Part shown: piece by piece, positions 1 through 64,000 of the stretch
Layout of the letters: every line of letters begins with the position of its first letter
Numbering within the stretch: the stretch's first letter is position 1
Assembly (NCBI GenBank): GCA_963796105.1
Contig: CAWCKJ010000004.1
Span: forward strand, 32,001 to 96,000
Length of the DNA stretch: 64,000 bases
Origin: a candidate division FCPU426 bacterium
GTDB lineage: Bacteria; Oederibacteriota; Muellerivitia; Muellerivitales; Muellerivitaceae
Direction: 5' to 3'
Made by a program: the position numbers and the translations under genes
The notes under the pieces: generated by a model
What the model saw: the letters and a program-made list of their open reading frames with translations, nothing else
Databases searched by the model: none
What the model was told of the DNA's origin: nothing

Positions 1-59
1 CAAGGGGCCAGGATGGTGGCGAAACCCGCCAGGAAACTGAAGAAAAGAAGAAAAATCAT
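1..59 (-). CDS. 5' end of a CcdA/DipZ-like cytochrome c biogenesis protein (runs off window start)
   Basis: Minus strand reads MIFLLFFSFLAGFATILAP(C), resembling the CcdA/DipZ N-terminal 'AG..TILSPC' motif; G-rich RBS upstream. Only about 20 codons visible. Confidence 0.55.
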   Translation of the reverse strand, partial: MIFLLFFSFLAGFATILAP

Positions 60-237
60 CTCGCCCCCCCCTTCATGGCGCGTATTGGAACTAATTAATT
101 CATCTACCTATGACGTTATTTGCGGAATAAATTTAAAGTAAGAGGGCAAAAAAAATCGGGTGAATTTTGAAAAATTCACCCGATCATAAGAAATTTCCGG
201 CGCAAAAACTGAAACTACTACTGACTAGGTGTCGAAA

Positions 238-480
238 TTACTTTGCGGCAGGAGCTGCAGCATCCGGGGTGGCAGCAGCGGCATCCTTCTTCATCATCTT
301 CTTAGTCATTTTCTTCTTCGTCATCTTCTTCTTACTCATTTTCTTCTTCATCATCATCTTATCAGACTTCATAGCAGCACCCGGGGTAGCAGCAGCGGGA
401 GCAGCAGCATCATCAGCCAATGCCACACCGACTGCACCCAAGAACAACATGGTCATCAAAACAGCGAATAAACGCTTCAT
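238..480 (-). CDS. Small secreted Met/Lys-rich low-complexity protein
   Basis: Signal peptide (MKRLFAVL...ALA), AGGAGG RBS, KKMxKK repeats flanked by Ala/Pro-rich segments. Confidence 0.75.
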   Translation of the reverse strand: MKRLFAVLMTMLFLGAVGVALADDAAAPAAATPGAAMKSDKMMMKKKMSKKKMTKKKMTKKMMKKDAAAATPDAAAPAAK

Positions 481-811
481 CTACAACCTCCTTAAAATTA
501 AGGAACAGTGAACTATCCCCTGTTCCCGTTAAAAAATAAAATTTCCCGTCAATCCCGATAACGAGGAAGTCAATATAATAAGGTTTGAATTTTCTTTATA
601 CAACTTATTTCCCGATTGTTGAAAATGTCCAGCATGTAAAGAAAAAAGCCCCACAAACGCAGGGCTTTTTAAAAGAGCCTGGAGCCGTTATCGATACACC
701 CCGGGGAGGGTGTTTCCCAGGATGATAGCCCTCTGGCTACTTTCATGTTAAAGGTTATTCTTATCATTAAATGGAGTCAAGTTAAGAAAGTGTGACAAGC
801 CGGGTTCAGTA

Positions 812-863
812 CCAGAATGGTGGCGAAACCCGCCAAGAAACTGAAGAAAAGAAGAAAAATCAT
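812..863 (-). repeat. Second copy of the 52-bp gene start at 8-59 (truncated ccdA/dipZ fragment)
   Basis: 8-59 and 812-863 match with 2 mismatches; this copy reaches a stop after about 28 codons. Confidence 0.85.
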
Positions 864-919
864 ACCACCCCCCTTTAAGAATATACCCGGATAACTTACG
901 ATTCTAAACGGGGTAATCA

Positions 920-1751
920 TTGAGCCTGAACTCAAATAGTTGGGGGAATAAGCCGGAAAAAATCCTTCATTGCACCTTCTTATGCCTCGCTTTGTCCGTG
1001 GTTTCTTGCCGGGTCCAAATCACCTACCCGCACGCCCCTGGAACCCTTTTTATCCGCCAGCAAATCTGCGACCTCAATGATTTCAAGTCGGGCTTCTTCA
1101 AGCGGGAAAACGACCTTAGGGGACATGGCTTCATGGCCTACAGTTTCCACCGGGACCCAATTGACCCCAAGACCTATATCCTGTCCTTTAAATGCGGGGA
1201 CTTGGAAAAGGCAGTAGAATTCATCCGTTCCTCCAATTTCTATTTCTCCTGCGTGGGTGCCGGTTTGGGCCAGCCGCTGTTCTGGGCCGGAACGGACGTG
1301 GTGGGCCTTCCTTACCCGAAACTCACCCCCTTGGCGGGCGGTATCGCCTTGGCCCGCTACGAGGTACGGGATTACGATACCTGGAAACGAGGGTGGGATG
1401 TCGAATACGGCGGTAATAGGGGCCGCCCCAAAACAGAGGGTGGACCCCAAACCCTCAGCCTGCACCGGCTTGAGGGCAGGCCCGAGGCCGTGATCGTGGT
1501 TTACGAAGTGACAGATATCCCCCAAGCGCGGGCCTTTTTGGACTCCGAAGCCGAAAAAAACGCCAATAGATACCCACGGGCAAGCCCGTGGTACTAAAAT
1601 CAAAATTCAAGCTTCGCTTGCCGTGCTTTCAGCACGGTGGCCTTTCACCCACGGGCAAGCCCGTGGAACTCAAAGCGCCGGATTAGAAACCACTGGGGTC
1701 ACCCGCCAGGCCCTCTGGTTTGGAACAAATTTGGAAGAAGGAATTTTTTAA
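920..1751 (+). pseudogene. Secreted/lipoprotein with two ferredoxin-like (cyclase/ABM-type) domains, interrupted near its 3' end
   Basis: Removing 1565-1679 restores the frame ...EAEKNA|GLETTGVTRQALWFGTNLEEGIF*, which parallels the end of the first domain (GAGLGQPLFWAGT). Confidence 0.65.
1565..1679. mobile_element. 115-bp non-autonomous element with twin subterminal hairpins (IS200/IS605-like, PATE-type)
   Basis: Two direct copies of hairpin ACCCACGGGCAAGCCCGTGG (1572-1591, 1647-1666); CGCC at both junctions; interrupts an ORF. Confidence 0.65.
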
Positions 1752-1831
1752 ACTTTCTAAATTTTATTAAAAGTTACATCTCTTGGTTATTAATCATTTA
1801 ACGAGTAGGTTGCATAGGGTCCTACATCATC

Positions 1832-1859
1832 TGTCCACGTCGGGTCCCCGTAAGGAACA
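1832..1859. repeat. Palindromic cassette-boundary site S1 (degenerate right arm)
   Basis: TGTCCACGTCG-GGTCCC-CGTAAGGAACA. Confidence 0.8.
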
Positions 1860-1891
1860 ACCCCCATTCTCTTAATTCCGGTTAACCCCGG

Positions 1892-2695
1892 TTAAGGGCG
1901 CGTGATACGCTTTAATTCAAAGACGGCTTTGGCGGGCCGGGTGTAGTAGTTCCCGTCCCCATTCGTGTCCCAAGTCGTTTCGATGCTGTCCTCTTCCATT
2001 TCCAGGGAATTGCCATCGCCCGTCAGGGTGTAGGAGAAGGTATGAGCAAAGGTTTGGTTCCCCATCCTCTGGATGACTTCGGGGGGCAAAAGATTAGAAA
2101 CCGAAGTCATGGGGTAGTAATCGGTATGGGCGATTTTATTGCCATCGCCCGTAAAGGTAAAAGTGGTGGGGGGCATTTGGGCCCATTGCACTCGATAGCC
2201 GCCTTCCGCACGGGTAACCGTCATTTTCTGGTTCAGCAGGCCCATAGCATCAGGCGGCGGGGATTGAATACAGAGCCACTCGCCCGCAACGCTTTTGGCG
2301 GCCTCCGCAGCCACGCTTTTTTGGAGCATGTTCATTTCCCAATTGAAGGACTGGATGCTATGGATAATAGAATCTCTTTGGGCTTGAAGGTTTTGTTTTT
2401 GAACTTCGGTTTGTTGGTCTTCGGTTTCGGTGTTAAATGAGATGATTTGAGAATTGAATTGTTTAATTTTTTCCAACAGCGCAGACCTTTCCTGATTGAA
2501 CCTGGCGCTTTCATCCGCCGGTATCCCCTTCGGGGGCGGCTGGAGATCCGGAAGGCCCCCCCCGGGGCTATTCCCCCCCGCTTTATCCGTGGCCGCCTGC
2601 GCCATGCCGCTATTTTGGGCAAAGCCAAAGGAAGCGAATCCCCCCCAAACCACCAACAAAAAAACAAAACTCAAAAGATAAAATGAACGCGCCAT
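1892..2695 (-). CDS. Secreted hypothetical protein with coiled-coil (cassette between S2 and S1)
   Basis: ORF with GGAG RBS before ATG at 2695, signal peptide, helical region then beta-rich C-terminus. Confidence 0.7.
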   Translation of the reverse strand: MARSFYLLSFVFLLVVWGGFASFGFAQNSGMAQAATDKAGGNSPGGGLPDLQPPPKGIPADESARFNQERSALLEKIKQFNSQIISFNTETEDQQTEVQKQNLQAQRDSIIHSIQSFNWEMNMLQKSVAAEAAKSVAGEWLCIQSPPPDAMGLLNQKMTVTRAEGGYRVQWAQMPPTTFTFTGDGNKIAHTDYYPMTSVSNLLPPEVIQRMGNQTFAHTFSYTLTGDGNSLEMEEDSIETTWDTNGDGNYYTRPAKAVFELKRITRP

Positions 2696-2935
2696 AAACG
2701 CTCCAACAAAAGAATCTTTGAATTTAAAACAGATTACCCGTTTTTCCCATGAACCCCATGGATTCAGGGCCAAACCCCATTCCAACCCGTTCAACCGGTA
2801 GAACTAAAGTCGGCACGATCAGATTCACCGTTAAGATAAATATCAGTTAATTGTCCTCAAAATTTTTAAATTAGTCTCTGACATGAATCATAAATTGAAT
2901 TCTGTGGTTAAATGCCGTTTATAGCCTAAAATAAT

Positions 2936-3675
2936 CGTCCACGAGTAGAGTAAAGCACTGGCGCGCCTCCGGTTGCCCGGAACGTTTCCAGCGCCTTCTC
3001 GTCAAACCGTACGTGCGGTTTTCCCGCATACGGCTTTCCCTGAACGTTCGCCGAAAGCTCTTCGCCTGTTCCTTTCGGTTCAGGCTTACTCTTTCCCGCT
3101 AGTCTTGAAGCTGGTTCCAGGGCTTGGTCCTTCAGGAGTTCCTAGGCTTTCGCCAATCTCCCGCCCGTCCCCTTTATAAGACGCTGTTCAGGCCAAGCCC
3201 CTTCGCTCCCCCAAGGTTTTGCTGTCCTTGGAATCCACGCTAGTATGGGCTTGTCCGACCCCCATAGGATCTCCCTGTCATTTCGCCGCTTAGACTTATA
3301 GGCAGGTACCTGGTACTTCCCTATGGGTCTCCCAAGTTCCGTTGTTCTCCGTCTGGACGTGTCGCCCCTGTTACCCCGGAGGAGTCTCATGCGTATTTCT
3401 GGCTCCCGCATGGGATACTGGTTTCCCCAAGACCCGAAAGGGTCACCCTCCTCAATCTCGACGTTACGAGGTTACACCTAGGTTCACACGTGTTACGACC
3501 CGTCCTTTCGCATCGGGCGCTTTACCGCCCTTTGTCGAGCCGCTTGAACCTGGCAGGTTACCCCGCCCGATTCGGCTCCCTGCTACCAGACTGCCAAATT
3601 TTGTCTGGGTCGGCACTTTTCAGCCGACTGGATGAACAACAGCTTTCTTGGCGCGCCGGGTCCCCGTCGAGGACA
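2936..3675. repeat. Palindromic site S2, split by group II intron copy 1
   Basis: Joining 2936-2944 and 3657-3675 gives CGTCCACGACG-GGTCCC-CGTCGAGGACA. Confidence 0.88.
2945..3656 (-). ncRNA. ORF-less group II intron, copy 1 (712 nt)
   Basis: 5' GCGCG, domain V AAGCCGTATGCGGGAAAACCGCACGTACGGTTT (about 3004-3037, AGC triad), DVI hairpin ending ACTCTAC; EBS1-like loop CGGGUC (3431-3436); no RT ORF. Confidence 0.93.
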
Positions 3676-3739
3676 ACTTTATTCGACCTGCTCAAACCAA
3701 ATCAACTTTGAGTGATATGGTTCCAAGCTCTGAAGGGGC

Positions 3740-4171
3740 TTAGCCGGGAGGGATCGGATCTTTCCCGGCCAGGTAAATGACGCAAGTTTCGTAGTCTTGG
3801 ATGGGCTGGATTTGCACGGTCATGTTGTAAACTTCCCCGCCCACCTTGAGTTTCATCTTTCCGCTCTGCGGCTCCGTTGTTTTCGTGAGATCCATGAAGG
3901 CCATTTTCTTGAACCTGGAGATCAGGTGGCGGTAGCGGAACCAGGGCAACTCGGTGGTCCCGGGAACGAATTCCCCTTGGACCCGCCAGCGCAGCCGCAT
4001 CTTGGATTCGGCCCAGGGTTCCACCACGGGCCGGATTTGGATTTCGCTCGCCCCGGCCAGGATGGCTTCATGAAGAAGGGCAAAACTAAGCTCCCCCATC
4101 GAAGGAAAGGGCTTCTCATTCTCTTCGGGGCTTTCTCCTTCCTGGCTGGCATCCCCATGAGGGTCGTTCAT
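3740..4171 (-). CDS. Stand-alone PilB/GspE N-terminal (N2D-like) domain protein, no ATPase domain
   Basis: ASEIQIRP..MRLRWRVQG..LISRFKKMAFMDL..PQSGKM resembles the PilB/GspE ASDIHIEP..RxRxDG..ISRIKIMAxLD..PQDGR pattern; no Walker A. Confidence 0.75.
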   Translation of the reverse strand: MNDPHGDASQEGESPEENEKPFPSMGELSFALLHEAILAGASEIQIRPVVEPWAESKMRLRWRVQGEFVPGTTELPWFRYRHLISRFKKMAFMDLTKTTEPQSGKMKLKVGGEVYNMTVQIQPIQDYETCVIYLAGKDPIPPG

Positions 4172-4214
4172 GGCCGCTTATTTCTCCTCATTTTCCGGGT
4201 AATTCAAGGCTGCC

Positions 4215-4493
4215 CTATCCCGCGAACTGGCTCCGGTAAACAGCCTTGATGTGCGCCAATCTCTCTTCAAGCTGTTGGGTTTTCTCGGCCAGCCCCAACT
4301 CACGCGCCAGGCCGATGGCATCTCTCAAATAATCCTTGCAATCGCTGTATTCGGTCATCGGGTGGCTGGAATCGTACATTTGGTCATAGGCTTCCTCGGC
4401 CTTTTTCTCCAAAAACTCCAATTGCTCTTGCGGGGTCGGTGGCATGCCTAAAATCCTGGTTTTTATTCTTCCGTGAATGAAAGCGGGGTTCAT
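4215..4493 (-). CDS. Small helical hypothetical protein
   Basis: 92-aa ORF (start may be 4445) with plausible helical composition; starts just after site S3. Confidence 0.65.
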   Translation of the reverse strand: MNPAFIHGRIKTRILGMPPTPQEQLEFLEKKAEEAYDQMYDSSHPMTEYSDCKDYLRDAIGLARELGLAEKTQQLEERLAHIKAVYRSQFAG

Positions 4494-4538
4494 CCATTCC
4501 GGTTGGGCTTATCATAGTGTAATAAACCTCGTTTTCAC

Positions 4539-4566
4539 TGTCCAATGCGGGTCCCCGTCGTGGACA
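4539..4566. repeat. Palindromic cassette-boundary site S3
   Basis: TGTCCAATGCG-GGTCCC-CGTCGTGGACA, 10 bp after the stop codon of 4577-4960. Confidence 0.9.
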
Positions 4567-4576
4567 AGGACATCTC

Positions 4577-4960
4577 TTAAAAGAACTGTGGAGACCCTAA
4601 TAATCCTAATACGACATGTAGGATCAGGTAAGTCATTATGAACAGCACGGCGAACTTATACTTTTTCTGTCGTATGAACCGGAATAGAAAATGGAGTAAA
4701 AAACTGTAATACAAAAAAAATAAAACCCAAATAATTTCGGCTAAAATAAATGCCACATAAGAGTTAAAGCCTCCCTCGCTATATACAAAGTTGCTTATCC
4801 AGCGAGACAGCAACATGAAAGGTCCGAGTATAAAAATACCGATCCAGTGAAGAAATCCCTGTATTCTCAGCTGATCAATGAAATAGGCAATAGCACCTAA
4901 TGAAAAAGCGACGAGAAAATTAAAATACTTAAATTCTTTAAGCGTTTTTAAGATCTTCAA
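4577..4960 (-). CDS. Low-GC small multi-pass membrane protein
   Basis: 127 aa, about 4 hydrophobic segments, GGAGG RBS before TTG. Confidence 0.7.
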   Translation of the reverse strand: MKILKTLKEFKYFNFLVAFSLGAIAYFIDQLRIQGFLHWIGIFILGPFMLLSRWISNFVYSEGGFNSYVAFILAEIIWVLFFLYYSFLLHFLFRFIRQKKYKFAVLFIMTYLILHVVLGLLGSPQFF

Positions 4961-4997
4961 ATTGCCTCCCTATCGCGGACAACTTCTGGCAGAACGG

Positions 4998-6494
4998 TCA
5001 ATTGCCTGGTTTCTGTAAATCTTCCTGCAATTCCTTCGCTTTCCGGGCGGCATATTCATTTCCTTGGTTGGCCGCCAGTTGAAACCAGTAGAGAGCTTGC
5101 TTGGTAACATCATTGACTTCGGACTCATAGTAGAGACTACCGGCCATTGCCACGCTTTCAATCTCATATAGATCCCCTAATTTAACCTTGGCTTCGACGC
5201 TTCCCAAATTCGCGGCTTGGGTATACCACTCGATGGCTTTTTTCTCATCATTGCCCTTTTGAGGATCGTTGTAGTAATCCCCATTTTGAATGTCCTGTTC
5301 CACGGCGGTGGAAGGCGATGTGTTGGTTCCATTGGAGGTATCCCCGCTGGAATTTTCCCCCGAGGACGCCGTTACATTGGCCAAATCCGACAATTTGTTC
5401 GTTGCCATTTGGTCACCGTTCGCCGAGGCCAATTGGTACCAATATTTCGCCTTTCCGAGGTCCTTACCGACCCCTTTCCCATCTGCATAACATAGGCCCA
5501 TCATCAATTGGGCAAAACTGTTCTTCGGGTCCTGATCGGCCGCTTTTTGGAACCAAGGAATAGCCTCGGAAAACCTATTTTTTCCGTAAAAATGGTAACC
5601 CAACTGTGCTTCGTGATAAGCATCCCCCGCTTTACGCACCAAACTGACAGCCTTCGCCTCATCCGGGTTCACACCCCATCCATTCAGATAAAACATTCCC
5701 AAATTCCCGGTCGCCATCACATGCCCCTGGTCGGCGGCTTTTTGAAGCCACTTCACGGCCTCCACGTTGTCCTCCTTGGCCCCCTTGCCATCGGAATAAG
5801 CCAAGCCAAGTGAGTTCTCTCCGTCCGCATTGCCTAGGTCCGCCGATCGGTTGAAATATTGAAAAGCCTCATCATCCTTGCCCGCCTTTTGGGCTTCCGT
5901 GCCCTTTTGGAAAAAGGCTGCGCCATCCTCCACTGTCGTTGGACTACTGCTAGTTGGGGGAGCATTCGAAGTGGGCTCGGACGCGGGCTGGTTTGAACCG
6001 TTCGCGGAACTTTCGGGAGGAAAGGGGGTTGTGCCTGAATTGATCTTTGCCAAAGCCTCATCGGCCTTTTTATATCCTTGGGCCGATGCTTTTTGAAGCC
6101 AATCCTGGCCTTCTTTCTTACCCGAAGCGATCTCGGCGTCCCATTTTTCAATTTGCTTTTGATCTTTTTGCGTCCATTCCCAAGCCGTCATGGCCATTGC
6201 CGCGTCATAAAGGTAAAGCCCATAGCGATACTGGCCCTCGGCGTTCCCCTTTTCCGCGGCAACGCTATACCATTTACCCTCGTCTTCATATTTTTTGATC
6301 TTGTTCGCGGCCTTTGCCCTCTTGAGGGCCACCTTCGCCGAAACGGAGTGATCGATCTTAACTCGGGAGGGCGTCACGGTCGCCGTGGGAAGTTCGCTGT
6401 CCGCAGGCACATACACATTCTGGGCCAACACGGAGCCTCCAAAGGCCGCAATACCAAGGATGGCCCCTAAAAATATTCCAGTTCTTATTTTCAT
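4998..6494 (-). CDS. Secreted Sel1-repeat protein
   Basis: Signal peptide and multiple SEL1 motifs (A...LG..Y..G.G...D...A..W.QKAA.QG). Confidence 0.92.
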   Translation of the reverse strand: MKIRTGIFLGAILGIAAFGGSVLAQNVYVPADSELPTATVTPSRVKIDHSVSAKVALKRAKAANKIKKYEDEGKWYSVAAEKGNAEGQYRYGLYLYDAAMAMTAWEWTQKDQKQIEKWDAEIASGKKEGQDWLQKASAQGYKKADEALAKINSGTTPFPPESSANGSNQPASEPTSNAPPTSSSPTTVEDGAAFFQKGTEAQKAGKDDEAFQYFNRSADLGNADGENSLGLAYSDGKGAKEDNVEAVKWLQKAADQGHVMATGNLGMFYLNGWGVNPDEAKAVSLVRKAGDAYHEAQLGYHFYGKNRFSEAIPWFQKAADQDPKNSFAQLMMGLCYADGKGVGKDLGKAKYWYQLASANGDQMATNKLSDLANVTASSGENSSGDTSNGTNTSPSTAVEQDIQNGDYYNDPQKGNDEKKAIEWYTQAANLGSVEAKVKLGDLYEIESVAMAGSLYYESEVNDVTKQALYWFQLAANQGNEYAARKAKELQEDLQKPGN

Positions 6495-6565
6495 ATTTCC
6501 CTCCCTGGTTTTATTTTAATCTCGAGATCACTAGTTCAACCGAATATTTAGAGGCCGAAGTTTTT

Positions 6566-6593
6566 TGTCCACCAGGGGTCCCCGTCGTGGACA
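6566..6593. repeat. Palindromic cassette-boundary site S4
   Basis: TGTCCACCAGG-GGTCCC-CGTCGTGGACA, 8 bp after the stop codon at 6602. Confidence 0.9.
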
Positions 6594-6601
6594 AGGTTGA
6601 G

Positions 6602-6829
6602 CTATTGTCTCTTCCGATACCCAACACCGCTTTTGGGTTTCCCTGTGAGAGCATAACGGAACAAATAAATTCCTACACCAATTGAAACAGCGGCTGCAAA
6701 ATAACCATAAATAAGTAAAGAATGTTCTATTTCGCAATAAATGCTATATACAGCAAATGCAAAACACACCAAACTCATTCCAAAAGCTTCCCACTTGTTA
6801 AATTTATAAGAAAATTCTAATTTTTTCAT
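6602..6829 (-). CDS. 75-aa two-TM membrane protein filling the cassette between S5 and S4
   Basis: GGAGAGG RBS then ATG at 6829 (MKKLEFSYKF...); the longer ORF call starts inside the intron. Confidence 0.75.
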   Translation of the reverse strand: MKKLEFSYKFNKWEAFGMSLVCFAFAVYSIYCEIEHSLLIYGYFAAAVSIGVGIYLFRYALTGKPKSGVGYRKRQ

Positions 6830-6843
6830 ACCTCTCCAAAGGC

Positions 6844-7583
6844 TGTCCACGAGTAGAGTAAAGCACTGGCGCGCCTCCGGTTGCCCGGAACGTTTCCAGC
6901 GCCTTCTCGTCAAACCGTACGTGCGGTTTTCCCGCATACGGCTTTCCCTGAACGTTCGCCGAAAGCTCTTCGCCTGTTCCTTTCGGTTCAGGCTTACTCT
7001 TTCCCGCTAGTCTTGAAGCTGGTTCCAGGGCTTGGTCCTTCAGGAGTTCCTAGGCTTTCGCCAATCTCCCGCCCGTCCCCTTTATAAGACGCTGTTCAGG
7101 CCAAGCCCCTTCGCTCCCCCAAGGTTTTGCTGTCCTTGGAATCCACGCTAGTATGGGCTTGTCCGACCCCCATAGGATCTCCCTGTCATTTCGCCGCTTA
7201 GACTTATAGGCAGGTACCTGGTACTTCCCTATGGGTCTCCCAAGTTCCGTTGTTCTCCGTCTGGACGTGTCGCCCCTGTTACCCCGGAGGAGTCTCATGC
7301 GTATTTCTGGCTCCCGCATGGGATACTGGTTTCCCCAAGACCCGAAAGGGTCACCCTCCTCAATCTCGACGTTACGAGGTTACACCTAGGTTCACACGTG
7401 TTACGACCCGTCCTTTCGCATCGGGCGCTTTACCGCCCTTTGTCGAGCCGCTTGAACCTGGCAGGTTACCCCGCCCGATTCGGCTCCCTGCTACCAGACT
7501 GCCAAATTTTGTCTGGGTCGGCACTTTTCAGCCGACTGGATGAACAACAGCTTTCTTGGCGCGCCGGGTCCCCATCGTGGACA
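6844..7583. repeat. Palindromic site S5, split by group II intron copy 2
   Basis: Joining 6844-6852 and 7565-7583 gives TGTCCACGACG-GGTCCC-CATCGTGGACA. Confidence 0.9.
6853..7564 (-). ncRNA. ORF-less group II intron, copy 2
   Basis: Appears identical to 2945-3656 (offset 3908 bp); same insertion point in the palindrome. Confidence 0.93.
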
Positions 7584-7813
7584 AGCCATTTCCCTTTTAT
7601 TCACTCAATTTTACGCCTGCATGAATAGGAGCGGGAGGCAATATTTTCTAAAACGAGCGCCAATTTATATGGGCAAAGCCCAAATTGGCGCGAGAAAAAG
7701 GGGGCACCTGGTCAAACGCCCACAAGGCGGTTGGCCACGGTTTGGTGTGCAAATAGCAAAAAGCTATTTGCAACGGGGGCGAAGCCCCCGCGCGGGGGGG
7801 CTGCCCCCAGGCT

Positions 7814-8245
7814 TTAAACTTCACCCCCTTCCTCGATGTAAACGTCCTCGCAAACTTCGGATTCACAAGCCAGGCTGTCCATGTTGTGAATTTCTCCCGC
7901 TTCCTCCTCCGTCCGAGCTTTGTAGACTTTCCTTCCCTTGAGGGTCCAATAGACCGTGAAATTTCTTAACCCCTGGGCCTTCTTAACCGGGCGGTGTTTT
8001 ATTTCCCTCAAGGCAGAAATAACCCGGTGAAGTTCTTCCTGCGCCGTTTCCAGGGCCTTAATTACGTTGGCCGTAATATCCCTGGGGTTTTTCCCGTCTG
8101 CCGTTTCCCGGATTTCCTCGACTATGAAAGCGGCCAAGCCGTCCCCGGTGTCTTTCTCCCCCTTTCTAATACGGTCTATAAGCCCGTCCGGATAGGCGGC
8201 GTTAGCCGCCTTTAAAAGTTTGTTGGTGTGTCTGTTGTTAAGCAT
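7814..8245 (-). CDS. Hypothetical protein downstream of ardC
   Basis: ATG overlaps the ardC stop (TAATG), AGGAGG RBS; MLNNRHTNKLL... Confidence 0.7.
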   Translation of the reverse strand: MLNNRHTNKLLKAANAAYPDGLIDRIRKGEKDTGDGLAAFIVEEIRETADGKNPRDITANVIKALETAQEELHRVISALREIKHRPVKKAQGLRNFTVYWTLKGRKVYKARTEEEAGEIHNMDSLACESEVCEDVYIEEGGEV

Positions 8246-8639
8246 TAAGCAACCTCCTTGTTTTGTTCTGCATCTACGGGTTTCAGAAGAAAATCGACGG
8301 CCTTTTGGGCCTGGGAAACGGCGGTCATTAGGGCCTTTGAATCGTCTTTGATTGCTTCGATCCAATTGGCGATATAAGAGGCGTGGTTGGTCTTGTAGGG
8401 GATGCCGACATGGGCGCAAAGGATTGCGGCCCCAAACTCGGCCACAAGCTCCTCGGCGGCATATTCCGGGGAACCGAAAAGGGAGCCTTTAACCCGGTCG
8501 AGCCTGGCCTTTCCTCCGGTCCAGTGGGTGTTATGCCGATATCGGCATAAGACGCAAAATGCCGAATCCCGGATTATGCCGAATGGACCGACGTTTCCCT
8601 TGAATTGATAACCCCGGCCCATTCGATGATTCGGCATAA

Positions 8640-9638
8640 TCAAAGCGCCTCCAAGAACGCGAGTAACTTGTCGTCAGGACGATACCGCCCCGGTTTACAG
8701 GCGATGGCGGCTACACTAGACAAGGCTTTTTCTTTGAGTCGGAGATCCGCATGCATGTAGACCTGAGTGGTTTCAACGGATTCATGCCCAAGCCAGAGAG
8801 CGATTACCGATTGGTCAACCCCGTGTTGCAACAGTTCCATGGCTGTGCTGTGCCGCAGGACGTGAGGACTGACCCGCTTGCCGACAAGCGAGCTACAGTA
8901 CGCTGACGCTGATAGCGTGTGTTTTTGGACGATGTACTCAAATGCGTCACGACTCATCCGCTCTCCACGTATAGTCGGGAAAAGAGGACTGTTTTCAGCG
9001 CCTTGATGTTCTTTCAACCATGCTTCGAGTAGCTTTGCGGTTTCCTTTCGAAGTGGGGTGCACCGTTGTTTACGCCCTTTGCCTTCACACCGAATGTGAG
9101 CACCCTCGCCAAGCACGACATCTTGGGGACGAAGATTGATCAATTCGGATGAGCGAAGCCCCGTTTGTAATACAACCAGCAGGATCAACAGGTCACGACG
9201 GCCAACCCAGGTTTTCCGATCAGGTGCTTTGAGAAGCGCTTCAATCTCCGGCCGATCCAGAAAATCCACGGTTCGCCGGACATATCTTTTGCTCGGCATG
9301 GCCAGGATTTTTTGACAATGGAGCATATAGGCCGGCTCGCTCATTGCCACATAACGGAAGAAGGAGCGAATAGCTGTCAAACGAACATTCCTGCTACGCG
9401 CCGTATTCTTCCGGGCCGTTTCGACGTGATGGAGAAAATCACCCACCAGCCCCACATCCAAGTCTTCAATCCGAAGTTTCGTTGGGTCCTTGCCACGCTT
9501 TTCACTGGCGAAGCGCAGGAACAAGCGGAAGGTGTCGCGGTATCCGGCAATCGTATTTGGGCTCGCCTCCATCTGGTTGCGCAGACGGTCGGTAAAAAAG
9601 TGTTGGAGCATTGCCGGGAAGGTTGATGGGTTCATCAT
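8640..9638 (-). CDS. Tyrosine recombinase (RitC-type)
   Basis: TGLRSSEL, GKGRKQR, HVLRHS, LGHES..TT..Y motifs. Confidence 0.93.
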   Translation of the reverse strand: MMNPSTFPAMLQHFFTDRLRNQMEASPNTIAGYRDTFRLFLRFASEKRGKDPTKLRIEDLDVGLVGDFLHHVETARKNTARSRNVRLTAIRSFFRYVAMSEPAYMLHCQKILAMPSKRYVRRTVDFLDRPEIEALLKAPDRKTWVGRRDLLILLVVLQTGLRSSELINLRPQDVVLGEGAHIRCEGKGRKQRCTPLRKETAKLLEAWLKEHQGAENSPLFPTIRGERMSRDAFEYIVQKHTLSASAYCSSLVGKRVSPHVLRHSTAMELLQHGVDQSVIALWLGHESVETTQVYMHADLRLKEKALSSVAAIACKPGRYRPDDKLLAFLEAL

Positions 9639-10579
9639 CGCACCTCCACAGCCGAGTTACCGGTTACCCGCCGGGAGGCAAGTTCCAGCAATTCGGGAAC
9701 GGCCTCGATATACCAGTAGGTGTGCTCCGGACCGGAGTGACCCAGATATGTCGTCAGTTTGATCATTTCCCGGGTGACATCCTTGCCCGTGCGATACCAA
9801 CCCACCATCGTGCGTGCGGCGAAGGTGTGCCGGAGATCGTGGAGGCGCGGGCCTCGTCCATGTTTGCAGAACCGTTGGGGAGTCCGTAACCCAATTCGCT
9901 GGCAAACAACCGCGAAGTTGTAGCGCGCGCTGCAATCGTCCGGACGGTTTCCTTCCTCCGTGGCAAAGAAGGATTGCGGAACGAAGCCCACAAGCTGGTC
10001 GCGTTGGATAACGTAGGCCTTCAGGTGTTTGGAAACGTCCTTGGTGATGGGTACCGAGCGCGTTTTCCCACCCTTAGCACGCTGGATGGTCAAGACACCG
10101 CTGTCCAAATCAACATCATCGTTGTCCAGTCCAAGCGCTTCACTAACCCTGAGACCAGTTATTGCGATCAACCCAAAGAGGGTTGAAAAGGTCAACGCCC
10201 GTATGCCGCTCATGGAGGGCAGGCTGGACGCGGTTTCGACAATCCTTTTGATCTCTTCGTCGCTGTAGATGTGGGGCTTTGGACGGCGAAATCGATATGG
10301 AATAAGCCCCTTTGGTGGTACTTCATGCGCTGGATCAAGGCCATGAAGCCATTGCGCAAAAAGCCGGATCATTGTTAGGCGGGCGGCCCAAGTCGGACGG
10401 TGGGCCTTGCCAAAATCCTTTTGCCACTTCAGGAACAACTCGGTGGATATATGGTTAGCGCCTTGTTGTTCGGCGAAGGCAATAAACCTGCGAAGCACCC
10501 TGGCTGTCGTAGTGAGGTCAAAGCCCAGGCCGCGACGGATCATCAAATAACGGTCGAGTTCTTGGGATAGGTTGCTCAT
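9635..10579 (-). CDS. Tyrosine recombinase (RitB-type)
   Basis: TGLRVSEAL, HDLRHTFA, LGHS..HTYWY; 4-bp overlaps with neighbours. Confidence 0.93.
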   Translation of the reverse strand: MSNLSQELDRYLMIRRGLGFDLTTTARVLRRFIAFAEQQGANHISTELFLKWQKDFGKAHRPTWAARLTMIRLFAQWLHGLDPAHEVPPKGLIPYRFRRPKPHIYSDEEIKRIVETASSLPSMSGIRALTFSTLFGLIAITGLRVSEALGLDNDDVDLDSGVLTIQRAKGGKTRSVPITKDVSKHLKAYVIQRDQLVGFVPQSFFATEEGNRPDDCSARYNFAVVCQRIGLRTPQRFCKHGRGPRLHDLRHTFAARTMVGWYRTGKDVTREMIKLTTYLGHSGPEHTYWYIEAVPELLELASRRVTGNSAVEVR

Positions 10580-11826
10580 TTCGCACCTACCTCAACCGGC
10601 CATGGCTGGGCGACCGAGCGCAAACCTTCAATATCGACCTTGGCGTAGATCATCGTTGTTTGCCTGGATCGGTGGCGGAGCACATCGCCCACTTCGGGAA
10701 GTGATGATCCATGCTTCATCAGTTTCATGGCCAGGCTATGCCTCAAAATGTTGGCGCCTACATATCGGACAGGAGGCCTCAAGCCGGTCTTGATAAAGGC
10801 TTCTTTCAAGACCGAGTTGAGGATTTCCGCACCTTGGAAAGGTAGTCGCGGGGCGCGCTCAGTGACGAACAATACCCTGGATGTCGTCTTGCGGTCGCGT
10901 CGGATATAGTCGGCAAGGACTTCACCAACGTCCTGAGGAAGAGGCATCCGGTCATGCAACTGTCCCTTGCCCCGAATGAGAATTTCGCCCTTGCGCCAGT
11001 CGATATCGTCGATTTGAACCGTGATGACCTCGGTGGGCCGCAGTCCAAGCCTGGCCATAAGAAGTATCATGGCGTAATTGCGTCGTCCGACAGGCGTATC
11101 TTTCCTGACGGCAGCAATGAGAGTTTCCACCTGTTCAGACGTTAGATGTCGTGGAAGGGATTGTTGGTGGGGTTGGGCGATCCGGGGGACACTGGGCGCC
11201 AGATTGGTTGCCGTTTTACCGCTTTTGAAAAGAAACAGCAGAAAATTCCTCAGATGTGTTGCCTGTGTCTTGTCCCGGAAAAGCTTTCGACGCGATAGCT
11301 GGAATTGAATGTACTTGATGATACCTTCTGGCGTAATTCCAGAAAGGTTATCCTTCCCGTCGGAGAAAAGGAATTTGAGAAATTGATTGGCGACATACCA
11401 GCAACGAAGGATTGATTTCTCGGTGAGCCCTCGCTGACGGCGGAGATACTCCTCGTAATCCATCCTCAAACGAAGGCGTGGAGCATCAGGGATCTTCGGG
11501 GCCAAGACAGGTTTTACCAAACCTAACCCCGCCAGGAATTTCATGAAATTCCTGGCCATGAAGTCGGCCTTTTTTTTCCAGGGTTCTGATGAATCAGAAC
11601 CCTGGAGAAGCTTTATGGCCTCATCCTCGTCAAGATTTTTTAGTTTGACTCCGGCTTCCTTCACGGCCCGATCAAGAACGGCGATACAAACTACGTATTG
11701 ATAAATTCTCGCCTGGCTGTATCCCTGGTTTTCCAGAAAGTTCTGGAACCGTCCCAGGTGCTTGCTAAACGGGCCATTGACCGTTTTGACCTTGGTACAA
11801 ACCCGCCCTGCTATAGATGATTTCAT
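10576..11826 (-). CDS. Tyrosine recombinase (RitA-type)
   Basis: LGLRPTEV, ILRHSLA, LRHRS..TT.IYAK; GGAG RBS before ATG at 11826. Confidence 0.92.
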   Translation of the reverse strand: MKSSIAGRVCTKVKTVNGPFSKHLGRFQNFLENQGYSQARIYQYVVCIAVLDRAVKEAGVKLKNLDEDEAIKLLQGSDSSEPWKKKADFMARNFMKFLAGLGLVKPVLAPKIPDAPRLRLRMDYEEYLRRQRGLTEKSILRCWYVANQFLKFLFSDGKDNLSGITPEGIIKYIQFQLSRRKLFRDKTQATHLRNFLLFLFKSGKTATNLAPSVPRIAQPHQQSLPRHLTSEQVETLIAAVRKDTPVGRRNYAMILLMARLGLRPTEVITVQIDDIDWRKGEILIRGKGQLHDRMPLPQDVGEVLADYIRRDRKTTSRVLFVTERAPRLPFQGAEILNSVLKEAFIKTGLRPPVRYVGANILRHSLAMKLMKHGSSLPEVGDVLRHRSRQTTMIYAKVDIEGLRSVAQPWPVEVGAK

Positions 11827-12657
11827 CTCGTTGCTCCTTTTGACTGAATTTCCGACTAAGGAGCAAAAATAGCACAGACAAATCCGCCATCTGGTGTAAG
11901 TCAACCTAACTTCGATGGCCATTTCTACACCTCAAGCAGAGACCAATTCGCGGGTTTTATGCCGAATGAAATTTTCATTTTCTGATGAAAAACGGGCTGA
12001 CTGGAATCGGTTCGGCATAATCCGGGATTCGGCATTTTGCGTCAACTCGTGGAAAAGAGTTCCGTAATAGCCTTCCGTTGTTTTGAAAGCTTCCTTGAAG
12101 GGGAGGGTGATTCGGTCGGTCGCCGGGCTGTAAAAAGCTTTGTCCTTAACCTGGTCGAAAAGTATGGCGGCTCCCGAGTTCTTTATGATTTGGTCGGCTT
12201 CATCGACGTTCTTAACCTGGTTCCCGGTGAATTTCTCCTTCAAGTGGTCAAGTCCCTCGATCTGGTCAAGGTTGAAAACGTAGTGAAGGCGGATAAAGGG
12301 AAATGTTTTGGATAATTTTTTTCCCTGCTCGTCCCTTTCCTCCGTTGTCTTGCTCTTGATCTCAAAATAAATAATCTCGGTTCCCTTTTCCCCTTTCTTT
12401 ACGGTCCCGCCTAATGTCTTGGCTTGAAGAAAAGTCATCCATGCGGGGGAAGAGTAGTTTTCCTGTTGGCGCTTGTATCCCAAAAGAATCAAGTTCATCC
12501 CCTGGTAAATGTGGGAGGAAGAACCATTGACGGAAGGAACGAAAAACCAAGGCTTGTCCCATGGCATGACGCCCTTTTCCATGTCGGCGGTAATTTTTTC
12601 GGCTACTTCTTCGACTAAGTTTGAAAGCTTTTCTTTTGTTTCCATTGGTTTCCCCTT

Positions 12658-12783
12658 TCAGTTAATAATTTCGTTCTGGATCATTTCCAAGGCCCGGTCA
12701 ATTTCAGATTCGGGAACGGGGTGTTGCTTTACTTCCTCAAGGATTTCTTTTGTCTCTTTGAACTTCTTCATAAATTCGTTCAT
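12658..12783 (-). CDS. 41-aa acidic helical peptide upstream of ardC
   Basis: MNEFMKKFKETKEILEEVKQHPVPESEIDRALEMIQNEIIN with AAGGAG RBS; below the ORF-track cutoff. Confidence 0.55.
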   Translation of the reverse strand: MNEFMKKFKETKEILEEVKQHPVPESEIDRALEMIQNEIIN

Positions 12784-13401
12784 CTAAGGCTCCTTTTTTT
12801 GATCTGCTCTTCGGGAACAGCCCTCCGGGGGCCGCCCTTCACAAATAGGCCGAGGAACGAGGCCGGTGAGGGCGGACACCGAGGGCAAAGGGGTTTATGG
12901 ACAAACGGAGGGCGCAAGCCCGGAGTGCCGGCCAGCAGGTCTTTCTCGTGAAGGAAAAGTTTGCGCGGTAGGGCTAGGCGAAGCCGACGCCCGTCAGCGA
13001 AACCGGAAGACGAGAAGGGCAATCTTGGCCCGACGGCCAGGAGGGCCGCCCTGGGAGGATGGAGGCGGCGTTAGCCGCTTTGACTCACGGGAAAGTTCCC
13101 TGGATCGGTCATCGTTGGGGTTGCCAGGGGGTTCTCCCCTTGGCTAGGGATGGGAAATGGGAAGGGGCTTTTCATCCCTTCCCCTGGGGGGTCCGGGGGA
13201 CGGCTCGAACGAGCCCGCCGCCCGGGCTAGGTGGGGCCAGGGGAGGGTTGTTCCTCCCTGCTTTAAAAGAAATACGAGTCCCGACATTCTGGAAGCCCAC
13301 ACGTCCCCGATAGGGGCGGCGGGGCTTCCTCCCCCGCGGCCAAAGGTCGCGGTCGGGACGAGATAAAGGGGACCGGGGGCAAAGCCCCCGGTTGCGAGGC
13401 T

Positions 13402-13626
13402 CTATCCCGCCTTATTTACGAATTGAATATCCTCTTCAAAAATTTCTTCACAGTAGGGGCAAAATCCGGTGTCCGGGTCGAGTGAAAAAGTTTTTTTACC
13501 ACATGAAAGGCATTCCCCATTACAGGCGGGGCAATCCCTCCCCTCCTTTTCGGGGTCCCAACCGTGGCCACACTTCCACGGGGAAAAAGGGTAATGAAGA
13601 TGTGGTTTCACTTTGATCTGGTTCAT
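13402..13626 (-). CDS. Small Cys-rich zinc-binding protein
   Basis: CPAC, CLSC, CPYC motifs; ATGA overlap with radC stop. Confidence 0.65.
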   Translation of the reverse strand: MNQIKVKPHLHYPFSPWKCGHGWDPEKEGRDCPACNGECLSCGKKTFSLDPDTGFCPYCEEIFEEDIQFVNKAG

Positions 13627-14114
13627 GCAAGTAACCCGGCGTGGCGGAATGAAAAATGGCTCTCGTGAGTAACAATGATGTGGTCGTGAACGGTGATTCC
13701 CATGGCCCGGCAAGCGGTGACAATCTGGCGGGTTAATTGGCGGTCGCCTTCGGAGGCTTCAAGGCTTCCCCCTGGGTGGTTGTGACTTAGCAAAATTCCG
13801 GAGGCGTCAAGCTCCAAAGCCTTCTTGATTATTTCCCTCGGGTAAACGGCGGTATGGTCAACCGTTCCTTCGCCTCCGCAAACAACATCAAGAAGATGAT
13901 TCCGATGGTCAACGTACATCGTTAGAAAACATTCCCTCTTTTTCCCTCCAATGTATTTGCGGAAATATTCGGCGGCGTCCCCTGGGCCACTTAGGGCGGG
14001 TCCCCTTTTGTAGTCGGCTCGTGCTTCTGCCCAAGAAACCACCGGAATGGTCGGCGGGGGTAACACCATCAAATCAAATTTCAACTGCTCCTGCTTTCTT
14101 GTGTTTGTTCTCAT
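13623..14114 (-). CDS. radC: RadC-like JAB domain protein
   Basis: GTVDHTAVYPREI, HNHPGG...S..D, VHDHIIV motifs. Confidence 0.92.
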   Translation of the reverse strand: MRTNTRKQEQLKFDLMVLPPPTIPVVSWAEARADYKRGPALSGPGDAAEYFRKYIGGKKRECFLTMYVDHRNHLLDVVCGGEGTVDHTAVYPREIIKKALELDASGILLSHNHPGGSLEASEGDRQLTRQIVTACRAMGITVHDHIIVTHESHFSFRHAGLLA

Positions 14115-14496
14115 ATGCCCTGCTCCTTGATTTATTAGAGGAGAGAGCACCCTCCGGGTGCGCCCCCTCACAAAATCCTTGGGGGCGCAAACGGAGCGAA
14201 AAGAGGTGTTGGCTATGGAAAACCGATGCCGGGGGAAAGTGCGTCGTTTGTTTAAGCATTATTGGGGGAAAAGACAAAACATCCGTGAGGCCGGAATCGC
14301 GAGGAACGAAGCCCGGCCGTTTTGGCTTTTAGGCGCCGACCGACCCCAACGGCGTAGCCGCCCCCGGATCGGTTTTCTTCCATATTGACTTAAGTTGTGG
14401 GAGTTACGGGGGGATCTTCCAACCGGGCTAGGGATGGGATATGGGAAGGGTCAAGTCGATCATTTAAAAAAACTACGAAAATAATTGTCTAAAAAA

Positions 14497-14781
14497 TCAC
14501 CAATAAATCTCTCGATTAAGATTTGCCGCAACAAATTGTAAATTAATGTTTTGGAAAAACGGATGGAAATTGGGTGGCGCTAAAAAACCCATTCTTCCTC
14601 CCCCATTATCCCACACGGGAACAACTGTACCTTTCAGGCCAGCCCCATTGGCTTTTAATTGAAATAAATTCTTTTGGGCATTTTGAGATTGTTGACCTTG
14701 AGCGCCAAAGGAACTTTCAAGTGGAATAATAATAAGATCAACACCTTGTTCATTTATATGAGCTACTTTATATCTGGGCAT
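14497..14781 (-). CDS. Hypothetical protein co-transcribed with LexA-like gene
   Basis: 94 aa, AAGGAGAG RBS, low GC. Confidence 0.75.
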   Translation of the reverse strand: MPRYKVAHINEQGVDLIIIPLESSFGAQGQQSQNAQKNLFQLKANGAGLKGTVVPVWDNGGGRMGFLAPPNFHPFFQNINLQFVAANLNREIYW

Positions 14782-14813
14782 TATTTTCTCTCCTTATCTC
14801 TAAATATAATCTT

Positions 14814-15413
14814 TCAACTTATTACACCCCTAATCTCACCTTCAACTTTGAAATCGTCGGATGCTAAAAAAGGTTGATAGCTTTGGTTTAATGAAGCAAG
14901 TATTGGTTTCTTATCTTTTATTAGAACTTTTTTTATCATCGTCTCTCCATTATTAACACAAACCATAATGCATCCATTTTTCGGGGTATTAGTTTTTTTA
15001 ACAATCAATAGGTCACCATCACTGATTTTTGGAACCATTGAATCGCCTTTTGCTTTTACCATAAATGCATCTTTGGATGGAAAGGTTAGGAGTCTTGTTG
15101 TAATTGGAATTCTTTCTATAGGATTTCCATCAAGTATGGAACCGTTCGGACCGCATCGAGCCAAACCATACAAATTGAGAAGGGTTACTTGCTTTTCAGG
15201 AGCATCTTTTTTTAAAACCTGATAATCCCGAGGGTTGGAGGGATTTCTTTTCAAGTAACCTTTGATTTCCAATTGTTTAATGTGGTGGGCAACTACACTC
15301 TTCGACGACAAATCCAGCCTGTTTTTCATCTCTTGTATTGACAAGGGATCGTCAATTGTTTCGGCGAGCAAACCTAGAAGCTTTTCTTGGACATGATGAA
15401 GTTTCTTTTGCAT
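14814..15413 (-). CDS. LexA-like repressor (winged HTH + S24 peptidase)
   Basis: LSSKSVVAHHIKQLEIKGYL HTH, Cys-Gly cleavage site, KGDSM Ser and IKK Lys catalytic motifs. Confidence 0.88.
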   Translation of the reverse strand: MQKKLHHVQEKLLGLLAETIDDPLSIQEMKNRLDLSSKSVVAHHIKQLEIKGYLKRNPSNPRDYQVLKKDAPEKQVTLLNLYGLARCGPNGSILDGNPIERIPITTRLLTFPSKDAFMVKAKGDSMVPKISDGDLLIVKKTNTPKNGCIMVCVNNGETMIKKVLIKDKKPILASLNQSYQPFLASDDFKVEGEIRGVIS

Positions 15414-15453
15414 TTGTGGGTAATTTTACCAAAAAACCGACAAAAAGAACACC

Positions 15454-15482
15454 TTGACTCGTTCTAGTTTTCGTTCTAATAT
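15454..15482 (+). promoter_or_regulatory. Candidate sigma70 promoter overlapped by TCGTTCTA direct repeats (putative operator)
   Basis: TTGACT-N17-TAATAT; TCGTTCTA at 15459-15466 and 15471-15478, AGAAC at 15446-15450. Confidence 0.5.
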
Positions 15483-15520
15483 TGATTTGCTGTTAATTGT
15501 CGGATTGCGAGGTGATGAAA

Positions 15521-15691
15521 ATGTCGAAAGTATTACCGTATCATACAAATACAGAAGAATACCCGCCTTCACACAGAAATGTGTACCACGACCACGATGA
15601 TTGTAAATATGGGAAAGACATAAAACCATGGCATAAACTGCAAGGGACTGGTAATAAACCACGTTGCAAGGAATGCGAAAGACTTGGTTAA
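15521..15691 (+). CDS. Small His/Cys-rich putative metal-binding protein
   Basis: GAGGTG RBS; VYHDHDDC...CKEC; followed by a terminator. Confidence 0.72.
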   Translation: MSKVLPYHTNTEEYPPSHRNVYHDHDDCKYGKDIKPWHKLQGTGNKPRCKECERLG

Positions 15692-15717
15692 ATTAGAAAT
15701 CCCATTTGATGGTTTTT

Positions 15718-15753
15718 AAAATGCCGGGGTTATAATTTCCCCGGCATTTTTTT
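15718..15753 (+). terminator. Rho-independent terminator
   Basis: AAATGCCGGGG...CCCCGGCATTT hairpin plus T-run. Confidence 0.8.
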
Positions 15754-15758
15754 AGCCA

Positions 15759-17402
15759 CCTGAATTTTGCGCCTAATAAAAAAACCATCTAGGAAACCAT
15801 TATAGGATAAGGGTTGCGAAGCCAACTCATCCTAAAAGAGGGTCCCCCAGATGGTGAAACGTCAAGATACGCCTCAGAAATCAAACCCGCAAGTCCAGAA
15901 AAAAGCCAATCGAAACGGGAGAATCGCGCCCAAGATTACGGCCAATACTCCCGTAGGTATTTGCGAAGACCGCCTAACAGCTTTTGGCGGATTGTTGGCA
16001 TTGGCGAAGATGTTCGACCTTCTTGATTTTGAGCGGGAATTCAAAAAACACTATGCCGCACCTAAACGCCTTCCGAATTTGGGCCACTACCGGATGGTAA
16101 GCGGCATCCTAATGCTTCTTTTCATCGGGTTCCAAAGACTTGGCCATTTTGCCTACCTGCGGGGTGAGGTCATGCTGTGCGGTTTACTGCGGGTTCCCTT
16201 GTTGCCGGTAGTGACAACTTTTTGGAGATACCTGAGGTCGCTGGGGATCGGGCAGTCGGCATCGTTGCTGAATCTGAGTGGGGCGTTACGGGCCAAGGTT
16301 TGGGGACAGGTGAAATATGCCCCCAAGAAGGTGGAGATCAACATCGATACCACCACCGCAACGGTCTACGGAAATATCGAGGGAAGCCGAAAAGGATACA
16401 ACCCCAAGCACCGGGGCAAGAAGGGACTGAGGCCCATTCTGTGTTTTCTCCAGGAAACCCGGGAATATTTGTGCGGAACCCAAAGACGCGGAACCACCCT
16501 TAGTTCTGAGGAAGTGGCCCGCCAAATTAGACAATTCCGGCGACTCTTGCCGTCCTGTGTCCGGACGATTCTGGTGCGCGGTGACGGTGAAATGATCGGC
16601 TGGGAAAGCGTGAAAGCCTGTGAAAAAGAAGGGTTTTCTTTCATCTTCGGGAACAAGCGGCATGACCCGCCTTTCACGAAAAAGGGTTGGTACCGCCATG
16701 GAGAACACGAATACAACGAATGTGTCCATCAACCCATAGGCTGGCAACAACCAGTCCGGTTTGTGGCGATGAGGACGCTGGATGAAAAAGCGCGGGAGAA
16801 ACAATTGAGCCTTCCTGAAATGGAAGGATATGTCTACCGAATCTTCGCGACCAACTGTCTGGGAGCACCCCATCGGGTGGTTGAGGAATACGACCTGCGC
16901 GCGGATGTGGAAAACCTGATTGGTGAGGCGCAACGGGAGGGGTTATTAGCAATTCCCTCTAAGAGTTTCCAAAGCCACCATGCTTTTTTCCAGATCGTGA
17001 TGCTGGCTTACAACCTCTGGAGGTGGATGAAACTAATGGTGGGCCATTGTGGAAAAGAAAAGCGACCGGGAAAGAAGCCACAGGAGAAGGAACAGATCAC
17101 CATGCCGGACCATACCCTTCGGATCGCACGTTTGAAGATGCTCTTTGTAGCCGCCCGAATCCAGTATCACGGCCATCGGGATGTGGTGAGGTATTCAATC
17201 CATGATGATAGGACAGCGGGCCTATTGGGTTTCCTCAAATACCTTGATCGAAAACGATTGGAAAGACCCAGGGCGGCCTAGAAGTGGCTTGGTGCAAAAA
17301 ATTCTTTGCACATAAGTTCACTTCTGATGAAAATGGCCACTGTCGGGTCCCGATTCAGGCCGATCTGGCCACGGAATCGGTAAACTCGGTGCAAAATTCA
17401 GG
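15759..17402 (+). mobile_element. IS1380-family insertion sequence
   Basis: Terminal IRs CCTGAATTTTGCGCC / GGTGCAAAATTCAGG; 5-bp target duplication AGCCA (15754-15758, 17403-17407). Confidence 0.92.
15851..17281 (+). CDS. IS1380-family DDE transposase
   Basis: LTAFGGL, INIDTT..VYG..EG..GYN, VRGD, Y..R..VENLI.E motifs. Confidence 0.92.
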   Translation: MVKRQDTPQKSNPQVQKKANRNGRIAPKITANTPVGICEDRLTAFGGLLALAKMFDLLDFEREFKKHYAAPKRLPNLGHYRMVSGILMLLFIGFQRLGHFAYLRGEVMLCGLLRVPLLPVVTTFWRYLRSLGIGQSASLLNLSGALRAKVWGQVKYAPKKVEINIDTTTATVYGNIEGSRKGYNPKHRGKKGLRPILCFLQETREYLCGTQRRGTTLSSEEVARQIRQFRRLLPSCVRTILVRGDGEMIGWESVKACEKEGFSFIFGNKRHDPPFTKKGWYRHGEHEYNECVHQPIGWQQPVRFVAMRTLDEKAREKQLSLPEMEGYVYRIFATNCLGAPHRVVEEYDLRADVENLIGEAQREGLLAIPSKSFQSHHAFFQIVMLAYNLWRWMKLMVGHCGKEKRPGKKPQEKEQITMPDHTLRIARLKMLFVAARIQYHGHRDVVRYSIHDDRTAGLLGFLKYLDRKRLERPRAA

Positions 17403-17521
17403 AGCCAAATAGAAAATCATGGAGTAAAGGAAAAGGTACGCCGAGGATCACCGCAGGTAGCCAAAGCCAGGGGGAAGACAAGTTCTCACGGAGTATGTTT
17501 CCCCTGATGTAAAAAACTCCG

Positions 17522-17827
17522 TTACTCCAATAATACTATTCGATCTTCTTTCATCTGTTCTACAAACCTTGGTTTGTCCGTGATCTGATCTTTGAATAAA
17601 CAAACAACTTCAATTTTGGCTTTTTTGGCAATTTCGGAAATTAAATTCTCGGCGACTTGGACAGACATCTCTTTTTTAGTCACGCCAAAAGATGACGCCA
17701 AGGGAGCATTTAAATGGGAAGAAAGAGAATCAGGGGCTTCGGAAATGTCTATAATTTTCCCAACAAAGAAATGAGGATCTTTTTCGATCTCTTTAAGAAG
17801 GTTTTCATCAAGTTTCAGATTTGCCAT
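17522..17827 (-). CDS. Hypothetical protein downstream of argB
   Basis: 101 aa, starts 5 bp after argB stop, same low GC. Confidence 0.7.
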   Translation of the reverse strand: MANLKLDENLLKEIEKDPHFFVGKIIDISEAPDSLSSHLNAPLASSFGVTKKEMSVQVAENLISEIAKKAKIEVVCLFKDQITDKPRFVEQMKEDRIVLLE

Positions 17828-17832
17828 TTGAA

Positions 17833-18750
17833 TTAACCGGCAGTTTGTCTGGCTAGCTCATCCTTGATGAATTCTGTTCCAACGCCTTTATCCGTTAAAA
17901 TTTCATCGATGAAGGAATTCTCGTCGCCTTTAATAATATGACATTTGTGAACACCAGCATTTAAGACTTCGAGGCAAATATTAACCTTAGGTATCATTCC
18001 ACCCTTGATAACTTTTTTTGTTATTAAATCTTTAACCTGGCTTGTCGTTAAACTTGAGATAAGGTTTCCGTTTTCATCAAAAACACCATCTGTATCGGTC
18101 ATTAGGATTAATTTTTCGGCTTTAATTTTAGAAGCGATAATACCTGCAACGTCGTCGGCATTAACATTGAATCCGATATCATCGGGCTTTGTCCCAGCTG
18201 TTACGGATGAGACGATTGGGACAACATCTTCCGCAAGAGAGTTAAAAAGCGATACATCCACATCTTGTGGTTCTCCCACATAACCCAGGCCGAAAGATTC
18301 ATCTTTCTTCTTTGATCTCACAAAACCAGATTCACGACCCAGGATTAAGCCCTTGTATCCGTGCTTTGCAATTTCAACCTGAATTTCATGGCTTATTTCA
18401 GAAAAAACTTTAGCAGCTAATTGAAGTACCTCGCGAGAGGTTACTCTTAAACCATTATTTTTTTCAGGTTTAAGATTATTCTTTTTCATTTCCTCATCAA
18501 GCTGTCTTGAACCGCCATGAACCAAGACCACTTTGATTCCAACTTTTTTCAAAAACACCACATCTTCCACGAGAAAAGGTAATAAATTTGCCTCTTTGTT
18601 GTCCAATATAGACCCGCCAAGTTTTAAGACAAATTGCTTTTTTGCAAACTCATTTAAATAAGGAATGGCTTCTCGTAACCTTGGGCCGGAAAAATGAAAT
18701 GTTTTATGAAGTTCTCTTGCGGCCTTAATTAACGTTAGTTTTGGTGACAT
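17833..18750 (-). CDS. argB: Acetylglutamate kinase family protein
   Basis: VLKLGGS, VHGG, GLRVTS, NVNADDVA, LMTDTDGV, GGMIPKV, G.GTE motifs. Confidence 0.88.
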   Translation of the reverse strand: MSPKLTLIKAARELHKTFHFSGPRLREAIPYLNEFAKKQFVLKLGGSILDNKEANLLPFLVEDVVFLKKVGIKVVLVHGGSRQLDEEMKKNNLKPEKNNGLRVTSREVLQLAAKVFSEISHEIQVEIAKHGYKGLILGRESGFVRSKKKDESFGLGYVGEPQDVDVSLFNSLAEDVVPIVSSVTAGTKPDDIGFNVNADDVAGIIASKIKAEKLILMTDTDGVFDENGNLISSLTTSQVKDLITKKVIKGGMIPKVNICLEVLNAGVHKCHIIKGDENSFIDEILTDKGVGTEFIKDELARQTAG

Positions 18751-19495
18751 GAATCCCTCAAGCAAATGGTATTAAAAACCGAGCCTTAAAAAACCGGAAA
18801 AACCATCAAGGATGGAATCAATTTTCAAACTGAGTTCAAACCCTTTCCAGGAATGTCTTCAGAAAAAATTAACCACAAAAAGCTTAGCACTGAAAAACGG
18901 GGGCATCCATTGAATGTCAGTGCTTTCCTTCAACGGACGACGCATTCTATATGCGAAAATTGAAATCCGCAATATATAGCCTTCTTACCCCCCCCCGATA
19001 ATTACGGAATTATTGGGGTTCTTTACCTCCCCCTCCCCCCCCGGGGGTACTACTATACCACCTAGAGAGGGGGGACTCCCACCCCCCCTACCCTACCCCT
19101 AACGGCATTGTTTTCCTGAAATTAAGGCCCTTATAAATCAAAAATCAAGCACCCTTATGCAACGTTTGCCATATGAATTCCAATTTCAAAAAAGATTGCC
19201 AATTCCGAATGAATACAAATTCCAACCGATCTAAAAAGTCTGGTCTGTAAGTGATACACCGCTGGTCTACTACAATGACAAAAAACAGCTGCTCGGTTCG
19301 TGTCATATTGGTGTCATACTCAACCATTGCCAGCCAACTTATCCGACGCCAACTATCACCAACCAACAAAATGAAAAAGGGCCTCTGCCTGCCGGGTTCG
19401 CTAAAACCCTTATAGACAAAGGCCCAAATTTTCTGCTGAAGACGTGAATTTTTTTTCAAAAACTGGGGGCAAAGTTTAAACCGTAATCATGATAA

Positions 19496-19533
19496 TTACG
19501 AAACAGCTGCTCTACCAGCTGAGCTACCCCAGC
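19496..19533 (-). tRNA. 5' half of tRNA-Thr(CGT), truncated after the anticodon loop
   Basis: GCTGGGGTAGCTCAGCTGGTAGAGCAGCTGTTTCGTAA, then unrelated sequence with no 3' anticodon stem or T arm. Confidence 0.85.
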
Positions 19534-19688
19534 CCAAAGTCTCATAATTTCTAGGGCTTGTCGAAATTACCAAGTTTTCGTAATGAACTTGGCTCCAGCT
19601 TTTCTTAATCAAACTTCTTCAAAACTTAGTGAAGTTTACCGGCTCGTATAATCACCGTCAATGCTTTCTCTATCAAAGCTTAAAATAA

Positions 19689-19728
19689 AAAAATCCCCGG
19701 ATTCAGCATTGAATCCGGGGATAAAAAA
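19689..19728 (-). terminator. Rho-independent (bidirectional) terminator
   Basis: ATCCCCGGATTCA...TGAATCCGGGGAT hairpin with A-runs, after the stop at 19740. Confidence 0.8.
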
Positions 19729-19739
19729 CAAAAATTAAA

Positions 19740-20837
19740 TTACTTGGCGGTAACGTTTAGAACGGCGAAATTGAATTTTCCAGTGGTCTTTGGCTGGATA
19801 TTAAAAGTTTTCACCTGGCTGAAATCCTTAGGAGCGCCTTTAGTGGCGTCCGGCGGGGTGTAGTACGGGTCCAGTTGGAAAGAACTCAAGGGCACGGTTA
19901 TCCGTTCCCACTTCCCTTTCCCCTGGGTCTCTGGCGTTTCCGCGACATATTGGTTCGCCGCCTTATCCTTCAAGGCCAACCCGATAACGATCGCATCCTT
20001 GCTGTAAACAATCAGCTCGATCGAGTCGTTTTTGCTCAAATCAACACCGCCCCATGTCTTATCGCCGGCCCGGCACCACATTCCGCAATATCCTCCCTGC
20101 TTCAATTCATAATTAATCACCAAACATTTACGCTTTGTTCCGGGTATATCAACTGCAGCGTCGGCGAAAGTGGAACCCTGCGAGTCATGGAAACTGTCGC
20201 TCGATTTGGTGTCCTTCATGTTGATATCAGTCCAATCCTGAATGACGACAGTAGGTCCGGTTGAAGCGGGCTTCTTGGGCTCCTCGGCTTTCGGGGCTCC
20301 TTCCCCGCTAGTTTCAACCTCCGCCACCATCATGACGCCGGTTCCAACCGCCTTGGGAGCAAAATTCATGCCCTGGGTGTTGCTTACATCCAAGGGATGT
20401 CCCATGACGGCACCGGGCGGTTGATAGGTGCTATCCTTTGAAAAAGAGGAAAAGGGCAAGGTCACTTCCGTGAAGTCGGCCGAGGGAATAGTAAAGTTGG
20501 CGACGTACTGCACACCGAACGCGTCCTTCAGCGCCATTTGGGCGCCACCCGGAAGGGTCGACTTCACCTTGAATTTCAGACCGCTCGACTTGGAAAGGTC
20601 GGCCGTGAGATTATGCCAGATGCCCACGTAACCGCCCTGCACGAGAGTATAGGAAAGGCTGGCGGTCTTGACACCAGTACTGGCATCCACCGAAAAATCA
20701 ATCTTGGAACCCATGGTATCCAGGTAAGTTCCCGTGTTCGCCGCAGTGATCGCGGACCAATTCTCGACACTCCCCGCAAAAACAGCTGAAGTTTGGATTG
20801 CCAAAGCTAATACAATAAAGGCCAATATTCTTTTCAT
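19740..20837 (-). CDS. Secreted protein with two CBM11/CIA30-like carbohydrate-binding domains
   Basis: Signal peptide; duplicated domain (Y.L.QGGY.G.W...DLS...LKD...QYVA..V.LP.SSF..D..Y.PP.A). Confidence 0.75.
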   Translation of the reverse strand: MKRILAFIVLALAIQTSAVFAGSVENWSAITAANTGTYLDTMGSKIDFSVDASTGVKTASLSYTLVQGGYVGIWHNLTADLSKSSGLKFKVKSTLPGGAQMALKDAFGVQYVANFTIPSADFTEVTLPFSSFSKDSTYQPPGAVMGHPLDVSNTQGMNFAPKAVGTGVMMVAEVETSGEGAPKAEEPKKPASTGPTVVIQDWTDINMKDTKSSDSFHDSQGSTFADAAVDIPGTKRKCLVINYELKQGGYCGMWCRAGDKTWGGVDLSKNDSIELIVYSKDAIVIGLALKDKAANQYVAETPETQGKGKWERITVPLSSFQLDPYYTPPDATKGAPKDFSQVKTFNIQPKTTGKFNFAVLNVTAK

Positions 20838-20871
20838 CCGACGACTCCCTTCATTATCATTAATTGAAAAC

Positions 20872-21054
20872 TCACAACTTGTCTTCGATCAACCCCAAGA
20901 AAACCAATTCCAGTACGACATACACCGACGCATAAACGATATAGTCCATAATCAAATGACGTCCGTTGCCCCAGACGTAACTCACCAGGGACAGGAAAGT
21001 ATAGTTCAGGAACCACAACGACAGCACCAACCGCGGCATACTGAAATTCTTCAT
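20872..21054 (-). CDS. Small two-TM membrane protein
   Basis: 60 aa, AAGGGGGAG RBS, co-oriented with ruvA. Confidence 0.55.
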   Translation of the reverse strand: MKNFSMPRLVLSLWFLNYTFLSLVSYVWGNGRHLIMDYIVYASVYVVLELVFLGLIEDKL

Positions 21055-21080
21055 GGCAACTCCCCCTTGGCTCCGAAAGC

Positions 21081-21689
21081 TTAAGACACGGCTATGGATT
21101 TTAAACTAGATTTCAAAATTTCTTCAACAGTTGATTTATCCCCCAAGGACTGGACCGTGTTCAAGACAGCCCGCCTGGACTCCCCCGCGGAATAACCCAA
21201 GGTCATCATGGCCTGAATGGCGTCCGAGATTCCCTTCGAATCTGCGTCAAAAGCGCTTTCCCCCAGATCAAGTCCCGCCCCGGCTAATTTTGCCACCTTT
21301 TCTTTCAGTTCGAAAACGATATGCTGCGCGGTTTTTTGCCCAATGCCGGGGATGGATTTAAGAAGGACCAGATCATTCCGCAGAATGGCCTCGAAAAAAG
21401 CCTCGGGGGCGGAGGCGGAAAGAATATTCATCGCGGCCTTGGGCCCCACCCCGGAAACCGAGAGAGCCAAGAGAAAGGCCTGTTTCTCGGCATCCCTTAA
21501 GAATCCGAACAATTGTTGTATATCCTCCCGGACAAGGTGGTAAGTTTTCAGAAGGACGGTTTTTCCCGCAGGGGGAGCCGCCTGCAGGGTCTTTTGAGAC
21601 ACGAACACCTCGTACCCGACGCCGTTGACATCGATTTCAACCCGGTCGGGATGCTTGGCCGTCAGGACTCCCTGCAAAAAAGCGATCAC
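21081..21689 (-). CDS. ruvA: Holliday junction branch migration protein RuvA
   Basis: MIAFLQG, GVGYEV, VREDIQQLFGF, GVGPKAA, PGIGQKTA. Confidence 0.96.
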   Translation of the reverse strand: MIAFLQGVLTAKHPDRVEIDVNGVGYEVFVSQKTLQAAPPAGKTVLLKTYHLVREDIQQLFGFLRDAEKQAFLLALSVSGVGPKAAMNILSASAPEAFFEAILRNDLVLLKSIPGIGQKTAQHIVFELKEKVAKLAGAGLDLGESAFDADSKGISDAIQAMMTLGYSAGESRRAVLNTVQSLGDKSTVEEILKSSLKSIAVS

Positions 21690-21716
21690 ATTCCCTCCAA
21701 AGCTGCAATAAAGAGG

Positions 21717-22280
21717 TTAGTCTTCCAAAAACTTCAAGTGCACCAGGATATGGAGAAGCTCCTCCACCTGTGTGAGGGCCGGAGCCTCCTTGTTCTGGGC
21801 CGCCGCGTACCAAAATGAAATGACGCTTTGGTCGAGCCAAATTCCCTTGGTCTCGAAATCCTCGTCGATCACCAGGGCCTTGTAATAATGCTCGTCCAGT
21901 TCATTATCCGAAAAGGGGCTCTTCAAGCCGGAAGCCCTCAACTTGATATGCTCCTTGGCCTGGTTGAAATATTTCTGGTCGTCCTCCGCCAGGTTCTCAT
22001 AAACCACCTGGGCGGCTTCCCGGTCGATAGACTCGAGAATTTTCCCGTCCACCCAAACTCCCATGCTGTCCTCGTCCCAAAGATAGTCATGGCCCTGGTG
22101 TTCCAGGATGGTCATGGGCTGGCCGCTATCGGGACTGAGCAACTCGGATTTTCCCTTGTTCTCGGTGGCCTTGAGGAAATCCTCGGCCGTGACGTTATAT
22201 TTCTCGTCAACCGGGTACCCGCATTCGGGGCAATACCGGGCGTTTTCGTAGATCTTGTTTCGGCAGTTTTTGCATTTCAT
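21717..22280 (-). CDS. Zinc-ribbon protein with two degenerate zf-TFIIB-like repeats
   Basis: CKNC/CPEC at N-terminus; GVWVD and GIWLD motifs. Confidence 0.75.
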   Translation of the reverse strand: MKCKNCRNKIYENARYCPECGYPVDEKYNVTAEDFLKATENKGKSELLSPDSGQPMTILEHQGHDYLWDEDSMGVWVDGKILESIDREAAQVVYENLAEDDQKYFNQAKEHIKLRASGLKSPFSDNELDEHYYKALVIDEDFETKGIWLDQSVISFWYAAAQNKEAPALTQVEELLHILVHLKFLED

Positions 22281-22293
22281 ATCGAAAAATCTC

Positions 22294-22830
22294 CTATTCT
22301 TTTTCTTTCCGGGAAATCCCCGGGTTCTTGGAAAGTCTCTTCACTAATTCCGATAAAAGCGTTCCGGAGCACTGGGCGTGCGCCAAGGCTACCGCCAGAG
22401 CGTCCGCCGTGTCATCCGGCTGGGGGACATTGTCGAGCCCCAGCAGAAGTTTCACCATTTTCTGAATCTGCCCCTTGTCAGCCCCCCCGAAACCAGCCAC
22501 GGCCTGCTTGATCTCCATGGGCCGGTACTCGTAAACCCTCACCCCTTCCAAACCGCAGGCCGTCAAGGCGGCGCCCCTCGCCTGTCCGACCGCGATGGCG
22601 GTCTTGGTGTTGCGGGAGAAAAACAATTCCTCCATGGCCACGGCCTCAGGCCGGACTTTCCTCAAGATCTTCCGCAGTTGGCTGAAAAGTGCCGCCAGCC
22701 TTTCCTCCAGCGGATCCTTGGCCGATGTGGTCAAGGTGCCGTATTCCATCGCCTGATAGCGGTTCCCCAACCTCGTCAAGGCCCCGTATCCCATCCGTGC
22801 GAGGCCGGGGTCGATGCCCAGAATTATCAT
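22294..22830 (-). CDS. ruvC: Crossover junction endodeoxyribonuclease RuvC
   Basis: ILGIDPG, E.LFFSRN, QARG, K.AV.G.G.ADK, DDTADALA. Confidence 0.96.
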   Translation of the reverse strand: MIILGIDPGLARMGYGALTRLGNRYQAMEYGTLTTSAKDPLEERLAALFSQLRKILRKVRPEAVAMEELFFSRNTKTAIAVGQARGAALTACGLEGVRVYEYRPMEIKQAVAGFGGADKGQIQKMVKLLLGLDNVPQPDDTADALAVALAHAQCSGTLLSELVKRLSKNPGISRKEKE

Positions 22831-22852
22831 CCCCTTCGCGGGGGAAGCCTGC

Positions 22853-23602
22853 TTATCTTCCAAGTTTTCCCATGATTTCTTCGGAGATCTCGAAATTCGC
22901 GTAAACGTTTTGGACATCCTCGTGCTCATCCAGCGCATCAAAGAGCCTCAGGAGCGATTCGGCTTTCTTCTGGTCCAGCGGAATGGTTGTATTGGGGATC
23001 ATCGTCACCTCGGCGCTCTCCATCGTGATCTTCTTGTCCTCCAGGGCTTTTTTCACTTTATCGAAAGTGTCGGGAGCCGTCACAACCTCATAGCTGTCCC
23101 CCTTGTCGCTTTTAAGGTCCTCCGCGCCGGCGTCCAGGACCAGGCCCATCAGCTCATCCTCCCCGATCGCGGACTTGGCCAAGGAAATCAAGCCCTTCTT
23201 GAGGAACATGAAGGATACGGAACCGGACTCCCCCATGTTTCCCCCGTTTTTGGAGAAAATAGAGCGCACATCCGCCGAGGTCCGGTTGCGGTTATCCGTA
23301 ACAGCCTCCACCAGGAGGGCGACACCCGCCGGACCGTAGCCTTCATATAAGACCTCTTCCAGGGCGGCGGCGGCTTCAACTCCAGTTCCCTTGTTGATGG
23401 CCCGCTTGATGGTATCGGCAGGCATGCTGGCTTCCCGGGCTTTGACCAGAATGGTCCTCAAACGAAGGTTCGTGTCGGGATCGCCGCCGTTCTTGGCGGC
23501 AAGCTGGATTTCCTTGGCGATTTTGGAAAAAACTTGCCCGCGCTTTTGGTCCAGCGCTCCCTTATACCTTTTGACTTTCGCCCATTTGCTGTGTCCGCTC
23601 AT
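22853..23602 (-). CDS. yebC: YebC/PmpR family protein
   Basis: MSGHSKW, YEGYGP.G, TDNRNRT, DVQNVYAN. Confidence 0.96.
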   Translation of the reverse strand: MSGHSKWAKVKRYKGALDQKRGQVFSKIAKEIQLAAKNGGDPDTNLRLRTILVKAREASMPADTIKRAINKGTGVEAAAALEEVLYEGYGPAGVALLVEAVTDNRNRTSADVRSIFSKNGGNMGESGSVSFMFLKKGLISLAKSAIGEDELMGLVLDAGAEDLKSDKGDSYEVVTAPDTFDKVKKALEDKKITMESAEVTMIPNTTIPLDQKKAESLLRLFDALDEHEDVQNVYANFEISEEIMGKLGR

Positions 23603-23869
23603 CTTTAAACCCCAATGATTAAAAAAATATTTTTTTCAAACCTTCAAAAACGTATTTTTTTCATCTTCCAATGAAGAACCCGCTTCAGGGTCCGTAGGAA
23701 AATATGGCTTTCCATTAAAAAAAAAGGTCTTAAAACAACAAAAGTCCGTCTTTTTGGCGGGACGACCCAAAAAAACGAACCCTAGTGATAATGAACCGGA
23801 TTATATCCATGACCCTAGTGAAAGGCTACAAAAAACACCCGATAAATTCCCCGAAAGTTATTACGGATT

Positions 23870-25630
23870 CTATGGTTTATTGAATTTTGCGGATTCCTCC
23901 CTATTTGATCCGGGTAAAGTACCAGCTAGAAGGAAAACCAAGGGCGCGTTCCAGTTGATAGCCACCTCGTTGGAAGCATAGGATTCCCTTTCATCCGTGT
24001 AACTCCGGGCGGGCGGCCCTGGCCTCATCCTTTGCAACGCCGAATCCTGGCGATATTGGTTGGGCCCGCCAGCCAGCAAGCCAGGCCAAGCTTGGGGAAT
24101 CTTAATCGCCGCGCTGGGCCTATGATGGGGGTTCCGCACCGAATGACTTCCCAAGCGCGTGACAAAGCACAAGCCGAAAGTGTTTCTCCCGAAAAGATAA
24201 TGCAGGTTTTCCAAGGCAGCCTTTTGAAAATCCGATTCCGGGGACATGGCATTGGCCATGAGTAAAAGCATTCCATAATTTCCAGCAACGGCGTTGGAAC
24301 CCCAGATGTAATTCGCGGTCGCGAGACTGTTGTGATATCCATTCGACGAGGTCCTTTGCGAAACGACCTTGGCGGCTTCCAGGGTCTGGGTTTTTATTTC
24401 ATCCAGGGCATCCGGCTGGGCGTTTTTCCTGCCGGAAAAATAATAAGTCCATAGCCCTAAATCCTCCACATGGGCCCAATCAGGGGGCCTGTTATCGGAT
24501 ACAGGGTAAAGTTTGTAATTCTTCAGAAAGAATTTGTTGTACTCCTCCTCCCCCGTGGTCCGAAAGAGCTCGGCTGATGCCCAAAGCAGTTCATCCCCGC
24601 ACTCGGTATCCCCGTAGGCCCCGGTGGAGACGCCAGGAGGATTTTGAGCGAAGAAGGAGTTCGGATGGGCGGATGCCCATTGCCAGGCTTTTGCGGACGC
24701 CCTCAGGCAGGAATCGGCGTAGGCTGGCAGGAACGGCTTGTAAACCCTCGCCGCTATGGCCATTACCGCCGAGAAATCGGCGGTAGCCGCTGTCCCTTTG
24801 TAAGGTTCTTTTCCCGTGCCGATGATAAATCTGGACCCGCTGTCTTGTTCCGGAAGGATGAACCCGCAAAAGCGGTGGTCGGTCAATTTGTGCCAAACTC
24901 CGCCGTCAGAGTCCTGCATGGCGAGCATCCAGTCCAGGTTCCACTTGATCTCGTTGATCATGTCCGGCACGCCGTTTCCAGTTTCGGGTAGGTCCAACCT
25001 GACACCCTTGACCTTATCCTGGTACCACTCATAGGCCCAAAGCAGGGTGCCTGTGGCGATTCCGGAATTGACCGCGTATTTGCCGTAATCCCCCGCGTCG
25101 TGCCAACCCTTGACGGCCTGGACCTTTCCTTTTATTCCCGAGGAAGGGTCGAATTGGGCGTCCTCCAGGTGGCAGGCCTCATGATGGCATTCCGGAAAAC
25201 GGGGCCCCATGTCCACCTTGATCCCGCAACGTTGTCCGTAATAGGCCCTCATGCATAAGTAGAAAGCGTCGGAATAAACATCGGGGGAGATTTGGAAGGG
25301 ATAACTGTCCCCCACTCCCTCCACTCTCAGGAAATAGTCGCCCTTGCCTTTCAACCTGCTGAAATCCGCGGCCCGCAAAACGTCGCCGGAGTCGGTGTCC
25401 GTGACTGGTTTACCCAAGAGGCCTTTAAAGACGACGGATTGGTCCTTGGCCCTTAGGACTTTGAAACGACCCAAAGCTTTTTCGGAAGTGATGAAAGCGA
25501 TTTTATGGCTGGAGGGCAGGTAACCCACCTGGTCGATTTTGATTTCCAGGCTGGGGTCGGCGAAAGCGCGAAGCGCCAAAAGAAACGCCGTGAGACAAAA
25601 AAACAAACTGACTTTTCTGCTCAGTTTCAA
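23870..25630 (-). CDS. Glycoside hydrolase family 9 (endoglucanase) with N-terminal Ig-like domain
   Basis: DQVGY, GWHDAGDYGKY, PHHRPS, YTD...SYASNEVAINWNA. Confidence 0.93.
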   Translation of the reverse strand: MKLSRKVSLFFCLTAFLLALRAFADPSLEIKIDQVGYLPSSHKIAFITSEKALGRFKVLRAKDQSVVFKGLLGKPVTDTDSGDVLRAADFSRLKGKGDYFLRVEGVGDSYPFQISPDVYSDAFYLCMRAYYGQRCGIKVDMGPRFPECHHEACHLEDAQFDPSSGIKGKVQAVKGWHDAGDYGKYAVNSGIATGTLLWAYEWYQDKVKGVRLDLPETGNGVPDMINEIKWNLDWMLAMQDSDGGVWHKLTDHRFCGFILPEQDSGSRFIIGTGKEPYKGTAATADFSAVMAIAARVYKPFLPAYADSCLRASAKAWQWASAHPNSFFAQNPPGVSTGAYGDTECGDELLWASAELFRTTGEEEYNKFFLKNYKLYPVSDNRPPDWAHVEDLGLWTYYFSGRKNAQPDALDEIKTQTLEAAKVVSQRTSSNGYHNSLATANYIWGSNAVAGNYGMLLLMANAMSPESDFQKAALENLHYLFGRNTFGLCFVTRLGSHSVRNPHHRPSAAIKIPQAWPGLLAGGPNQYRQDSALQRMRPGPPARSYTDERESYASNEVAINWNAPLVFLLAGTLPGSNREESAKFNKP

Positions 25631-25678
25631 TCCACCTTTGGTAAAAACTAACTTAAAAGCATTGAGAAGATAATACCC

Positions 25679-26923
25679 TCAAGACCCTTTCGCAATGATT
25701 TTCAAAAATACTTTACCTGACCGAATCAAGCCTGTTTCCCCCTGAGCGATCTGTATGGTCTCGTTGAATGACGCTATCTTTTTTTTCTCGTTTCTGGCGT
25801 CCACCCATTCCACAGCGCCCTGGTTGATCAGCCTCTTGGCGTCGCTCTTGGTTCCGGAGATCCCCACCTTCACCAGGAAATCCGCCGCCTTGTAGGTTTC
25901 GGGCTCCACCGGCACCACCGGGTAATCCACGGATTGGTCCAGGTTGTGGCGGTTCTCGAAATAGTCCCAGGCCTCCTTGGCTTTTTCACTGCCGTAAAAA
26001 CGCTCCGTGATTTCCTTGGCCAGGTCCTGCTTGGCCTTCCGGGGGTGGTATTCCCCTTGGGCCACCTTTTTCTTGCGGTCCTCCCAATCCCGGGTGTTAG
26101 AAAGAAGCTTGTAATATTTCCACATCAACTCATCCGAAACGCTCATAAGCTTGGAGAACATCTCATTCGGCGGTTCCGTCACCCCCACATAATTGCCCAG
26201 GCTTTTTGACATCTTCTTGACTCCGTCAAGCCCCTCCAGGATGGGCATGGCAAGGATCACCTCCGGCTCCTGGCCAGCCTCCACTTGCAACGCTCTGCCC
26301 ACCAGGCAGTTGAACTTCTGGTCGGTCCCGCACATTTCCACGTCCGATTTCAGCACCACTGAGTCATAGCCCTGGATGAGGGGGTAAAGAAGTTCGTGCA
26401 GGCTGACTGGTTTTTGCTCCTTCATGCGGTTGGTGAAATCATCCCGCTCCAGGATCCGGGCCACGGTGTATTGCGAGGCCAGGCGGATGATATCCTCGAA
26501 GGACATGGGCCGGCACCATTCGCTGTTTCGCCGGATCTCGATCTTGGCGGAATCGTCATCCAGAACCTTGTAAACCTGCTCCAGGTAGGTCTTGGCGTTG
26601 GAATCCACTTCCTCCCGGTTGAGGGGCTTCCGGGCGGATGATTTCCCCGTGGGGTCCCCGATCATGGCCGTGAAATCCCCGATCAAGAACTGGACCTTGT
26701 GGCCCAGATTCTGGAACTGCCGGAGCTTCTGAAGAACGACCGTGTGGCCCAGGTGAATGTCGGGGGCGGAGGGGTCCATTCCCAACTTGATCTTGAGAGG
26801 CTCGCCCTTTTGATAGGCTTTCTTGAGTTTCTCCAGAAGTTCGGCCTTGGAGATGACCTCCGCGGCTCCCTGGAGAATCTCCTCGATCTGCTGTTCAGGC
26901 GTCTTTGTAAAAGTGGTTTTCAT
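25679..26923 (-). CDS. tyrS: Tyrosine--tRNA ligase
   Basis: HLGH and KMSKS motifs, YPLIQGYD, GTDQKFN, C-terminal S4 domain. Confidence 0.97.
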   Translation of the reverse strand: MKTTFTKTPEQQIEEILQGAAEVISKAELLEKLKKAYQKGEPLKIKLGMDPSAPDIHLGHTVVLQKLRQFQNLGHKVQFLIGDFTAMIGDPTGKSSARKPLNREEVDSNAKTYLEQVYKVLDDDSAKIEIRRNSEWCRPMSFEDIIRLASQYTVARILERDDFTNRMKEQKPVSLHELLYPLIQGYDSVVLKSDVEMCGTDQKFNCLVGRALQVEAGQEPEVILAMPILEGLDGVKKMSKSLGNYVGVTEPPNEMFSKLMSVSDELMWKYYKLLSNTRDWEDRKKKVAQGEYHPRKAKQDLAKEITERFYGSEKAKEAWDYFENRHNLDQSVDYPVVPVEPETYKAADFLVKVGISGTKSDAKRLINQGAVEWVDARNEKKKIASFNETIQIAQGETGLIRSGKVFLKIIAKGS

Positions 26924-26999
26924 GGGGGCCCATCATAACAAAAGGCCCGGCAACGGGCTTTTGAAAAAACAAGGCTGTGGCTATAATGATGCGCCTTGG

Positions 27000-29246
27000 A
27001 TGAATAAGAAAAACAAAGGAAATCTTTTGTCCCTCGAAAAACCGAAACCCCGCAATTCCACCGGCTTGAAGGTCCTATTCGGCATCCTTTTCGCCCTCGC
27101 GGGCATCGCATTGGGAGCCCTTTACGCCCAGCTCCAGGAACTTCCCGACATCAGCAACCTAAACGACTTCAAGCCGTCCGAGGCCACCCGCATCTACGAC
27201 ATTAACGGAACCCTGGCCAGCCAGCTGGCATTCGAACAGCGCACGGTTGTGCCCCTTGAAAAGATTCCCATGAATCTTCAGAACGCCGTCATTTCCATCG
27301 AGGATGAAAGATTCTACCAGCATTGGGGCATCGACCTGATCGGCGTTATGCGGGCCTTCATTATCAACGTGACCCACGGCGGTGTCCGGGAAGGCGGAAG
27401 CACCATCACCCAGCAGTTGGCCCGCAATCTTTTCCTGACCCGCGAGCGCACCCTCACCCGGAAAATTCGGGAGGCCCTTCTCTCCGTCCAGATCGAGAAG
27501 AACTACACCAAAAAGCAGATCCTGGAAATGTACCTAAACCAAATCTTCTTCGGCGAGGGTTCCTACGGCGCTGAGACAGCATCCCGGACATACTTCGGGA
27601 AACACGTTGAGGACCTTAACCTGCCGGAGTGCGCGCTCTTGGCAGGCCTTCCCCGCGCCCCGAATACCTATGACCCCTACAAATCCCCCATCGACGCCTT
27701 GACCCGGCGAAACACCGTGCTTGGCGCCATGGCCGGCCACGGCTGTATCACTTTGCAGGAAGCCACCGAGGCCAGGAACACCCCCATCGAGCTTAAGAAA
27801 ATCGAGGCCCAAAACGCCCCCTACTTCGTTGAATATGTCCGCCAGGAGCTGGAGGCCCGCTACGGCACCAACGCCGTATATAAAGGAGGCCTCTCGGTTT
27901 ACACGACCCTTGACCTGAATATGCAGGAAGCCGCCCAAAAGGCCCTCGCTTGGGGCGTGGAGACCGCCGAGATCGTCGCGAGGAAAACAAGGCAGACTAA
28001 CATCCCAGTGGACCAGGCCATCCAGGGCGCGCTTTTGGCCATCGATCCCCATACCGGGGCCATCCGGGCCATGATCGGCGGGATGGACTACCGCAAGAGC
28101 GTTTTCAACCGGGCCATCCAGGCGCACCGCCAGCCAGGGTCCGCCTTCAAGCCCATCATTTACGCCGCGGCCATCGAGAACGGCTACACCATGGCGGATC
28201 TTTTCCTGGATTCCCCCGTGGTATTCCCCGACCCGGCCACGGGAAAACCCTGGAGGCCCGTGAACTTCTCGGAAAAATTCCGGGGCCCCACCACGCTCCA
28301 TACGGCCCTCATGTATTCCATCAACGTGGTCACCATCAAACTGTTGGATAAACTGGGAATCCAGCCCGTGGTCAGCATGGCCCGGCGCCTGGGGATCACC
28401 ACCCCCATCAAGCCCAACCTTTCCTTGGGGTTAGGCACCTCCGAGGTCACCTTGGATGAGATGGTTCAGGCCTTCTCGGTTTTCGCCAATCAGGGGGTCC
28501 GCATGGAGCCCTTCGCCATCCTGACCGTCAAGGACAGTTCCGGCAAGGTTTTGGAAAACAACACACCCTCCGGCCAGGAGGTTTTGGACCCCAAAACCGC
28601 CTACATCATGGCCAACACCATGAAAGACGTCATTGACCACGGCACGGGCCGCATCATCCGGCGCATGGGTTTCACCCTTCCCGCCGCCGGGAAAACCGGC
28701 ACCACCAACGACAACGTGGACGCCTGGTTCATCGGTTTCACCCCGGACTTGGCCTGCGGGGTCTGGCTGGGCTACGACGCGAGGGAGAGTTTGGGCAAGA
28801 AGCAGACCGGCGGGGAGGCCGCGGCTCCCATCTGGGCGGAGTTCATGAAGGCCGCCACCGCGGGAAAACTGGCCAAGGATTTCGAGCCGCCCAAGGGCTC
28901 AGCTTCGGATTTCGTGAAGAAAAAAATCTGCCTGGACTCGGGCCTTCTGGCTTCGCCCTATTGCCCGAGGACCATGGATGAGCTGTTCAAGAAGGAATCG
29001 GCCCCGACCAAGATTTGCAACCTGCATACGGGCGTCGGATCAGTGGGTTCCCCCGGCCTTGAGGACAACAGCGGGACCGAGGCCCCGGCCGCTGGGGACA
29101 TCCTGGAAATGGAAGCAAAACCCGTGTCCCAAACGGCCGTGACGGAAACAACGACTCCTGAGGAAAACACAGACGAGGAAACAACTGGGGCGGAACAAAA
29201 GAAACCGGCCAGCGATAAGGAACAATATCCCGACGAGGGGTTCTGA
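27000..29246 (+). CDS. Class A penicillin-binding protein (PBP1A family)
   Basis: EDERFYQH, GGSTITQQL, SAFK, SIN, KTGT motifs; likely start ATG 27000. Confidence 0.95.
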   Translation: MNKKNKGNLLSLEKPKPRNSTGLKVLFGILFALAGIALGALYAQLQELPDISNLNDFKPSEATRIYDINGTLASQLAFEQRTVVPLEKIPMNLQNAVISIEDERFYQHWGIDLIGVMRAFIINVTHGGVREGGSTITQQLARNLFLTRERTLTRKIREALLSVQIEKNYTKKQILEMYLNQIFFGEGSYGAETASRTYFGKHVEDLNLPECALLAGLPRAPNTYDPYKSPIDALTRRNTVLGAMAGHGCITLQEATEARNTPIELKKIEAQNAPYFVEYVRQELEARYGTNAVYKGGLSVYTTLDLNMQEAAQKALAWGVETAEIVARKTRQTNIPVDQAIQGALLAIDPHTGAIRAMIGGMDYRKSVFNRAIQAHRQPGSAFKPIIYAAAIENGYTMADLFLDSPVVFPDPATGKPWRPVNFSEKFRGPTTLHTALMYSINVVTIKLLDKLGIQPVVSMARRLGITTPIKPNLSLGLGTSEVTLDEMVQAFSVFANQGVRMEPFAILTVKDSSGKVLENNTPSGQEVLDPKTAYIMANTMKDVIDHGTGRIIRRMGFTLPAAGKTGTTNDNVDAWFIGFTPDLACGVWLGYDARESLGKKQTGGEAAAPIWAEFMKAATAGKLAKDFEPPKGSASDFVKKKICLDSGLLASPYCPRTMDELFKKESAPTKICNLHTGVGSVGSPGLEDNSGTEAPAAGDILEMEAKPVSQTAVTETTTPEENTDEETTGAEQKKPASDKEQYPDEGF

Positions 29247-29269
29247 CCCTTCTTTTATCTCAATAAAAA

Positions 29270-31057
29270 CTATTTTCCAACTGAAACATCGGCTAAACCG
29301 GCCTTGATTTCCGAATTATCCGGGTCCAGAGCGAGAGCTTTCTTGTAGGCTTCCACGGATTTTCCCTGATCCCCCATCTTCATATAGAGAACTCCCAGAT
29401 CAAAATAACCATCAGAGTAATCGGGATCACGCCGGATCCCCTCCAGAATTTCACCGAGAGCTTCCTGATACTTCCCCATCTTTTCGTAAGCCGTTCCCAA
29501 GTGGCAGTGGAACTTGGCATTTTCCGGCTCCAAAGAAACGCCTTCCTTTAGGTTTTGGAGGGCTTCCTCCAAGCGACCCATTTCCAAAAGGGTCATTCCC
29601 TTACCATCGAAAGAAAAGGCCGATAACGGCCCGATCGCGATACCCTTGTCAAATTCCCGGAGGGCTTCATCCAACCGTCCCATCTTCAGGAAACCGTCAG
29701 CCAGGTTTGCGTGGGCGATCTGGGAATTCCTGGGATTCACCCTTAGCACATTCTCCCAAAGTGTGACTGTATCCTTCCAAGTTTCAGTTTGCCGGTAGGT
29801 CCCGTACCCGAGCCAGGCCGCCAACCCGACTGTCAGGGCCAGAAACACTGCCCGCCTTTGGTTGAAAAAAGCGGCTACGGCCGCCCCGAAAAGCAGGGTA
29901 GGTCCCAGGGAAGGAAGGTAGGTAAACCGGTCCGCCGCGGATTGGCTCCCGACTTGCAGAATCCCCAATACCGGAGCCAAGGTCACCAAATAATAAACCC
30001 AGGCCGCCAACCAATAGGGCCGTTTTTTCCTGTAAATGAAACATATGGAAGTAATCAGGATGGCCGCCATGGCTGAATAAACATAAGGGGGAGAAAAAGT
30101 TTTCTTCAAGTCAATAGGGTATAAAGCCGCCAAGCCCGTGGGGCAAACCATCTTCTGAAGGTAAAAAACCAGGGAGTGCGTGGAATTCATGAAGCGGTAT
30201 GACAGGGGTATCAAATTCAGGCCTGAGAAGCTTCCGGTGGAGGATTGTGAGAATATCGCCACCACTCCCGATGCTAAAGCCCCGATGAAAAACGGGATTT
30301 TTTCCAAGAAAACCTTGGAGCCTTGGGCGCACATTCTTCCCAGCGGCCAGATATCCAGGAGGATGAGAACCAAGGGCAGGGTAACTGCCATGGGTTTTGA
30401 GAAGATCGATATGATGAAAAGCCCTAAGCAAGCGTATAGCTTTCGGGTATTTAAAACGGGAGCGGAAGCGTAATCCAGATAGACGATCAGGCTTGCCAGG
30501 AAGAAAAACCCATACAGAAGATCCTTGCGTTCCGTGGCCCAGGCCACCGATTCCACATGAATAGGATGCATACCGAATAAAAGGGCCGTCAGGAATGCCG
30601 ACATCCCCAGCCATGTTTTCTTTCGCCCCTCCTCCATGCCGCTGTCTTTAACAGCCAGTTTTAAAATCCTGATGCTCAAAAAGAAAACCATTATCGTATT
30701 CAAGCAATGCAGGCATAGGTTGTCCAAGTGGTAGATCCGTGGATCCATCTTCCCAATGAGGTAATCCAAAGCCAGGGAAATCCAGGTTAAGGGAATCCAA
30801 AGCCCCGCCGAATAGAAATGGGTAAACATCCATTTGATGGAGGAGACATCGAAATGACGGATATGGGAATTTTCCTGGATGTACATGATGTCGTCCCAAT
30901 TGGTGAACTGGTTGGGCAAGGAGGGCAGGTAAACCAGGAAAGTCAGGAGTGCCGGTATTAATGCCAGAACCCAGTTCGACCAGATATAGGGCCGGACAGG
31001 ATCAATAGGAGGAGAAGGGTTTTGAGGGATTTGCTTTTTATTGTCGTTTGAAGACAT
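29270..31057 (-). CDS. TMTC-like membrane glycosyltransferase with C-terminal TPRs
   Basis: WDD..YI..N, HPIHVESVAW..ERKD, ADRFTYLP, TPR repeats. Confidence 0.85.
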   Translation of the reverse strand: MSSNDNKKQIPQNPSPPIDPVRPYIWSNWVLALIPALLTFLVYLPSLPNQFTNWDDIMYIQENSHIRHFDVSSIKWMFTHFYSAGLWIPLTWISLALDYLIGKMDPRIYHLDNLCLHCLNTIMVFFLSIRILKLAVKDSGMEEGRKKTWLGMSAFLTALLFGMHPIHVESVAWATERKDLLYGFFFLASLIVYLDYASAPVLNTRKLYACLGLFIISIFSKPMAVTLPLVLILLDIWPLGRMCAQGSKVFLEKIPFFIGALASGVVAIFSQSSTGSFSGLNLIPLSYRFMNSTHSLVFYLQKMVCPTGLAALYPIDLKKTFSPPYVYSAMAAILITSICFIYRKKRPYWLAAWVYYLVTLAPVLGILQVGSQSAADRFTYLPSLGPTLLFGAAVAAFFNQRRAVFLALTVGLAAWLGYGTYRQTETWKDTVTLWENVLRVNPRNSQIAHANLADGFLKMGRLDEALREFDKGIAIGPLSAFSFDGKGMTLLEMGRLEEALQNLKEGVSLEPENAKFHCHLGTAYEKMGKYQEALGEILEGIRRDPDYSDGYFDLGVLYMKMGDQGKSVEAYKKALALDPDNSEIKAGLADVSVGK

Positions 31058-31174
31058 TCAAGAGACCCCTTGGTTTCCGGAAGGGCTGGACGACCACCCT
31101 TTTAATCAGGAGATTTTAGCCTATAGTGCCTTTCGATAATAATTTGATTTATCCCATCAAGTTTCCTGGCTTAT

Positions 31175-31570
31175 TTGCCGTTAGGAATACTAGGAAGTAA
31201 TGGGAACCTAATGGGTTCCCGAAGGATGGGAAATATGGATTCTTTATCCGCCAATAACAGCATAGTCAATTCCTTGGAACAGGCCATCGACCAGATCGTG
31301 ACCCAGGAATTGGCAACAAATAAACCGGACCCCGCGAAAACCTTGGCCCGCCAAGAGGCACTTGATTTCAGCCTTGAGTTATCCAGGATTTCGGGAGAGG
31401 TAGAACAAGCCCAGAAAATGATGGCCGCCGCCAACGCCCAGGAATCACCCCAGGCCCAGCAGAAGTTTGTCTATTGGAGGAACCAGTTGGAATTGCTGGA
31501 AAGCCAGGCGCCCCTGCCCCCTGGGGTTTCGGTTACTTACCAGGCCCCCGGTTCCCCAAGCCAAACCTAA
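31175..31570 (+). CDS. Hypothetical helical protein
   Basis: ORF with plausible composition; true start probably around 31226. Confidence 0.55.
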   Translation: MPLGILGSNGNLMGSRRMGNMDSLSANNSIVNSLEQAIDQIVTQELATNKPDPAKTLARQEALDFSLELSRISGEVEQAQKMMAAANAQESPQAQQKFVYWRNQLELLESQAPLPPGVSVTYQAPGSPSQT

Positions 31571-31705
31571 ATCCGACAACCTACCTATGCTTGCAAAGCA
31601 ACTATCCAGTTAGTCCGGATTTCCGGCGGTCGGTACGGGTTTTCTTACCGGCATGGGGCACCCTGCACGCAGGTCCAATAAGCCCTGTCCGCAGATTTGG
31701 TTACG

Positions 31706-32115
31706 CCTTCCGTTGATCGATACCTGGATTTCCGTTGGTCGAGACCGAGATTACCGTTGGTCGGGGCTGGATTTCCGTTGGTCAAGGCCGAAATTATCGT
31801 TGGTCGAAATTGGGATTAAGCTACAACCCAGTTCCAGAAGCCCACAACCCAGTTCCAAGAGGCCACAACCCAGTTCCAGAAGCTCACAACCCAGTTCCAG
31901 GAGGCCAAAACCCAGTTCCAGAAGCTCACAACTCAGTTCCAGGAGGCCAAAACCCAGTTCCAGAAGCTCACAACCCAGTTCCAGGAGGCCAAAACCCAGT
32001 TCCAGAAGCTCACAACCCAGTTCCAGGAGGCCAAAACCCAGTTCCAGAAGCTCACAACCCAGTTCCAGGAGGCCAAAACCCAGTTCCAGAAGCTCACAAC
32101 CCAGTTCCAGGTATG
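31706..32115. repeat. Two adjacent 21-bp tandem repeat arrays
   Basis: About 5 degenerate TTCCGTTGGTCG-containing units (31706-31810), then 14 units of CA(C/A)AACCCAGTTCCA(GAAGCT/GGAGGC) (31822-32115) alternating with 42-bp periodicity. Confidence 0.92.
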
Positions 32116-32125
32116 AGTTCCCCCA

Positions 32126-34315
32126 TCAATGAACCGGCTTTATTCCTCCGGCTGGTTTGGACCTAGCCGCTAGGGCGTCCAGGTTTCGTAGGTCCCCAGG
32201 CGAGGGTTGGAAAAGAGTGTCCCATTTCCCCGCTTGTAGGTAGGCCTCTTTGGCCTCAGCGAAGCGCCCGAGGGCCCCATAGATATACCCCAACCCGTAA
32301 TACAAAAAGCCGTCCTGCCCGTCCTGGAGCGCCTTTTGATAGGCCGGAAGGGCCAGGTCATACCGCTTGTTCAGGCAATAGAGATACCCGAGTTTCCCCC
32401 AATAGCAAAACCGCAGGAATGGGCTTTCCTGGAAAAGGGGTTCCCGGTCCTTGAGGCGCTGGATGATATCGTCGAAAGACTGCTGGTAGGGGCGGTTGAA
32501 CTGAAGGTAATTAATCTCCCTTAAGACCTTATCCGCCTCCCCCCATCCGTCCAGGATCTTCCGGTTTTCTGGAGTAAGGGGAATGATGGCCAGAAGGCTG
32601 TTGTCCGATAGAGCGTGCACTTGCTGATTGGGGTTAGAGGTAAATTGGGCGTCGGGAAACCACCCGGACAAAAGGGGCCTGGCCCATTCGTCTGTCATGA
32701 TAGCGGCCCAGTTTTCCGGCCCCCGCTCCAAGGCCGGGTTCGCGAGGGTGTTGAAGGGATAGGCCCCCAGGGCCATATAGCAGGGAAACCAGTGACAAGT
32801 GAAAAGGGAATATAAAAACCGCCCGGTGTTGTCATATAGGAGGGTGGAGTGGGGCGGGTTGAAGTCCAGGCAAAATTCGGAGTAAACCCGCCCAGGGCCT
32901 TTCTCCTGGCTCATCTTCTGGAGGGTTTCGCAAGTCCAAACCGTGGGATTCATTGCCGAATTATTCCGGTCGGCGATAGCCATGCTTTTTTCCAGATTAG
33001 CCCAATCCAGAACGAGGGATAGAAGGAAAAACCCGAGTACGAATGGAACCCTCGCGGAAACTTTTGGGAATCCCTCCCAGAGAACGCCGAAACCAAAGGC
33101 AGTGACGCCGATGAAGATCGGCATCAAGCCCGCCAAGTGGTACCAGTTGGGGTTATGAGAGAGGAACAAAGAAGCCAATTGGATGACGATACCTATGCCC
33201 ACCCATTTCACCAGAGGAACGCTCCGCAACCGGACTAGCTCGACCAGGCCCATAAGAAAAAGACTCCCCAAGACCGGATTCAGGAAACCGCCCCATTGAG
33301 GGTTATAAGCGAAATCCCCGTTGGAACCCGTCCAAAGAAAACTGGTTAAAAACTGAAGTATGAGGCTGTAATTAGCATCGAATAATTTTGGAGATTCGGG
33401 GTGGAGTGTAAAAATGTGCTTAAGATAAAAACCAAAACCCTCTCTCATAGCCGCAATAAATAAAGGGAGTACAAAGAGAACCGCGACAGTCATGCATAGG
33501 ATAAAAAGAACTTTTCCCTTAGTAACAGCTTTTGTATATATCCGCAAAATCGCTGGGATGAACCATAGGACGATCAGGAGCCAGGCGAAATAGGTGTAAA
33601 ACCCAAGACCCAGGCAAAGGCCCAAGAAAGCCATGATCCAAGCGCGGTTCCAGAAAGAACCGGCTTTGTAGAGTTTGGCAAGAAGCCAGAAGGCCAATGC
33701 CTCCCAAAAAACCATAAGAATGGCGTTGGTGGAAAACCGTCCTTGGAAAACCGGCCAAAATCCCGCGCCCAACAAGAGAAGATAGACGAAGGATAGGCCT
33801 CGGGAAAAAACCCCACGGAAAGCCAGGTAATAAAAAACCACGCTGAGGAAGGACAACAGGGCCGGAACCATCCAAAGATCTAGGTTGGAGACACCCTCGA
33901 TCTTGAACACAATAGTCAACAGCCAAATATAGAAAGGGGGCATTTGGGTGTTGTAGTAAAAAAGGTTCCAAGACCATTGGTCTTTCAGGTGGATGGCGTT
34001 GTAAGCGTTGATGACTTCGTCCGGAATGGGAAAGGATAGGTAGGAAGTTAATTTAAAAAGGCGGACTGCCAGGGCCAAACAAAAGGCCAAGACCACCCAC
34101 CAGGACGCCGGTGTGAAAAGTTCCCGCGAAAAAAGGGTTGGTTCCTGGGGCGTATAAGAGGGCCGACTTTTCAGGTAAACCCAAACAAGCGGCCCGAAAC
34201 CTAGGAGCCCCAAGGACAGTTTAATGGGCCAGTCCAAGGAAGAGTAAGCCAGCAGGGCGTTGAGCGCCGTTGTGAGGATAAAGATTACGGATAGCCTGGA
34301 AAAAAGAACTGCCAA
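32126..34315 (-). CDS. ArnT/GT39-like (GT-C) membrane glycosyltransferase with TPR
   Basis: RLFKL...PDE, MPPFY, GLGFYTY, many TM segments, C-terminal TPR. Confidence 0.78.
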   Translation of the reverse strand: MAVLFSRLSVIFILTTALNALLAYSSLDWPIKLSLGLLGFGPLVWVYLKSRPSYTPQEPTLFSRELFTPASWWVVLAFCLALAVRLFKLTSYLSFPIPDEVINAYNAIHLKDQWSWNLFYYNTQMPPFYIWLLTIVFKIEGVSNLDLWMVPALLSFLSVVFYYLAFRGVFSRGLSFVYLLLLGAGFWPVFQGRFSTNAILMVFWEALAFWLLAKLYKAGSFWNRAWIMAFLGLCLGLGFYTYFAWLLIVLWFIPAILRIYTKAVTKGKVLFILCMTVAVLFVLPLFIAAMREGFGFYLKHIFTLHPESPKLFDANYSLILQFLTSFLWTGSNGDFAYNPQWGGFLNPVLGSLFLMGLVELVRLRSVPLVKWVGIGIVIQLASLFLSHNPNWYHLAGLMPIFIGVTAFGFGVLWEGFPKVSARVPFVLGFFLLSLVLDWANLEKSMAIADRNNSAMNPTVWTCETLQKMSQEKGPGRVYSEFCLDFNPPHSTLLYDNTGRFLYSLFTCHWFPCYMALGAYPFNTLANPALERGPENWAAIMTDEWARPLLSGWFPDAQFTSNPNQQVHALSDNSLLAIIPLTPENRKILDGWGEADKVLREINYLQFNRPYQQSFDDIIQRLKDREPLFQESPFLRFCYWGKLGYLYCLNKRYDLALPAYQKALQDGQDGFLYYGLGYIYGALGRFAEAKEAYLQAGKWDTLFQPSPGDLRNLDALAARSKPAGGIKPVH

Positions 34316-34411
34316 GCATGCCTCCTGGTCTAACAGATATTAAGTCGTTTCCAATCTTGTAAATATATTCTTAATACGTCTATAAAACATTTTTTAGATT
34401 ATAATTCCCAA

Positions 34412-36334
34412 ATGATTTCAAGTTATTCCCCAATTAAACCAGATATATCAAACAGTAAAAATTCACCCGATTTTCGTAATCCCTGGTTTTACACTCTTCT
34501 TTCGTGTTTTATCCTACTCTTACTTTTTGGTGCTCGGCCATTTACTAGTCCGGACCTAGGGTTTCATTTGAAAGAAGGACAGTGGATTCTGGAAAATCAT
34601 CATATTCCTTATATGGATAACCTTACATATACCGTTTCAAACCATCCATACTTGGATATCCACTGGCTTTATCAGGTGTTTACTTTTCTTCTTTTTCAAA
34701 TTGGCGGGTATTCCATCCTCTCTGTTATGAATATTTCACTAATTCTCGTCGTGTTTTTCATCACATTCAAACGTATTCAATGGACAGGTGCACCTTTATG
34801 GATGTGCGTATTATTGTTGGGTGTGGCCATCGTGGCTTCTGAAAACCGGTTCTTATTAAGGCCCGAAATTCCAAGTTGGCTTCTCATGAGTTTGATGCTT
34901 TGGGTTTTGGAAACGAGGGATAACCATAAACGGGATTATCTGTTCCTTCTTCCCTTCATCCAGGTCATTTGGGTTAATAGTGAGGGTCTCTTTGGCATTG
35001 GTTGTGTTTTGATGGCCATATTCATCTTATCCAGTTTTCTGACCGCCGGACCAATTGATAAAAGATTGGTGAAATACTCACTCCTTTCCATGGCATTATG
35101 TCTGGCAAATCCTAACTTCATCCAAGGTGCGTTATATCCTCTCTCTAACATAACCATGCTTGGCACCTCGAACCACTTCAAGCAAAGTATAAACGAACTT
35201 CAATCACCTTGGACCTTAGCAGTATTAAACTCAATAGTCCCGGAATGGACATTATGGGCCTACAAATTATTTTGCATTTCCTTGTTCTTTCTTTTATTAA
35301 TAACTTTTAAAAAAAGGAAAACCAACGAGTTTCTTATTGCAGTTTGCTTTTTCTATCTATCTGCAACTGCCGTACGGAACATTTCCATTTTTATGATTGC
35401 CTGTGTACCCATTACAGCTTCCTGTTGGAAAGAATTAAAGTGGGGGTGGCTCTTGAAATGCCAATCTATCTTTCCCAAACCTTTGACAGCCTGGGTACTC
35501 ACTTTCCTTATCTTGGGGTTATCGGCGAGGGTAGCTACCGGCGCATTTTATGTTTCTGAACGGCGGCCTTACCATTTTGGCCTTGGATTGGACGCGGCGG
35601 TTCCCACCAGAGGTGCTCAATTCCTCGTAAATAACCATTTAGATGGAAAAATCCTAAATTTTATGACAGATGGCGGCTGGCTGGATTGGTTGACCCCCCA
35701 AAAAACGTTTATTGATGGACGTTTGGAAGTGATGGGGGAGGATTTTTTCTCGGAATACACCTCGACTTTTCGGCCGGGTGGGTTAGCGCCGATATTAACC
35801 AAATATGGCATGGATATAATATTTTTCAGTCCTGACAGTTCCCCACCGTGGCTTCTCCAGCTCAAGGATATGCCGGATTGGAGGCCGGTTTATCTGGATG
35901 AGGACACAGTGATTTACCTCAGAAAAGGTTACGCGCCCCAATTGTCCAGCCTTGACGACAGTCGGATTTTGACTGATCAAGGAATATCGCTATCGATGAT
36001 TCAGCAAGGGCCAGAACTCCTGCGGATGCCTACGAGGCCTTTCTGGGATGGTTTTTTAGAAGGATTTTATAAACAAACGCGATATCCCTCGGGGCTCAAT
36101 AACATCGCCGATTATTATTCCTATACTGGACGGTTTGACCTGGCCGAAGCGCTGTATTTAGGAAACATTCAGCACACACAAGGCAAGTATTATGAGTTTT
36201 TTTTCAACCTGGGAGCTATGTATTTCCGTGCTAACCGATTTAATGAAGCAAGGATTTGCATGCAACGGGTTCTCTTGGAAGTGCCCGACTTTTACAACGC
36301 GAAAATGATAATGGAAAATCTTCCGCCGGGTTAA
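34412..36334 (+). CDS. Multi-pass membrane protein, putative GT-C, with C-terminal TPR
   Basis: DLGFHLKEGQWI, RPE, W.N..G.F, FIDGRLEV; paralogue of 45942-47870. Confidence 0.78.
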   Translation: MISSYSPIKPDISNSKNSPDFRNPWFYTLLSCFILLLLFGARPFTSPDLGFHLKEGQWILENHHIPYMDNLTYTVSNHPYLDIHWLYQVFTFLLFQIGGYSILSVMNISLILVVFFITFKRIQWTGAPLWMCVLLLGVAIVASENRFLLRPEIPSWLLMSLMLWVLETRDNHKRDYLFLLPFIQVIWVNSEGLFGIGCVLMAIFILSSFLTAGPIDKRLVKYSLLSMALCLANPNFIQGALYPLSNITMLGTSNHFKQSINELQSPWTLAVLNSIVPEWTLWAYKLFCISLFFLLLITFKKRKTNEFLIAVCFFYLSATAVRNISIFMIACVPITASCWKELKWGWLLKCQSIFPKPLTAWVLTFLILGLSARVATGAFYVSERRPYHFGLGLDAAVPTRGAQFLVNNHLDGKILNFMTDGGWLDWLTPQKTFIDGRLEVMGEDFFSEYTSTFRPGGLAPILTKYGMDIIFFSPDSSPPWLLQLKDMPDWRPVYLDEDTVIYLRKGYAPQLSSLDDSRILTDQGISLSMIQQGPELLRMPTRPFWDGFLEGFYKQTRYPSGLNNIADYYSYTGRFDLAEALYLGNIQHTQGKYYEFFFNLGAMYFRANRFNEARICMQRVLLEVPDFYNAKMIMENLPPG

Positions 36335-36385
36335 AGAGATGGGTTTATCTATTAATAAGAATTGATAGCAAGCCTTGTTAGGAAC

Positions 36386-39300
36386 TTAATGGATAACAGC
36401 AATTTTACCTGTAAACTTATGAGAGTTAGTATTTAAAACGTAGATATATATACCACTAGCGACCATCTGGCCCGATTGATTATGAACCGGCCAATTGAGT
36501 GTATTTAATCCTTGTACGCCTTGAAAATCCGCTTTGTAAATCTTCTCCCCCATAAGATTGAATAATTGCAAATGAACCTGTGCTGCGGTTGGCAATGAAA
36601 TATTGAAATGTACTGGCTCCCCATTTTTTGAAATGTTCGGAGCCGTTACTATGGAAATGGTTCCAATAGTGGGGGTGGATGTAACAGTAGGTGTCAGAGT
36701 AGAGCTTGGTTTAGAAATTACTTCGGAAACTCCTAATACTGAATTGGAAGTACCTGTGCCGGTCGCACATGCAAACGTGCGAATACTTTCTGTACTTGCC
36801 ACGTAGAGAACTCCTCCTATTGCCTGTAAAGCCAATGGCGAAATACTATTAATAAGGCAAGGTGATTGTCCAATAGTGGTCATATTTGGTTCACCAAGTA
36901 CAACATCTGCTGGAGGATTGGTAGTTCCAGTAGGTATGTTGTTGTAAACCAAAACTCTTTCATTGACGTTATCTGCGATGAAAAGCTGGCAGTTATTGGC
37001 ACTTACCGCATATGGCATGGCCAAGCCATTAGCCGAAGTATTCAGCGAGTTGGTTGTAAAACTGCTCTGGCCCACAACCCCGTCAGCCGTTACACCCGCG
37101 CTATTCGGAGGCAAAGAATCAATACCAAGACCGGCATTGTTGTAAATCAAAACGCGGTTGTTGTACATATCAGTCACGAAAAGGCTTCCGTTATAGACGC
37201 ATATTCCATAAGGATCGCTTAAGGTTTGGCCTGATGTGCCACTATCAGAACTTGTAAAATCAGGCTGTCCAATTACTTCATTTGCGGGGGCGTTGTTTGT
37301 CACTGGCAACGAGTTGTAAATTAAAACCCTGTTGTTATAGGCATCTGCGATAAACAACCTTTGGCCATCGTAAAAAACTCCCCATGGATCATTTAGGGTA
37401 TTCGGACCTTCAGATCCTCCCTGATTTACCCCATTGTTTGTCATATTAATCTGGCCTATGACCACATTCGCCGAACCGTTGGTGACAGGTAGGTTGTTGA
37501 CGTTCCAATAGATGAGAACACGGTTATTTGCCCGGTCGGCAACGATCAAAGTGGTCCCGTTACTCCAAACTCCTTCGGGATTCGCCAATGTATTAGCGTC
37601 CACTGCGCCACCTTGATTTGAATTGTTGCTCGCAAAGCTAGATTGACCTATTACGATAGTAGCCGCAGGTTGGTTGGAAGAAGGAATGGGGCTGTAAACC
37701 ATGACTCGGTTGTTTTCAGTATCACCAACTATGAGATCATTCCCCGCTTGAAAAACTCCCTCTGGATGAAGCAATGAAGTGGCGCTAAGGGTTTGAGTAA
37801 CACAAGTGGATAAATCAGGCTCCCCAATTTCCCAGCTAGGGTTCTGGTCCGTAGTCAGTAAACAAGGGTTACATGTAGGAGTTATTGTAGGTGTAGATGT
37901 TTGCATTATTGTTGGGGTGTAAGTATTAGTAATTGTTGGAGTAAATGTTGACGTGTTAGTTGGTGTCTTGGTTGGCGTAATTGTTGACGTGTAAGTTTTT
38001 GTAATTGTAGGCGTGTTAGTCTTGGTAGGCGTCCGCGTGAAGGTTGGGGTTTGAGTCAGCGTGGCAGTATGCGATCCAGTGGGAGTAACCGTAGGTGATC
38101 GAGTTGGAGTTCTGGTAATTGTCGGTGTATAGGTTTTTGTGGGTGTTCCCGTGTTAGTGGGGGTGCCAGTTTTAGTTGGTGTTCGAGTAATTGTTGGAGT
38201 GTTAGTTATCGTAGGTGTTTTGGTTCTGGTATTGGTAGGTGTTGGACTCATCGTAATTGTGGGGGTTCTTGTTTTTGTAATTGTAGGAGTATTTGTTGGT
38301 GAAAGAGTTCTCGTTGGGCTTATAGTCCAAGTAGGGGTTTTGGTTGGTGTGCTTGTTATTGTTGGTGTATAGGTCCGAGTGGACGTGAGAGTTATTGTAG
38401 GAGTATTTGTAATCGTGGGGGTTGGGGTAGAGGTGTATGTCGGTGTCATAGTCGAAGTGTCGGTCCAAGAATATGTTGGAGTCGGTGTGGGTGTATTCGA
38501 AGGGGTTGTAGTTGGAGTTGGGGAAGGTGTAATCGTTGGCGTAGGCGTAGGAGTGATCGTGGGCGTGTCGGTGGGTGTAAGAGTTGGCGTATCGGTCAAT
38601 GTAATAGTTGGTGTTGGAGTTGGTGTATCTGTCGGTGTATCCGTTGGAGTTGGAGTAAAGGTGGTGGTTGGCGTATCAGTCGTTGTTGGAGTTTGTGTTG
38701 GTGTATTTGTGGGCGTTGGAGAAGGTGTCAAAGTCATAGTGTTTGAGAATGTAGGGGAAAATGTGGGTGTCGGTGATGAAGTATGTGAAGGCGTCGGTGT
38801 AATCGTCGGCGTAAACGAAGGTGTGGGTGTTGGAGTATTAGTTACAGTCGGAGTCCAAGTTGTCGTTGGGGTAATGGTAAAGGTTGGTGTATTAGTAAAA
38901 GTGGCAGTAGGTGTTGGGGGTGTTGGTGTGGGATAAAAAGTGCAACTGCCTATTAAGCCCTCCTTGAAATGTTCTCTAAAATAAAAACCATAATCTTGAT
39001 ACTGTGCCACGAAACCGTATGTACCCCATACCCATGAAATGGCAGCACCGCTTGATGTGGTTAAATTGAACCCCCAAATACCGCCACTGCCTGAATACAA
39101 ACCTACAGTCCACGTACTATCCTCGACGTAAGAAACTTGAGTCCAATCCGGATACGGGGACGTTGGCGGAGTCGGGGTAGGAGAATAAGTTGCAGGATAG
39201 AAAGGAGCTGGATGAACTTTAGTATTACATCCATCACTCATGATGTCTTGCGCAGATGGGCAGAAAAGACCCGGAGCATATGTGATACGCAAATCCCATG

Positions 39301-39643
39301 TTAATCCGGACAAATCGCCATATTTATCCGTACCATAGACCGCCAGCACATTGTCCCCCGGATAGGAGTTTAAATATCCTAATTGAGTGGCGTTTAACAC
39401 ATAAGTGGTCGTAACCCCATGACAACTCGGGTTGTTATCATTTGGATGGTCGCAGGAAAATATAAATTGACCATTGAGATAAAAATACGCAGCGTCATCC
39501 GCGGCAAAATACAACGTAGCACCAGTGACAGTACACGCCTGGGAATAACAACGTTGAGGAAATTGAAACAAAAATAATATGGACAACAATAAAAATAAAA
39601 TAAAGCTATCACAACCGAATCCCAGTCCTCTATAAATTTTCAT
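36386..39643 (-). CDS. Large secreted protein: N-terminal lectin-like domain, long Thr/Pro linker, NHL-repeat propeller, C-terminal FlgD/T9SS-like sorting domain
   Basis: ADD..YLNG, about 350-aa (TP)n tract, repeated AD..NNRVLIY..VIGQ, terminal APN...FNLMGE...ASGIYIY. Confidence 0.85.
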
Positions 39644-39897
39644 CGCAGAATCTTCTTTCCGCAAAATATATTCAGATTGATGGGCATATTTTTCACGTAA
39701 ACCAACACGGATGTTATTCTTTTAAAAGAACGGAAACAATAAAATTAACGTAAAAAGCATTCTCGAAAATCAGATTTCTATTTTTGTTGTATTTTTGTCC
39801 GATTTAACGTGTTTTATTACTGTTCACTCGTTAAATCACCGTTCGTGGGATTATCAACAATTTTCAAGGGGAGTATTAAAGAACAACCGGGTCTGAA

Positions 39898-40620
39898 TTA
39901 TTCTACGATCTTATATTTCTTCCTGATTTCCGGCTCGGGAAGGGCGTTGTAATGCCACCATTCATGGGAAAGCTGGAGGAACCCAGCCTCGGTCATGACT
40001 TTTCTTAGGATTAAACGGTTCTCGTATTGTTTTTTGGTTAGCTTTCCCTCTTTTAAGAATTCTTCCTCCATGCGCGGTTCAGATAAATCAGTGAAAGAAT
40101 CAAACCCCGTGCCCATATCCAGTTCTTTCCCTTTCCCGTCCAATAGACTTATATCCAAAGCCATTCCATAGTTGTGGGGTGAGCCAATCTCGGCGTTGGC
40201 CACGTATTTGCGCTGGGGCGTGTCCTTCACCCTGTTCCACATGATCCACTGCACCGAATGGGGCCTGAGAGCATCGAACACGATGAAAGACCAACCCGGT
40301 TTTTGCTTTTCAAGAATTTCAACCGCCTTCCGGAACTTGACCGCTGCGTCATGGTGGAGAAACGCTTTATTAAAAGGCCCATAAAGGTCAAAACCCATGA
40401 AATTATCGGGGGTGGCGTATTTCAAATGGATGACGACATGTTTCAAAGTCGCGAGATTAACGTAATGTTTATCGGCTTCAAGGTTTTTCAAGGAATCCGC
40501 CGGTGATATAGTTTTTAGAGGCTTAGAGTATCTCTGGTTCTTTTGATTCGAGTCGGCAATGACAGGGGAACATAAGAGAGCGAAAGAAAGAATAAAAAGA
40601 AGCCATTTCGTTTTCATCAA
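39898..40620 (-). CDS. ddpX: D-alanyl-D-alanine dipeptidase (M15D, VanX/DdpX family)
   Basis: YAT.DNF, DALRP, S.HNYG.A.D, DMGTGFD, EWWHY. Confidence 0.9.
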   Translation of the reverse strand: MMKTKWLLFILSFALLCSPVIADSNQKNQRYSKPLKTISPADSLKNLEADKHYVNLATLKHVVIHLKYATPDNFMGFDLYGPFNKAFLHHDAAVKFRKAVEILEKQKPGWSFIVFDALRPHSVQWIMWNRVKDTPQRKYVANAEIGSPHNYGMALDISLLDGKGKELDMGTGFDSFTDLSEPRMEEEFLKEGKLTKKQYENRLILRKVMTEAGFLQLSHEWWHYNALPEPEIRKKYKIVE

Positions 40621-40635
40621 AACCTTTCCCGCCTC

Positions 40636-41112
40636 TTAACGCGGGGGTCCATTCACCTGTTCCACCGCCTGGCGGATCACGGGTTTCAAGACATCCAAAG
40701 CGTCCTTGGTGGCGGTAGGAGTTCCCGGCAGATTGATAATCAGTGTCTTTCCGCGGATTCCCGCGGCTCCCCTGGTGAGGGAATTCGTTGGCGTTTTTTC
40801 ATAGGCCTTCACCCGGATGATTTCAGCCAGGCCCGGGATCCATTTCTCACATACCTGGTACATGGCCTCCGGGACATGGTCTTTTTCCAGGATACCAATG
40901 CCATCCACGGTGAAAACCAAATCCACGCTTCCGCTGTCCACCACCTGGCAGAGGTATTGGACCACTTCATCCTGGCTGTCCCCCAAGGTATGCCTTTGAA
41001 CCAGTTCCCAGCCCATCTTCCGGCAGGTGGTATCCAGGATTTCACCGCATTCGTCATTGGCCCCGGAAAGATATCGGTCCCCGACTGTCAGAACGACGAC
41101 TCGAATGGCCAT
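40636..41112 (-). CDS. MogA/MoaB family molybdenum cofactor biosynthesis protein
   Basis: VLTVGD, D..PEA, RGAAGIRGKTLIINLPG; canonical TTGGTG is altered to TVDGIG. Confidence 0.82.
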   Translation of the reverse strand: MAIRVVVLTVGDRYLSGANDECGEILDTTCRKMGWELVQRHTLGDSQDEVVQYLCQVVDSGSVDLVFTVDGIGILEKDHVPEAMYQVCEKWIPGLAEIIRVKAYEKTPTNSLTRGAAGIRGKTLIINLPGTPTATKDALDVLKPVIRQAVEQVNGPPR

Positions 41113-41603
41113 GATGGTTTCTCCTTTGACAAAATCAGGGAATAACTATTTCAATCTGAATCTCTGGGTTATTTTTGCTCTTTCGCACCTGCCATTCAAT
41201 CTTTTTGGAGTATTTAATAAAAGCTTTAACCCCAGCTGTGCTTCGCACAGCACAGAGACACAGTTCAAATTTTTGGCGCAAACATAAAACACAATAACTT
41301 TCACACCTTCCAAAATCGACTCTAGCCACAGATGCATGGGATACATGGAATTTAAAGAACGTAAGTTTAAAACCTTTTTTCTAGAGTCTATCCGAGTGCA
41401 TCCCCTGAATCCGTGCCCGATTATCCATAAAAATATATTGAGATCGGTACTGTACCAGCCTCCTTCAGCTGCCTTATGGTAGGCTGGCACGTAGCAAAGG
41501 AAATGCCCGGTTTTCTTCTTCAACAACGTGTCTAACTCTTTTTACCGAGAACTCCGTGGTCCTCGAAGAGGACCTGTGGTGAAATTGAACCTATTGAATT
41601 TTT

Positions 41604-43634
41604 TCACTTGGCTACCACCGGGACTGAGGACTGAGCCCGGGCAATGCATTGTTGGGCCAGGTCCTTTTCCCCCGCTTTGTCATAAACAGTTCCCATCAAC
41701 TGGAGCACCTGGGGATTCGAGGGATTCAGGTCCGAAGCAGATTTCAGCATCTCTAGCGCTTCCGGCTTTTCCTTGAGGTCCAAATATAGATCCGCGAGTT
41801 TCAGGAAGAAAACGGGTTCCTTGGGATTGACCATGATTCCTTTCTTGTAAGCCGCGACCGCCTCCTGCGTTCTTCCCAGCTTTTGGTACATGGAAGCCAG
41901 CGTGTCCAGGTAATCGGGCTTGAAGGGATCCAGCCGGCAGGCGGTTTGAAAAGCCGCCTCCGCGTCCTTGACGGAACCCATGTCGAAATAGCTCACGCCC
42001 ATGTCGAAATAGGCCAGGGCGTTGTCCGGTTCCTCTTTCACATCCTCCCGGGTCTCTTCCAGGGCCTCTTTCGTCGAACCTTGGCGCTTGTAGCAATACC
42101 AGAGATCATGGCGTAACTGCACCTGGGACAACTCCTTGGTCGCGGTGTTGATTTTGATGGCTTCCTTCAGCTCCATAATCGCCTCGTCAATTCTTCCCTC
42201 GATCATATAGGCGTAGGCAATCCGCTCATGGACCGCGGCCTGGGCCGGGAGAATGCCAGCAGCGCGTTTGTATTGATTCAAGGCCTCATCCGTTTTTCCA
42301 GCGTTCAAGAGGAGATTACCGTTATTAAGAAGGACGTCCCGGGTCTCCGCCGGATAAACCCTCGTGAGACTGTCCCATAAGGTTTGCGCGCTTTTCCAAA
42401 TCCCGATCTGCCCCAATGTCCCAAAACCCAGAAGCAAGGCCATGAGGGTGATCAGGACCCCGAAATTCTTCTTGTTCCCGGAAAACAAAAACGCCGCTCC
42501 AGCCGAAAAAGGCAGGAACAAACCCAGGCTGGGAAGGTAGGTGTAGCGGTCCCCCGCCGCGAAGCTTCCGATTTGGACAAACCCGATGACCGGCGCGAGG
42601 GTGATCAGGAAATAAATCCATGCCGCTGGCAGGAAAGGAAATTTTTGCTTGTAATAATAACAAGCGAGCGAGATCAAGATGACCACCAGGCCCCCCAGGG
42701 CCGATTCCAGGTAATAAGCCGCGCCCATTAAGTGGGGGAATGGGTAAACCGGCACCAATTCCATCGGCACGGCCATTTTATAAATATAAAAACCCAAGGA
42801 ATGGCAGACGTGGACCATCCGGAGCCAGGGGGAAAAATTCGGGTTTATCATTTTGATTTGGCCCATTTCCAACCGGGTCACTAGGCTGAACGAGAGGGCC
42901 AAGACAAAGAAGGGTATTTTTTCCACGAGCACCTTCCGGGGATCGGGCTGGAAGCGCCGAAGGGGCCAAAAATCCAGGATCAGCAAAACCAAAGGCAAGG
43001 TGATGGCCATGGGTTTGGACATTAAAGATAGGAGGTAAAAACCCAGACAGGCATAGAGTTTCCATTTCCGGTCCAAAGATTTCCCGTAATCCAAATAGGA
43101 AAGGAGGGCCAGGAGGAAAAAGAAGGCGTAAAGAACGTCTTTTCTTTCGGTTGCCCACGCCACGGATTCCACATGGATGGGATGAAGGCCGAATAGAAGG
43201 GCCGTCAATATTGCCGCAGGAATTTCCAATCCCCTTAGGCCTTCCAATCCGCCTGAATCCAAGACCGCAGGCGCCGACCCCAAAAGCCTCCGGCTGATGA
43301 GGAAAACCAGGAAAGTGTTCAGGACGTGGATCAAGGCATTGGTGAAGTGGTATATCCAGGGGTTCAAACCGGCTATCGAATAGTTCACGGCGTCGGAAAG
43401 CCAGGTCAGGGGCATCCAATAGCCGGCGAGATTCGTCGTGAACATCCAGCGCAGTGAAGAGAACCCCAAGGATCGGATACCAGGGTTGTTAGTGATATTC
43501 TCGGGATCATCCAGGTCGATGAAACCGTTGTCCAGGACGGGAAGGTAAAATAGCACCACCGCCAGAACCGGGATAAGGCCGTAAACCCAGTCCGGAAATT
43601 TAGCGTTGGATGCTGGTTTTATTTTCGACTCCAA
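41604..43634 (-). CDS. TMTC-like membrane glycosyltransferase with multiple TPRs
   Basis: LDD..NI..N, HPIHVESVAWATERKD, DRYTYLP; paralogue of 29270-31057; TTG start inferred from RBS. Confidence 0.85.
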   Translation of the reverse strand: MESKIKPASNAKFPDWVYGLIPVLAVVLFYLPVLDNGFIDLDDPENITNNPGIRSLGFSSLRWMFTTNLAGYWMPLTWLSDAVNYSIAGLNPWIYHFTNALIHVLNTFLVFLISRRLLGSAPAVLDSGGLEGLRGLEIPAAILTALLFGLHPIHVESVAWATERKDVLYAFFFLLALLSYLDYGKSLDRKWKLYACLGFYLLSLMSKPMAITLPLVLLILDFWPLRRFQPDPRKVLVEKIPFFVLALSFSLVTRLEMGQIKMINPNFSPWLRMVHVCHSLGFYIYKMAVPMELVPVYPFPHLMGAAYYLESALGGLVVILISLACYYYKQKFPFLPAAWIYFLITLAPVIGFVQIGSFAAGDRYTYLPSLGLFLPFSAGAAFLFSGNKKNFGVLITLMALLLGFGTLGQIGIWKSAQTLWDSLTRVYPAETRDVLLNNGNLLLNAGKTDEALNQYKRAAGILPAQAAVHERIAYAYMIEGRIDEAIMELKEAIKINTATKELSQVQLRHDLWYCYKRQGSTKEALEETREDVKEEPDNALAYFDMGVSYFDMGSVKDAEAAFQTACRLDPFKPDYLDTLASMYQKLGRTQEAVAAYKKGIMVNPKEPVFFLKLADLYLDLKEKPEALEMLKSASDLNPSNPQVLQLMGTVYDKAGEKDLAQQCIARAQSSVPVVAK

Positions 43635-43721
43635 ATTCCCCTCCGATCTTTGCCCTGATACCCCGAATAAAACTTCGTTTGAGTATAATAAAGTATCGTC
43701 TGACCCAAGAAAAAGGAATTC

Positions 43722-45914
43722 ATGACCAACCCTACGATCCGCCGAACCGCCTCCCTCTTCTTTTTTATATCCGGATTTTGCGGTCTTCTCTACCAGGTCG
43801 TCTGGGTGCGCCTTGCCTTCGCCCATTTCGGGATCACCACCCACGTTCTCTCGGTGGTTCTCTCGATTTTCATGGTGGGACTGGCTCTGGGTTCCTGGGC
43901 CGGGGGCCTTCTTGCCGGCGATTGGCCCAAAAAGGACCGCTCGATCGCCCTATATTATTACGGCACGGCCGAACTGTTGACGGGTCTCGGCGCCTTCTTG
44001 GTCCCCCTCCTTTACGAGTGGGGAAGCTCTTCCTTGCTCCCGATGGACAACATGGAGGCCGGTTCCTATCTATCCTCTTCCGCCGCCGTCATTTTGATTT
44101 CCCTTTTTCCATGGTGCTTCCTCATGGGCACCACCTTCCCCTTCATGACCGCTTTTCTCAAGACCGCCTTTTCCGCGGAAGAAGGATTTAGTTTTCTTTA
44201 TACCGCAAATGTCTTAGGCGCCATGACAGGAGTCCTGCTCACGGCGGTCGTCCTGATTGAATGCCTGGGATTCCATGGAACATTGTTGGTGGGGGCGTCT
44301 TTGAACGCCCTGGTCGGCCTGGCGTCCCTCTGGTTGGGCCGCAACCTTCCTGGAAATTCACGATCTCCTAAAACCAAAATCCCCCGCCTTATCCCCAAGA
44401 CCGGGACGGCTCAGCCCTCCCTTTCTATTTTAATTCTTTTCACTGCCGGTTTTGTCACCATGGCCCTGGAGGTCGTTTGGACCAGGGCCTTTACCGGAGT
44501 CTTAGGCACCTTTGTTTATTCCTTCGCCGGGCTTTTGTTTTCCTATCTGCTCGCCACTTTTACAGGCTCCCGCCTTTACCGAAAGCATTTGACGCAGGGA
44601 AAATCTTTTTCCACTCCCTCGATCCTTGGAGCCGTCTTTGTTTTTTCCCTTTTGCCTGCCCTTCTCAATGACGCGCGCCTTCCCCAGCATTTCCTGGTTC
44701 CCCTGGCCAGCCTGATGCCCCTCTGCGCGGCATTGGGATACCTCACCCCAAAACTCATCGATGAATTGTCCAAGGGCAATCCTCGCCTGGTTGGAACAGC
44801 CTACGCCTGGAACACCATCGGGTGTGTCCTGGGTCCCCTGGCCTCTTCTTACCTGCTTCTCCCCAAATTTTCCTGTAGGGAGGCCATGATCCTCCTTTCC
44901 CTCCCCCTGGCTTTATTCTTCGCCTACTCCCTCCTGAAAAAATCGAACCGGAAAGCCTGGACCACCGCTCGGGCCATGGTTTCCTCGGTTCTTTTCATTT
45001 CGGTTCTTTTCGCGCGGGATAAGGAGGAGGGTTACCGCCATCTGGACCCCAAGGCCGTAGTTCACCGAGATTTCGCGGCTGACACCGTGGCTTCCGGCTC
45101 GGGGATGAACAAGGAACTACACGTGAACGGCGTCTCGGTCACGGGTCTTCTGATTCAAACCAAGATCATGGCCCACCTGCCCATGGCCCTGCTCGCCCAC
45201 CAGCCCCGGTCGGTTTTGGACATCTGCTTCGGGATGGGCACCACCTTCCGTTCCCTGATCAGCTGGGGTGTTCCCGTCACGGGGGTGGAGCTGGTCCCGG
45301 GGGTCCTTCGGTCCTTTCCCTTCTTCTATTCCGACGCCATATCCGTTGTTTCCCGTCCGGGCGTCCACGTAGCGGCGGATGACGGAAGGCGGTTCCTCCA
45401 AAGGACCCAAGATTCTTTCGACGTCATCACTATCGATCCCCCGCCGCCCGCGGAAGCGGCCGGGTCCAGCCTGCTATATTCCACCGGTTTTTACGAGCTG
45501 GCTAAAAGGCACCTGACCCAGGACGGGATTCTCCAGCAATGGATTCCCACGGCTGAATTCAAAATCACCCAGGCTGTGGCGCGGTCCCTCAGCCTTTCCT
45601 TCCCCTACGTCCGGGCTTTCGCTTATTCCCATAATGGCGGATGCCATTTCATCGCGTCCTTGTCCCCGATTCCCGTCATTTCCGCGGGGGAGATGGTCCA
45701 AAAAATGCCCCCCGAGGCCAAAAAAGACCTGGTTGAGTGGTCGCCAGGCCAGAAACCAGAAGATATTTTCAACTCCTACCTCTCCCAAGAGGTGGATCCC
45801 AAAAAAATGTTGAACAAGGATCCAGGCGTGGTGGTGACCGACGACCGGCCCTATAACGAGTATTTCCTGCTCAGGAGGCTCGCGACCGGTCTTGGCCTTT
45901 CTCCCCAACCTTAA
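43722..45914 (+). CDS. Fused membrane domain / spermidine synthase-like methyltransferase
   Basis: SGFCGLLYQVVW.R, ALEVVWTR, CFGMGTT, VELVP, DDGRRFL, DVITIDPPPP, TDDRP. Confidence 0.88.
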   Translation: MTNPTIRRTASLFFFISGFCGLLYQVVWVRLAFAHFGITTHVLSVVLSIFMVGLALGSWAGGLLAGDWPKKDRSIALYYYGTAELLTGLGAFLVPLLYEWGSSSLLPMDNMEAGSYLSSSAAVILISLFPWCFLMGTTFPFMTAFLKTAFSAEEGFSFLYTANVLGAMTGVLLTAVVLIECLGFHGTLLVGASLNALVGLASLWLGRNLPGNSRSPKTKIPRLIPKTGTAQPSLSILILFTAGFVTMALEVVWTRAFTGVLGTFVYSFAGLLFSYLLATFTGSRLYRKHLTQGKSFSTPSILGAVFVFSLLPALLNDARLPQHFLVPLASLMPLCAALGYLTPKLIDELSKGNPRLVGTAYAWNTIGCVLGPLASSYLLLPKFSCREAMILLSLPLALFFAYSLLKKSNRKAWTTARAMVSSVLFISVLFARDKEEGYRHLDPKAVVHRDFAADTVASGSGMNKELHVNGVSVTGLLIQTKIMAHLPMALLAHQPRSVLDICFGMGTTFRSLISWGVPVTGVELVPGVLRSFPFFYSDAISVVSRPGVHVAADDGRRFLQRTQDSFDVITIDPPPPAEAAGSSLLYSTGFYELAKRHLTQDGILQQWIPTAEFKITQAVARSLSLSFPYVRAFAYSHNGGCHFIASLSPIPVISAGEMVQKMPPEAKKDLVEWSPGQKPEDIFNSYLSQEVDPKKMLNKDPGVVVTDDRPYNEYFLLRRLATGLGLSPQP

Positions 45915-45941
45915 AGCTTCGCCATCCTTTATAATTCTCCA

Positions 45942-47870
45942 ATGGTTTCTAATCCTATGTCTGACGGCACTCCGAGCAAGGCAAACCCAAGCCTTCCCGT
46001 AAAAACAAACCCTTGGGTTTACGCTCTTTTATCCTGCTTCCTTCTGATTGTGGTTTTCAGCGCCAGGCTCATCAACGATTATGACCTGGGCTACCACCTC
46101 AAGGGGGGCCAATGGATCCTGGAAAACCACGCCTTTCCCGCCAAAGACACCTACACCTATAGCGTCCCGGACCATGACTACGTGGACCTCCATTGGCTTT
46201 ACCAAGTTCCTCTCTATCTGCTCTACAAGCTCGGCGGTTATTCCCTACTCTCCCTGGCCAACATCGCCGTCATCCTCCTGGTCTTTTTCATCACCTGCAA
46301 ACGCCTGGCCCTGACGGGGGCCCCCTTGTGGATGCGCGTTTTATTGCTGGGGGTTGTCCTCATCGGCTCTGAAATCCGTTTCCAGGTCAGGCCCGAAATC
46401 CTCAGCTGGCTATTGATGGCCTTGACCCTCTGGATCCTGGAACTGCGGGAAGCCGGCGCAAAGAGCCCGCTCTACCTTCTCATCCCGATCCAGGTAGCCT
46501 GGGCTAATGTAGAAGGCCTCTTTCTCATCGGCTGGGGGTTGATGTTTTTTTTCCTGGTCTCGAGCTTTTTCCATACCCGAAAAACCGATCCGAAACTCAT
46601 GAACGCCTCCGGTCTGGCCGCGGCCTCCTGCTTGTTGAACCCCTATTTCATCAAGGGAGTGGTCTTCCCCTTCACGCTCCTGGCCACGCTCGCCACCTCC
46701 AACCTCTTCAAGTCCACCATCAATGAGTTCCAGTCTCCCTGGACCCTGGCCCGGCAATATCCTTTCCCCCCGGACTGGACCCTCTGGGCTTACGAGGGTT
46801 TTAGTGCTCTCCTTTTAGCTCTCCTCTTGACCAGCCTCAAAAAACGGAAACTTCACGAATGGCTTCTAGTGGTTTCTTTTTTCTACCTTTCCACTACCAG
46901 CCTCCGCAACATCCCGCTTTTCATGCTTTCTTGCGCGCCGATCGCGGCCTCCTGCTGGAAGGACTTGAAGTGGGACCGGCTCCAACGATTCCAGGAGACC
47001 TTGTTTTCCAGGCCCGTCACAGCCTGGGTATTCTCACTTTTCATGCTTGGGCTCTGCCTGAGGGTCGCCTCCAATTCCTATTACATTTCCGAGAGAAGGG
47101 AAGAAAAATCCGGACTGGGGCTGGACCAGGAGGAACAGCCGGTCCAAGCCGCCCAATTCCTGGTCCAGAACCATTTGGACGGGAAAATCCTGAACCACAT
47201 GAACCTCGGGGGTTGGCTGGACTGGACCCTTCCCCAGAAAACCTATATCGACGGCCGGCTGGAGGTGATGGGGGAGAATTTATTCACCGAATATATCGCT
47301 TCCATGAAGCCCGGCGCCCTCGCCCCTCTCCTGTCGAAGTATGGGGCAGAGATCGTTATTTGCAATCCCGAGACCGCTCCCTCCTGGGTGATGGAACAAG
47401 GAAAATCCCCCGATTGGCGGCCCGTTTATTTGGACGAATCGGCGGTGATTTACCTGAAGAAAGGCTACGCCCCGCAAATACCTGAAATGGATGACACGGC
47501 GGTATTGGCGCAAAGAGGTATTTCACCCGTCATCTTGACGGAAACCCAGAGCATTCTGCAAATCCCGAAGCCCTCCTCCTGGACTTGCTTTTGGGAGGAT
47601 TTCTACCATCCCGCCCCTTATCCCACCGGCTTGAACGTTCTCGGGGCCTATTACAACTATTCCAGCCGGTTCGGCCCGGCTGAGATGGTCCAGCTGGACG
47701 TCATCAAGCTGACGGGTGGGAGGTATTACGACTTGTTTTACAACCTTGGGTCCATGTATTACAACGCCAAGCGTCTCGACGAGTCCAAGATCTGCATCCA
47801 GCGGTTCCTGGAAGGCGCCTCCCGCGCCAAGATCGCCCGCCAAATCCGGGCCAACCTCCCACACCATTAA
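45942..47870 (+). CDS. Multi-pass membrane protein, putative GT-C
   Basis: DLGYHLKGGQWI, RPE, YIDGRLEV; paralogue of 34412-36334. Confidence 0.78.
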   Translation: MVSNPMSDGTPSKANPSLPVKTNPWVYALLSCFLLIVVFSARLINDYDLGYHLKGGQWILENHAFPAKDTYTYSVPDHDYVDLHWLYQVPLYLLYKLGGYSLLSLANIAVILLVFFITCKRLALTGAPLWMRVLLLGVVLIGSEIRFQVRPEILSWLLMALTLWILELREAGAKSPLYLLIPIQVAWANVEGLFLIGWGLMFFFLVSSFFHTRKTDPKLMNASGLAAASCLLNPYFIKGVVFPFTLLATLATSNLFKSTINEFQSPWTLARQYPFPPDWTLWAYEGFSALLLALLLTSLKKRKLHEWLLVVSFFYLSTTSLRNIPLFMLSCAPIAASCWKDLKWDRLQRFQETLFSRPVTAWVFSLFMLGLCLRVASNSYYISERREEKSGLGLDQEEQPVQAAQFLVQNHLDGKILNHMNLGGWLDWTLPQKTYIDGRLEVMGENLFTEYIASMKPGALAPLLSKYGAEIVICNPETAPSWVMEQGKSPDWRPVYLDESAVIYLKKGYAPQIPEMDDTAVLAQRGISPVILTETQSILQIPKPSSWTCFWEDFYHPAPYPTGLNVLGAYYNYSSRFGPAEMVQLDVIKLTGGRYYDLFYNLGSMYYNAKRLDESKICIQRFLEGASRAKIARQIRANLPHH

Positions 47871-48107
47871 AACCAACAAACACCCGTTTCACCACAGGGA
47901 CCCAGAGACACAGCTAAATATAATTAGAACCTATCTCAAAATACCTACTTAGCGGACGATAGAAGATACCCACCTTTGAAAAAGGGGGGGAGGGGGGTAT
48001 TAGTTTTTGCTAAACCCAGAAACAAGACTAACTTCCCCTTAATTCCCCTCTTTCAGAGGGGGGGGAAGTACCAACGTCCTAAAAATTCGCTAGTGTTGAG
48101 CAGTAAT

Positions 48108-49502
48108 TTATTTCAGTAATTGGATGTCATCCAGATAGAATTCCGATACACCCTTAAAGCTGTTGGAGTTGAAGACGATCCTGTTGAAGCCGTCCATTTT
48201 CCCAAAAGAGGAAAGGGGTATCATCACCCTGCACCATTGTTTTTCCCTTAAGACATCGGAGGGCGCGCTAGTCACGGGCCTCTCCTCTCCCACTTGCTTG
48301 CCTTTCTCCTCCAGCCTCACTCGGAACTCCACGTCGCAGCTGGTCGGATAAACCCAGAAGGAAAGGCTCTTATAATCCCCAACTTGGATTTCAGGCCCCT
48401 CCAACTGGGCGCCTCCCCATGCACCGTCGGGCAACCGCACCAGCAGGCTTTTCGAACCAGCCGGAGAATGGTTAATCCCGTTATAAGCGAAATCATAATG
48501 CCCCTGGTCCCAATGGCTCTCGGTCCATCTCGGCTGTTCACCGTCGTAAACCATGAGCGAGCCGGGGGAAGGCGTTTCCACCGCGAGCGAAACGGGAAAC
48601 GCACTCGGGGTGGGTACCTGGGTGAACTTGGGGCCGATATATTCTTTCGCCGCCACGAACTCGTCAAAACGGGCGTATTCATTCTTGGGCGGGGCCCAGC
48701 TATCGTCATTGCCCCCGAAGAAGGTGGAGAAATAGATCTTGTCGATTTTGAGGTTCGGGGTATCCCTGAACCGCAAATCCTTCGCTTCCAGGGCCAGGTC
48801 CCCGTCCAGCCAACTGGCAACGAGCCCGTCTTTCTTTCCTGGGGTGTTCAACCGAACGTAGGTTTCCACGCAATACCACTGGCCCGGGATAAAATATCGC
48901 GGACAGCCCCCGTAATCCCAGGGAAAATCGTCCCCGTATTCGGTGGCCTGGTCCGGGTAATAAACGTACTGGACGATCTTCCCGCCCGGGCGCCACATGA
49001 TCCTGGCGCTCCATCCGTCGGTTCCGTTGGGTTTGTGCCCTCCCGTGTTGGCGGCCCCTCCCGCCAAGCCCGGGAGCTTGCCCCCCTTCACGAAATCGAA
49101 ACCTGGGTCGAAACGCACGTAATAACGGAGGTGAAACTCCTCCTGGGGCTCGATGGGAAAGCGGGAAAAATCCACGAGGTATTGAAGGCCTCCCTTGGGC
49201 CCCACCATGTTTTTCAAGTAATGCACCTGGAGGCACCGTCCGGCCAGGCAGTCCGCGTCGAAAACCAGTTTCCCATTCTCACCTGGTTCCGGCCCCCAGG
49301 CGATCCCCCAAACCGAGGTCCAGGGGTCCGTCTCGAACCCGCTGTAAAATAGGATGTCTCCCCGGCTTTTCAGCTTTGGGTCCAGGTTGTAAATATCCCC
49401 GAAGAAGCCCGACGCGAAGACGGGACAGACAAGGAAAATAAAAAAAGAAAGGAGAAGAAAGGCCAAATCTTTTTGGGGAGTAACCAACTGGTTTGTTTTC
49501 AC
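48108..49502 (-). CDS. Polysaccharide lyase family 14-like protein with C-terminal carbohydrate-binding domain
   Basis: FDFVKGGKLPGL, GWSARIMWR, FSTFFGG motifs. Confidence 0.82.
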   Translation of the reverse strand: MKTNQLVTPQKDLAFLLLSFFIFLVCPVFASGFFGDIYNLDPKLKSRGDILFYSGFETDPWTSVWGIAWGPEPGENGKLVFDADCLAGRCLQVHYLKNMVGPKGGLQYLVDFSRFPIEPQEEFHLRYYVRFDPGFDFVKGGKLPGLAGGAANTGGHKPNGTDGWSARIMWRPGGKIVQYVYYPDQATEYGDDFPWDYGGCPRYFIPGQWYCVETYVRLNTPGKKDGLVASWLDGDLALEAKDLRFRDTPNLKIDKIYFSTFFGGNDDSWAPPKNEYARFDEFVAAKEYIGPKFTQVPTPSAFPVSLAVETPSPGSLMVYDGEQPRWTESHWDQGHYDFAYNGINHSPAGSKSLLVRLPDGAWGGAQLEGPEIQVGDYKSLSFWVYPTSCDVEFRVRLEEKGKQVGEERPVTSAPSDVLREKQWCRVMIPLSSFGKMDGFNRIVFNSNSFKGVSEFYLDDIQLLK

Positions 49503-49580
49503 CGGCCAATTATAGTCCTTGGGGTTTCCAAACGCCTTTGAAAAGGCCCACGGGATGAATTTAGGTTAGGAAGAAAAACA

Positions 49581-51761
49581 TTACTTTCGGCCCGTCGTCC
49601 GTCTTTTTCCCGGGGACTTCACGGGAAGGATGCGAATGCCGAATTTGAAAACAAAAATTCCCGTAGCCAAGGCGATGAGGGTCACCAGGCTCAGGAACAA
49701 GCTAAACCGGAAAGAGGTTGGTTCGTACTTGAAAACCACCCGGTGGTCCCCGCTATTGACCAGCTCCGCGGCCATAAAAAAACCATAAACCCGGAAGATG
49801 GTTTCCGGTTTTCCGTTCACCCAGGCCCGCCAGCCGGGCGCGAAGGCCTCATCAAAAACCAGGAAGCCCTTTTGGGGCGTGGCGACGGTATAGGCCGCCT
49901 CGCAGGGAGAGGACCTTGCCCCCTGGAGAATCACCCTGGGTTCCCAAAAGCTCCTCCAGAATCCCTTGATCTGGTCCCAGAGGGAGACCGTCATGTCCTC
50001 GTCGAGGGTCCGGTTCGCGGTTGCGAGCCTGACAGCCCCTCCTTCCGGGGCCTTCTGGGTGTAAATCTCGTTTTCCAGGAAAGCGCTGGGGTTCAAGAGT
50101 CCATTGAACACCTCCGGCCTGTTTTCGAACTCATGGACCAACCCCGCAGTCCAAGCATTTCCCATGGCTCCCGCGTTGCGGGTGTAGATCGACTGCCCCA
50201 ACCTCGCGGAGACGCTGTATTTAAACGCGCTCAGGGGTTTTGGTGTCATGAGAAGCCTCACCCCGGCCGCGTCCAAAATCCTTCCATCGTAGGGAAAACC
50301 CTTTTGGAAATAGCTCTGGAGGTCCTGGTAGCCGTCCAGGTAAAGGGAAAGGTAACCCCTGGCGGATCGAATCCCCCAAACCGTGTTGGTATTGGCGGTC
50401 AGCCTGGAGGCGGAATCCACCAGGGCGTCCGTAAAGTCGACCGCGTCCGCGGGAATGGGTTGGTTGACGCTTTTTAAACTCAATATCCTTCCCTCACCCG
50501 CCTCGACCTTGGCGGTTGCGGCAGCCTGGATCACCCTGGGATCCCGGTAGGGGTCCCGGGCGAGGTGGATCAACCTCGCCGGAACAAAAAGAATGTCCAC
50601 CACCCAGAATGCCCCCAACACCCAGGCCCATTTGCGGATGGGATTCTTTTTCGAGGTGTTCTGGGCTTTTTCCGCGATTTGCAGGCCGATAGAGGTGCAA
50701 GCGCAAAAGAGAAAAAGGAAAACGGCTGTCGAGGGTTCCAGCTTCGCCAGCAGTTTCGAGGGGAACAGCCATTTCCAGGGGGGGAAATGGGGTCCCGCGA
50801 TCCAAAGGAGCACAAGGAGGGCCGAGGCTTTCCAGAATCCATTGCGGTAATTCCGGATGGACCATAAGCCCCAAAGGAATATTCCAAGGGGCACCAAACC
50901 CAAATAGAGGTTGTTAAAAATGTAATTGGGCTGGTCCCCCAAATAAGAGGGAGAACCGGGAATCCCGAGGATCTGGGGTTGAAGAAGGGTCAGGTCATTC
51001 ACCCATCGAAGACTGTAAACAGGGCCTCCTCCCCCTTCCCGGTAGGCTGCGCCCAGGTAGTCGAGGAAGGGAATCCATTGGCAGGAGGTCAAGGCCAGGA
51101 CCACGGCCAAAGCGGAACCTATGGTGACGCGGCTTGAAATTTCCGGCCGTTGGGTGAAGATGATCCAGGCCATGAGCATCAGCATGGTATAAAGAATGAA
51201 ATAGGGATAACCGGCCAGGATTTGGAACGATGTGAAAAGGATGAGGAATAGGGTCCAATTCCAAGAGGCCTTTTGCAGGATCTTGTACGCCGCCAGGAAA
51301 ATCCAGGGTGTCCAGGAAAGCGAAGCCAAATGGGTTGGATATCCCCAGTAAAATACCACCAGGGCCGATCCCCCGAAAGTCATGGCGCAAAGGGTCGATG
51401 TGATTTCCCCGGCCTTTTGCGCCCTCATCCAAAGGTAAAAACCCACGGCCGCCAGGGCCCCGTGCAGAATGGCCATCACGAAAATCCAATCGGTCAAGCC
51501 CGTCAGGTTCCAGAGCCAGAAGAAGGGATAGAAAACCGCCGATTGGAAATTCGCCTCATGGGGTGTCCCGCAGGCGATATAAGGATTCCATAAGGGGATC
51601 TGGCCCTTCCGGAAGGATTCCACGTTGAACCACTTCTCCGGGAACACGTACTCCAGGGTGTCCATGAAGGCCGGCATATGGCCCCAAAAGCGGAAAATCC
51701 AGTAAAGGATCAAAACTCCATAGAGACCCCATAATAATTTTGAAATATTTTTGATATTCAA
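49581..51761 (-). CDS. YfhO-family membrane protein
   Basis: PLWNPY..CG.P..AN.Q...FYP; C-terminal PGWRAWVNG...F.Y.P. Confidence 0.82.
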   Translation of the reverse strand: MNIKNISKLLWGLYGVLILYWIFRFWGHMPAFMDTLEYVFPEKWFNVESFRKGQIPLWNPYIACGTPHEANFQSAVFYPFFWLWNLTGLTDWIFVMAILHGALAAVGFYLWMRAQKAGEITSTLCAMTFGGSALVVFYWGYPTHLASLSWTPWIFLAAYKILQKASWNWTLFLILFTSFQILAGYPYFILYTMLMLMAWIIFTQRPEISSRVTIGSALAVVLALTSCQWIPFLDYLGAAYREGGGGPVYSLRWVNDLTLLQPQILGIPGSPSYLGDQPNYIFNNLYLGLVPLGIFLWGLWSIRNYRNGFWKASALLVLLWIAGPHFPPWKWLFPSKLLAKLEPSTAVFLFLFCACTSIGLQIAEKAQNTSKKNPIRKWAWVLGAFWVVDILFVPARLIHLARDPYRDPRVIQAAATAKVEAGEGRILSLKSVNQPIPADAVDFTDALVDSASRLTANTNTVWGIRSARGYLSLYLDGYQDLQSYFQKGFPYDGRILDAAGVRLLMTPKPLSAFKYSVSARLGQSIYTRNAGAMGNAWTAGLVHEFENRPEVFNGLLNPSAFLENEIYTQKAPEGGAVRLATANRTLDEDMTVSLWDQIKGFWRSFWEPRVILQGARSSPCEAAYTVATPQKGFLVFDEAFAPGWRAWVNGKPETIFRVYGFFMAAELVNSGDHRVVFKYEPTSFRFSLFLSLVTLIALATGIFVFKFGIRILPVKSPGKRRTTGRK

Positions 51762-53965
51762 CCGGTGATCCTTTTAAAAGCCAATCCAGCCCAAATGCCG
51801 CAAGCCAATAAGGATATAAAGATACCCAACCGGAAGGTCAAGGGTTCAAAGGAAAACACCGCTTCCGATTCCCCGTCCCTCAAGACCACCCCGCGGAAAC
51901 AATGGTTGACGGTATCCACTGTCCCGGCTTTTTTCACGATATTTCCAGCGCCCGGGTCCAGGCTGACCTTCCACCCAGGATAATTTGTTTCCGAGGAAAC
52001 AAGAAAGGCCATTCCTTTCCCGGGAGCCAGGATTACCTGATGGTTGGGATTCTTGGAATGAAAAACCACCTGCCGCGGCTGGTAATCTCCTGCCCGGGTT
52101 CTATCGGCGATAAAACATTCCTTTCCATAATCTAAGAAATCATGGGCCGCAATCTTGAAATCCCCATCCAATGTCGGGCCAGCTGGCATTGCATTTTTAA
52201 CCGAGAACCATTTGGGCAATGGCGCTGGATTTTCGAAGATACCGGTTGTTTTATCCGAATCCGCCAACTTTTTCAAATCCGCGAAAGAATTCCTTCCGAA
52301 CAAATAACGGACGTTCAAGTAATCCAATACCCTCCGGGAATGCCTCAAGGAATATTGAAAAGCCTGGAAAGTCCAGTCGTGCGTATCCCTCAGTTGAAGA
52401 GTGTTATAAACGGGAGCCTCCTCCTTTCCGCAGGCCAGGGGCCAGTTGGGATACAGGTTCTGCTTGGCAGTATCGTAAGCATCTTCCCAGGTGGGTCCCT
52501 CCAACCGGATGGCTTGCTTCAAAAGTGGCGGGGTGAAAAAAAGCCTCCCCGGGTGGTTCAATCCCGCCAGAACTTTCGGGGATTGGTCGTAATAAGAGCG
52601 ATCCAAGAGGACGTTCAGGCTCCAAGCCGCGGTGATGAGGGACAGACCCAAAGCAACTGATAGTAAGCCCAGGCGGGCGGAAGGCCCTGCCGCCAGGGGA
52701 CATAAAGCCGTCAAGGCCAGGCAAACCCAGAAGGCTACGGGGAACAAGGGCGCTCCCAGGAGATAGGAAGCGGCGAAGACCGAGAGGGTCAAGCTCCACC
52801 AAATCCAGGGAAGAAGCTTCCCCGTTCGGGAGGAAAGAAAAAGTTCCAAGGACTCCATGGCCATCCAGGCGGCCCAGAGGGCCAAGAGGGATATCCAGTA
52901 ACCCGAATGGATCACCAGGGAATAGCCTGGCAGATAGCATCTCAGGTAACAGCCCCATCCCGTCAAACCCGTGCTCAAGCCCAGGATGAGAAACCCGATT
53001 CCCCAGGAAGTTTTCCGGTAGGCTCCCCTCATCGCGCCCCAGAGGATCAGAATGACGGGGGGAAGCCCCATGAAAAAAGTGGAAACCCAGTAATGGGGGC
53101 CGTGGTAGTTGTTCTCCAAAGGATGACCCTGCGCGAAGGCGTTGAGGGAGGTGGCCAGGTCCTCCAGGCCGGTCTCCTGGAAATGGCCTGCCCCGCCCTG
53201 GTAATTGCTTAGTTTGAACAACTCAGCGAACGGCAGGCCCCAGACCAGGTTATAGGCGATAGCCAGCAAGCCCGAACCCGCCGCCATGACTACAAATCCC
53301 AGGCTGATCTTGAGGCGCTCCCCCGCGGGCCAGAAAACCTTCCAAGTCCAGTGAAGGATCACGGCCAGGAGGGTCAGGTAAACCAAAACCGGATAGCCTG
53401 AGGCGGCCTGGCAGGCCCAGGCCAGGGAAAGGTAAAGGAAGGCGCCCTTCTGGCCCTTATAAAGCTTCAGCAACCCCAGGAAGACCCAGGGGACCCAGCT
53501 GATGGCCATCAGGGCGGGTGGTGTCCAAGAGGAGCAGACCAGGTGGAGGGAAAAACCAAAGACGAGGCTTCCCCAACTAGCGGTCCAAAAGGAAAATCCC
53601 TCGGTCCTCGCGAAGAGCCAAAAACCCAGCAACGCCCAAAAGTGGTGGAAAATGATGAGGACCGCAAAGGCGGCGGTGGGGTCCAGGAAAGCATAAAGCA
53701 GGGGAACAGGAGGATAGGCGTAAGCCATCTGGGGGTCCGCGAAAAAGGGCGTCCCAAATTGGGCGTCCGGGTTCCAGAGGGGAATCCAGCCTTGATGAAG
53801 GACTTCCCCGCCCCATTTCCAAAGAGGATAAAAAAACCGGGAGGCATCCACAAAAACAAATATGGAATGGCCGAAAAGAACTTTCCAATAAAAGACGCAA
53901 GTTAAAACGGCCAAACCCAGGGCCGCGTATAGATCCAGAAGATAGGGAGAAACGCGGGATTTCAC
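51758..53965 (-). CDS. YfhO-family membrane protein
   Basis: PLWNP...G.PFFADPQ; YPGWKV...F.F.P. Confidence 0.82.
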   Translation of the reverse strand: MKSRVSPYLLDLYAALGLAVLTCVFYWKVLFGHSIFVFVDASRFFYPLWKWGGEVLHQGWIPLWNPDAQFGTPFFADPQMAYAYPPVPLLYAFLDPTAAFAVLIIFHHFWALLGFWLFARTEGFSFWTASWGSLVFGFSLHLVCSSWTPPALMAISWVPWVFLGLLKLYKGQKGAFLYLSLAWACQAASGYPVLVYLTLLAVILHWTWKVFWPAGERLKISLGFVVMAAGSGLLAIAYNLVWGLPFAELFKLSNYQGGAGHFQETGLEDLATSLNAFAQGHPLENNYHGPHYWVSTFFMGLPPVILILWGAMRGAYRKTSWGIGFLILGLSTGLTGWGCYLRCYLPGYSLVIHSGYWISLLALWAAWMAMESLELFLSSRTGKLLPWIWWSLTLSVFAASYLLGAPLFPVAFWVCLALTALCPLAAGPSARLGLLSVALGLSLITAAWSLNVLLDRSYYDQSPKVLAGLNHPGRLFFTPPLLKQAIRLEGPTWEDAYDTAKQNLYPNWPLACGKEEAPVYNTLQLRDTHDWTFQAFQYSLRHSRRVLDYLNVRYLFGRNSFADLKKLADSDKTTGIFENPAPLPKWFSVKNAMPAGPTLDGDFKIAAHDFLDYGKECFIADRTRAGDYQPRQVVFHSKNPNHQVILAPGKGMAFLVSSETNYPGWKVSLDPGAGNIVKKAGTVDTVNHCFRGVVLRDGESEAVFSFEPLTFRLGIFISLLACGIWAGLAFKRITG

Positions 53966-56958
53966 TTGGCGGTTTCCTTCCCCAGGTATTCCAGGACTTG
54001 AGGCGGAAGGCTCACCATTTCCTTTTCAACCGGATCAATCCGGTCCGCGTCTTTCCATTGGCGGAAAACCTCCAGGGCTTGGGCATAGGCCGCCTTGGCT
54101 CCGGATGAATCCCCGGTAGCCTTCAATAATTCTCCCAGTCTCACCCACCCAATGGCGAGATTGGGTTCCAACTCGACTGCCTTCTTGAAATCCAAAAGAG
54201 CTCCCTGCTTGTCGCCGGTCTTCAAAAGGAATAATCCCTCCTCCTCACGGACAAAGGCGTTCAAAGGCAATGACTCCTTCACTTCCTCCCAGGCCTTCTT
54301 GACTCGTTGAAGATCCTCCGCCGTAGGAGTCGCGGATAACCCGCCGGTCAAGCGCTCCGCGTTTTTCAGCCTCCACTGCCCGTCGGCCTTTTCCAGTTCC
54401 AGGATTCTCGAGTAGGTCTCATCGGCCTTCCTTTTCCAAACCGGGTCCCGGGTTGCCATAAAGAGTTTTTCCAAATAATCAGCTTTGGAGGCGTAAACCC
54501 TTGCGTCCCAGGCGTTCAGTAGGCCCGCGGTTTCCATGCAGCGCAGGGCCTGGGGAAAATCCTTATTTTGCACCAGGGACTGGGCCCTATCCTCCATCTC
54601 TGGAACGAAAGCGGCCGAGCCGTAAAGCCCCAGGGCCAATCCCAACGCGAGCAAACCTCCCGGCAGGGATTGCCCGGCTTTTTCTTTTTCCTCAGGCGCC
54701 GCCAAGACCGCTCCCTGCAGGGCGATCAAGGGAGTGTGCAGGCAAAAATCAAACAGAGAGGCGGTTCCCAGGGCGGTGAGGGCTGATCTTTTCCCTCCCT
54801 CGCTTTTAAAAGGGCCCAGGTAGTGAATAAAGGCGAGAGCCCAAAGGAATCCCACTAACCCGAAAGCCGTAAGAAACTCAAGAAACTCATTGTGGGAAAA
54901 TTCCGCGTCCATTAAGTAGCGGTTGATCCCGGAGGACCGGGGGCTCTTGACTTGGTGGTAGTATCCCGCAAAAGCGCCGGGACCGACACCAGCCAGGGGC
55001 TCCCTGGCCCAGACCTGGACCGCGGATTTCCATATTTGAATCCGGTCCCACCTGGAGGAATTCTTTTCCAGCGAATGGAAAGCCATCACCCGGTAAACCA
55101 TAAGGAGTGAAACCAAAATCACCGCCGCACCCAACACCAAAAGCTTTTGCTCCTTCTTGACCAGCATGACTAAGCCCGCCACCAGTCCCACCATGGCGCT
55201 GAAAGCCTTCAAGCAAACCAGTGTCGCGATGGAAAACAGAAAAACCGCGGCTTTCCCCAATCCCTTTTTATCCCGGAGGAATTTCAAGCTTAGGGACTTA
55301 AGGTCCAAGGGCTTATCCATAAACAGGAACAAGAGGGGAATCAAGAAGATTCCGACTTGTTTGGGATTCGGGAAAATCCGCCAATATTTGATGTCGGAAT
55401 ATTGGAATGAAAAAAACCAGACCTTCATGGCCCAGAAAATCCCAAGAGCGAAAAACAAGTAAATGAATTTCCGGGAATCAGGCCATTTCCTCGCGAGGAG
55501 CACAAAAGCTAGGGCCAATCCCGCGGTTTCCAGGAACCTCACGGATCCCAAGGCCGATGGGGATTCGAACGCCCTTAGGATCAGGTAAAAAGCGCCAGAG
55601 AAAACCCATAGGGGCGTTTTTCCGATTCCGGCTTGGAAATAGGCGAAAGTCCCCCATAAGACGCAAGCCACCATCGCGAAATTCCAGGGCCGGTAGGGAG
55701 GCCAGAACCCGGAAACCAAAAGAACCGTTAGGACGGCCCATTGCGTCCATGGGACTGGAATCACGGGTAAAGGCAGATCTCTTTCGGGTTTCATGGTCAG
55801 CCGCCCCGCGACCAAGGCGAAGATCCAAACCAACTCCGGCATTTGGAAAGGAAGATCGAACAACCCGAAAAGGGAGAAGGCCAAAACCCCGGGAAGAACT
55901 CCCCAGGCCTCCCAGCGGAATGGCTTTTGAAACCTCAACAGCCATCCCGCAAAAGCGCCTATAAATAACAAGGTACCAAAAAGACCCGTTTCCACCAGGA
56001 GTTGGATCAGAATGTTATGGGCGTACTGGGCTCCGGTGTTCAGGTCAAGTCTCGAACTCTGGTAAACCTCCCCGAAGGTGCCGAGGCCGGTTCCAAACCA
56101 GGGATGAGCCGCGAAAAGCGGCAGGGCCGAAGACCAAAGCTTCAGCCTCATGGAAAAGGCCGCCAGGAACCAGCTATGCAAGCCTCTTTGGTGGATCTCA
56201 AAAACAACCAGGACGAAGCCGGCCAATAAGACGGGGATCAGCCAGCGCCAAAGTTTTCGGTAGGCCAAAACCACCAGCGCCGCAACAGCCAGGCAGGCCA
56301 GGGCCCCGACACTGCCGGATGCCCATAAGCCCGCCGCCAAAACAAAGGTGAGAACCGCGTAAAGAAGGCGCCTCACGCCGGATGAAATGAGGATTTTGAT
56401 AAAACCCTGGGGAATGAAGAGGATCATCAAGCCCGCCAGGGCTCCCGGCGTCACCAAGGGGCCGAAGGCCCGCTTGTTAAATGCCGCCGCTGTGGCGATT
56501 TTGAGCTCCTCCCCGGAAAGGCCCGGCAGGGTCAAGGCGAGGTTATCAAAACCATAAAGCCTTTGGTAAACAGCAAACCCCGCCACGGCAGAGGCCCCTA
56601 ATAGACCAGCCGCTTCCAATCGGGTTTGGGCTTGCGGCTTATTCATTCCCGCCATGAGATAAAGCAAGGTTCCCAAGAACACGAATCCCGCCGATTGGAG
56701 GGTCAATCCAGGAACTAAAGACCAAGAAGAGGAGACGAGGAGGTAAAGGAGGAAAAGGAGCCAGAGCCTTCCCATCCGGGCGAAAGTCCCCTCTTGAACG
56801 GGCCTGAGAATAAGAAGCGCCAATCCCCCGCCCATGGCGATCGCGAGGGATTTCGGGTCCATCAGGTACGGATGAAACAAAAGGTAAAGGCCGATCAAAA
56901 TGCAGGAAAATTCCCACAACCCCCCGGCGGACAGAGGCAATGTTAGGAGTGATTTCAT
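53962..56958 (-). CDS. O-antigen ligase family protein with two Wzy_C-like domains and TPRs
   Basis: Two R..IW...P..G.G.G.F...HN motifs; C-terminal TPR. Confidence 0.82.
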   Translation of the reverse strand: MKSLLTLPLSAGGLWEFSCILIGLYLLFHPYLMDPKSLAIAMGGGLALLILRPVQEGTFARMGRLWLLFLLYLLVSSSWSLVPGLTLQSAGFVFLGTLLYLMAGMNKPQAQTRLEAAGLLGASAVAGFAVYQRLYGFDNLALTLPGLSGEELKIATAAAFNKRAFGPLVTPGALAGLMILFIPQGFIKILISSGVRRLLYAVLTFVLAAGLWASGSVGALACLAVAALVVLAYRKLWRWLIPVLLAGFVLVVFEIHQRGLHSWFLAAFSMRLKLWSSALPLFAAHPWFGTGLGTFGEVYQSSRLDLNTGAQYAHNILIQLLVETGLFGTLLFIGAFAGWLLRFQKPFRWEAWGVLPGVLAFSLFGLFDLPFQMPELVWIFALVAGRLTMKPERDLPLPVIPVPWTQWAVLTVLLVSGFWPPYRPWNFAMVACVLWGTFAYFQAGIGKTPLWVFSGAFYLILRAFESPSALGSVRFLETAGLALAFVLLARKWPDSRKFIYLFFALGIFWAMKVWFFSFQYSDIKYWRIFPNPKQVGIFLIPLLFLFMDKPLDLKSLSLKFLRDKKGLGKAAVFLFSIATLVCLKAFSAMVGLVAGLVMLVKKEQKLLVLGAAVILVSLLMVYRVMAFHSLEKNSSRWDRIQIWKSAVQVWAREPLAGVGPGAFAGYYHQVKSPRSSGINRYLMDAEFSHNEFLEFLTAFGLVGFLWALAFIHYLGPFKSEGGKRSALTALGTASLFDFCLHTPLIALQGAVLAAPEEKEKAGQSLPGGLLALGLALGLYGSAAFVPEMEDRAQSLVQNKDFPQALRCMETAGLLNAWDARVYASKADYLEKLFMATRDPVWKRKADETYSRILELEKADGQWRLKNAERLTGGLSATPTAEDLQRVKKAWEEVKESLPLNAFVREEEGLFLLKTGDKQGALLDFKKAVELEPNLAIGWVRLGELLKATGDSSGAKAAYAQALEVFRQWKDADRIDPVEKEMVSLPPQVLEYLGKETAK

Positions 56959-57205
56959 GGGGCCATTTTAAGGTCACGGGTTGAAAAATAATTAATAGAT
57001 TAATGAAAAAGTCCCAACAACGGACTTTTTCAATTGACGACATTTAATGAAATCCCACGTTTCCCGCGTAATCTTTGGGGTCACAGGCTGCTTTGTCCCA
57101 CTTTTCCACACTTATTTATTGAAAGCGGGACTATGCCGCATTCCTTATGGAAAAAGAATTTAGAATTGCGGTATGCGGGCCATATTTCACCTAATCAACA
57201 GCCTG

Positions 57206-59491
57206 TTAATGTTTTCTTCCCGAAATAAAAGATCTTCGCAGGACATTCAAGCCAACGGAAGCGACGGAGGCTACCCATACCAGGCATAAAAAGAGGGCCA
57301 ACGCGAAACAGGTTGGCCTGTATTTAAAAATGACCTGGTGATCCCCCTGGGGCAAGAATAACCCTCGAAACAGGTAATTGGCGGTAAAAATCCTCAGGGG
57401 TTTATGGTCCGCCCAGGCCTTCCACCCTGGGAAATTAGTCTCAGAAAAAACCACGAGGCCCGGAGCGTCCAATCGAATATCGAATTCCTGGCTGTTTAAA
57501 TCCTCGAAGACCAAGTCCGCTTCCTTCAAGCGGTTGGTTCGCTCCCGGAGAATACCCTCTTCGGGGGAAGGATATTCGGATAGCAAAGACAATTCATACG
57601 GCGTGTAGTTCCTGCCTTGCATTATCTTCAAACATTTTGCGGGGTCCAGTTCGGTCTTCCACCGGACCGGGGAATAAACAAGGTGCATTTCCTCCTTTGA
57701 TTCGTAAAACTTCACTTTGTCCCATTGGAACCGCTCGAAACCGGGAATCCTCCCTTTTTCATTCCCGGTGGTGAACCCTTGAATGGCCATTAGGCGGAGG
57801 AAAGTCCGAAAGGGGGTGGTATAAAGCTGGCCCCTGGCCAATAGGCTCAAGGGGTTGTTCCCTCCCGCATTCTTTAACCCAAAGAGACAAGGGGTGTCAG
57901 CCGGCAAGTCTTCCCGGATATTCCCACATTCAGCTTCTATAGGAAAAGGGATATGGTCACCCTGGAAAAATCGGGAACTGCCTATTGCCCGGGATACTCG
58001 AGAATAAAAGGGTTCCATTTTCTTGAAATCCAGGGCGTCCTGAAAGCCCAACCGAGAGGAACGAAAATCCCAGCCTCCCAGGATAAAGCCCGCCACGACT
58101 GCAGCGGAAAATAATCCCAACCCCAGCCGGGGTCTCTTAGGTAATAGACCCACAGCCAAAAGCCCCATCCCCGCGGCTGTGGCTAAGCCTAAAAGCAGGG
58201 GTTCGTTCCAATGAAAATACCAGGCCCCGACCAAGAGTGCTGACAAGTAGGCGGTTATCCCAAGGGATTTTTTCAAATCCACGGAAGCTGTATCCGATTT
58301 TATCCAATGTTGCATGCCCATCCCCGCCAAAAGACAAACCAGGACCTGAAAAATAAAGATAAACCGGAATGGTCCCCTTAATAATCCGAACCCCAGGACA
58401 TGGGTAAAAAGCCATGGATGGAGCGGGAAATGCCCACCAAAACCGATCATGAAAAAGAAGATCGCAAAAAACGCACAGGATAGTTTGAAGGGTTTTTGGC
58501 CCGGTGAAAAAAGGGAAACAACCGCAAAAAACGGCACCCAAAGCCCGAGATAAGCCTCGGTCTGGAAAAAGGTTTGGACTGGACGTAAAACCTTGAGGAC
58601 AGGGTCTTCAGGCCGAAGTGGAAAAAGGAACCGGAACCATTCGGCAGGGGCCATGGATAACCCCGTAAAACTTTCATAATCGGGTTTTAACAGCAGGCGG
58701 TCGGAAAATCGGGCGAAATCGTAAAAAGGGATCCAGGAAAGCAGACCCGGAGTGAATCCCCAAAGAAAAAAGACTGCGGATTTAATTACCCGGCCGAGGA
58801 CATGCGAGGGTGTTGGGACTTTCCTCCAAGTCCAAAGGCGAGTGAAAAGATAGAAAAATCCCAGGTAAAAAGCGCCCAAAAAAATCTGCGGATTTCCGGC
58901 GAGCGTTAAAAGTGAGAGGGCTAAACCCGCGTTTCGAGCCCAACGGGTATCACCAGTTTGGGCAAAGGCTTCCAAACAAGCCATGAGCCAGGGCAACCAA
59001 GTGACGGCGGCGAAAACAGTCGGGTGGACTATTTCGAGCGTAAACAGCCCGCAAAAAGCGAACGCGAGGGCAGTGAAGGAGCTAGCGGCGTCGGATAAGC
59101 CCATTTTTTCCATCCAAAAATGTGTTCCTAACATGGACAGGAAAAGGTGGAAAAATAAAAAAAAGCCGAGAGTGCGGTGGATGGAAAATGCAAGTAAGGG
59201 GTAAAGAATTGGGTATTGGCAACTGGTGTTCGGGTCGGCCCAAAATGGCTGGCCCGCGTAGAGGTAAGGATTCCAAAGAGGGAGAATCCCCCGGGCGAAT
59301 GCATTTTTCAGGAATGGCCAGAAGATCGAGACACTTTGCAACAATTCGTTGTCGAAGAAAGTCTGCCCCAGGATCAGGCAACGAAAATAGGCGGCAATTC
59401 CCAGCATTAGGTAGAAGAGGATAAAAGGCCCGGGAACCGGCAGAGCGTTTTTCGCACGATCCATTTCTTGAGACGTCTTGGACGGTTTCAA
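57206..59491 (-). CDS. YfhO-family membrane protein
   Basis: PLWNPYLYAGQPFWADP; FPGWKA...FRGLFLP.G.H.V.F.Y.P; start codon uncertain. Confidence 0.8.
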   Translation of the reverse strand: MKPSKTSQEMDRAKNALPVPGPFILFYLMLGIAAYFRCLILGQTFFDNELLQSVSIFWPFLKNAFARGILPLWNPYLYAGQPFWADPNTSCQYPILYPLLAFSIHRTLGFFLFFHLFLSMLGTHFWMEKMGLSDAASSFTALAFAFCGLFTLEIVHPTVFAAVTWLPWLMACLEAFAQTGDTRWARNAGLALSLLTLAGNPQIFLGAFYLGFFYLFTRLWTWRKVPTPSHVLGRVIKSAVFFLWGFTPGLLSWIPFYDFARFSDRLLLKPDYESFTGLSMAPAEWFRFLFPLRPEDPVLKVLRPVQTFFQTEAYLGLWVPFFAVVSLFSPGQKPFKLSCAFFAIFFFMIGFGGHFPLHPWLFTHVLGFGLLRGPFRFIFIFQVLVCLLAGMGMQHWIKSDTASVDLKKSLGITAYLSALLVGAWYFHWNEPLLLGLATAAGMGLLAVGLLPKRPRLGLGLFSAAVVAGFILGGWDFRSSRLGFQDALDFKKMEPFYSRVSRAIGSSRFFQGDHIPFPIEAECGNIREDLPADTPCLFGLKNAGGNNPLSLLARGQLYTTPFRTFLRLMAIQGFTTGNEKGRIPGFERFQWDKVKFYESKEEMHLVYSPVRWKTELDPAKCLKIMQGRNYTPYELSLLSEYPSPEEGILRERTNRLKEADLVFEDLNSQEFDIRLDAPGLVVFSETNFPGWKAWADHKPLRIFTANYLFRGLFLPQGDHQVIFKYRPTCFALALFLCLVWVASVASVGLNVLRRSFISGRKH

Positions 59492-59546
59492 AGATGCTCC
59501 CCCGGGATTCCTATAGTCGAGATGCCGGAGAACCTTTTCACAATAA

Positions 59547-59999
59547 TTATTTTTTCTTTCCACCCGGAAGAGGAATGACAGCCGCAGCTTTCAGGGCTAG
59601 AAGATAGCTGTATTTCCCGAAACCTGTCACCTGCCCGACGGCTACGGGCGAGATATGTGAGGACTGGCGGAAACCCTCTCGGGCGTGGATATTGGAGAGA
59701 TGTATCTCGATGGAGGGGATTTCCACCGCCGAAAGGGCGTCCCGGATGGCCACCGACGTATGGGTGTAGGCGGCGGGATTGATCAGGATCACGTCGGCCC
59801 AATGCCGAGCGTTCTGGATGGTCTCCACAATCTCGCCCTCGTGGTTGGACTGCACGACGCGCAGTTCCAATTCCAGTTTCACGGCCTCGGCTAACATGTC
59901 CTTGTTAATTTCCTCCAGTGTGACGTTTCCGTAAACGTTGGGCTCCCTCTCCCCCAGGAGGTTTAGGTTTGGGCCGTGAATGACTAGCACTTTTCGCAT
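59547..59999 (-). CDS. aroQ: Type II 3-dehydroquinate dehydratase
   Basis: GPNLNLLGEREP..YG, QSNHEG, NPAAYTHTSVAIRDA, HLSNI..RE.FR. Confidence 0.97.
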   Translation of the reverse strand: MRKVLVIHGPNLNLLGEREPNVYGNVTLEEINKDMLAEAVKLELELRVVQSNHEGEIVETIQNARHWADVILINPAAYTHTSVAIRDALSAVEIPSIEIHLSNIHAREGFRQSSHISPVAVGQVTGFGKYSYLLALKAAAVIPLPGGKKK

Positions 60000-60142
60000 T
60001 GGATTTTCTCTCTATTCAAGGATAACTGGAACCTATGCTACCCAGAAAGATTCCGGCCCGACAAGGGAAAACATTGTTCTAGGCCGGGATTCCCACATTT
60101 TCCCCGTGGCTCTACCCATCGATAATATAATAACCCTGTTCC

Positions 60143-62275
60143 ATGGCCCTATTACCTCCCCCAAAAATAACGAGAAGCCTATTCATCCAGCCCATTTCAT
60201 CCATTTTTCCATCCAGCCGGAATGTCCTCCTGCCGGCCGTCTTCCTGATCCTGGTTCTTTCGAACACCCTCCTTTCATATTTTCATTTAACCTTGAACCT
60301 GTTTCTATGGATCCTGCTGATGGGTATCCTCCTGCCGTTCTTTTTTCTTTTGTTTTTCCCAAAGTCGCGCTCCCCCGAGGAAACCGAAGTCCTCTCCCCA
60401 GTTCCACCCTGGGCCTGGGCCCTGGTGGCCCTCTTCGCCGTCTTCCTTCGCTTTTACCGCCTGACTTCTCTCTCCTCCTGGCCCCTCTACGACGAGGGTA
60501 TGTTCGGCTACTACGCCACCCGTCTGGAAACCCATTGGGATTGGCGGCTGGTGCGGGGCTTTGCCGGGGAGCCCGCTCTTTACGCCTGGGGCCAATCCCT
60601 ATTTTTCAAACTGATACCCGACCGTCTAGAAGCCTTATGGCTTTTTCCAGCCGTTTGCTCCCTTCTCTGCGTGGCAACGGCGGCCTGGACCGCGAAAAAA
60701 ACCAGCTCTTCCCCCCTGCTTTTCTTCGTCTTCACCTGGATTTCCCTGGGTTTTTGGCCCCTTTATATCGGGCGCTTTTCAGCCCCCTACATCCTGATGA
60801 TCCTTTTTGAATGCATTGTCCTTTCTCTTTTATACGCCTTCCTTTCCGGGAAACCCCCTCGGGCTAAATTCCTTCTTATTCTTTCAATCTGCGCTGGTCT
60901 TGGTTTTTACACTTATCTCGCCTGGACACCCGTGGCTCTTCTCACATTACTAGTGCTCCTGACCACGCCAGGCCAAAGTTGGTCCAAAAGGCTTCAACTC
61001 TCCCTCTTTTTTCTGGCAGTCACCCTTCTCATCGCCTTTCCCTTCTTTTTAAATTTCTCAAAAAATTACAAGGGTTACTTGAATTATCTCTGGGCTGGCG
61101 GAACGCCACGTTCTTGGGTCTACTACGCCTCCTTCGTTTTCCAATACCTGCGCGATGTTTTTTGGGGGAAACCCGGCGGCTTGTTCCGTTACGGGCCTCA
61201 CTGGGGGGGGATATTGAATCCCTTGGCGTCGTCCTTGTTCATCCTGGGCCTCTCCGGTATTCTCGCGACCCGGAAGAAGCTCATCAGCCTCTGGCTTTGC
61301 GCGGGGTTGGTTCTTTTCCTCCTTCCTTCGTTTCTCACGAATAGTCTCCAGTTGATGCGCATCGCCTCGCTTCTTCCCTTGATGGTTCTGGTTTGCGCTT
61401 ATGGAACCAGGTCCCTGCTCTCAATGGTTTCCAAGCACCTCCGATGGGGGATCTTCCTGCTGGTGACGGCCGGCTCTGTGGGCTTGGACTCCTATCATTT
61501 ATTCTCGGCTTATCCTAAGGTTTGGGAAACCAACCCCGCCTTCTACAGCCAGCATAAATGCCTTGAATTCCAAAAGGCCTTTTCGCTCTTAAAACCCTTG
61601 GTCACAAGGGAAGGACCTGGATTGATACTCTTGAACTTTATCCCTGATCCCTACGACCAAACCCTTTTCGTGGCGACCTATTCCTTCAACGCGGCTTCGA
61701 ACCCGGTCTTGGATGCTTCCCGGGCCAGATGGGCGGCCCTTCTGACCAACATCCACGAGGAGCCCTACCTCAGCCGGGAATTTCCCGGCGGAAAGTGGGT
61801 TTGGCTGTCGGAGGGATTGAAACACATGGATGGGGGTTTTCTTTTGGAAACCATTCCCTTGACACCCAAAAACACTTCCCGGATTCAGGCTTGGGCGAAA
61901 GCCGACCATTCCCTGGGGGAAATGACTTATGAAGTGATGGAAACAGGGGTAAATCCAGACCAGAACTCGATGTTGGACCTTCTGAACCGCATTTATCCTT
62001 TATTCCGAGGGGACCCTTTCTTGGAATCCCGTTACTGGCGGATCAGGGCGGTTCATGCCGCGGCGGGACAAAAAATCGGGGAGGCGGAGGAGGATGAGTT
62101 CAAGGCGATTCACCTGGGCCTTCCCATGTCTCATCTTTACAACGAATTGGGTTGCCTTTTTTTCAAGGACGGGAAAAAAGAAAAAGCCAGGAGAGCTTTT
62201 GAGGCTGCCATGAGTTTGAAGCCCAATTGCACGGACGCTGTGGAAAATCTAAAAAACTTGGCCTTGATAAAATGA
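60143..62275 (+). CDS. ArnT/GT39-like membrane glycosyltransferase with TPR
   Basis: LRFYRL...YDEG, GLGFYTY, P.WGG.LNP; paralogue of 32126-34315. Confidence 0.78.
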   Translation: MALLPPPKITRSLFIQPISSIFPSSRNVLLPAVFLILVLSNTLLSYFHLTLNLFLWILLMGILLPFFFLLFFPKSRSPEETEVLSPVPPWAWALVALFAVFLRFYRLTSLSSWPLYDEGMFGYYATRLETHWDWRLVRGFAGEPALYAWGQSLFFKLIPDRLEALWLFPAVCSLLCVATAAWTAKKTSSSPLLFFVFTWISLGFWPLYIGRFSAPYILMILFECIVLSLLYAFLSGKPPRAKFLLILSICAGLGFYTYLAWTPVALLTLLVLLTTPGQSWSKRLQLSLFFLAVTLLIAFPFFLNFSKNYKGYLNYLWAGGTPRSWVYYASFVFQYLRDVFWGKPGGLFRYGPHWGGILNPLASSLFILGLSGILATRKKLISLWLCAGLVLFLLPSFLTNSLQLMRIASLLPLMVLVCAYGTRSLLSMVSKHLRWGIFLLVTAGSVGLDSYHLFSAYPKVWETNPAFYSQHKCLEFQKAFSLLKPLVTREGPGLILLNFIPDPYDQTLFVATYSFNAASNPVLDASRARWAALLTNIHEEPYLSREFPGGKWVWLSEGLKHMDGGFLLETIPLTPKNTSRIQAWAKADHSLGEMTYEVMETGVNPDQNSMLDLLNRIYPLFRGDPFLESRYWRIRAVHAAAGQKIGEAEEDEFKAIHLGLPMSHLYNELGCLFFKDGKKEKARRAFEAAMSLKPNCTDAVENLKNLALIK

Positions 62276-62314
62276 TGCCAGGAAATCCTAAGAAAGACTG
62301 CCCGGGAATTTAAT

Positions 62315-64000
62315 TCAGTTTCCCTCCACCGGCTGGGGCATTCCAGACGGGGAAGGTGCGGCAGGCTGGGGCTGGGCCGCTGGTTGAACTTTCGGGGCGG
62401 CGGGAGCCTGGGCCTTCGGCTGGGGCGCCGCTGGTTTAGCCTGGGAAACCGGCGTGGGAGTGGGAATCGGGCCGGTGGGCGGTGTTGTTGATAGCCGGCT
62501 TTCGGGCGCGTATTGATCCAGCCATTTCTTCATTCCGACATCCCCGTACTTGAAGGCTTTCCGATAGGCCGCAATGGCCTGTTCCTTGTTTTCCATAAGG
62601 AGGTAGCAGTCGCCTGCTAGGTGGTAGGCCTGGGCGTTTCTGGAATCAGCCCCGATGGCCAGCAGGAAACGATCCAGGGCATCCTTGTAGGATTTCTTCT
62701 CCAGGAAGGGTATTCCCTCATTGATCATGTCCTGCGCGTTGGCTTCCTTCATTCCGGTGACGATGAGTTCCACCCGGCGGTTCATAGCCCTTCCCTCGGG
62801 AGTATTGTTGGTGGCCACGGGTTTCGTGTCGCCGTAACCCACGACGCTCAGGCGTTTCGCGTCAACCCCATGTTGGACGAGGTAATCCCTCACAGCCTGG
62901 GCCCTGGCCTGTGAAAGGACCTGGTTATTGGCGAAACGGGCTCCCTGGGCCATAGCCACGTTGTCCGTGTGGCCCGCCACGAGGATTGTGCTCTCGGGGT
63001 ACTTTGTTTGGATAGCCCGAACTACATCCTGGATTTTCTCGTAACCGCGGGACATAAGCTCGTCTTTTCCGGAATCAAAAAGCAGGTCGCCGGAAACTTG
63101 GAAGCCGTATTGATATGGCACCTTTTTGGCGACCCAACGGGCCATTACGTTTTTGGGAGCTGAGGAGGCCTTATTTCCCTCATCATCAATGATGTCCAGC
63201 TTGACGGAATATTGGCCCCTAGGAACAAGTTCGCCTTCTTGGTCCATTCCGTCCCAAAGATTATGGGAAGGAGGGTAGCCGCTGCCGTTGTAAGTCCGAA
63301 CGACAATGCCGTTGGAATCCAGGATGGACATTTTCCACTTATCCAAGGGCTCCTCGCTTCGGGTCATCAGGTGGATGTCGGCCGCCTGTTTCCCGAGAAT
63401 AAATGCATCCGGCGGCTCCAAAGCGGCTTTGATCACGACAGGCTCCACCCCGATGATGAAATTAAGCGAGATCCGGTGGGTCGATCCCAGCACTCCGTAG
63501 GGTACGAAGGCGTAATCCAGCGCCGCCTCGACGTCGTCGAAACGCTGGGCGATTCCCACTCCGCTCGTCAGACCCGCCAAGGCACCCAGATCGCTGCCGG
63601 TGCGGTAACCCGCCCTCAGGGCCAGGTCATTCTTTCCAAAGGTCATTTTGTACTCCGCCCCACCGTTCAATTTCATCCCCGTATCAACGTATCCGTCGGT
63701 ATCGGCCGCCAAAATCAACCGCGTATTTTTCATGAGAAGGTTCTTGAAGCGGTAAGAGGCGCCGAGCACGTAATTCAAGGGTTGCGCGAAGTTTTGGGTC
63801 AGGGTGACCGGAGCGCTGGTAATGGTGGCGGGAAAGGTAGTCCCGATATTGGAGAAAGCCGCGCCGACATAGAATGTCTTCTTTATGACCTCAAATAGGC
63901 AGCCAGCGTCCAGGGCCGCGCCCATGCTTCCTTGGTTCACGAGATTCTGGCCCACCACGTCGACCTTGACGCCTAGCATGAGGCGCTGGAGGACCCCCCC
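62315..64000 (-). CDS. PorV/PorQ-like beta-barrel fused to FlgD-like Ig, OmpA and TPR domains (N-terminus outside window)
   Basis: ALRAGY..G.G...DYAFVPYG.LG.THRISL barrel end; WDG.D..G..VP.G.Y; GHTD..LSQARA..GYG...P...N.T.EGR..NRRVE. Confidence 0.85.
   Translation of the reverse strand, partial: GGVLQRLMLGVKVDVVGQNLVNQGSMGAALDAGCLFEVIKKTFYVGAAFSNIGTTFPATITSAPVTLTQNFAQPLNYVLGASYRFKNLLMKNTRLILAADTDGYVDTGMKLNGGAEYKMTFGKNDLALRAGYRTGSDLGALAGLTSGVGIAQRFDDVEAALDYAFVPYGVLGSTHRISLNFIIGVEPVVIKAALEPPDAFILGKQAADIHLMTRSEEPLDKWKMSILDSNGIVVRTYNGSGYPPSHNLWDGMDQEGELVPRGQYSVKLDIIDDEGNKASSAPKNVMARWVAKKVPYQYGFQVSGDLLFDSGKDELMSRGYEKIQDVVRAIQTKYPESTILVAGHTDNVAMAQGARFANNQVLSQARAQAVRDYLVQHGVDAKRLSVVGYGDTKPVATNNTPEGRAMNRRVELIVTGMKEANAQDMINEGIPFLEKKSYKDALDRFLLAIGADSRNAQAYHLAGDCYLLMENKEQAIAAYRKAFKYGDVGMKKWLDQYAPESRLSTTPPTGPIPTPTPVSQAKPAAPQPKAQAPAAPKVQPAAQPQPAAPSPSGMPQPVEGN

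Follow-up and report, generated by a model that had tools for sequence, protein, structure and literature searches.

An array of gene cassettes divided by co-oriented 30-bp palindromes in a candidate division FCPU426 bacterium, and the short serine recombinase that likely exchanges such cassettes

The window, by which we mean the whole analysed stretch of 64,000 nucleotides, carries a row of genes separated by copies of a palindromic site, two of which are interrupted by group II introns, and next to it the backbone of a mobile element. The features are as follows, with the evidence for them in brackets where it applies:

1831..1860, plus strand: site S1, with a variant right arm (30-bp palindrome, weight matrix)
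1892..2794, minus strand: cassette gene without Pfam or PADLOC match; the ATG at 2695 is the likely start, and the N-terminus resembles a signal peptide
2935..2944, plus strand: site S2, left part before the intron
2945..3656, minus strand: ORF-less group II intron, 712 nt, on the cassette-gene strand (Rfam RF02005, RF00029)
3657..3676, plus strand: right part of site S2, comprising the core and the right arm (weight matrix)
3740..4171, minus strand: cassette gene for a 143-aa protein that corresponds to the N-terminal part of T2SSE family members
4215..4493, minus strand: cassette gene for at most 92 aa, matching no family
4538..4567, plus strand: site S3 (mismatch search, weight matrix)
4577..4960, minus strand: cassette gene for a 127-aa protein with three hydrophobic stretches, in a segment of GC 0.35
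4952..4983, plus strand: decayed extra site, 14.9 bits (right arm retained)
4998..6494, minus strand: cassette gene for a 498-aa protein with Sel1 repeats and an N-terminus like a signal peptide
6565..6594, plus strand: site S4 (mismatch search, weight matrix)
6602..6829, minus strand: cassette gene for a 75-aa protein with two hydrophobic stretches, in a segment of GC 0.35
6843..6852, plus strand: site S5, left part
6853..7564, minus strand: ORF-less group II intron, identical to the one in S2 (Rfam, sequence comparison)
7565..7584, plus strand: site S5, right part (weight matrix)
7585..14450, minus strand: mobile-element backbone, with ArdC split by a triple tyrosine-recombinase insertion, and RadC

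The five sites were found where the first-pass annotation had placed them (S1 at 1832, S2 at 2936/3657, S3 at 4539, S4 at 6566 and S5 at 6844/7565), in one shared orientation. Conservation extends beyond the 28-bp core described there to 30 bp, as a 14-2-14 palindrome around TC, TTGTCCACGACGGG-TC-CCCGTCGTGGACAA. S2 and S5 are each interrupted by a 712-nt insert (2945-3656 and 6853-7564), and the two inserts are identical. Four bounded segments had also been described and are present, but S3-S4 consists of two units, divided by the decayed extra site at 4952-4983, whose left arm overlaps a Shine-Dalgarno-like sequence and the start of the 127-aa gene. Matches to the site with at most three mismatches numbered 2 in the window, compared with 0.00 in 100 shuffles, and a weight matrix derived from the matches in this genome returned 54 at 20 bits or more, compared with 0, 0 and 0 in three block shuffles. 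A further site lies at C4:29547, about 2.4 kb to the left of the window start.

As had been noted, the cargo ORFs (6/6) lie on the minus strand, their stop codons fall close to the sites (8-63 bp from the adjacent 28-bp core; 8-64 had been claimed), and GC content is uneven among segments, from 0.35 to 0.53. The description of this cargo as mostly envelope or secreted proteins suits four of the six ORFs, which have signal-like or membrane-like hydrophobic stretches, but not the other two; cargo in other arrays also includes toxin-antitoxin pairs and small enzymes. None of the window's own cassettes was found as a cassette in the other genomes examined. The 143-aa T2SSE-family gene has homologues (69-70% at the DNA level) that adjoin fabF-like genes in G011 and G022, with no site within 1.5 kb, and this one cargo gene with resident, site-free chromosomal homologues represents a possible capture event. 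Defence cargo was considered and rejected, PADLOC matching 4 of 109 proteins, in each case by way of a generic domain (methyltransferase, propeller, sigma-54 activator, intron RT).

The identical inserts in S2 and S5 are group II introns (RF02005 at 70.6 bits, RF00029 at 47.8 bits) inserted inside the left arm, with an EBS1 loop complementary to the site core. Loop and target base change together between the window intron and a relative in G002 that encodes a 434-aa reverse transcriptase; the 712 nt hold no such ORF, and two related intron reverse transcriptases gave no tblastn match in this assembly. Group IIC-attC and other integron-associated introns likewise insert into or beside cassette recombination sites, but the window intron differs from them in its position in the left arm through a 6-bp EBS1-core match, in the loss of its reverse transcriptase, and in lying on the cassette-gene strand and not on the opposite one (PMC7923331).

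The backbone at 7585..14450 resembles, in patches, the DNA upstream of a short serine recombinase gene (discussed below) in G001, G042 and G045; this gene is missing from the window's ArdC/RadC backbone. Two other recombinases were rejected as candidates. The triple tyrosine recombinase (8640-11922, 1 kb from S5) interrupts ardC, and G002, which has 63 sites, is without such a tandem among 8 matches; a multi-copy integrase of about 365 aa, with a small upstream HTH gene, has two copies near arrays in opposite relative positions and nine other loci that are site-free.

The motif is not confined to one array. It is present at 21 places in this genome, in 56 copies, 47 of which are clustered (random mean 7.8, maximum 20 in 1000), forming about a dozen rows of cassettes of which the window array is one; its abundance is limited to this order, and viral contigs gave 0 site matches. 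Over 809 site contexts, 541 neighbouring site pairs are co-oriented and 22 inverted, 358 of 385 segments have their largest ORF on the strand opposite the site, and 253 of 382 segments hold a single ORF. Random orientation and fixed gene order, which the first-pass annotation had named as the contrary pattern, were thus not seen, given these orientations and the identical cassettes among different neighbours described below. REP- or terminator-like repeats are rejected on the clustering, on the co-orientation and on a T-rich tail at only 9 of the 56 sites. A role of the left arm as a -35 promoter box was also rejected (34 of 747 flanks have a -10 box at 16-18 nt, fewer than the roughly 78 of the shuffles; in the window, promoter-like matches using the left arm number 3 of 6), as was one of the site as a ribosome-binding site, the CCTC variant not being generally nearer to starts (14 cases). 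Inner arm positions 9-12 are the most variable, the outer box 8-13 is conserved, and strong conservation ends at about 14, with only an A/T bias and no sequence motif 16-24 bp from the site centre; conservation of the core is inflated because the search patterns required it.

Gene-cassette shuffling by a site-specific system unrelated to attC, as first proposed, is supported by identical cassettes among different neighbours and by a break inside the site. Cassette pairs with different neighbours number 13 at 99% identity or more and 103 more at 80-99%, cassette and site pairs not being independent of each other; G045 supplies five of the six within-genome duplicates, several of them close to the end of a contig, and these may represent strain variation. 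Linkage places the break at positions 16-19 of a 32-bp frame, in the central TCCC. Among 27 site pairs with identical left flanks, none differs at positions 13-19 and one differs at 20, while the 21 pairs with identical right flanks differ frequently at 1-12, once each at 13, 14 and 15, twice at 17 and three times at 21; the differences at 17 and 21 are unexplained by a clean central cut without later mutation or repair. The two sites flanking a cassette have the central TC in common in 364 of 389 cases and the 6-bp spacer in only 264. Of the two site models put forward at the outset, the serine type with a central dinucleotide (13-2-13) fits better than the 11-6-11 tyrosine type. Circle joints and empty-site reads were absent from four runs in which the organism's share was small and cover patchy (five sequencing runs were located, all with small shares), and the loci checked had no terminal repeats.

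The best candidate for the enzyme is a clade of serine recombinases of 275-283 aa without zinc-ribbon and coiled-coil domains. It consists of 19 clusters of that length at 74% identity or more (next match 61%), is monophyletic in a quick tree (SH-aLRT 100), and has PF00239 and PF07508 in all 19 members, a conserved YxRVSS motif and a fold that matches serine integrases among the top Foldseek matches. The proteins stop just before the zinc-ribbon CxxC of their 507-513-aa relatives, and dN/dS of 0.08-0.16 in the six unsaturated pairs of ten indicates purifying selection. Every intact gene (5/5) ends 6-34 bp before a site. An intact enzyme occurs in only 5 of the 32 genomes of the order, all among the 13 with at least 20 sites and none among the 19 site-poorer ones; tail remnants adjoin sites in G000, G006, G019, G022 and G046, but, as a point against the enzyme, the site-rich G011, G016, G023 and G043 have neither gene nor remnant. 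No recombinase had been identified in the window, and no intact copy of the candidate is present in the entire assembly, which retains only a short tail remnant beside another site; the window array therefore looks orphaned.

Full-length relatives of the enzyme, of which this genome encodes one of 510 aa, have no site nearby, 21 viral loci with enzyme relatives have none either, and plasmids gave no match to the enzyme at 1e-40. The idea that the short enzyme is the product of a full-length gene truncated when it integrated was rejected because a stop codon precedes the site in 5/5 copies and the missing zinc-ribbon/coiled-coil half is not nearby, being absent from 13 loci around intact or remnant copies. 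The extent of the site matches the footprint of the recombinase domain, which covers 13 bp and touches bases at positions 9-11, the zinc domain binding at 16-24 (PMC3783163). An LI integrase with its coiled coil deleted is promiscuous, which favours the short enzyme as the candidate, but is inefficient in intermolecular recombination, which speaks against it (PMC5499577); in the literature searched, no report of natural serine recombinase activity without the zinc domain was found.

We consider it probable that the window holds an array of cassettes split by co-oriented 30-bp palindromes and that the family's cassettes are exchanged at the palindrome centre, likely by the short serine recombinase, of which this assembly has no intact copy. 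An enzyme dimer would bind each site through its recombinase domains, over about 14 bp per arm, cut around the central TC and exchange strands by rotation; the linkage data are compatible with strand exchange at the central dinucleotide by the short enzyme. With neither zinc-ribbon nor coiled-coil domain, the attP/attB distinction would be absent, and therefore any two sites could recombine. Direct repeats would give rise to an excised circle with one hybrid site, able to re-enter another site, and the asymmetric TC would preserve cassette orientation. The enzyme likely rides an ArdC/RadC mobile element and would act in trans; where a genome has lost it, as here, the arrays left behind would be CALIN-like orphans. 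Group II introns target the sites. A wider reading, to which we incline with moderate confidence, is that an integron arose independently a second time: a large serine integrase that lost its zinc-ribbon and coiled-coil domains, now non-directional for one 30-bp site, would run an order-wide cassette pool, riding the ArdC/RadC element and serving dozens of orphan arrays in trans, and several group II intron lineages would target the site and may help make cassettes.

Shuffling with no dedicated enzyme at present, by short-homology recombination or natural transformation at the core of sites that are recombinase relics or hairpin repeats, seems improbable to us. It would agree with the lack of an intact enzyme in 27 of 32 genomes and with one intron lineage that inserts just outside an arm, like hairpin-targeting introns, and, whatever the mechanism, exchange within a 30-bp repeat common to both partners would likewise appear to fall in the best-conserved stretch. 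However, the enzyme is under purifying selection, lies at a site in all five intact copies and is confined to genomes with at least 20 sites (5/5 among these 13, 0 in the 19 poorer); hairpin-type arm covariation is weak, the observed value being reached in 20 of 1000 shuffles within sites and 50 of 1000 within cassettes, and few sites (9/56) have a T-rich tail. Less probable still are dif-like modules on whose 11-6-11 sites the order's single chromosomal Xer-like tyrosine recombinase would act. The gene for the latter has a palindrome of its own directly upstream, with dif-type inner TATAA/TTATA (the pattern was found at 12 of 30 loci, and this genome has one copy), and none of its 29 scored loci has a cassette site within 1.5 kb. 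The supposed 6-bp spacer differs between the ends of 125 of 389 cassettes, its positions 14-15 travel with the left neighbour, and the inner arm positions of the cassette site are variable, whereas those of dif are highly conserved (excerpts of PMC6449649). In favour of Xer are the range of the gene, which is that of the sites, its presence where the serine enzyme is missing, its single copy in 23 of 24 family genomes and one other genome of the order, with outside homologues at only about 33%, and a 28-bp core readable as 11-6-11.

Unusual attC sites served by an integron integrase encoded elsewhere are scarcely credible, even though the segments usually carry one gene each with its stop near the site, the cargo includes ORFans and toxin-antitoxin pairs, and group II introns occupy sites, all of which resembles integron arrays. 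Crossover in attC occurs at the site edge (the R' box), whereas the break here is central, and a RYYYAAC...GTTRRRY pair surrounds only 2 of 56 sites (background 1%), in line with the initial view that these are not attC sites. The best of 15 tested proteins scored 129 bits against an integron-integrase cut-off of 265 bits. A search with TIGR02249 at 1e-30 matched 0 of 41 genomes, but left the control genomes blank as well. The site is also sequence-conserved and fixed at 30 bp, whereas attC varies in sequence and is conserved in structure (excerpts of PMC9024848).

Under the serine recombinase reading, the likeness to integrons, sedentary chromosomal integrons and CALINs (PMC9024848) nevertheless includes co-oriented arrays of mostly single-gene, exchangeable cassettes, a cargo of ORFans, toxin-antitoxin pairs, and GNAT and HAD enzymes, the existence of arrays that no recombinase gene adjoins, and the insertion of group II introns into sites. 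The system departs from them in having no attC boxes, a fixed, sequence-conserved 30-bp site, a central crossover and a serine enzyme candidate. It also has many short arrays per genome, and its cassette genes face the recombinase gene, so that, unlike in integrons, there is no Pc-like promoter at that end. With large serine recombinases (LI/A118, Bxb1, phiC31, SPbeta) the candidate shares PF00239 and PF07508, the fold and a site built around an asymmetric central dinucleotide (excerpts of PMC3783163 and PMC5499577), and the short clade is nested among full-length members at 49-61% identity; it differs from them in the absent zinc-ribbon and coiled-coil domains, in that no directionality factor was seen, and in one symmetric 30-bp site type with dozens of copies in place of one attP/attB pair. 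Acinetobacter pdif (dif) modules, served by XerC/XerD, similarly have accessory genes between short palindromic sites and an enzyme encoded elsewhere, but their sites are inversely oriented according to a title cited in PMC6449649 (excerpts), in contrast to the direct repeats here (541 against 22). The cassette site is also unlike dif in sequence, and the host Xer-like gene adjoins a different palindrome.

Our literature search found no description of this system; to our knowledge, such cassette capture has been described only for tyrosine enzymes (IntI/attC and Xer/pdif), and the search found none other. The system would be an integron look-alike made from unrelated parts. With 276 aa and a symmetric 30-bp site, a natural integrase derivative of this kind would put the need for zinc and coiled-coil domains to the test, and the short recombinase could serve as a compact genome-engineering tool. 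If the system is serine-based with unrelated sites, the integron strategy would have evolved twice, which would provide an independent system for two open questions, the making of cassettes and their uniform orientation. The arrays represent an unmined accessory gene pool, likely missed by attC-based tools.

Re-inspection of the window bore out the positions and common direction of the five palindromic sites (S1-S5). The first-pass annotation had given them a length of 28 bp, which did not hold, the consensus being a 30-bp palindrome, TTGTCCACGACGGG-TC-CCCGTCGTGGACAA. Within a 32-bp frame around the site, conservation covers the outer box (positions 3-8 and 25-30) and the core (13-20), and positions 9-12 are the most variable. 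A weight matrix refined on this genome's own sequence gave 54 matches of at least 20 bits, versus 0, 0 and 0 in three block shuffles. At 19 bits, this genome-wide search, which the annotation had proposed, yields 56 sites in 21 places, and 47 of these sites lie less than 7 kb from another (random placement, n = 1000: mean 7.8, maximum 20). Two additional sites lie in or near the window:

Window 4952-4983: decayed extra site
C4:29547 of this genome (G000), some 2.4 kb to the left of window position 1: further site

The array continues leftward, where the C4:29547 site bounds a 4.3-kb multi-gene segment extending to window position 1830. This segment encodes a Lys/Met-rich, signal-bearing protein of 80 aa (window 238-480) and also carries a pair of 62-bp direct repeats, at window positions 8 and 812. 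Outside both site arms, A/T content shows a periodicity of about 10 bp, peaking near 3, 13 and 23 nt; the amplitude is 0.05-0.06 in the flanks of about 745 sites and does not exceed 0.016 in shuffles, a pattern suggestive of DNA bending or an accessory protein.

A 17-base half-site pattern is present in all 32 genomes of the order, with at least 20 copies in 13 of them and some single-copy genomes at chance level. Among other genomes of the phylum, 6/67 have one or two matches, about equal to a reversed control. At least 161 stretches carrying the site were retrieved in a metagenome scan, and none of the scanned viral contigs has it.

We then pooled 809 site contexts from this genome, array regions picked from site-rich relatives (rather than their whole genomes) and metagenome loci, where 541 neighbouring pairs are co-oriented versus 22 inverted. 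In an earlier subset of this pool, the largest ORF runs opposite to the site strand in 358/385 segments and a single ORF is present in 253/382; segments have a median length of about 800 bp, with a median distance of 18 bp between stop codon and site. The comparison of cassette content and order between genomes that had been called for revealed 13 cassette pairs at least 99% identical and with different neighbours, seven between genomes or contigs and six within a genome. G045 supplies five of the latter six, several of them close to the ends of contigs, and these could be strain variants. The neighbours also differ in 103 further pairs (80-99% identical), and both were kept in only one between-genome pair. 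Two cassettes of this genome have counterparts 83-94% identical with both neighbours changed; the window's own cassettes were not found as cassettes elsewhere (S2-S3 segment, searched in the whole order; others, in the fetched loci). A few array sites have the opposite orientation (loci L136:5999, L129:296 and L347:11030), and some of these may mark inverted cassettes. As an account of the near-uniform direction of cassette genes, a promoter in the site arm was tested and rejected.

In the numbers that follow, conservation of the core is inflated by search patterns that demanded it. After removal of flanks belonging to introns, 27 site pairs with identical left and differing right flanks show no differences at positions 1-9 or 13-19, one each at 10-12, one at 20, and commoner ones from 21. 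In the 21 pairs with identical right flanks, differences are frequent at 1-12; positions 13, 14 and 15 show one each, position 17 shows two and position 21 three. Bases 14-15 go with the left neighbour, since an identical cassette in G001 and G042 differs there, and a rare base at 20 goes with the right neighbour. From this linkage on either side, the exchange falls in positions 16-19, on few informative, non-independent pairs; a clean central cut would account for the differences at 17 and 21 only with later mutation or repair. The two ends of a cassette agree in the central TC in 364/389 cases, in the 6-bp spacer in 264/389 and in the 8-bp spacer in 231/389. We are highly confident that cassettes are exchanged at the site centre.

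The 712-nt inserts that split S2 and S5, the two copies in the genome, match RF02005 and RF00029. The inserts derive from an intron encoding a reverse transcriptase (RT) that occupies the same site position in G002 and is 93% identical over 468 nt; a search of this assembly gave no related RT. The intron's EBS1 loop complements the six bases ahead of the insertion point, and loop and target base change together between this genome and G002. The window intron differs from the IIC-attC introns described in PMC7923331 in lying on the cassette-gene strand. The site is a target of three or more group II intron lineages, which insert at different positions (within the left arm, immediately outside it, and in the core), at loci including:

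L105:4046-5341: site-targeting intron
L086:7614-8984: site-targeting intron
L025:7068-8372: site-targeting intron

G045 holds both ORF-less and RT-encoding copies. A contig from a peat RNA library (run X4, matching window 6844-7586) carries an ORF-less intron, approximately 96% identical, in a site whose left and right flanks are both different, and is by itself no sign of transcription.

Pfam matches at 1e-5 were obtained for 29/65 cassette proteins of this genome and G002, among them toxin-antitoxin parts, GNAT and HAD enzymes, immunity-like proteins and a beta-lactamase-family protein. A predicted member of that family (PF00144) lies at L014:4965-6467, in another array of this genome. PADLOC matched 4/109 proteins, all through generic domains. 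Homologues of the window's 143-aa cargo gene stand next to fabF-like genes, with no site nearby, in both G011 and G022, and the gene is absent from the corresponding locus of this genome; a captured resident gene would fit.

A serine recombinase of 276-278 aa adjoins arrays in G001 and G002. Such short enzymes form 19 clusters (275-283 aa, at least 74% identity; next match 61%) and one clade in a quick tree, and end right before the zinc-ribbon motif of their 507-513-aa relatives. Their dN/dS is 0.08-0.16 (6 unsaturated of 10 pairs). The predicted structure (pLDDT 71, pTM 0.44) has serine integrase complexes as its matches; superposed on LI integrase chain 4kis, it gives an rmsd of 3.2 A over 122 columns. 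Intact genes occur in 5/32 genomes of the order, each of them one of the 13 site-rich genomes, and the array-linked recombinase that had been anticipated was found to this extent: all five end 6-34 bp ahead of a site, which in G018 is split by an intron, but neither gene nor remnant was found in site-rich G011, G016, G023 and G043. Remnants of the gene tail adjoin sites in G006, G019, G022, G046 and this genome:

C6:187366-187410: tail remnant, 45 bp, 84%

In 13/17 intact or remnant copies, the 3.5 kb on the side of the gene are free of sites, so that these copies mark array ends, and cassette genes face toward the recombinase gene. No sites were found near full-length relatives or 21 viral relatives, and PF00239 and PF07508 gave no match in five site-rich genomes. 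The relatives present in this assembly (96.8% complete) are all full-length, at 54% and 27%.

According to PMC3783163, the contact area of the LI recombinase domain spans 13 bp and includes base contacts at positions 9-11 from the centre, with positions 16-24 bound by the zinc domain. The site described here has its conserved outer box at a distance of 8-13 bp from the centre; past about 14, it shows no sequence motif. LI integrase without its coiled coil is promiscuous between site types and weak in intermolecular reactions (PMC5499577). The short enzyme would act non-directionally: a cassette flanked by direct sites would be cut out as a circle with a single site and then reinserted, with orientation presumably set by the asymmetric TC. 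We consider cassette exchange by the short serine recombinase probable as a full mechanism; in genomes without the enzyme, passive homologous exchange at relic repeats is possible.

That the order's Xer-like recombinase acts on cassette sites as dif modules (dif features from PMC6449649) appears very improbable: the distribution of its gene fits, but the gene has its own dif-type palindrome and no cassette site adjoins it. This gene (C3:368879-369946 of this genome = L068; L143-L165) is single-copy in nearly all genomes of the family. The palindrome, of 11-6-11 layout, lies directly 5' of the start, with arms that co-vary between genomes and one copy here, and another conserved stretch of non-coding DNA is present 110-170 bp 3' of the gene. 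The arrangement resembles XerS/difSL.

As to the short serine recombinase, ArdC is encoded upstream of and divergently from its gene in G018, G042 and G045, with RadC also in G018 and G045, and the DNA right of S5 resembles such regions in patches. This neighbourhood and patchy likeness argue that the enzyme likely rides a mobile element, and that the backbone of this element, without the enzyme, would border the window's array. Other elements are also present. A triple tyrosine-recombinase element, which we take to be RIT-like, is inserted in ardC (window 8640-11922), with 73% identical relatives on contigs C1 and C16. An IS with a PF13701 transposase (window 15758-17402) is present in the assembly in about 20 near-identical copies. 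A two-hairpin element some 122 bp long (window 1565-1687) has at least five more copies in this genome, and one of its end motifs resembles IS200/IS605 ends.

As the first-pass annotation held, the sites are not attC: against the integron-defining features in PMC9024848, the array is unlike integrons in both attC boxes and crossover position. A search for IntI gave no match, and neither did its control. In a literature search mostly outside subscription papers, we found no serine-recombinase cassette array described. This putative serine-recombinase cassette system would operate in the manner of an integron, and it does not fit the criteria that define integrons, dif modules or large serine integrase systems.

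Follow-up and report, generated by a model that had tools for sequence, protein, structure and literature searches.

The Locus and Its Two Introns

The window, by which we mean the whole stretch of 64,000 nucleotides analysed here from a candidate division FCPU426 bacterium, carries an array of compact gene units separated by a 28-bp near-symmetric palindrome, in which 11-bp arms flank a 6-bp centre, a repeat that bounds single-gene units across a family of uncultured bacteria. All introns, intron elements, repeats and genes given with coordinates below lie on the minus strand. Empty copies of the repeat are found at 1832..1859 (S1), 4539..4566 (S3) and 6566..6593 (S4), while S2 and S5 are each split by a group II intron that has no open reading frame (ORF). 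The unit between S2 and S1 holds one gene without a Pfam match (1892..2794), that between S3 and S2 holds two short genes, one with a T2SSE N-terminal match (3740..4493), and that between S4 and S3 holds a Sel1-repeat gene and a short ORF (4577..6494).

Intron copy 1 occupies 2945..3656 and copy 2 occupies 6853..7564. The original prediction had described two apparently identical 712-nt introns, inserted at the same base of S2 and S5 on the strand of the cassette genes, and in each of these respects it was borne out: the copies agree at 712/712 positions, they are the only blastn matches to the intron in the genome, and both are co-oriented with the flanking genes, which are likewise on the minus strand. 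Bases 1-19 of the repeat form the 5' exon (3657..3675 for copy 1, where they comprise IBS2 and IBS1, and 7565..7583 for copy 2) and bases 20-28 form the 3' exon (2936..2944 and 6844..6852), so that in each copy the junction follows base 19 of the 28. With the intron taken out, what results is a 28-bp repeat that resembles the empty copies at 1832, 4539 and 6566. Exon ligation would re-form the palindrome in RNA only; the DNA site stays split.

Group II introns typically begin with a sequence of the GNGYG type, and these begin with GCGCG and end with AC, an AY end. Both match two Rfam models, RF00029 (positions 1-77, 47.8 bits against a cut-off of 40) and RF02005 (70.6 bits against a cut-off of 49, over 1-225 of 225). 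A domain I-IV architecture is followed by a domain V with the predicted AGC triad and a 5-nt loop (3004..3037; 6912-6945 in copy 2), and then by domain VI and the AY end. Domain IV has been reduced to a stub (approximately 3060..3259) that retains a remnant of the N-terminus of a reverse transcriptase (RT), without a start codon. The alpha-prime element lies at the tip of a hairpin (3398..3403, with its alpha partner at 3593-3598), a feature of classes IIE and IIF in the available text of PMC3753933; the alpha pairs are invariant across relatives and as such contribute no evidence from covariation.

Recognition of the Exons

EBS1 lies in the Id3 loop at 3429..3436 (7337-7344 in copy 2). The CGGGUC motif that was first recognized at 3431-3436 forms its core, and the pairing with the exon extends over 3429-3436 to 8 pairs when two G-U pairs are counted. 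When the EBS1 of the window intron and its relatives was compared with every exon, 7/8 introns paired with their own exon at 8/8 positions, the exception being L123 at only 5/8, and the window EBS1 formed just 1-5 of 8 pairs with six exons from outside the repeat. In both G053 copies a compensatory change from C-G to U-A is found at position -1 of the EBS1-exon pairing, and two pairs of the EBS1 stem have changed on both sides among the relatives. By these comparisons EBS1 is confirmed by covariation. That the motif sits in a loop, on which the original prediction had staked itself, is shown only by comparison with relatives: the minimum-energy fold pairs EBS1 back onto the intron's own GACCC instead, and the two local folds of EBS1 are nearly equal in energy (-8.4 versus -8.2 kcal/mol).

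The nearby CGUCG, also noted at the outset as a possible partner of the exon, falls within a 7-nt EBS2 candidate (3457..3463; 7365-7371 in copy 2) that can pair with the repeat's left arm. As read from the sequence, the candidate forms 7/7 pairs with the copy 1 exon and 6/7 with the copy 2 exon; among site-targeting copies in general 6-7 of 7 pairs form, and off-site relatives offer neither a clean register nor clean covariation. EBS3 is assigned to the A at 3371 (7279 in copy 2), whose partner is the 3' exon's first base, on the grounds that an A/U swap tracks the exon: EBS3 and exon base are A/U in the window, G053 and L118, U/A in G049, G021 and L120, and U/G in L119. A delta pairing with the 3' exon of the IIA type was rejected, the delta U facing an exon U in the window. 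Since EBS1 reads bases 12-19 of the repeat and EBS3 reads base 20, the junction is fixed by these two elements. Of 44 scored repeats, 8 match EBS1 and EBS3 fully and yet are empty.

Because EBS3 covaries with the exon in addition to EBS1, we assign the introns to subgroup IIB rather than to the IIC-attC introns. That subgroup reads the 3' exon through EBS3-IBS3 instead of delta and has an EBS1-IBS1 of some 6 pairs in the Id3 loop. The separation from IIC-attC, suspected from the beginning, is further consistent with the 8-pair EBS1, where IIC-attC introns have one of 3-4 pairs and lack EBS2, and with insertion on the strand of the genes. The hairpin-tip position of alpha-prime and the 5-nt loop of domain V are features of classes IIE and IIF, and we describe the introns as IIB with IIE/IIF features; the RT tree contained no reference proteins from class E, class F or groups g1-g4.

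Relatives and Other Lineages at the Same Palindrome

The window intron, which together with its kin we refer to as lineage A, has an RT-bearing twin in G053 that is likewise inserted after base 19 of the repeat and is 97% identical in domains I to III. The twin encodes a 436-amino acid protein with RT and maturase domains (RVT_1 and GIIM), a YADD motif and no match to an endonuclease family. Other copies had been expected to reveal whether the target is specific, and all five junctions that carry a window-type EBS1 (5/5) lie at base 19, to which contigs from peat RNA libraries add a 96% identical copy with different flanks. ORF-less copies that are 93-96% alike occupy this base amid unrelated flanks in other hosts. 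Each of the four pairings of site-directed or off-site domains I to III with an ORF-less or an RT-bearing domain IV was found, which implies that ORF-less and RT-bearing forms once met in one cell, and domains have been swapped between them. In no genome examined do both forms of lineage A occur together. The viral contigs yielded neither the RT nor the repeat, plasmids shared with the intron only short pieces around domain V, and the best plasmid-borne RT matches listed were 39-45% identical.

Three further lineages, which like the domain swapping were not foreseen, are inserted after bases 11, 26 and 28 of the repeat. For all four lineages, complementarity to EBS1 is best only in the register that is observed. 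In an RT tree that includes no reference proteins, lineages A, B and D fall into distinct clades, all of which contain off-site introns as well, and their close relatives target unrelated sequences. Lineage C includes one copy, in L118, on the opposite strand. Lineage B is represented by ORF-less and RT-bearing forms in the same genome in both G048 and G067.

Source of the Reverse Transcriptase and Mode of Spread

It had been proposed that the intron is mobilized in trans by an RT encoded elsewhere. The RT-bearing form that this idea calls for exists in G053; an RT within the host genome, which is 96.8% complete, was not found, nor was one found in G066. The contigs of four RNA runs contain the unspliced form of the intron, and those of the four RNA and four DNA runs hold no spliced joints or circular forms, contigs being a kind of data that cannot show absence.

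These same observations lend themselves to a different account, in which the introns are inert relics and the copies were multiplied by events at the level of DNA, such as gene conversion or recombination between repeats, and not by retrohoming. The lack of an RT in the host genome, the identity of two copies that are just 3.9 kb apart and the lack of a spliced joint in contigs (with the limit just given) all fit such a history. We nonetheless consider it unlikely, as the identity of the copies ends inside the repeat on both sides, with no more than 19 and 9 bases shared, the ORF-less copies in other hosts stand at the same base within unrelated flanks, and every tested structural pair of the intron is intact (66/66 cells). 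The exon-binding loops of the protein-less IIB introns match a repeat that is found family-wide, and in our view their history is probably one of parasitic spread, in which they retrohomed into unoccupied repeats with an RT that likely came from an RT-bearing relative.

The intron would, on this account of parasitic spread, be transcribed together with the cassette genes and splice from that RNA, after which the intron RNA may reverse-splice at replication forks, into target DNA that is single-stranded there; the cognate RT lacks an endonuclease domain. The helper RT may have been present only temporarily, or may be unassembled. The repeat would be favoured for being numerous, intergenic and well conserved, and insertion splits the DNA site, so that any recombination there would be blocked while the genes remain intact.

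The original prediction had left it undecided whether the intron is a convergent parasite or a partner of the site. Convergence has turned out to be wider than was proposed, in that it involves four lineages. Were the introns partners in the making of cassettes, with splicing and reverse transcription linking a gene to a repeat as has been put forward for IIC-attC introns (in the available text of PMC3001079), one could understand why a single site is targeted by four lineages in the transcribed orientation and why the units are so compact. In four genomes (G044, G050, G052 and G064) the repeat has 7-39 matches, yet neither an RT nor a domain V is present, four insertion registers suit independent parasitism better than one shared function, and the close relatives of A, B and D aim at unrelated sequences, all of which makes a partnership very improbable. 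Parasitism fits better, since those four genomes have the site but neither intron nor RT. We regard the repeat as a likely shared landing pad for parasitic RNAs that would borrow the RT of their relatives.

The Nature of the Repeat

A co-oriented ORF is present in 76/82 units, the median distance being 20 nt between the stop codon and the repeat and 66 nt between the repeat and the next start codon, and in nearly all arrays the repeats are direct and do not alternate in orientation. Units that extend from site to site reappear in other genera beside new neighbours and end at repeats; the repeat is missing from orthologous empty loci, and one array terminates in a half-site. From such comparisons the repeat can be recognized as the boundary of single-gene units that appear to have been shuffled within one order. 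In the host genome, where GC skew is weak, the orientation of the repeat has no clear link with it.

No recombinase could be tied to the repeat among the IntI, Xer, Y1, serine recombinase, island integrase and RIT candidates examined. IntI scores above the TIGR02249 cut-off in 0/31 family genomes, the consensus of the repeat does not include the GTTRRRY motif of the attC R box, and no excess complementarity occurs within sites. A Xer-like protein that is 54-76% identical is found in 29/30 family genomes, an order-mate and the host genome, while the remaining 67 genomes in the phylum reach at most 36% identity, a distribution that mirrors that of the repeat; co-occurrence across a clade counts as one event. 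In 12/17 genomes checked, an AT-rich palindrome of 11-6-11 form that belongs to the single Xer gene lies upstream of it. This palindrome is single-copy in the host genome, lies at the GC-skew switch in G068 and is the probable dif of the host; it is unrelated to the repeat, and for this reason the idea that the repeat is a host dif used by the single Xer of the order was rejected. The Y1 transposase (PF01797, as in a REP/RAYT reading) and the serine recombinase were each set aside as present in only 3/5 tested genomes. Also rejected were a small integrative element that is often near arrays (21/30 family genomes) and is missing from G064, and the RIT trio of the window, which lies inside ardC and is missing from other mapped arrays. 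One integrase of the small integrative element adjoins a tRNA-like remnant.

With no recombinase in hand, the repeat might instead be a protein-binding or RNA element, a common intergenic sequence that the introns exploit. This we think improbable, though less so than the relic history of the introns, in view of the site-to-site units shared among genera despite different neighbours, of the orthologous empty loci and of the half-site. The arms do not covary as those of a hairpin would (8.55 arm pairs against 8.49, with 349/2000 shuffles as high), which leaves no signal of a compensating hairpin, and a -10 box at the right spacing follows only 5/131 repeats, the background level, so that a promoter was likewise rejected. 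An element of this kind would concern the site only and is compatible with retrohoming.

Taken at its widest, the evidence would describe a cassette system, within one order, that employs neither IntI and attC nor the order's own Xer and dif, whose junction has been colonized at least four times by distinct lineages, each retargeted through its EBS to a register that it alone uses, which allows a site to accommodate two of them, and whose ORF-less "mini" forms persist as a lineage apart, one that exchanges its targeting domain with RT-bearing introns. We consider the case for this full reading to be evenly balanced. The introns provide a natural series in which base changes in EBS1 and EBS3 have redirected insertion to four positions of a single multicopy site, all within 18 bases, and make convergent targeting of safe havens, until now linked chiefly with IIC-attC introns, directly testable. 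They flag a cassette-type junction, and their insertion points map accessible bases of the repeat.

Comparison with Known Systems

Our literature searches returned nothing that treats a group II intron, attI, attC and IIE together. Matches for intron, dif site and Xer did not concern the present subject by title or abstract, and among the matches listed for introns and pdif or dif modules no group II intron was mentioned. Leon and Roy (2009) are said to have reported a class E lineage at integron attI sites, which would lower the novelty of the present case.

The IIC-attC introns of the S.ma.I2 lineage resemble those described here in being group II introns specialized on a repeated junction between single-gene cassettes. 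According to the available portions of PMC3001079 and PMC7923331, they form one clade, recognize a stem-loop with an EBS1 of 3-4 bp and insert on the bottom strand, opposite to transcription, whereas here we find an 8-bp pairing together with EBS3, the orientation of the genes, four lineages in four registers, and no attC box or IntI. Classes IIE and IIF (Cl.be.I2, Ge.ur.I1, Pe.th.I2) and groups g1-g4 without endonuclease share alpha-prime at a hairpin tip, the 5-nt loop of domain V, exon recognition of the IIB type and an RT-maturase without endonuclease; they differ in that the best plasmid-borne RT matches listed reach only 39-45% identity, and the accessible parts of PMC3753933 and PMC3552965 describe no cassette-junction target for them.

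The ORF-less TeI3 introns of Thermosynechococcus elongatus, in the available text of PMC2882425, offer a parallel in one old ORF deletion, divergence of the EBS to new targets and mobilization in trans; there the driver RT resides in the same genome, whereas none was found here or in G066. An ORF-less intron without a resident RT was known only for C.te.I1 and was called exceptional in the portion available of a 2015 review (PMC4424553), and the present introns add to that state. UHB.I2 and H.ha.F1/F2 are IIB introns within integron cassette arrays, the former co-oriented with the genes, and differ, as far as the accessible text of PMC7923331 goes, in being single cases beside attC with poorly conserved exons and no demonstrated site-specific lineage. 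A likeness in the design of the site is offered by the dif modules of Acinetobacter and the IS1202-family elements that hunt pdif, where 28-bp sites of 11-6-11 form bound accessory genes and are targeted by a mobile element (PMC13141974 and PMC10132070, in the parts available). The pdif sites described in those parts are similar to the host dif and occur in alternating orientation, whereas the repeats considered here are direct, near-symmetric and unlike the probable dif of the host, and the elements that hunt them are RNA-guided introns.

The intron pair and the repeat it divides

The two ORF-less group II introns on the minus strand of the window (copy 1, 2945-3656; copy 2, 6853-7564) are real, as judged by Rfam and by sequence identity. 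Each is 712 nt long, they are identical at every position, both match RF00029 (47.8 bits) and RF02005 (70.6 bits), and each lies within a near-palindromic repeat of 28 bp, which it divides after base 19 (gene-strand numbering), much as the original prediction of twin introns at one base of a cassette site had it. Their coding content is limited to a remnant of a reverse transcriptase (RT) N-terminus, the longest sense frame having 109 codons and no YADD. A blastn search of the window's genome returned no match to the intron beyond these two copies. Empty repeats begin at 1832, 4539 and 6566 of the window.

The repeat reads as a putative cassette junction. A profile search of the window's genome gave 52 matches, mostly arranged as direct-repeat arrays, against one in the reversed control. 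The pattern is present in the one order-mate and in 28 of the 30 family genomes, and absent from the other 67 genomes of the phylum. A co-oriented ORF is contained in 76 of 82 site-to-site units (median stop-to-repeat distance, 20 nt), units ending at repeats reappear across genera beside new neighbours, orthologous empty loci lack the repeat, and one array terminates in a half-site. Roles for the repeat as a promoter or as a hairpin were tested and failed. No enzyme acting on the repeat was found among the candidates examined, and none of 31 family genomes has an IntI above the cut-off. A different repeat, of about 95-110 nt, lies near panB (L211:75-186, on contig C3 of the window's genome) and has many copies in five family genomes.

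The order's single Xer has the same genome distribution as the 28-bp repeat, which was accordingly weighed as the host dif. The Xer gene, however, has an AT-rich dif-like palindrome of its own, found immediately upstream in 12 of the 17 genomes and, in G068, situated at the GC-skew switch; the repeat is therefore probably not dif. In the window's genome the Xer-like recombinase and its adjoining AT-rich 11-6-11 palindrome occupy C3:368882-369945 (L101). It appears that a single Xer-like recombinase replaces the XerC/XerD pair in this order, and recombinase and palindrome are a candidate for a new single-recombinase dif system.

Recognition of the target

Intron relatives were drawn from 99 genomes of the phylum and two public collections (5 and 4 loci). 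The Id3 stem is conserved around a variable loop, with 66 of 66 tested cells paired and two pairs changed on both sides (n = six sequences). The EBS1-like loop that had been predicted to match the 5' exon pairs with its own exon at 8 of 8 positions in seven of eight introns (5 of 8 in locus L123), whereas the window's loop forms only 1-5 of 8 pairs with the six exons at off-site targets. In both copies from G053, a genome of another genus of the family, U replaces the window's C in the loop and A replaces the window's G in the exon. Where the 3' exon begins with U (window, G053, L118), A stands at EBS3; where it begins with A (G049, G021, L120) or G (L119), the EBS3 base is U. Because intron loops covary with exons, targeting of the repeat through EBS1 and EBS3 is shown on comparative grounds, and since the EBS3 base tracks the first base of the 3' exon while EBS1 matches the 5' exon, the mode of exon recognition is IIB-type. 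EBS2 pairing is convincing in site-targeting copies only. Counting against the loop reading, energy minimisation places EBS1 inside a competing hairpin of equal energy. The window intron has alpha-prime at a hairpin tip and a 5-nt D5 loop, features of IIE/IIF introns according to PMC3753933, and by these features it is a candidate member of the IIE/IIF lineages.

Four intron lineages at one repeat

RF00029 matches number 69, spread over 13 of 31 family genomes; 66 of these, plus additional loci, were inspected. Lineage A, that of the window, is inserted after base 19 in all five junctions bearing a window-type EBS1. Lineage B lies after base 28, its 29 distinct junctions comprising 24 clear repeats, 2 degenerate ones and 3 unrelated targets (the automatic tally was 27/29; one false match was dropped and two were placed in a separate class by hand). 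Lineage D, which includes an ORF-less copy elsewhere in the window's genome (C7:118494-117633), follows base 11 in 15 of 21 junctions, counted by hand among those whose 5' flank could be seen. Lineage C, ORF-less in G051, is inserted there after base 26; it uses the same position in L118, in a site that already contains lineage A on the other strand. For each lineage full EBS1 pairing occurs in a single register, which is the observed insertion register. RTs have been seen for lineages A, B and D, with 38-45% mutual identity, and none is known for C; in the RT tree A, B and D form three supported clades, each including members at unrelated targets. The predicted convergence of introns on the cassette site is therefore four-fold, in as many registers (after bases 11, 19, 26 and 28). 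Searches of the literature, with subscription papers outside reach, returned no report of a site of this kind being shared by several lineages of intron. Taken singly the window intron is of ordinary chemistry; what lifts the finding above an ordinary intron is that lineages converge four-fold on the site, that ORF-less forms occur as orphans and that the junction itself is unexplained.

Some repeat sites of G067 hold D and B together. Within a single repeat of L118 (1600-1670), A and C introns stand back to back on opposite strands. L107 (C7:118494-117081 of the window's genome) is a tandem pair of ORF-less D introns, the first beginning after base 11 of a repeat and the second lacking domain V.

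Reverse transcriptase and a proposed domain exchange

The suggestion that the RT is encoded elsewhere holds in part: G053 carries two 1930-nt RT-bearing copies at the same repeat base, encoding a 436-aa RT-maturase without an endonuclease domain, but no RT was found by Pfam or tblastn in the window's genome (96.8% complete, 16 contigs). Over D1-D3 the window intron and that of G053 share 97% identity, falling to 62% over the D4 stub, where the window intron clusters with ORF-less copies in L118 (97%) and G049 (83%). Site-targeting D1-D3 is found both with an ORF-less D4 (window/L118) and with an RT-bearing one (G053), and so is off-site D1-D3 (G049 and L120, respectively); from these four combinations we infer that co-resident forms exchanged domains, in one direction or the other. 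Among contigs from a peat RNA library is an unspliced ORF-less copy, 96% identical, that occupies the same repeat base but has different flanks; the contigs searched gave no splice joints, and the copy cannot count as transcription because such libraries may contain DNA.

G066, a genome 98% complete, has intron RNA of the B and D types (L033, L049, L058), its fully visible D copy being ORF-less, and no RT was found in it. C.te.I1 is named in PMC4424553 as the sole ORF-less intron of bacteria that has no RT in its own genome; the window's genome and G066 look like further cases, unless an RT went unassembled.

We infer splicing, mobility and RT source as follows. Quite probably the intron would be transcribed with the cassette genes, spliced out of their RNA and reverse-spliced into an empty repeat; EBS1 and EBS3, perhaps joined by EBS2, would guide it by base pairing, and a cognate RT would be provided in trans. 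Trans-mobilisation is established for ORF-less introns of T. elongatus, according to PMC2882425. As between parasite and partner of the cassette site, both of which had been proposed, the parasite is favoured, since G044, G050, G052 and G064 carry repeats with no intron or RT found.

Surroundings of the arrays

The ardC, radC and lexA-like genes that adjoin the array (7814-15413) suggest that it is carried on a genomic island. A RIT-type trio of tyrosine recombinase genes (8551-12043), flanked by perfect 33-bp inverted repeats, lies within an ardC gene. The 5' half of a tRNA-like sequence (about 19496-19545, minus strand), not called by ARAGORN, is a possible remnant of an island attachment site. 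A small integrative element enriched in the order (L061:2297-6716; 12 matches in the window's genome) is often close to arrays and encodes a coupling protein, a 287-aa protein without a Pfam match, an excisionase and an integrase. A DDE_Tnp_1_4 transposase is encoded at 15851-17281 of the window; copies sharing its N-terminus are found next to the Xer gene and close to another array. The window also holds a tandem array of period 21 bp (31702-32155) and a 62-nt direct repeat (8-69 and 812-873; 92%) flanking a small lysine/methionine-rich gene.

Comparison with known systems

Class E introns have reportedly been found at attI sites. The window intron is like the IIC-attC introns in its choice of a cassette junction as target, but it lacks their defining features as given in PMC3001079 and PMC7923331, and so belongs, as predicted, to another lineage. 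Among DNA transposons, the parallel to these site-targeting introns is the IS1202 family, whose elements hunt pdif sites, as described in PMC10132070.
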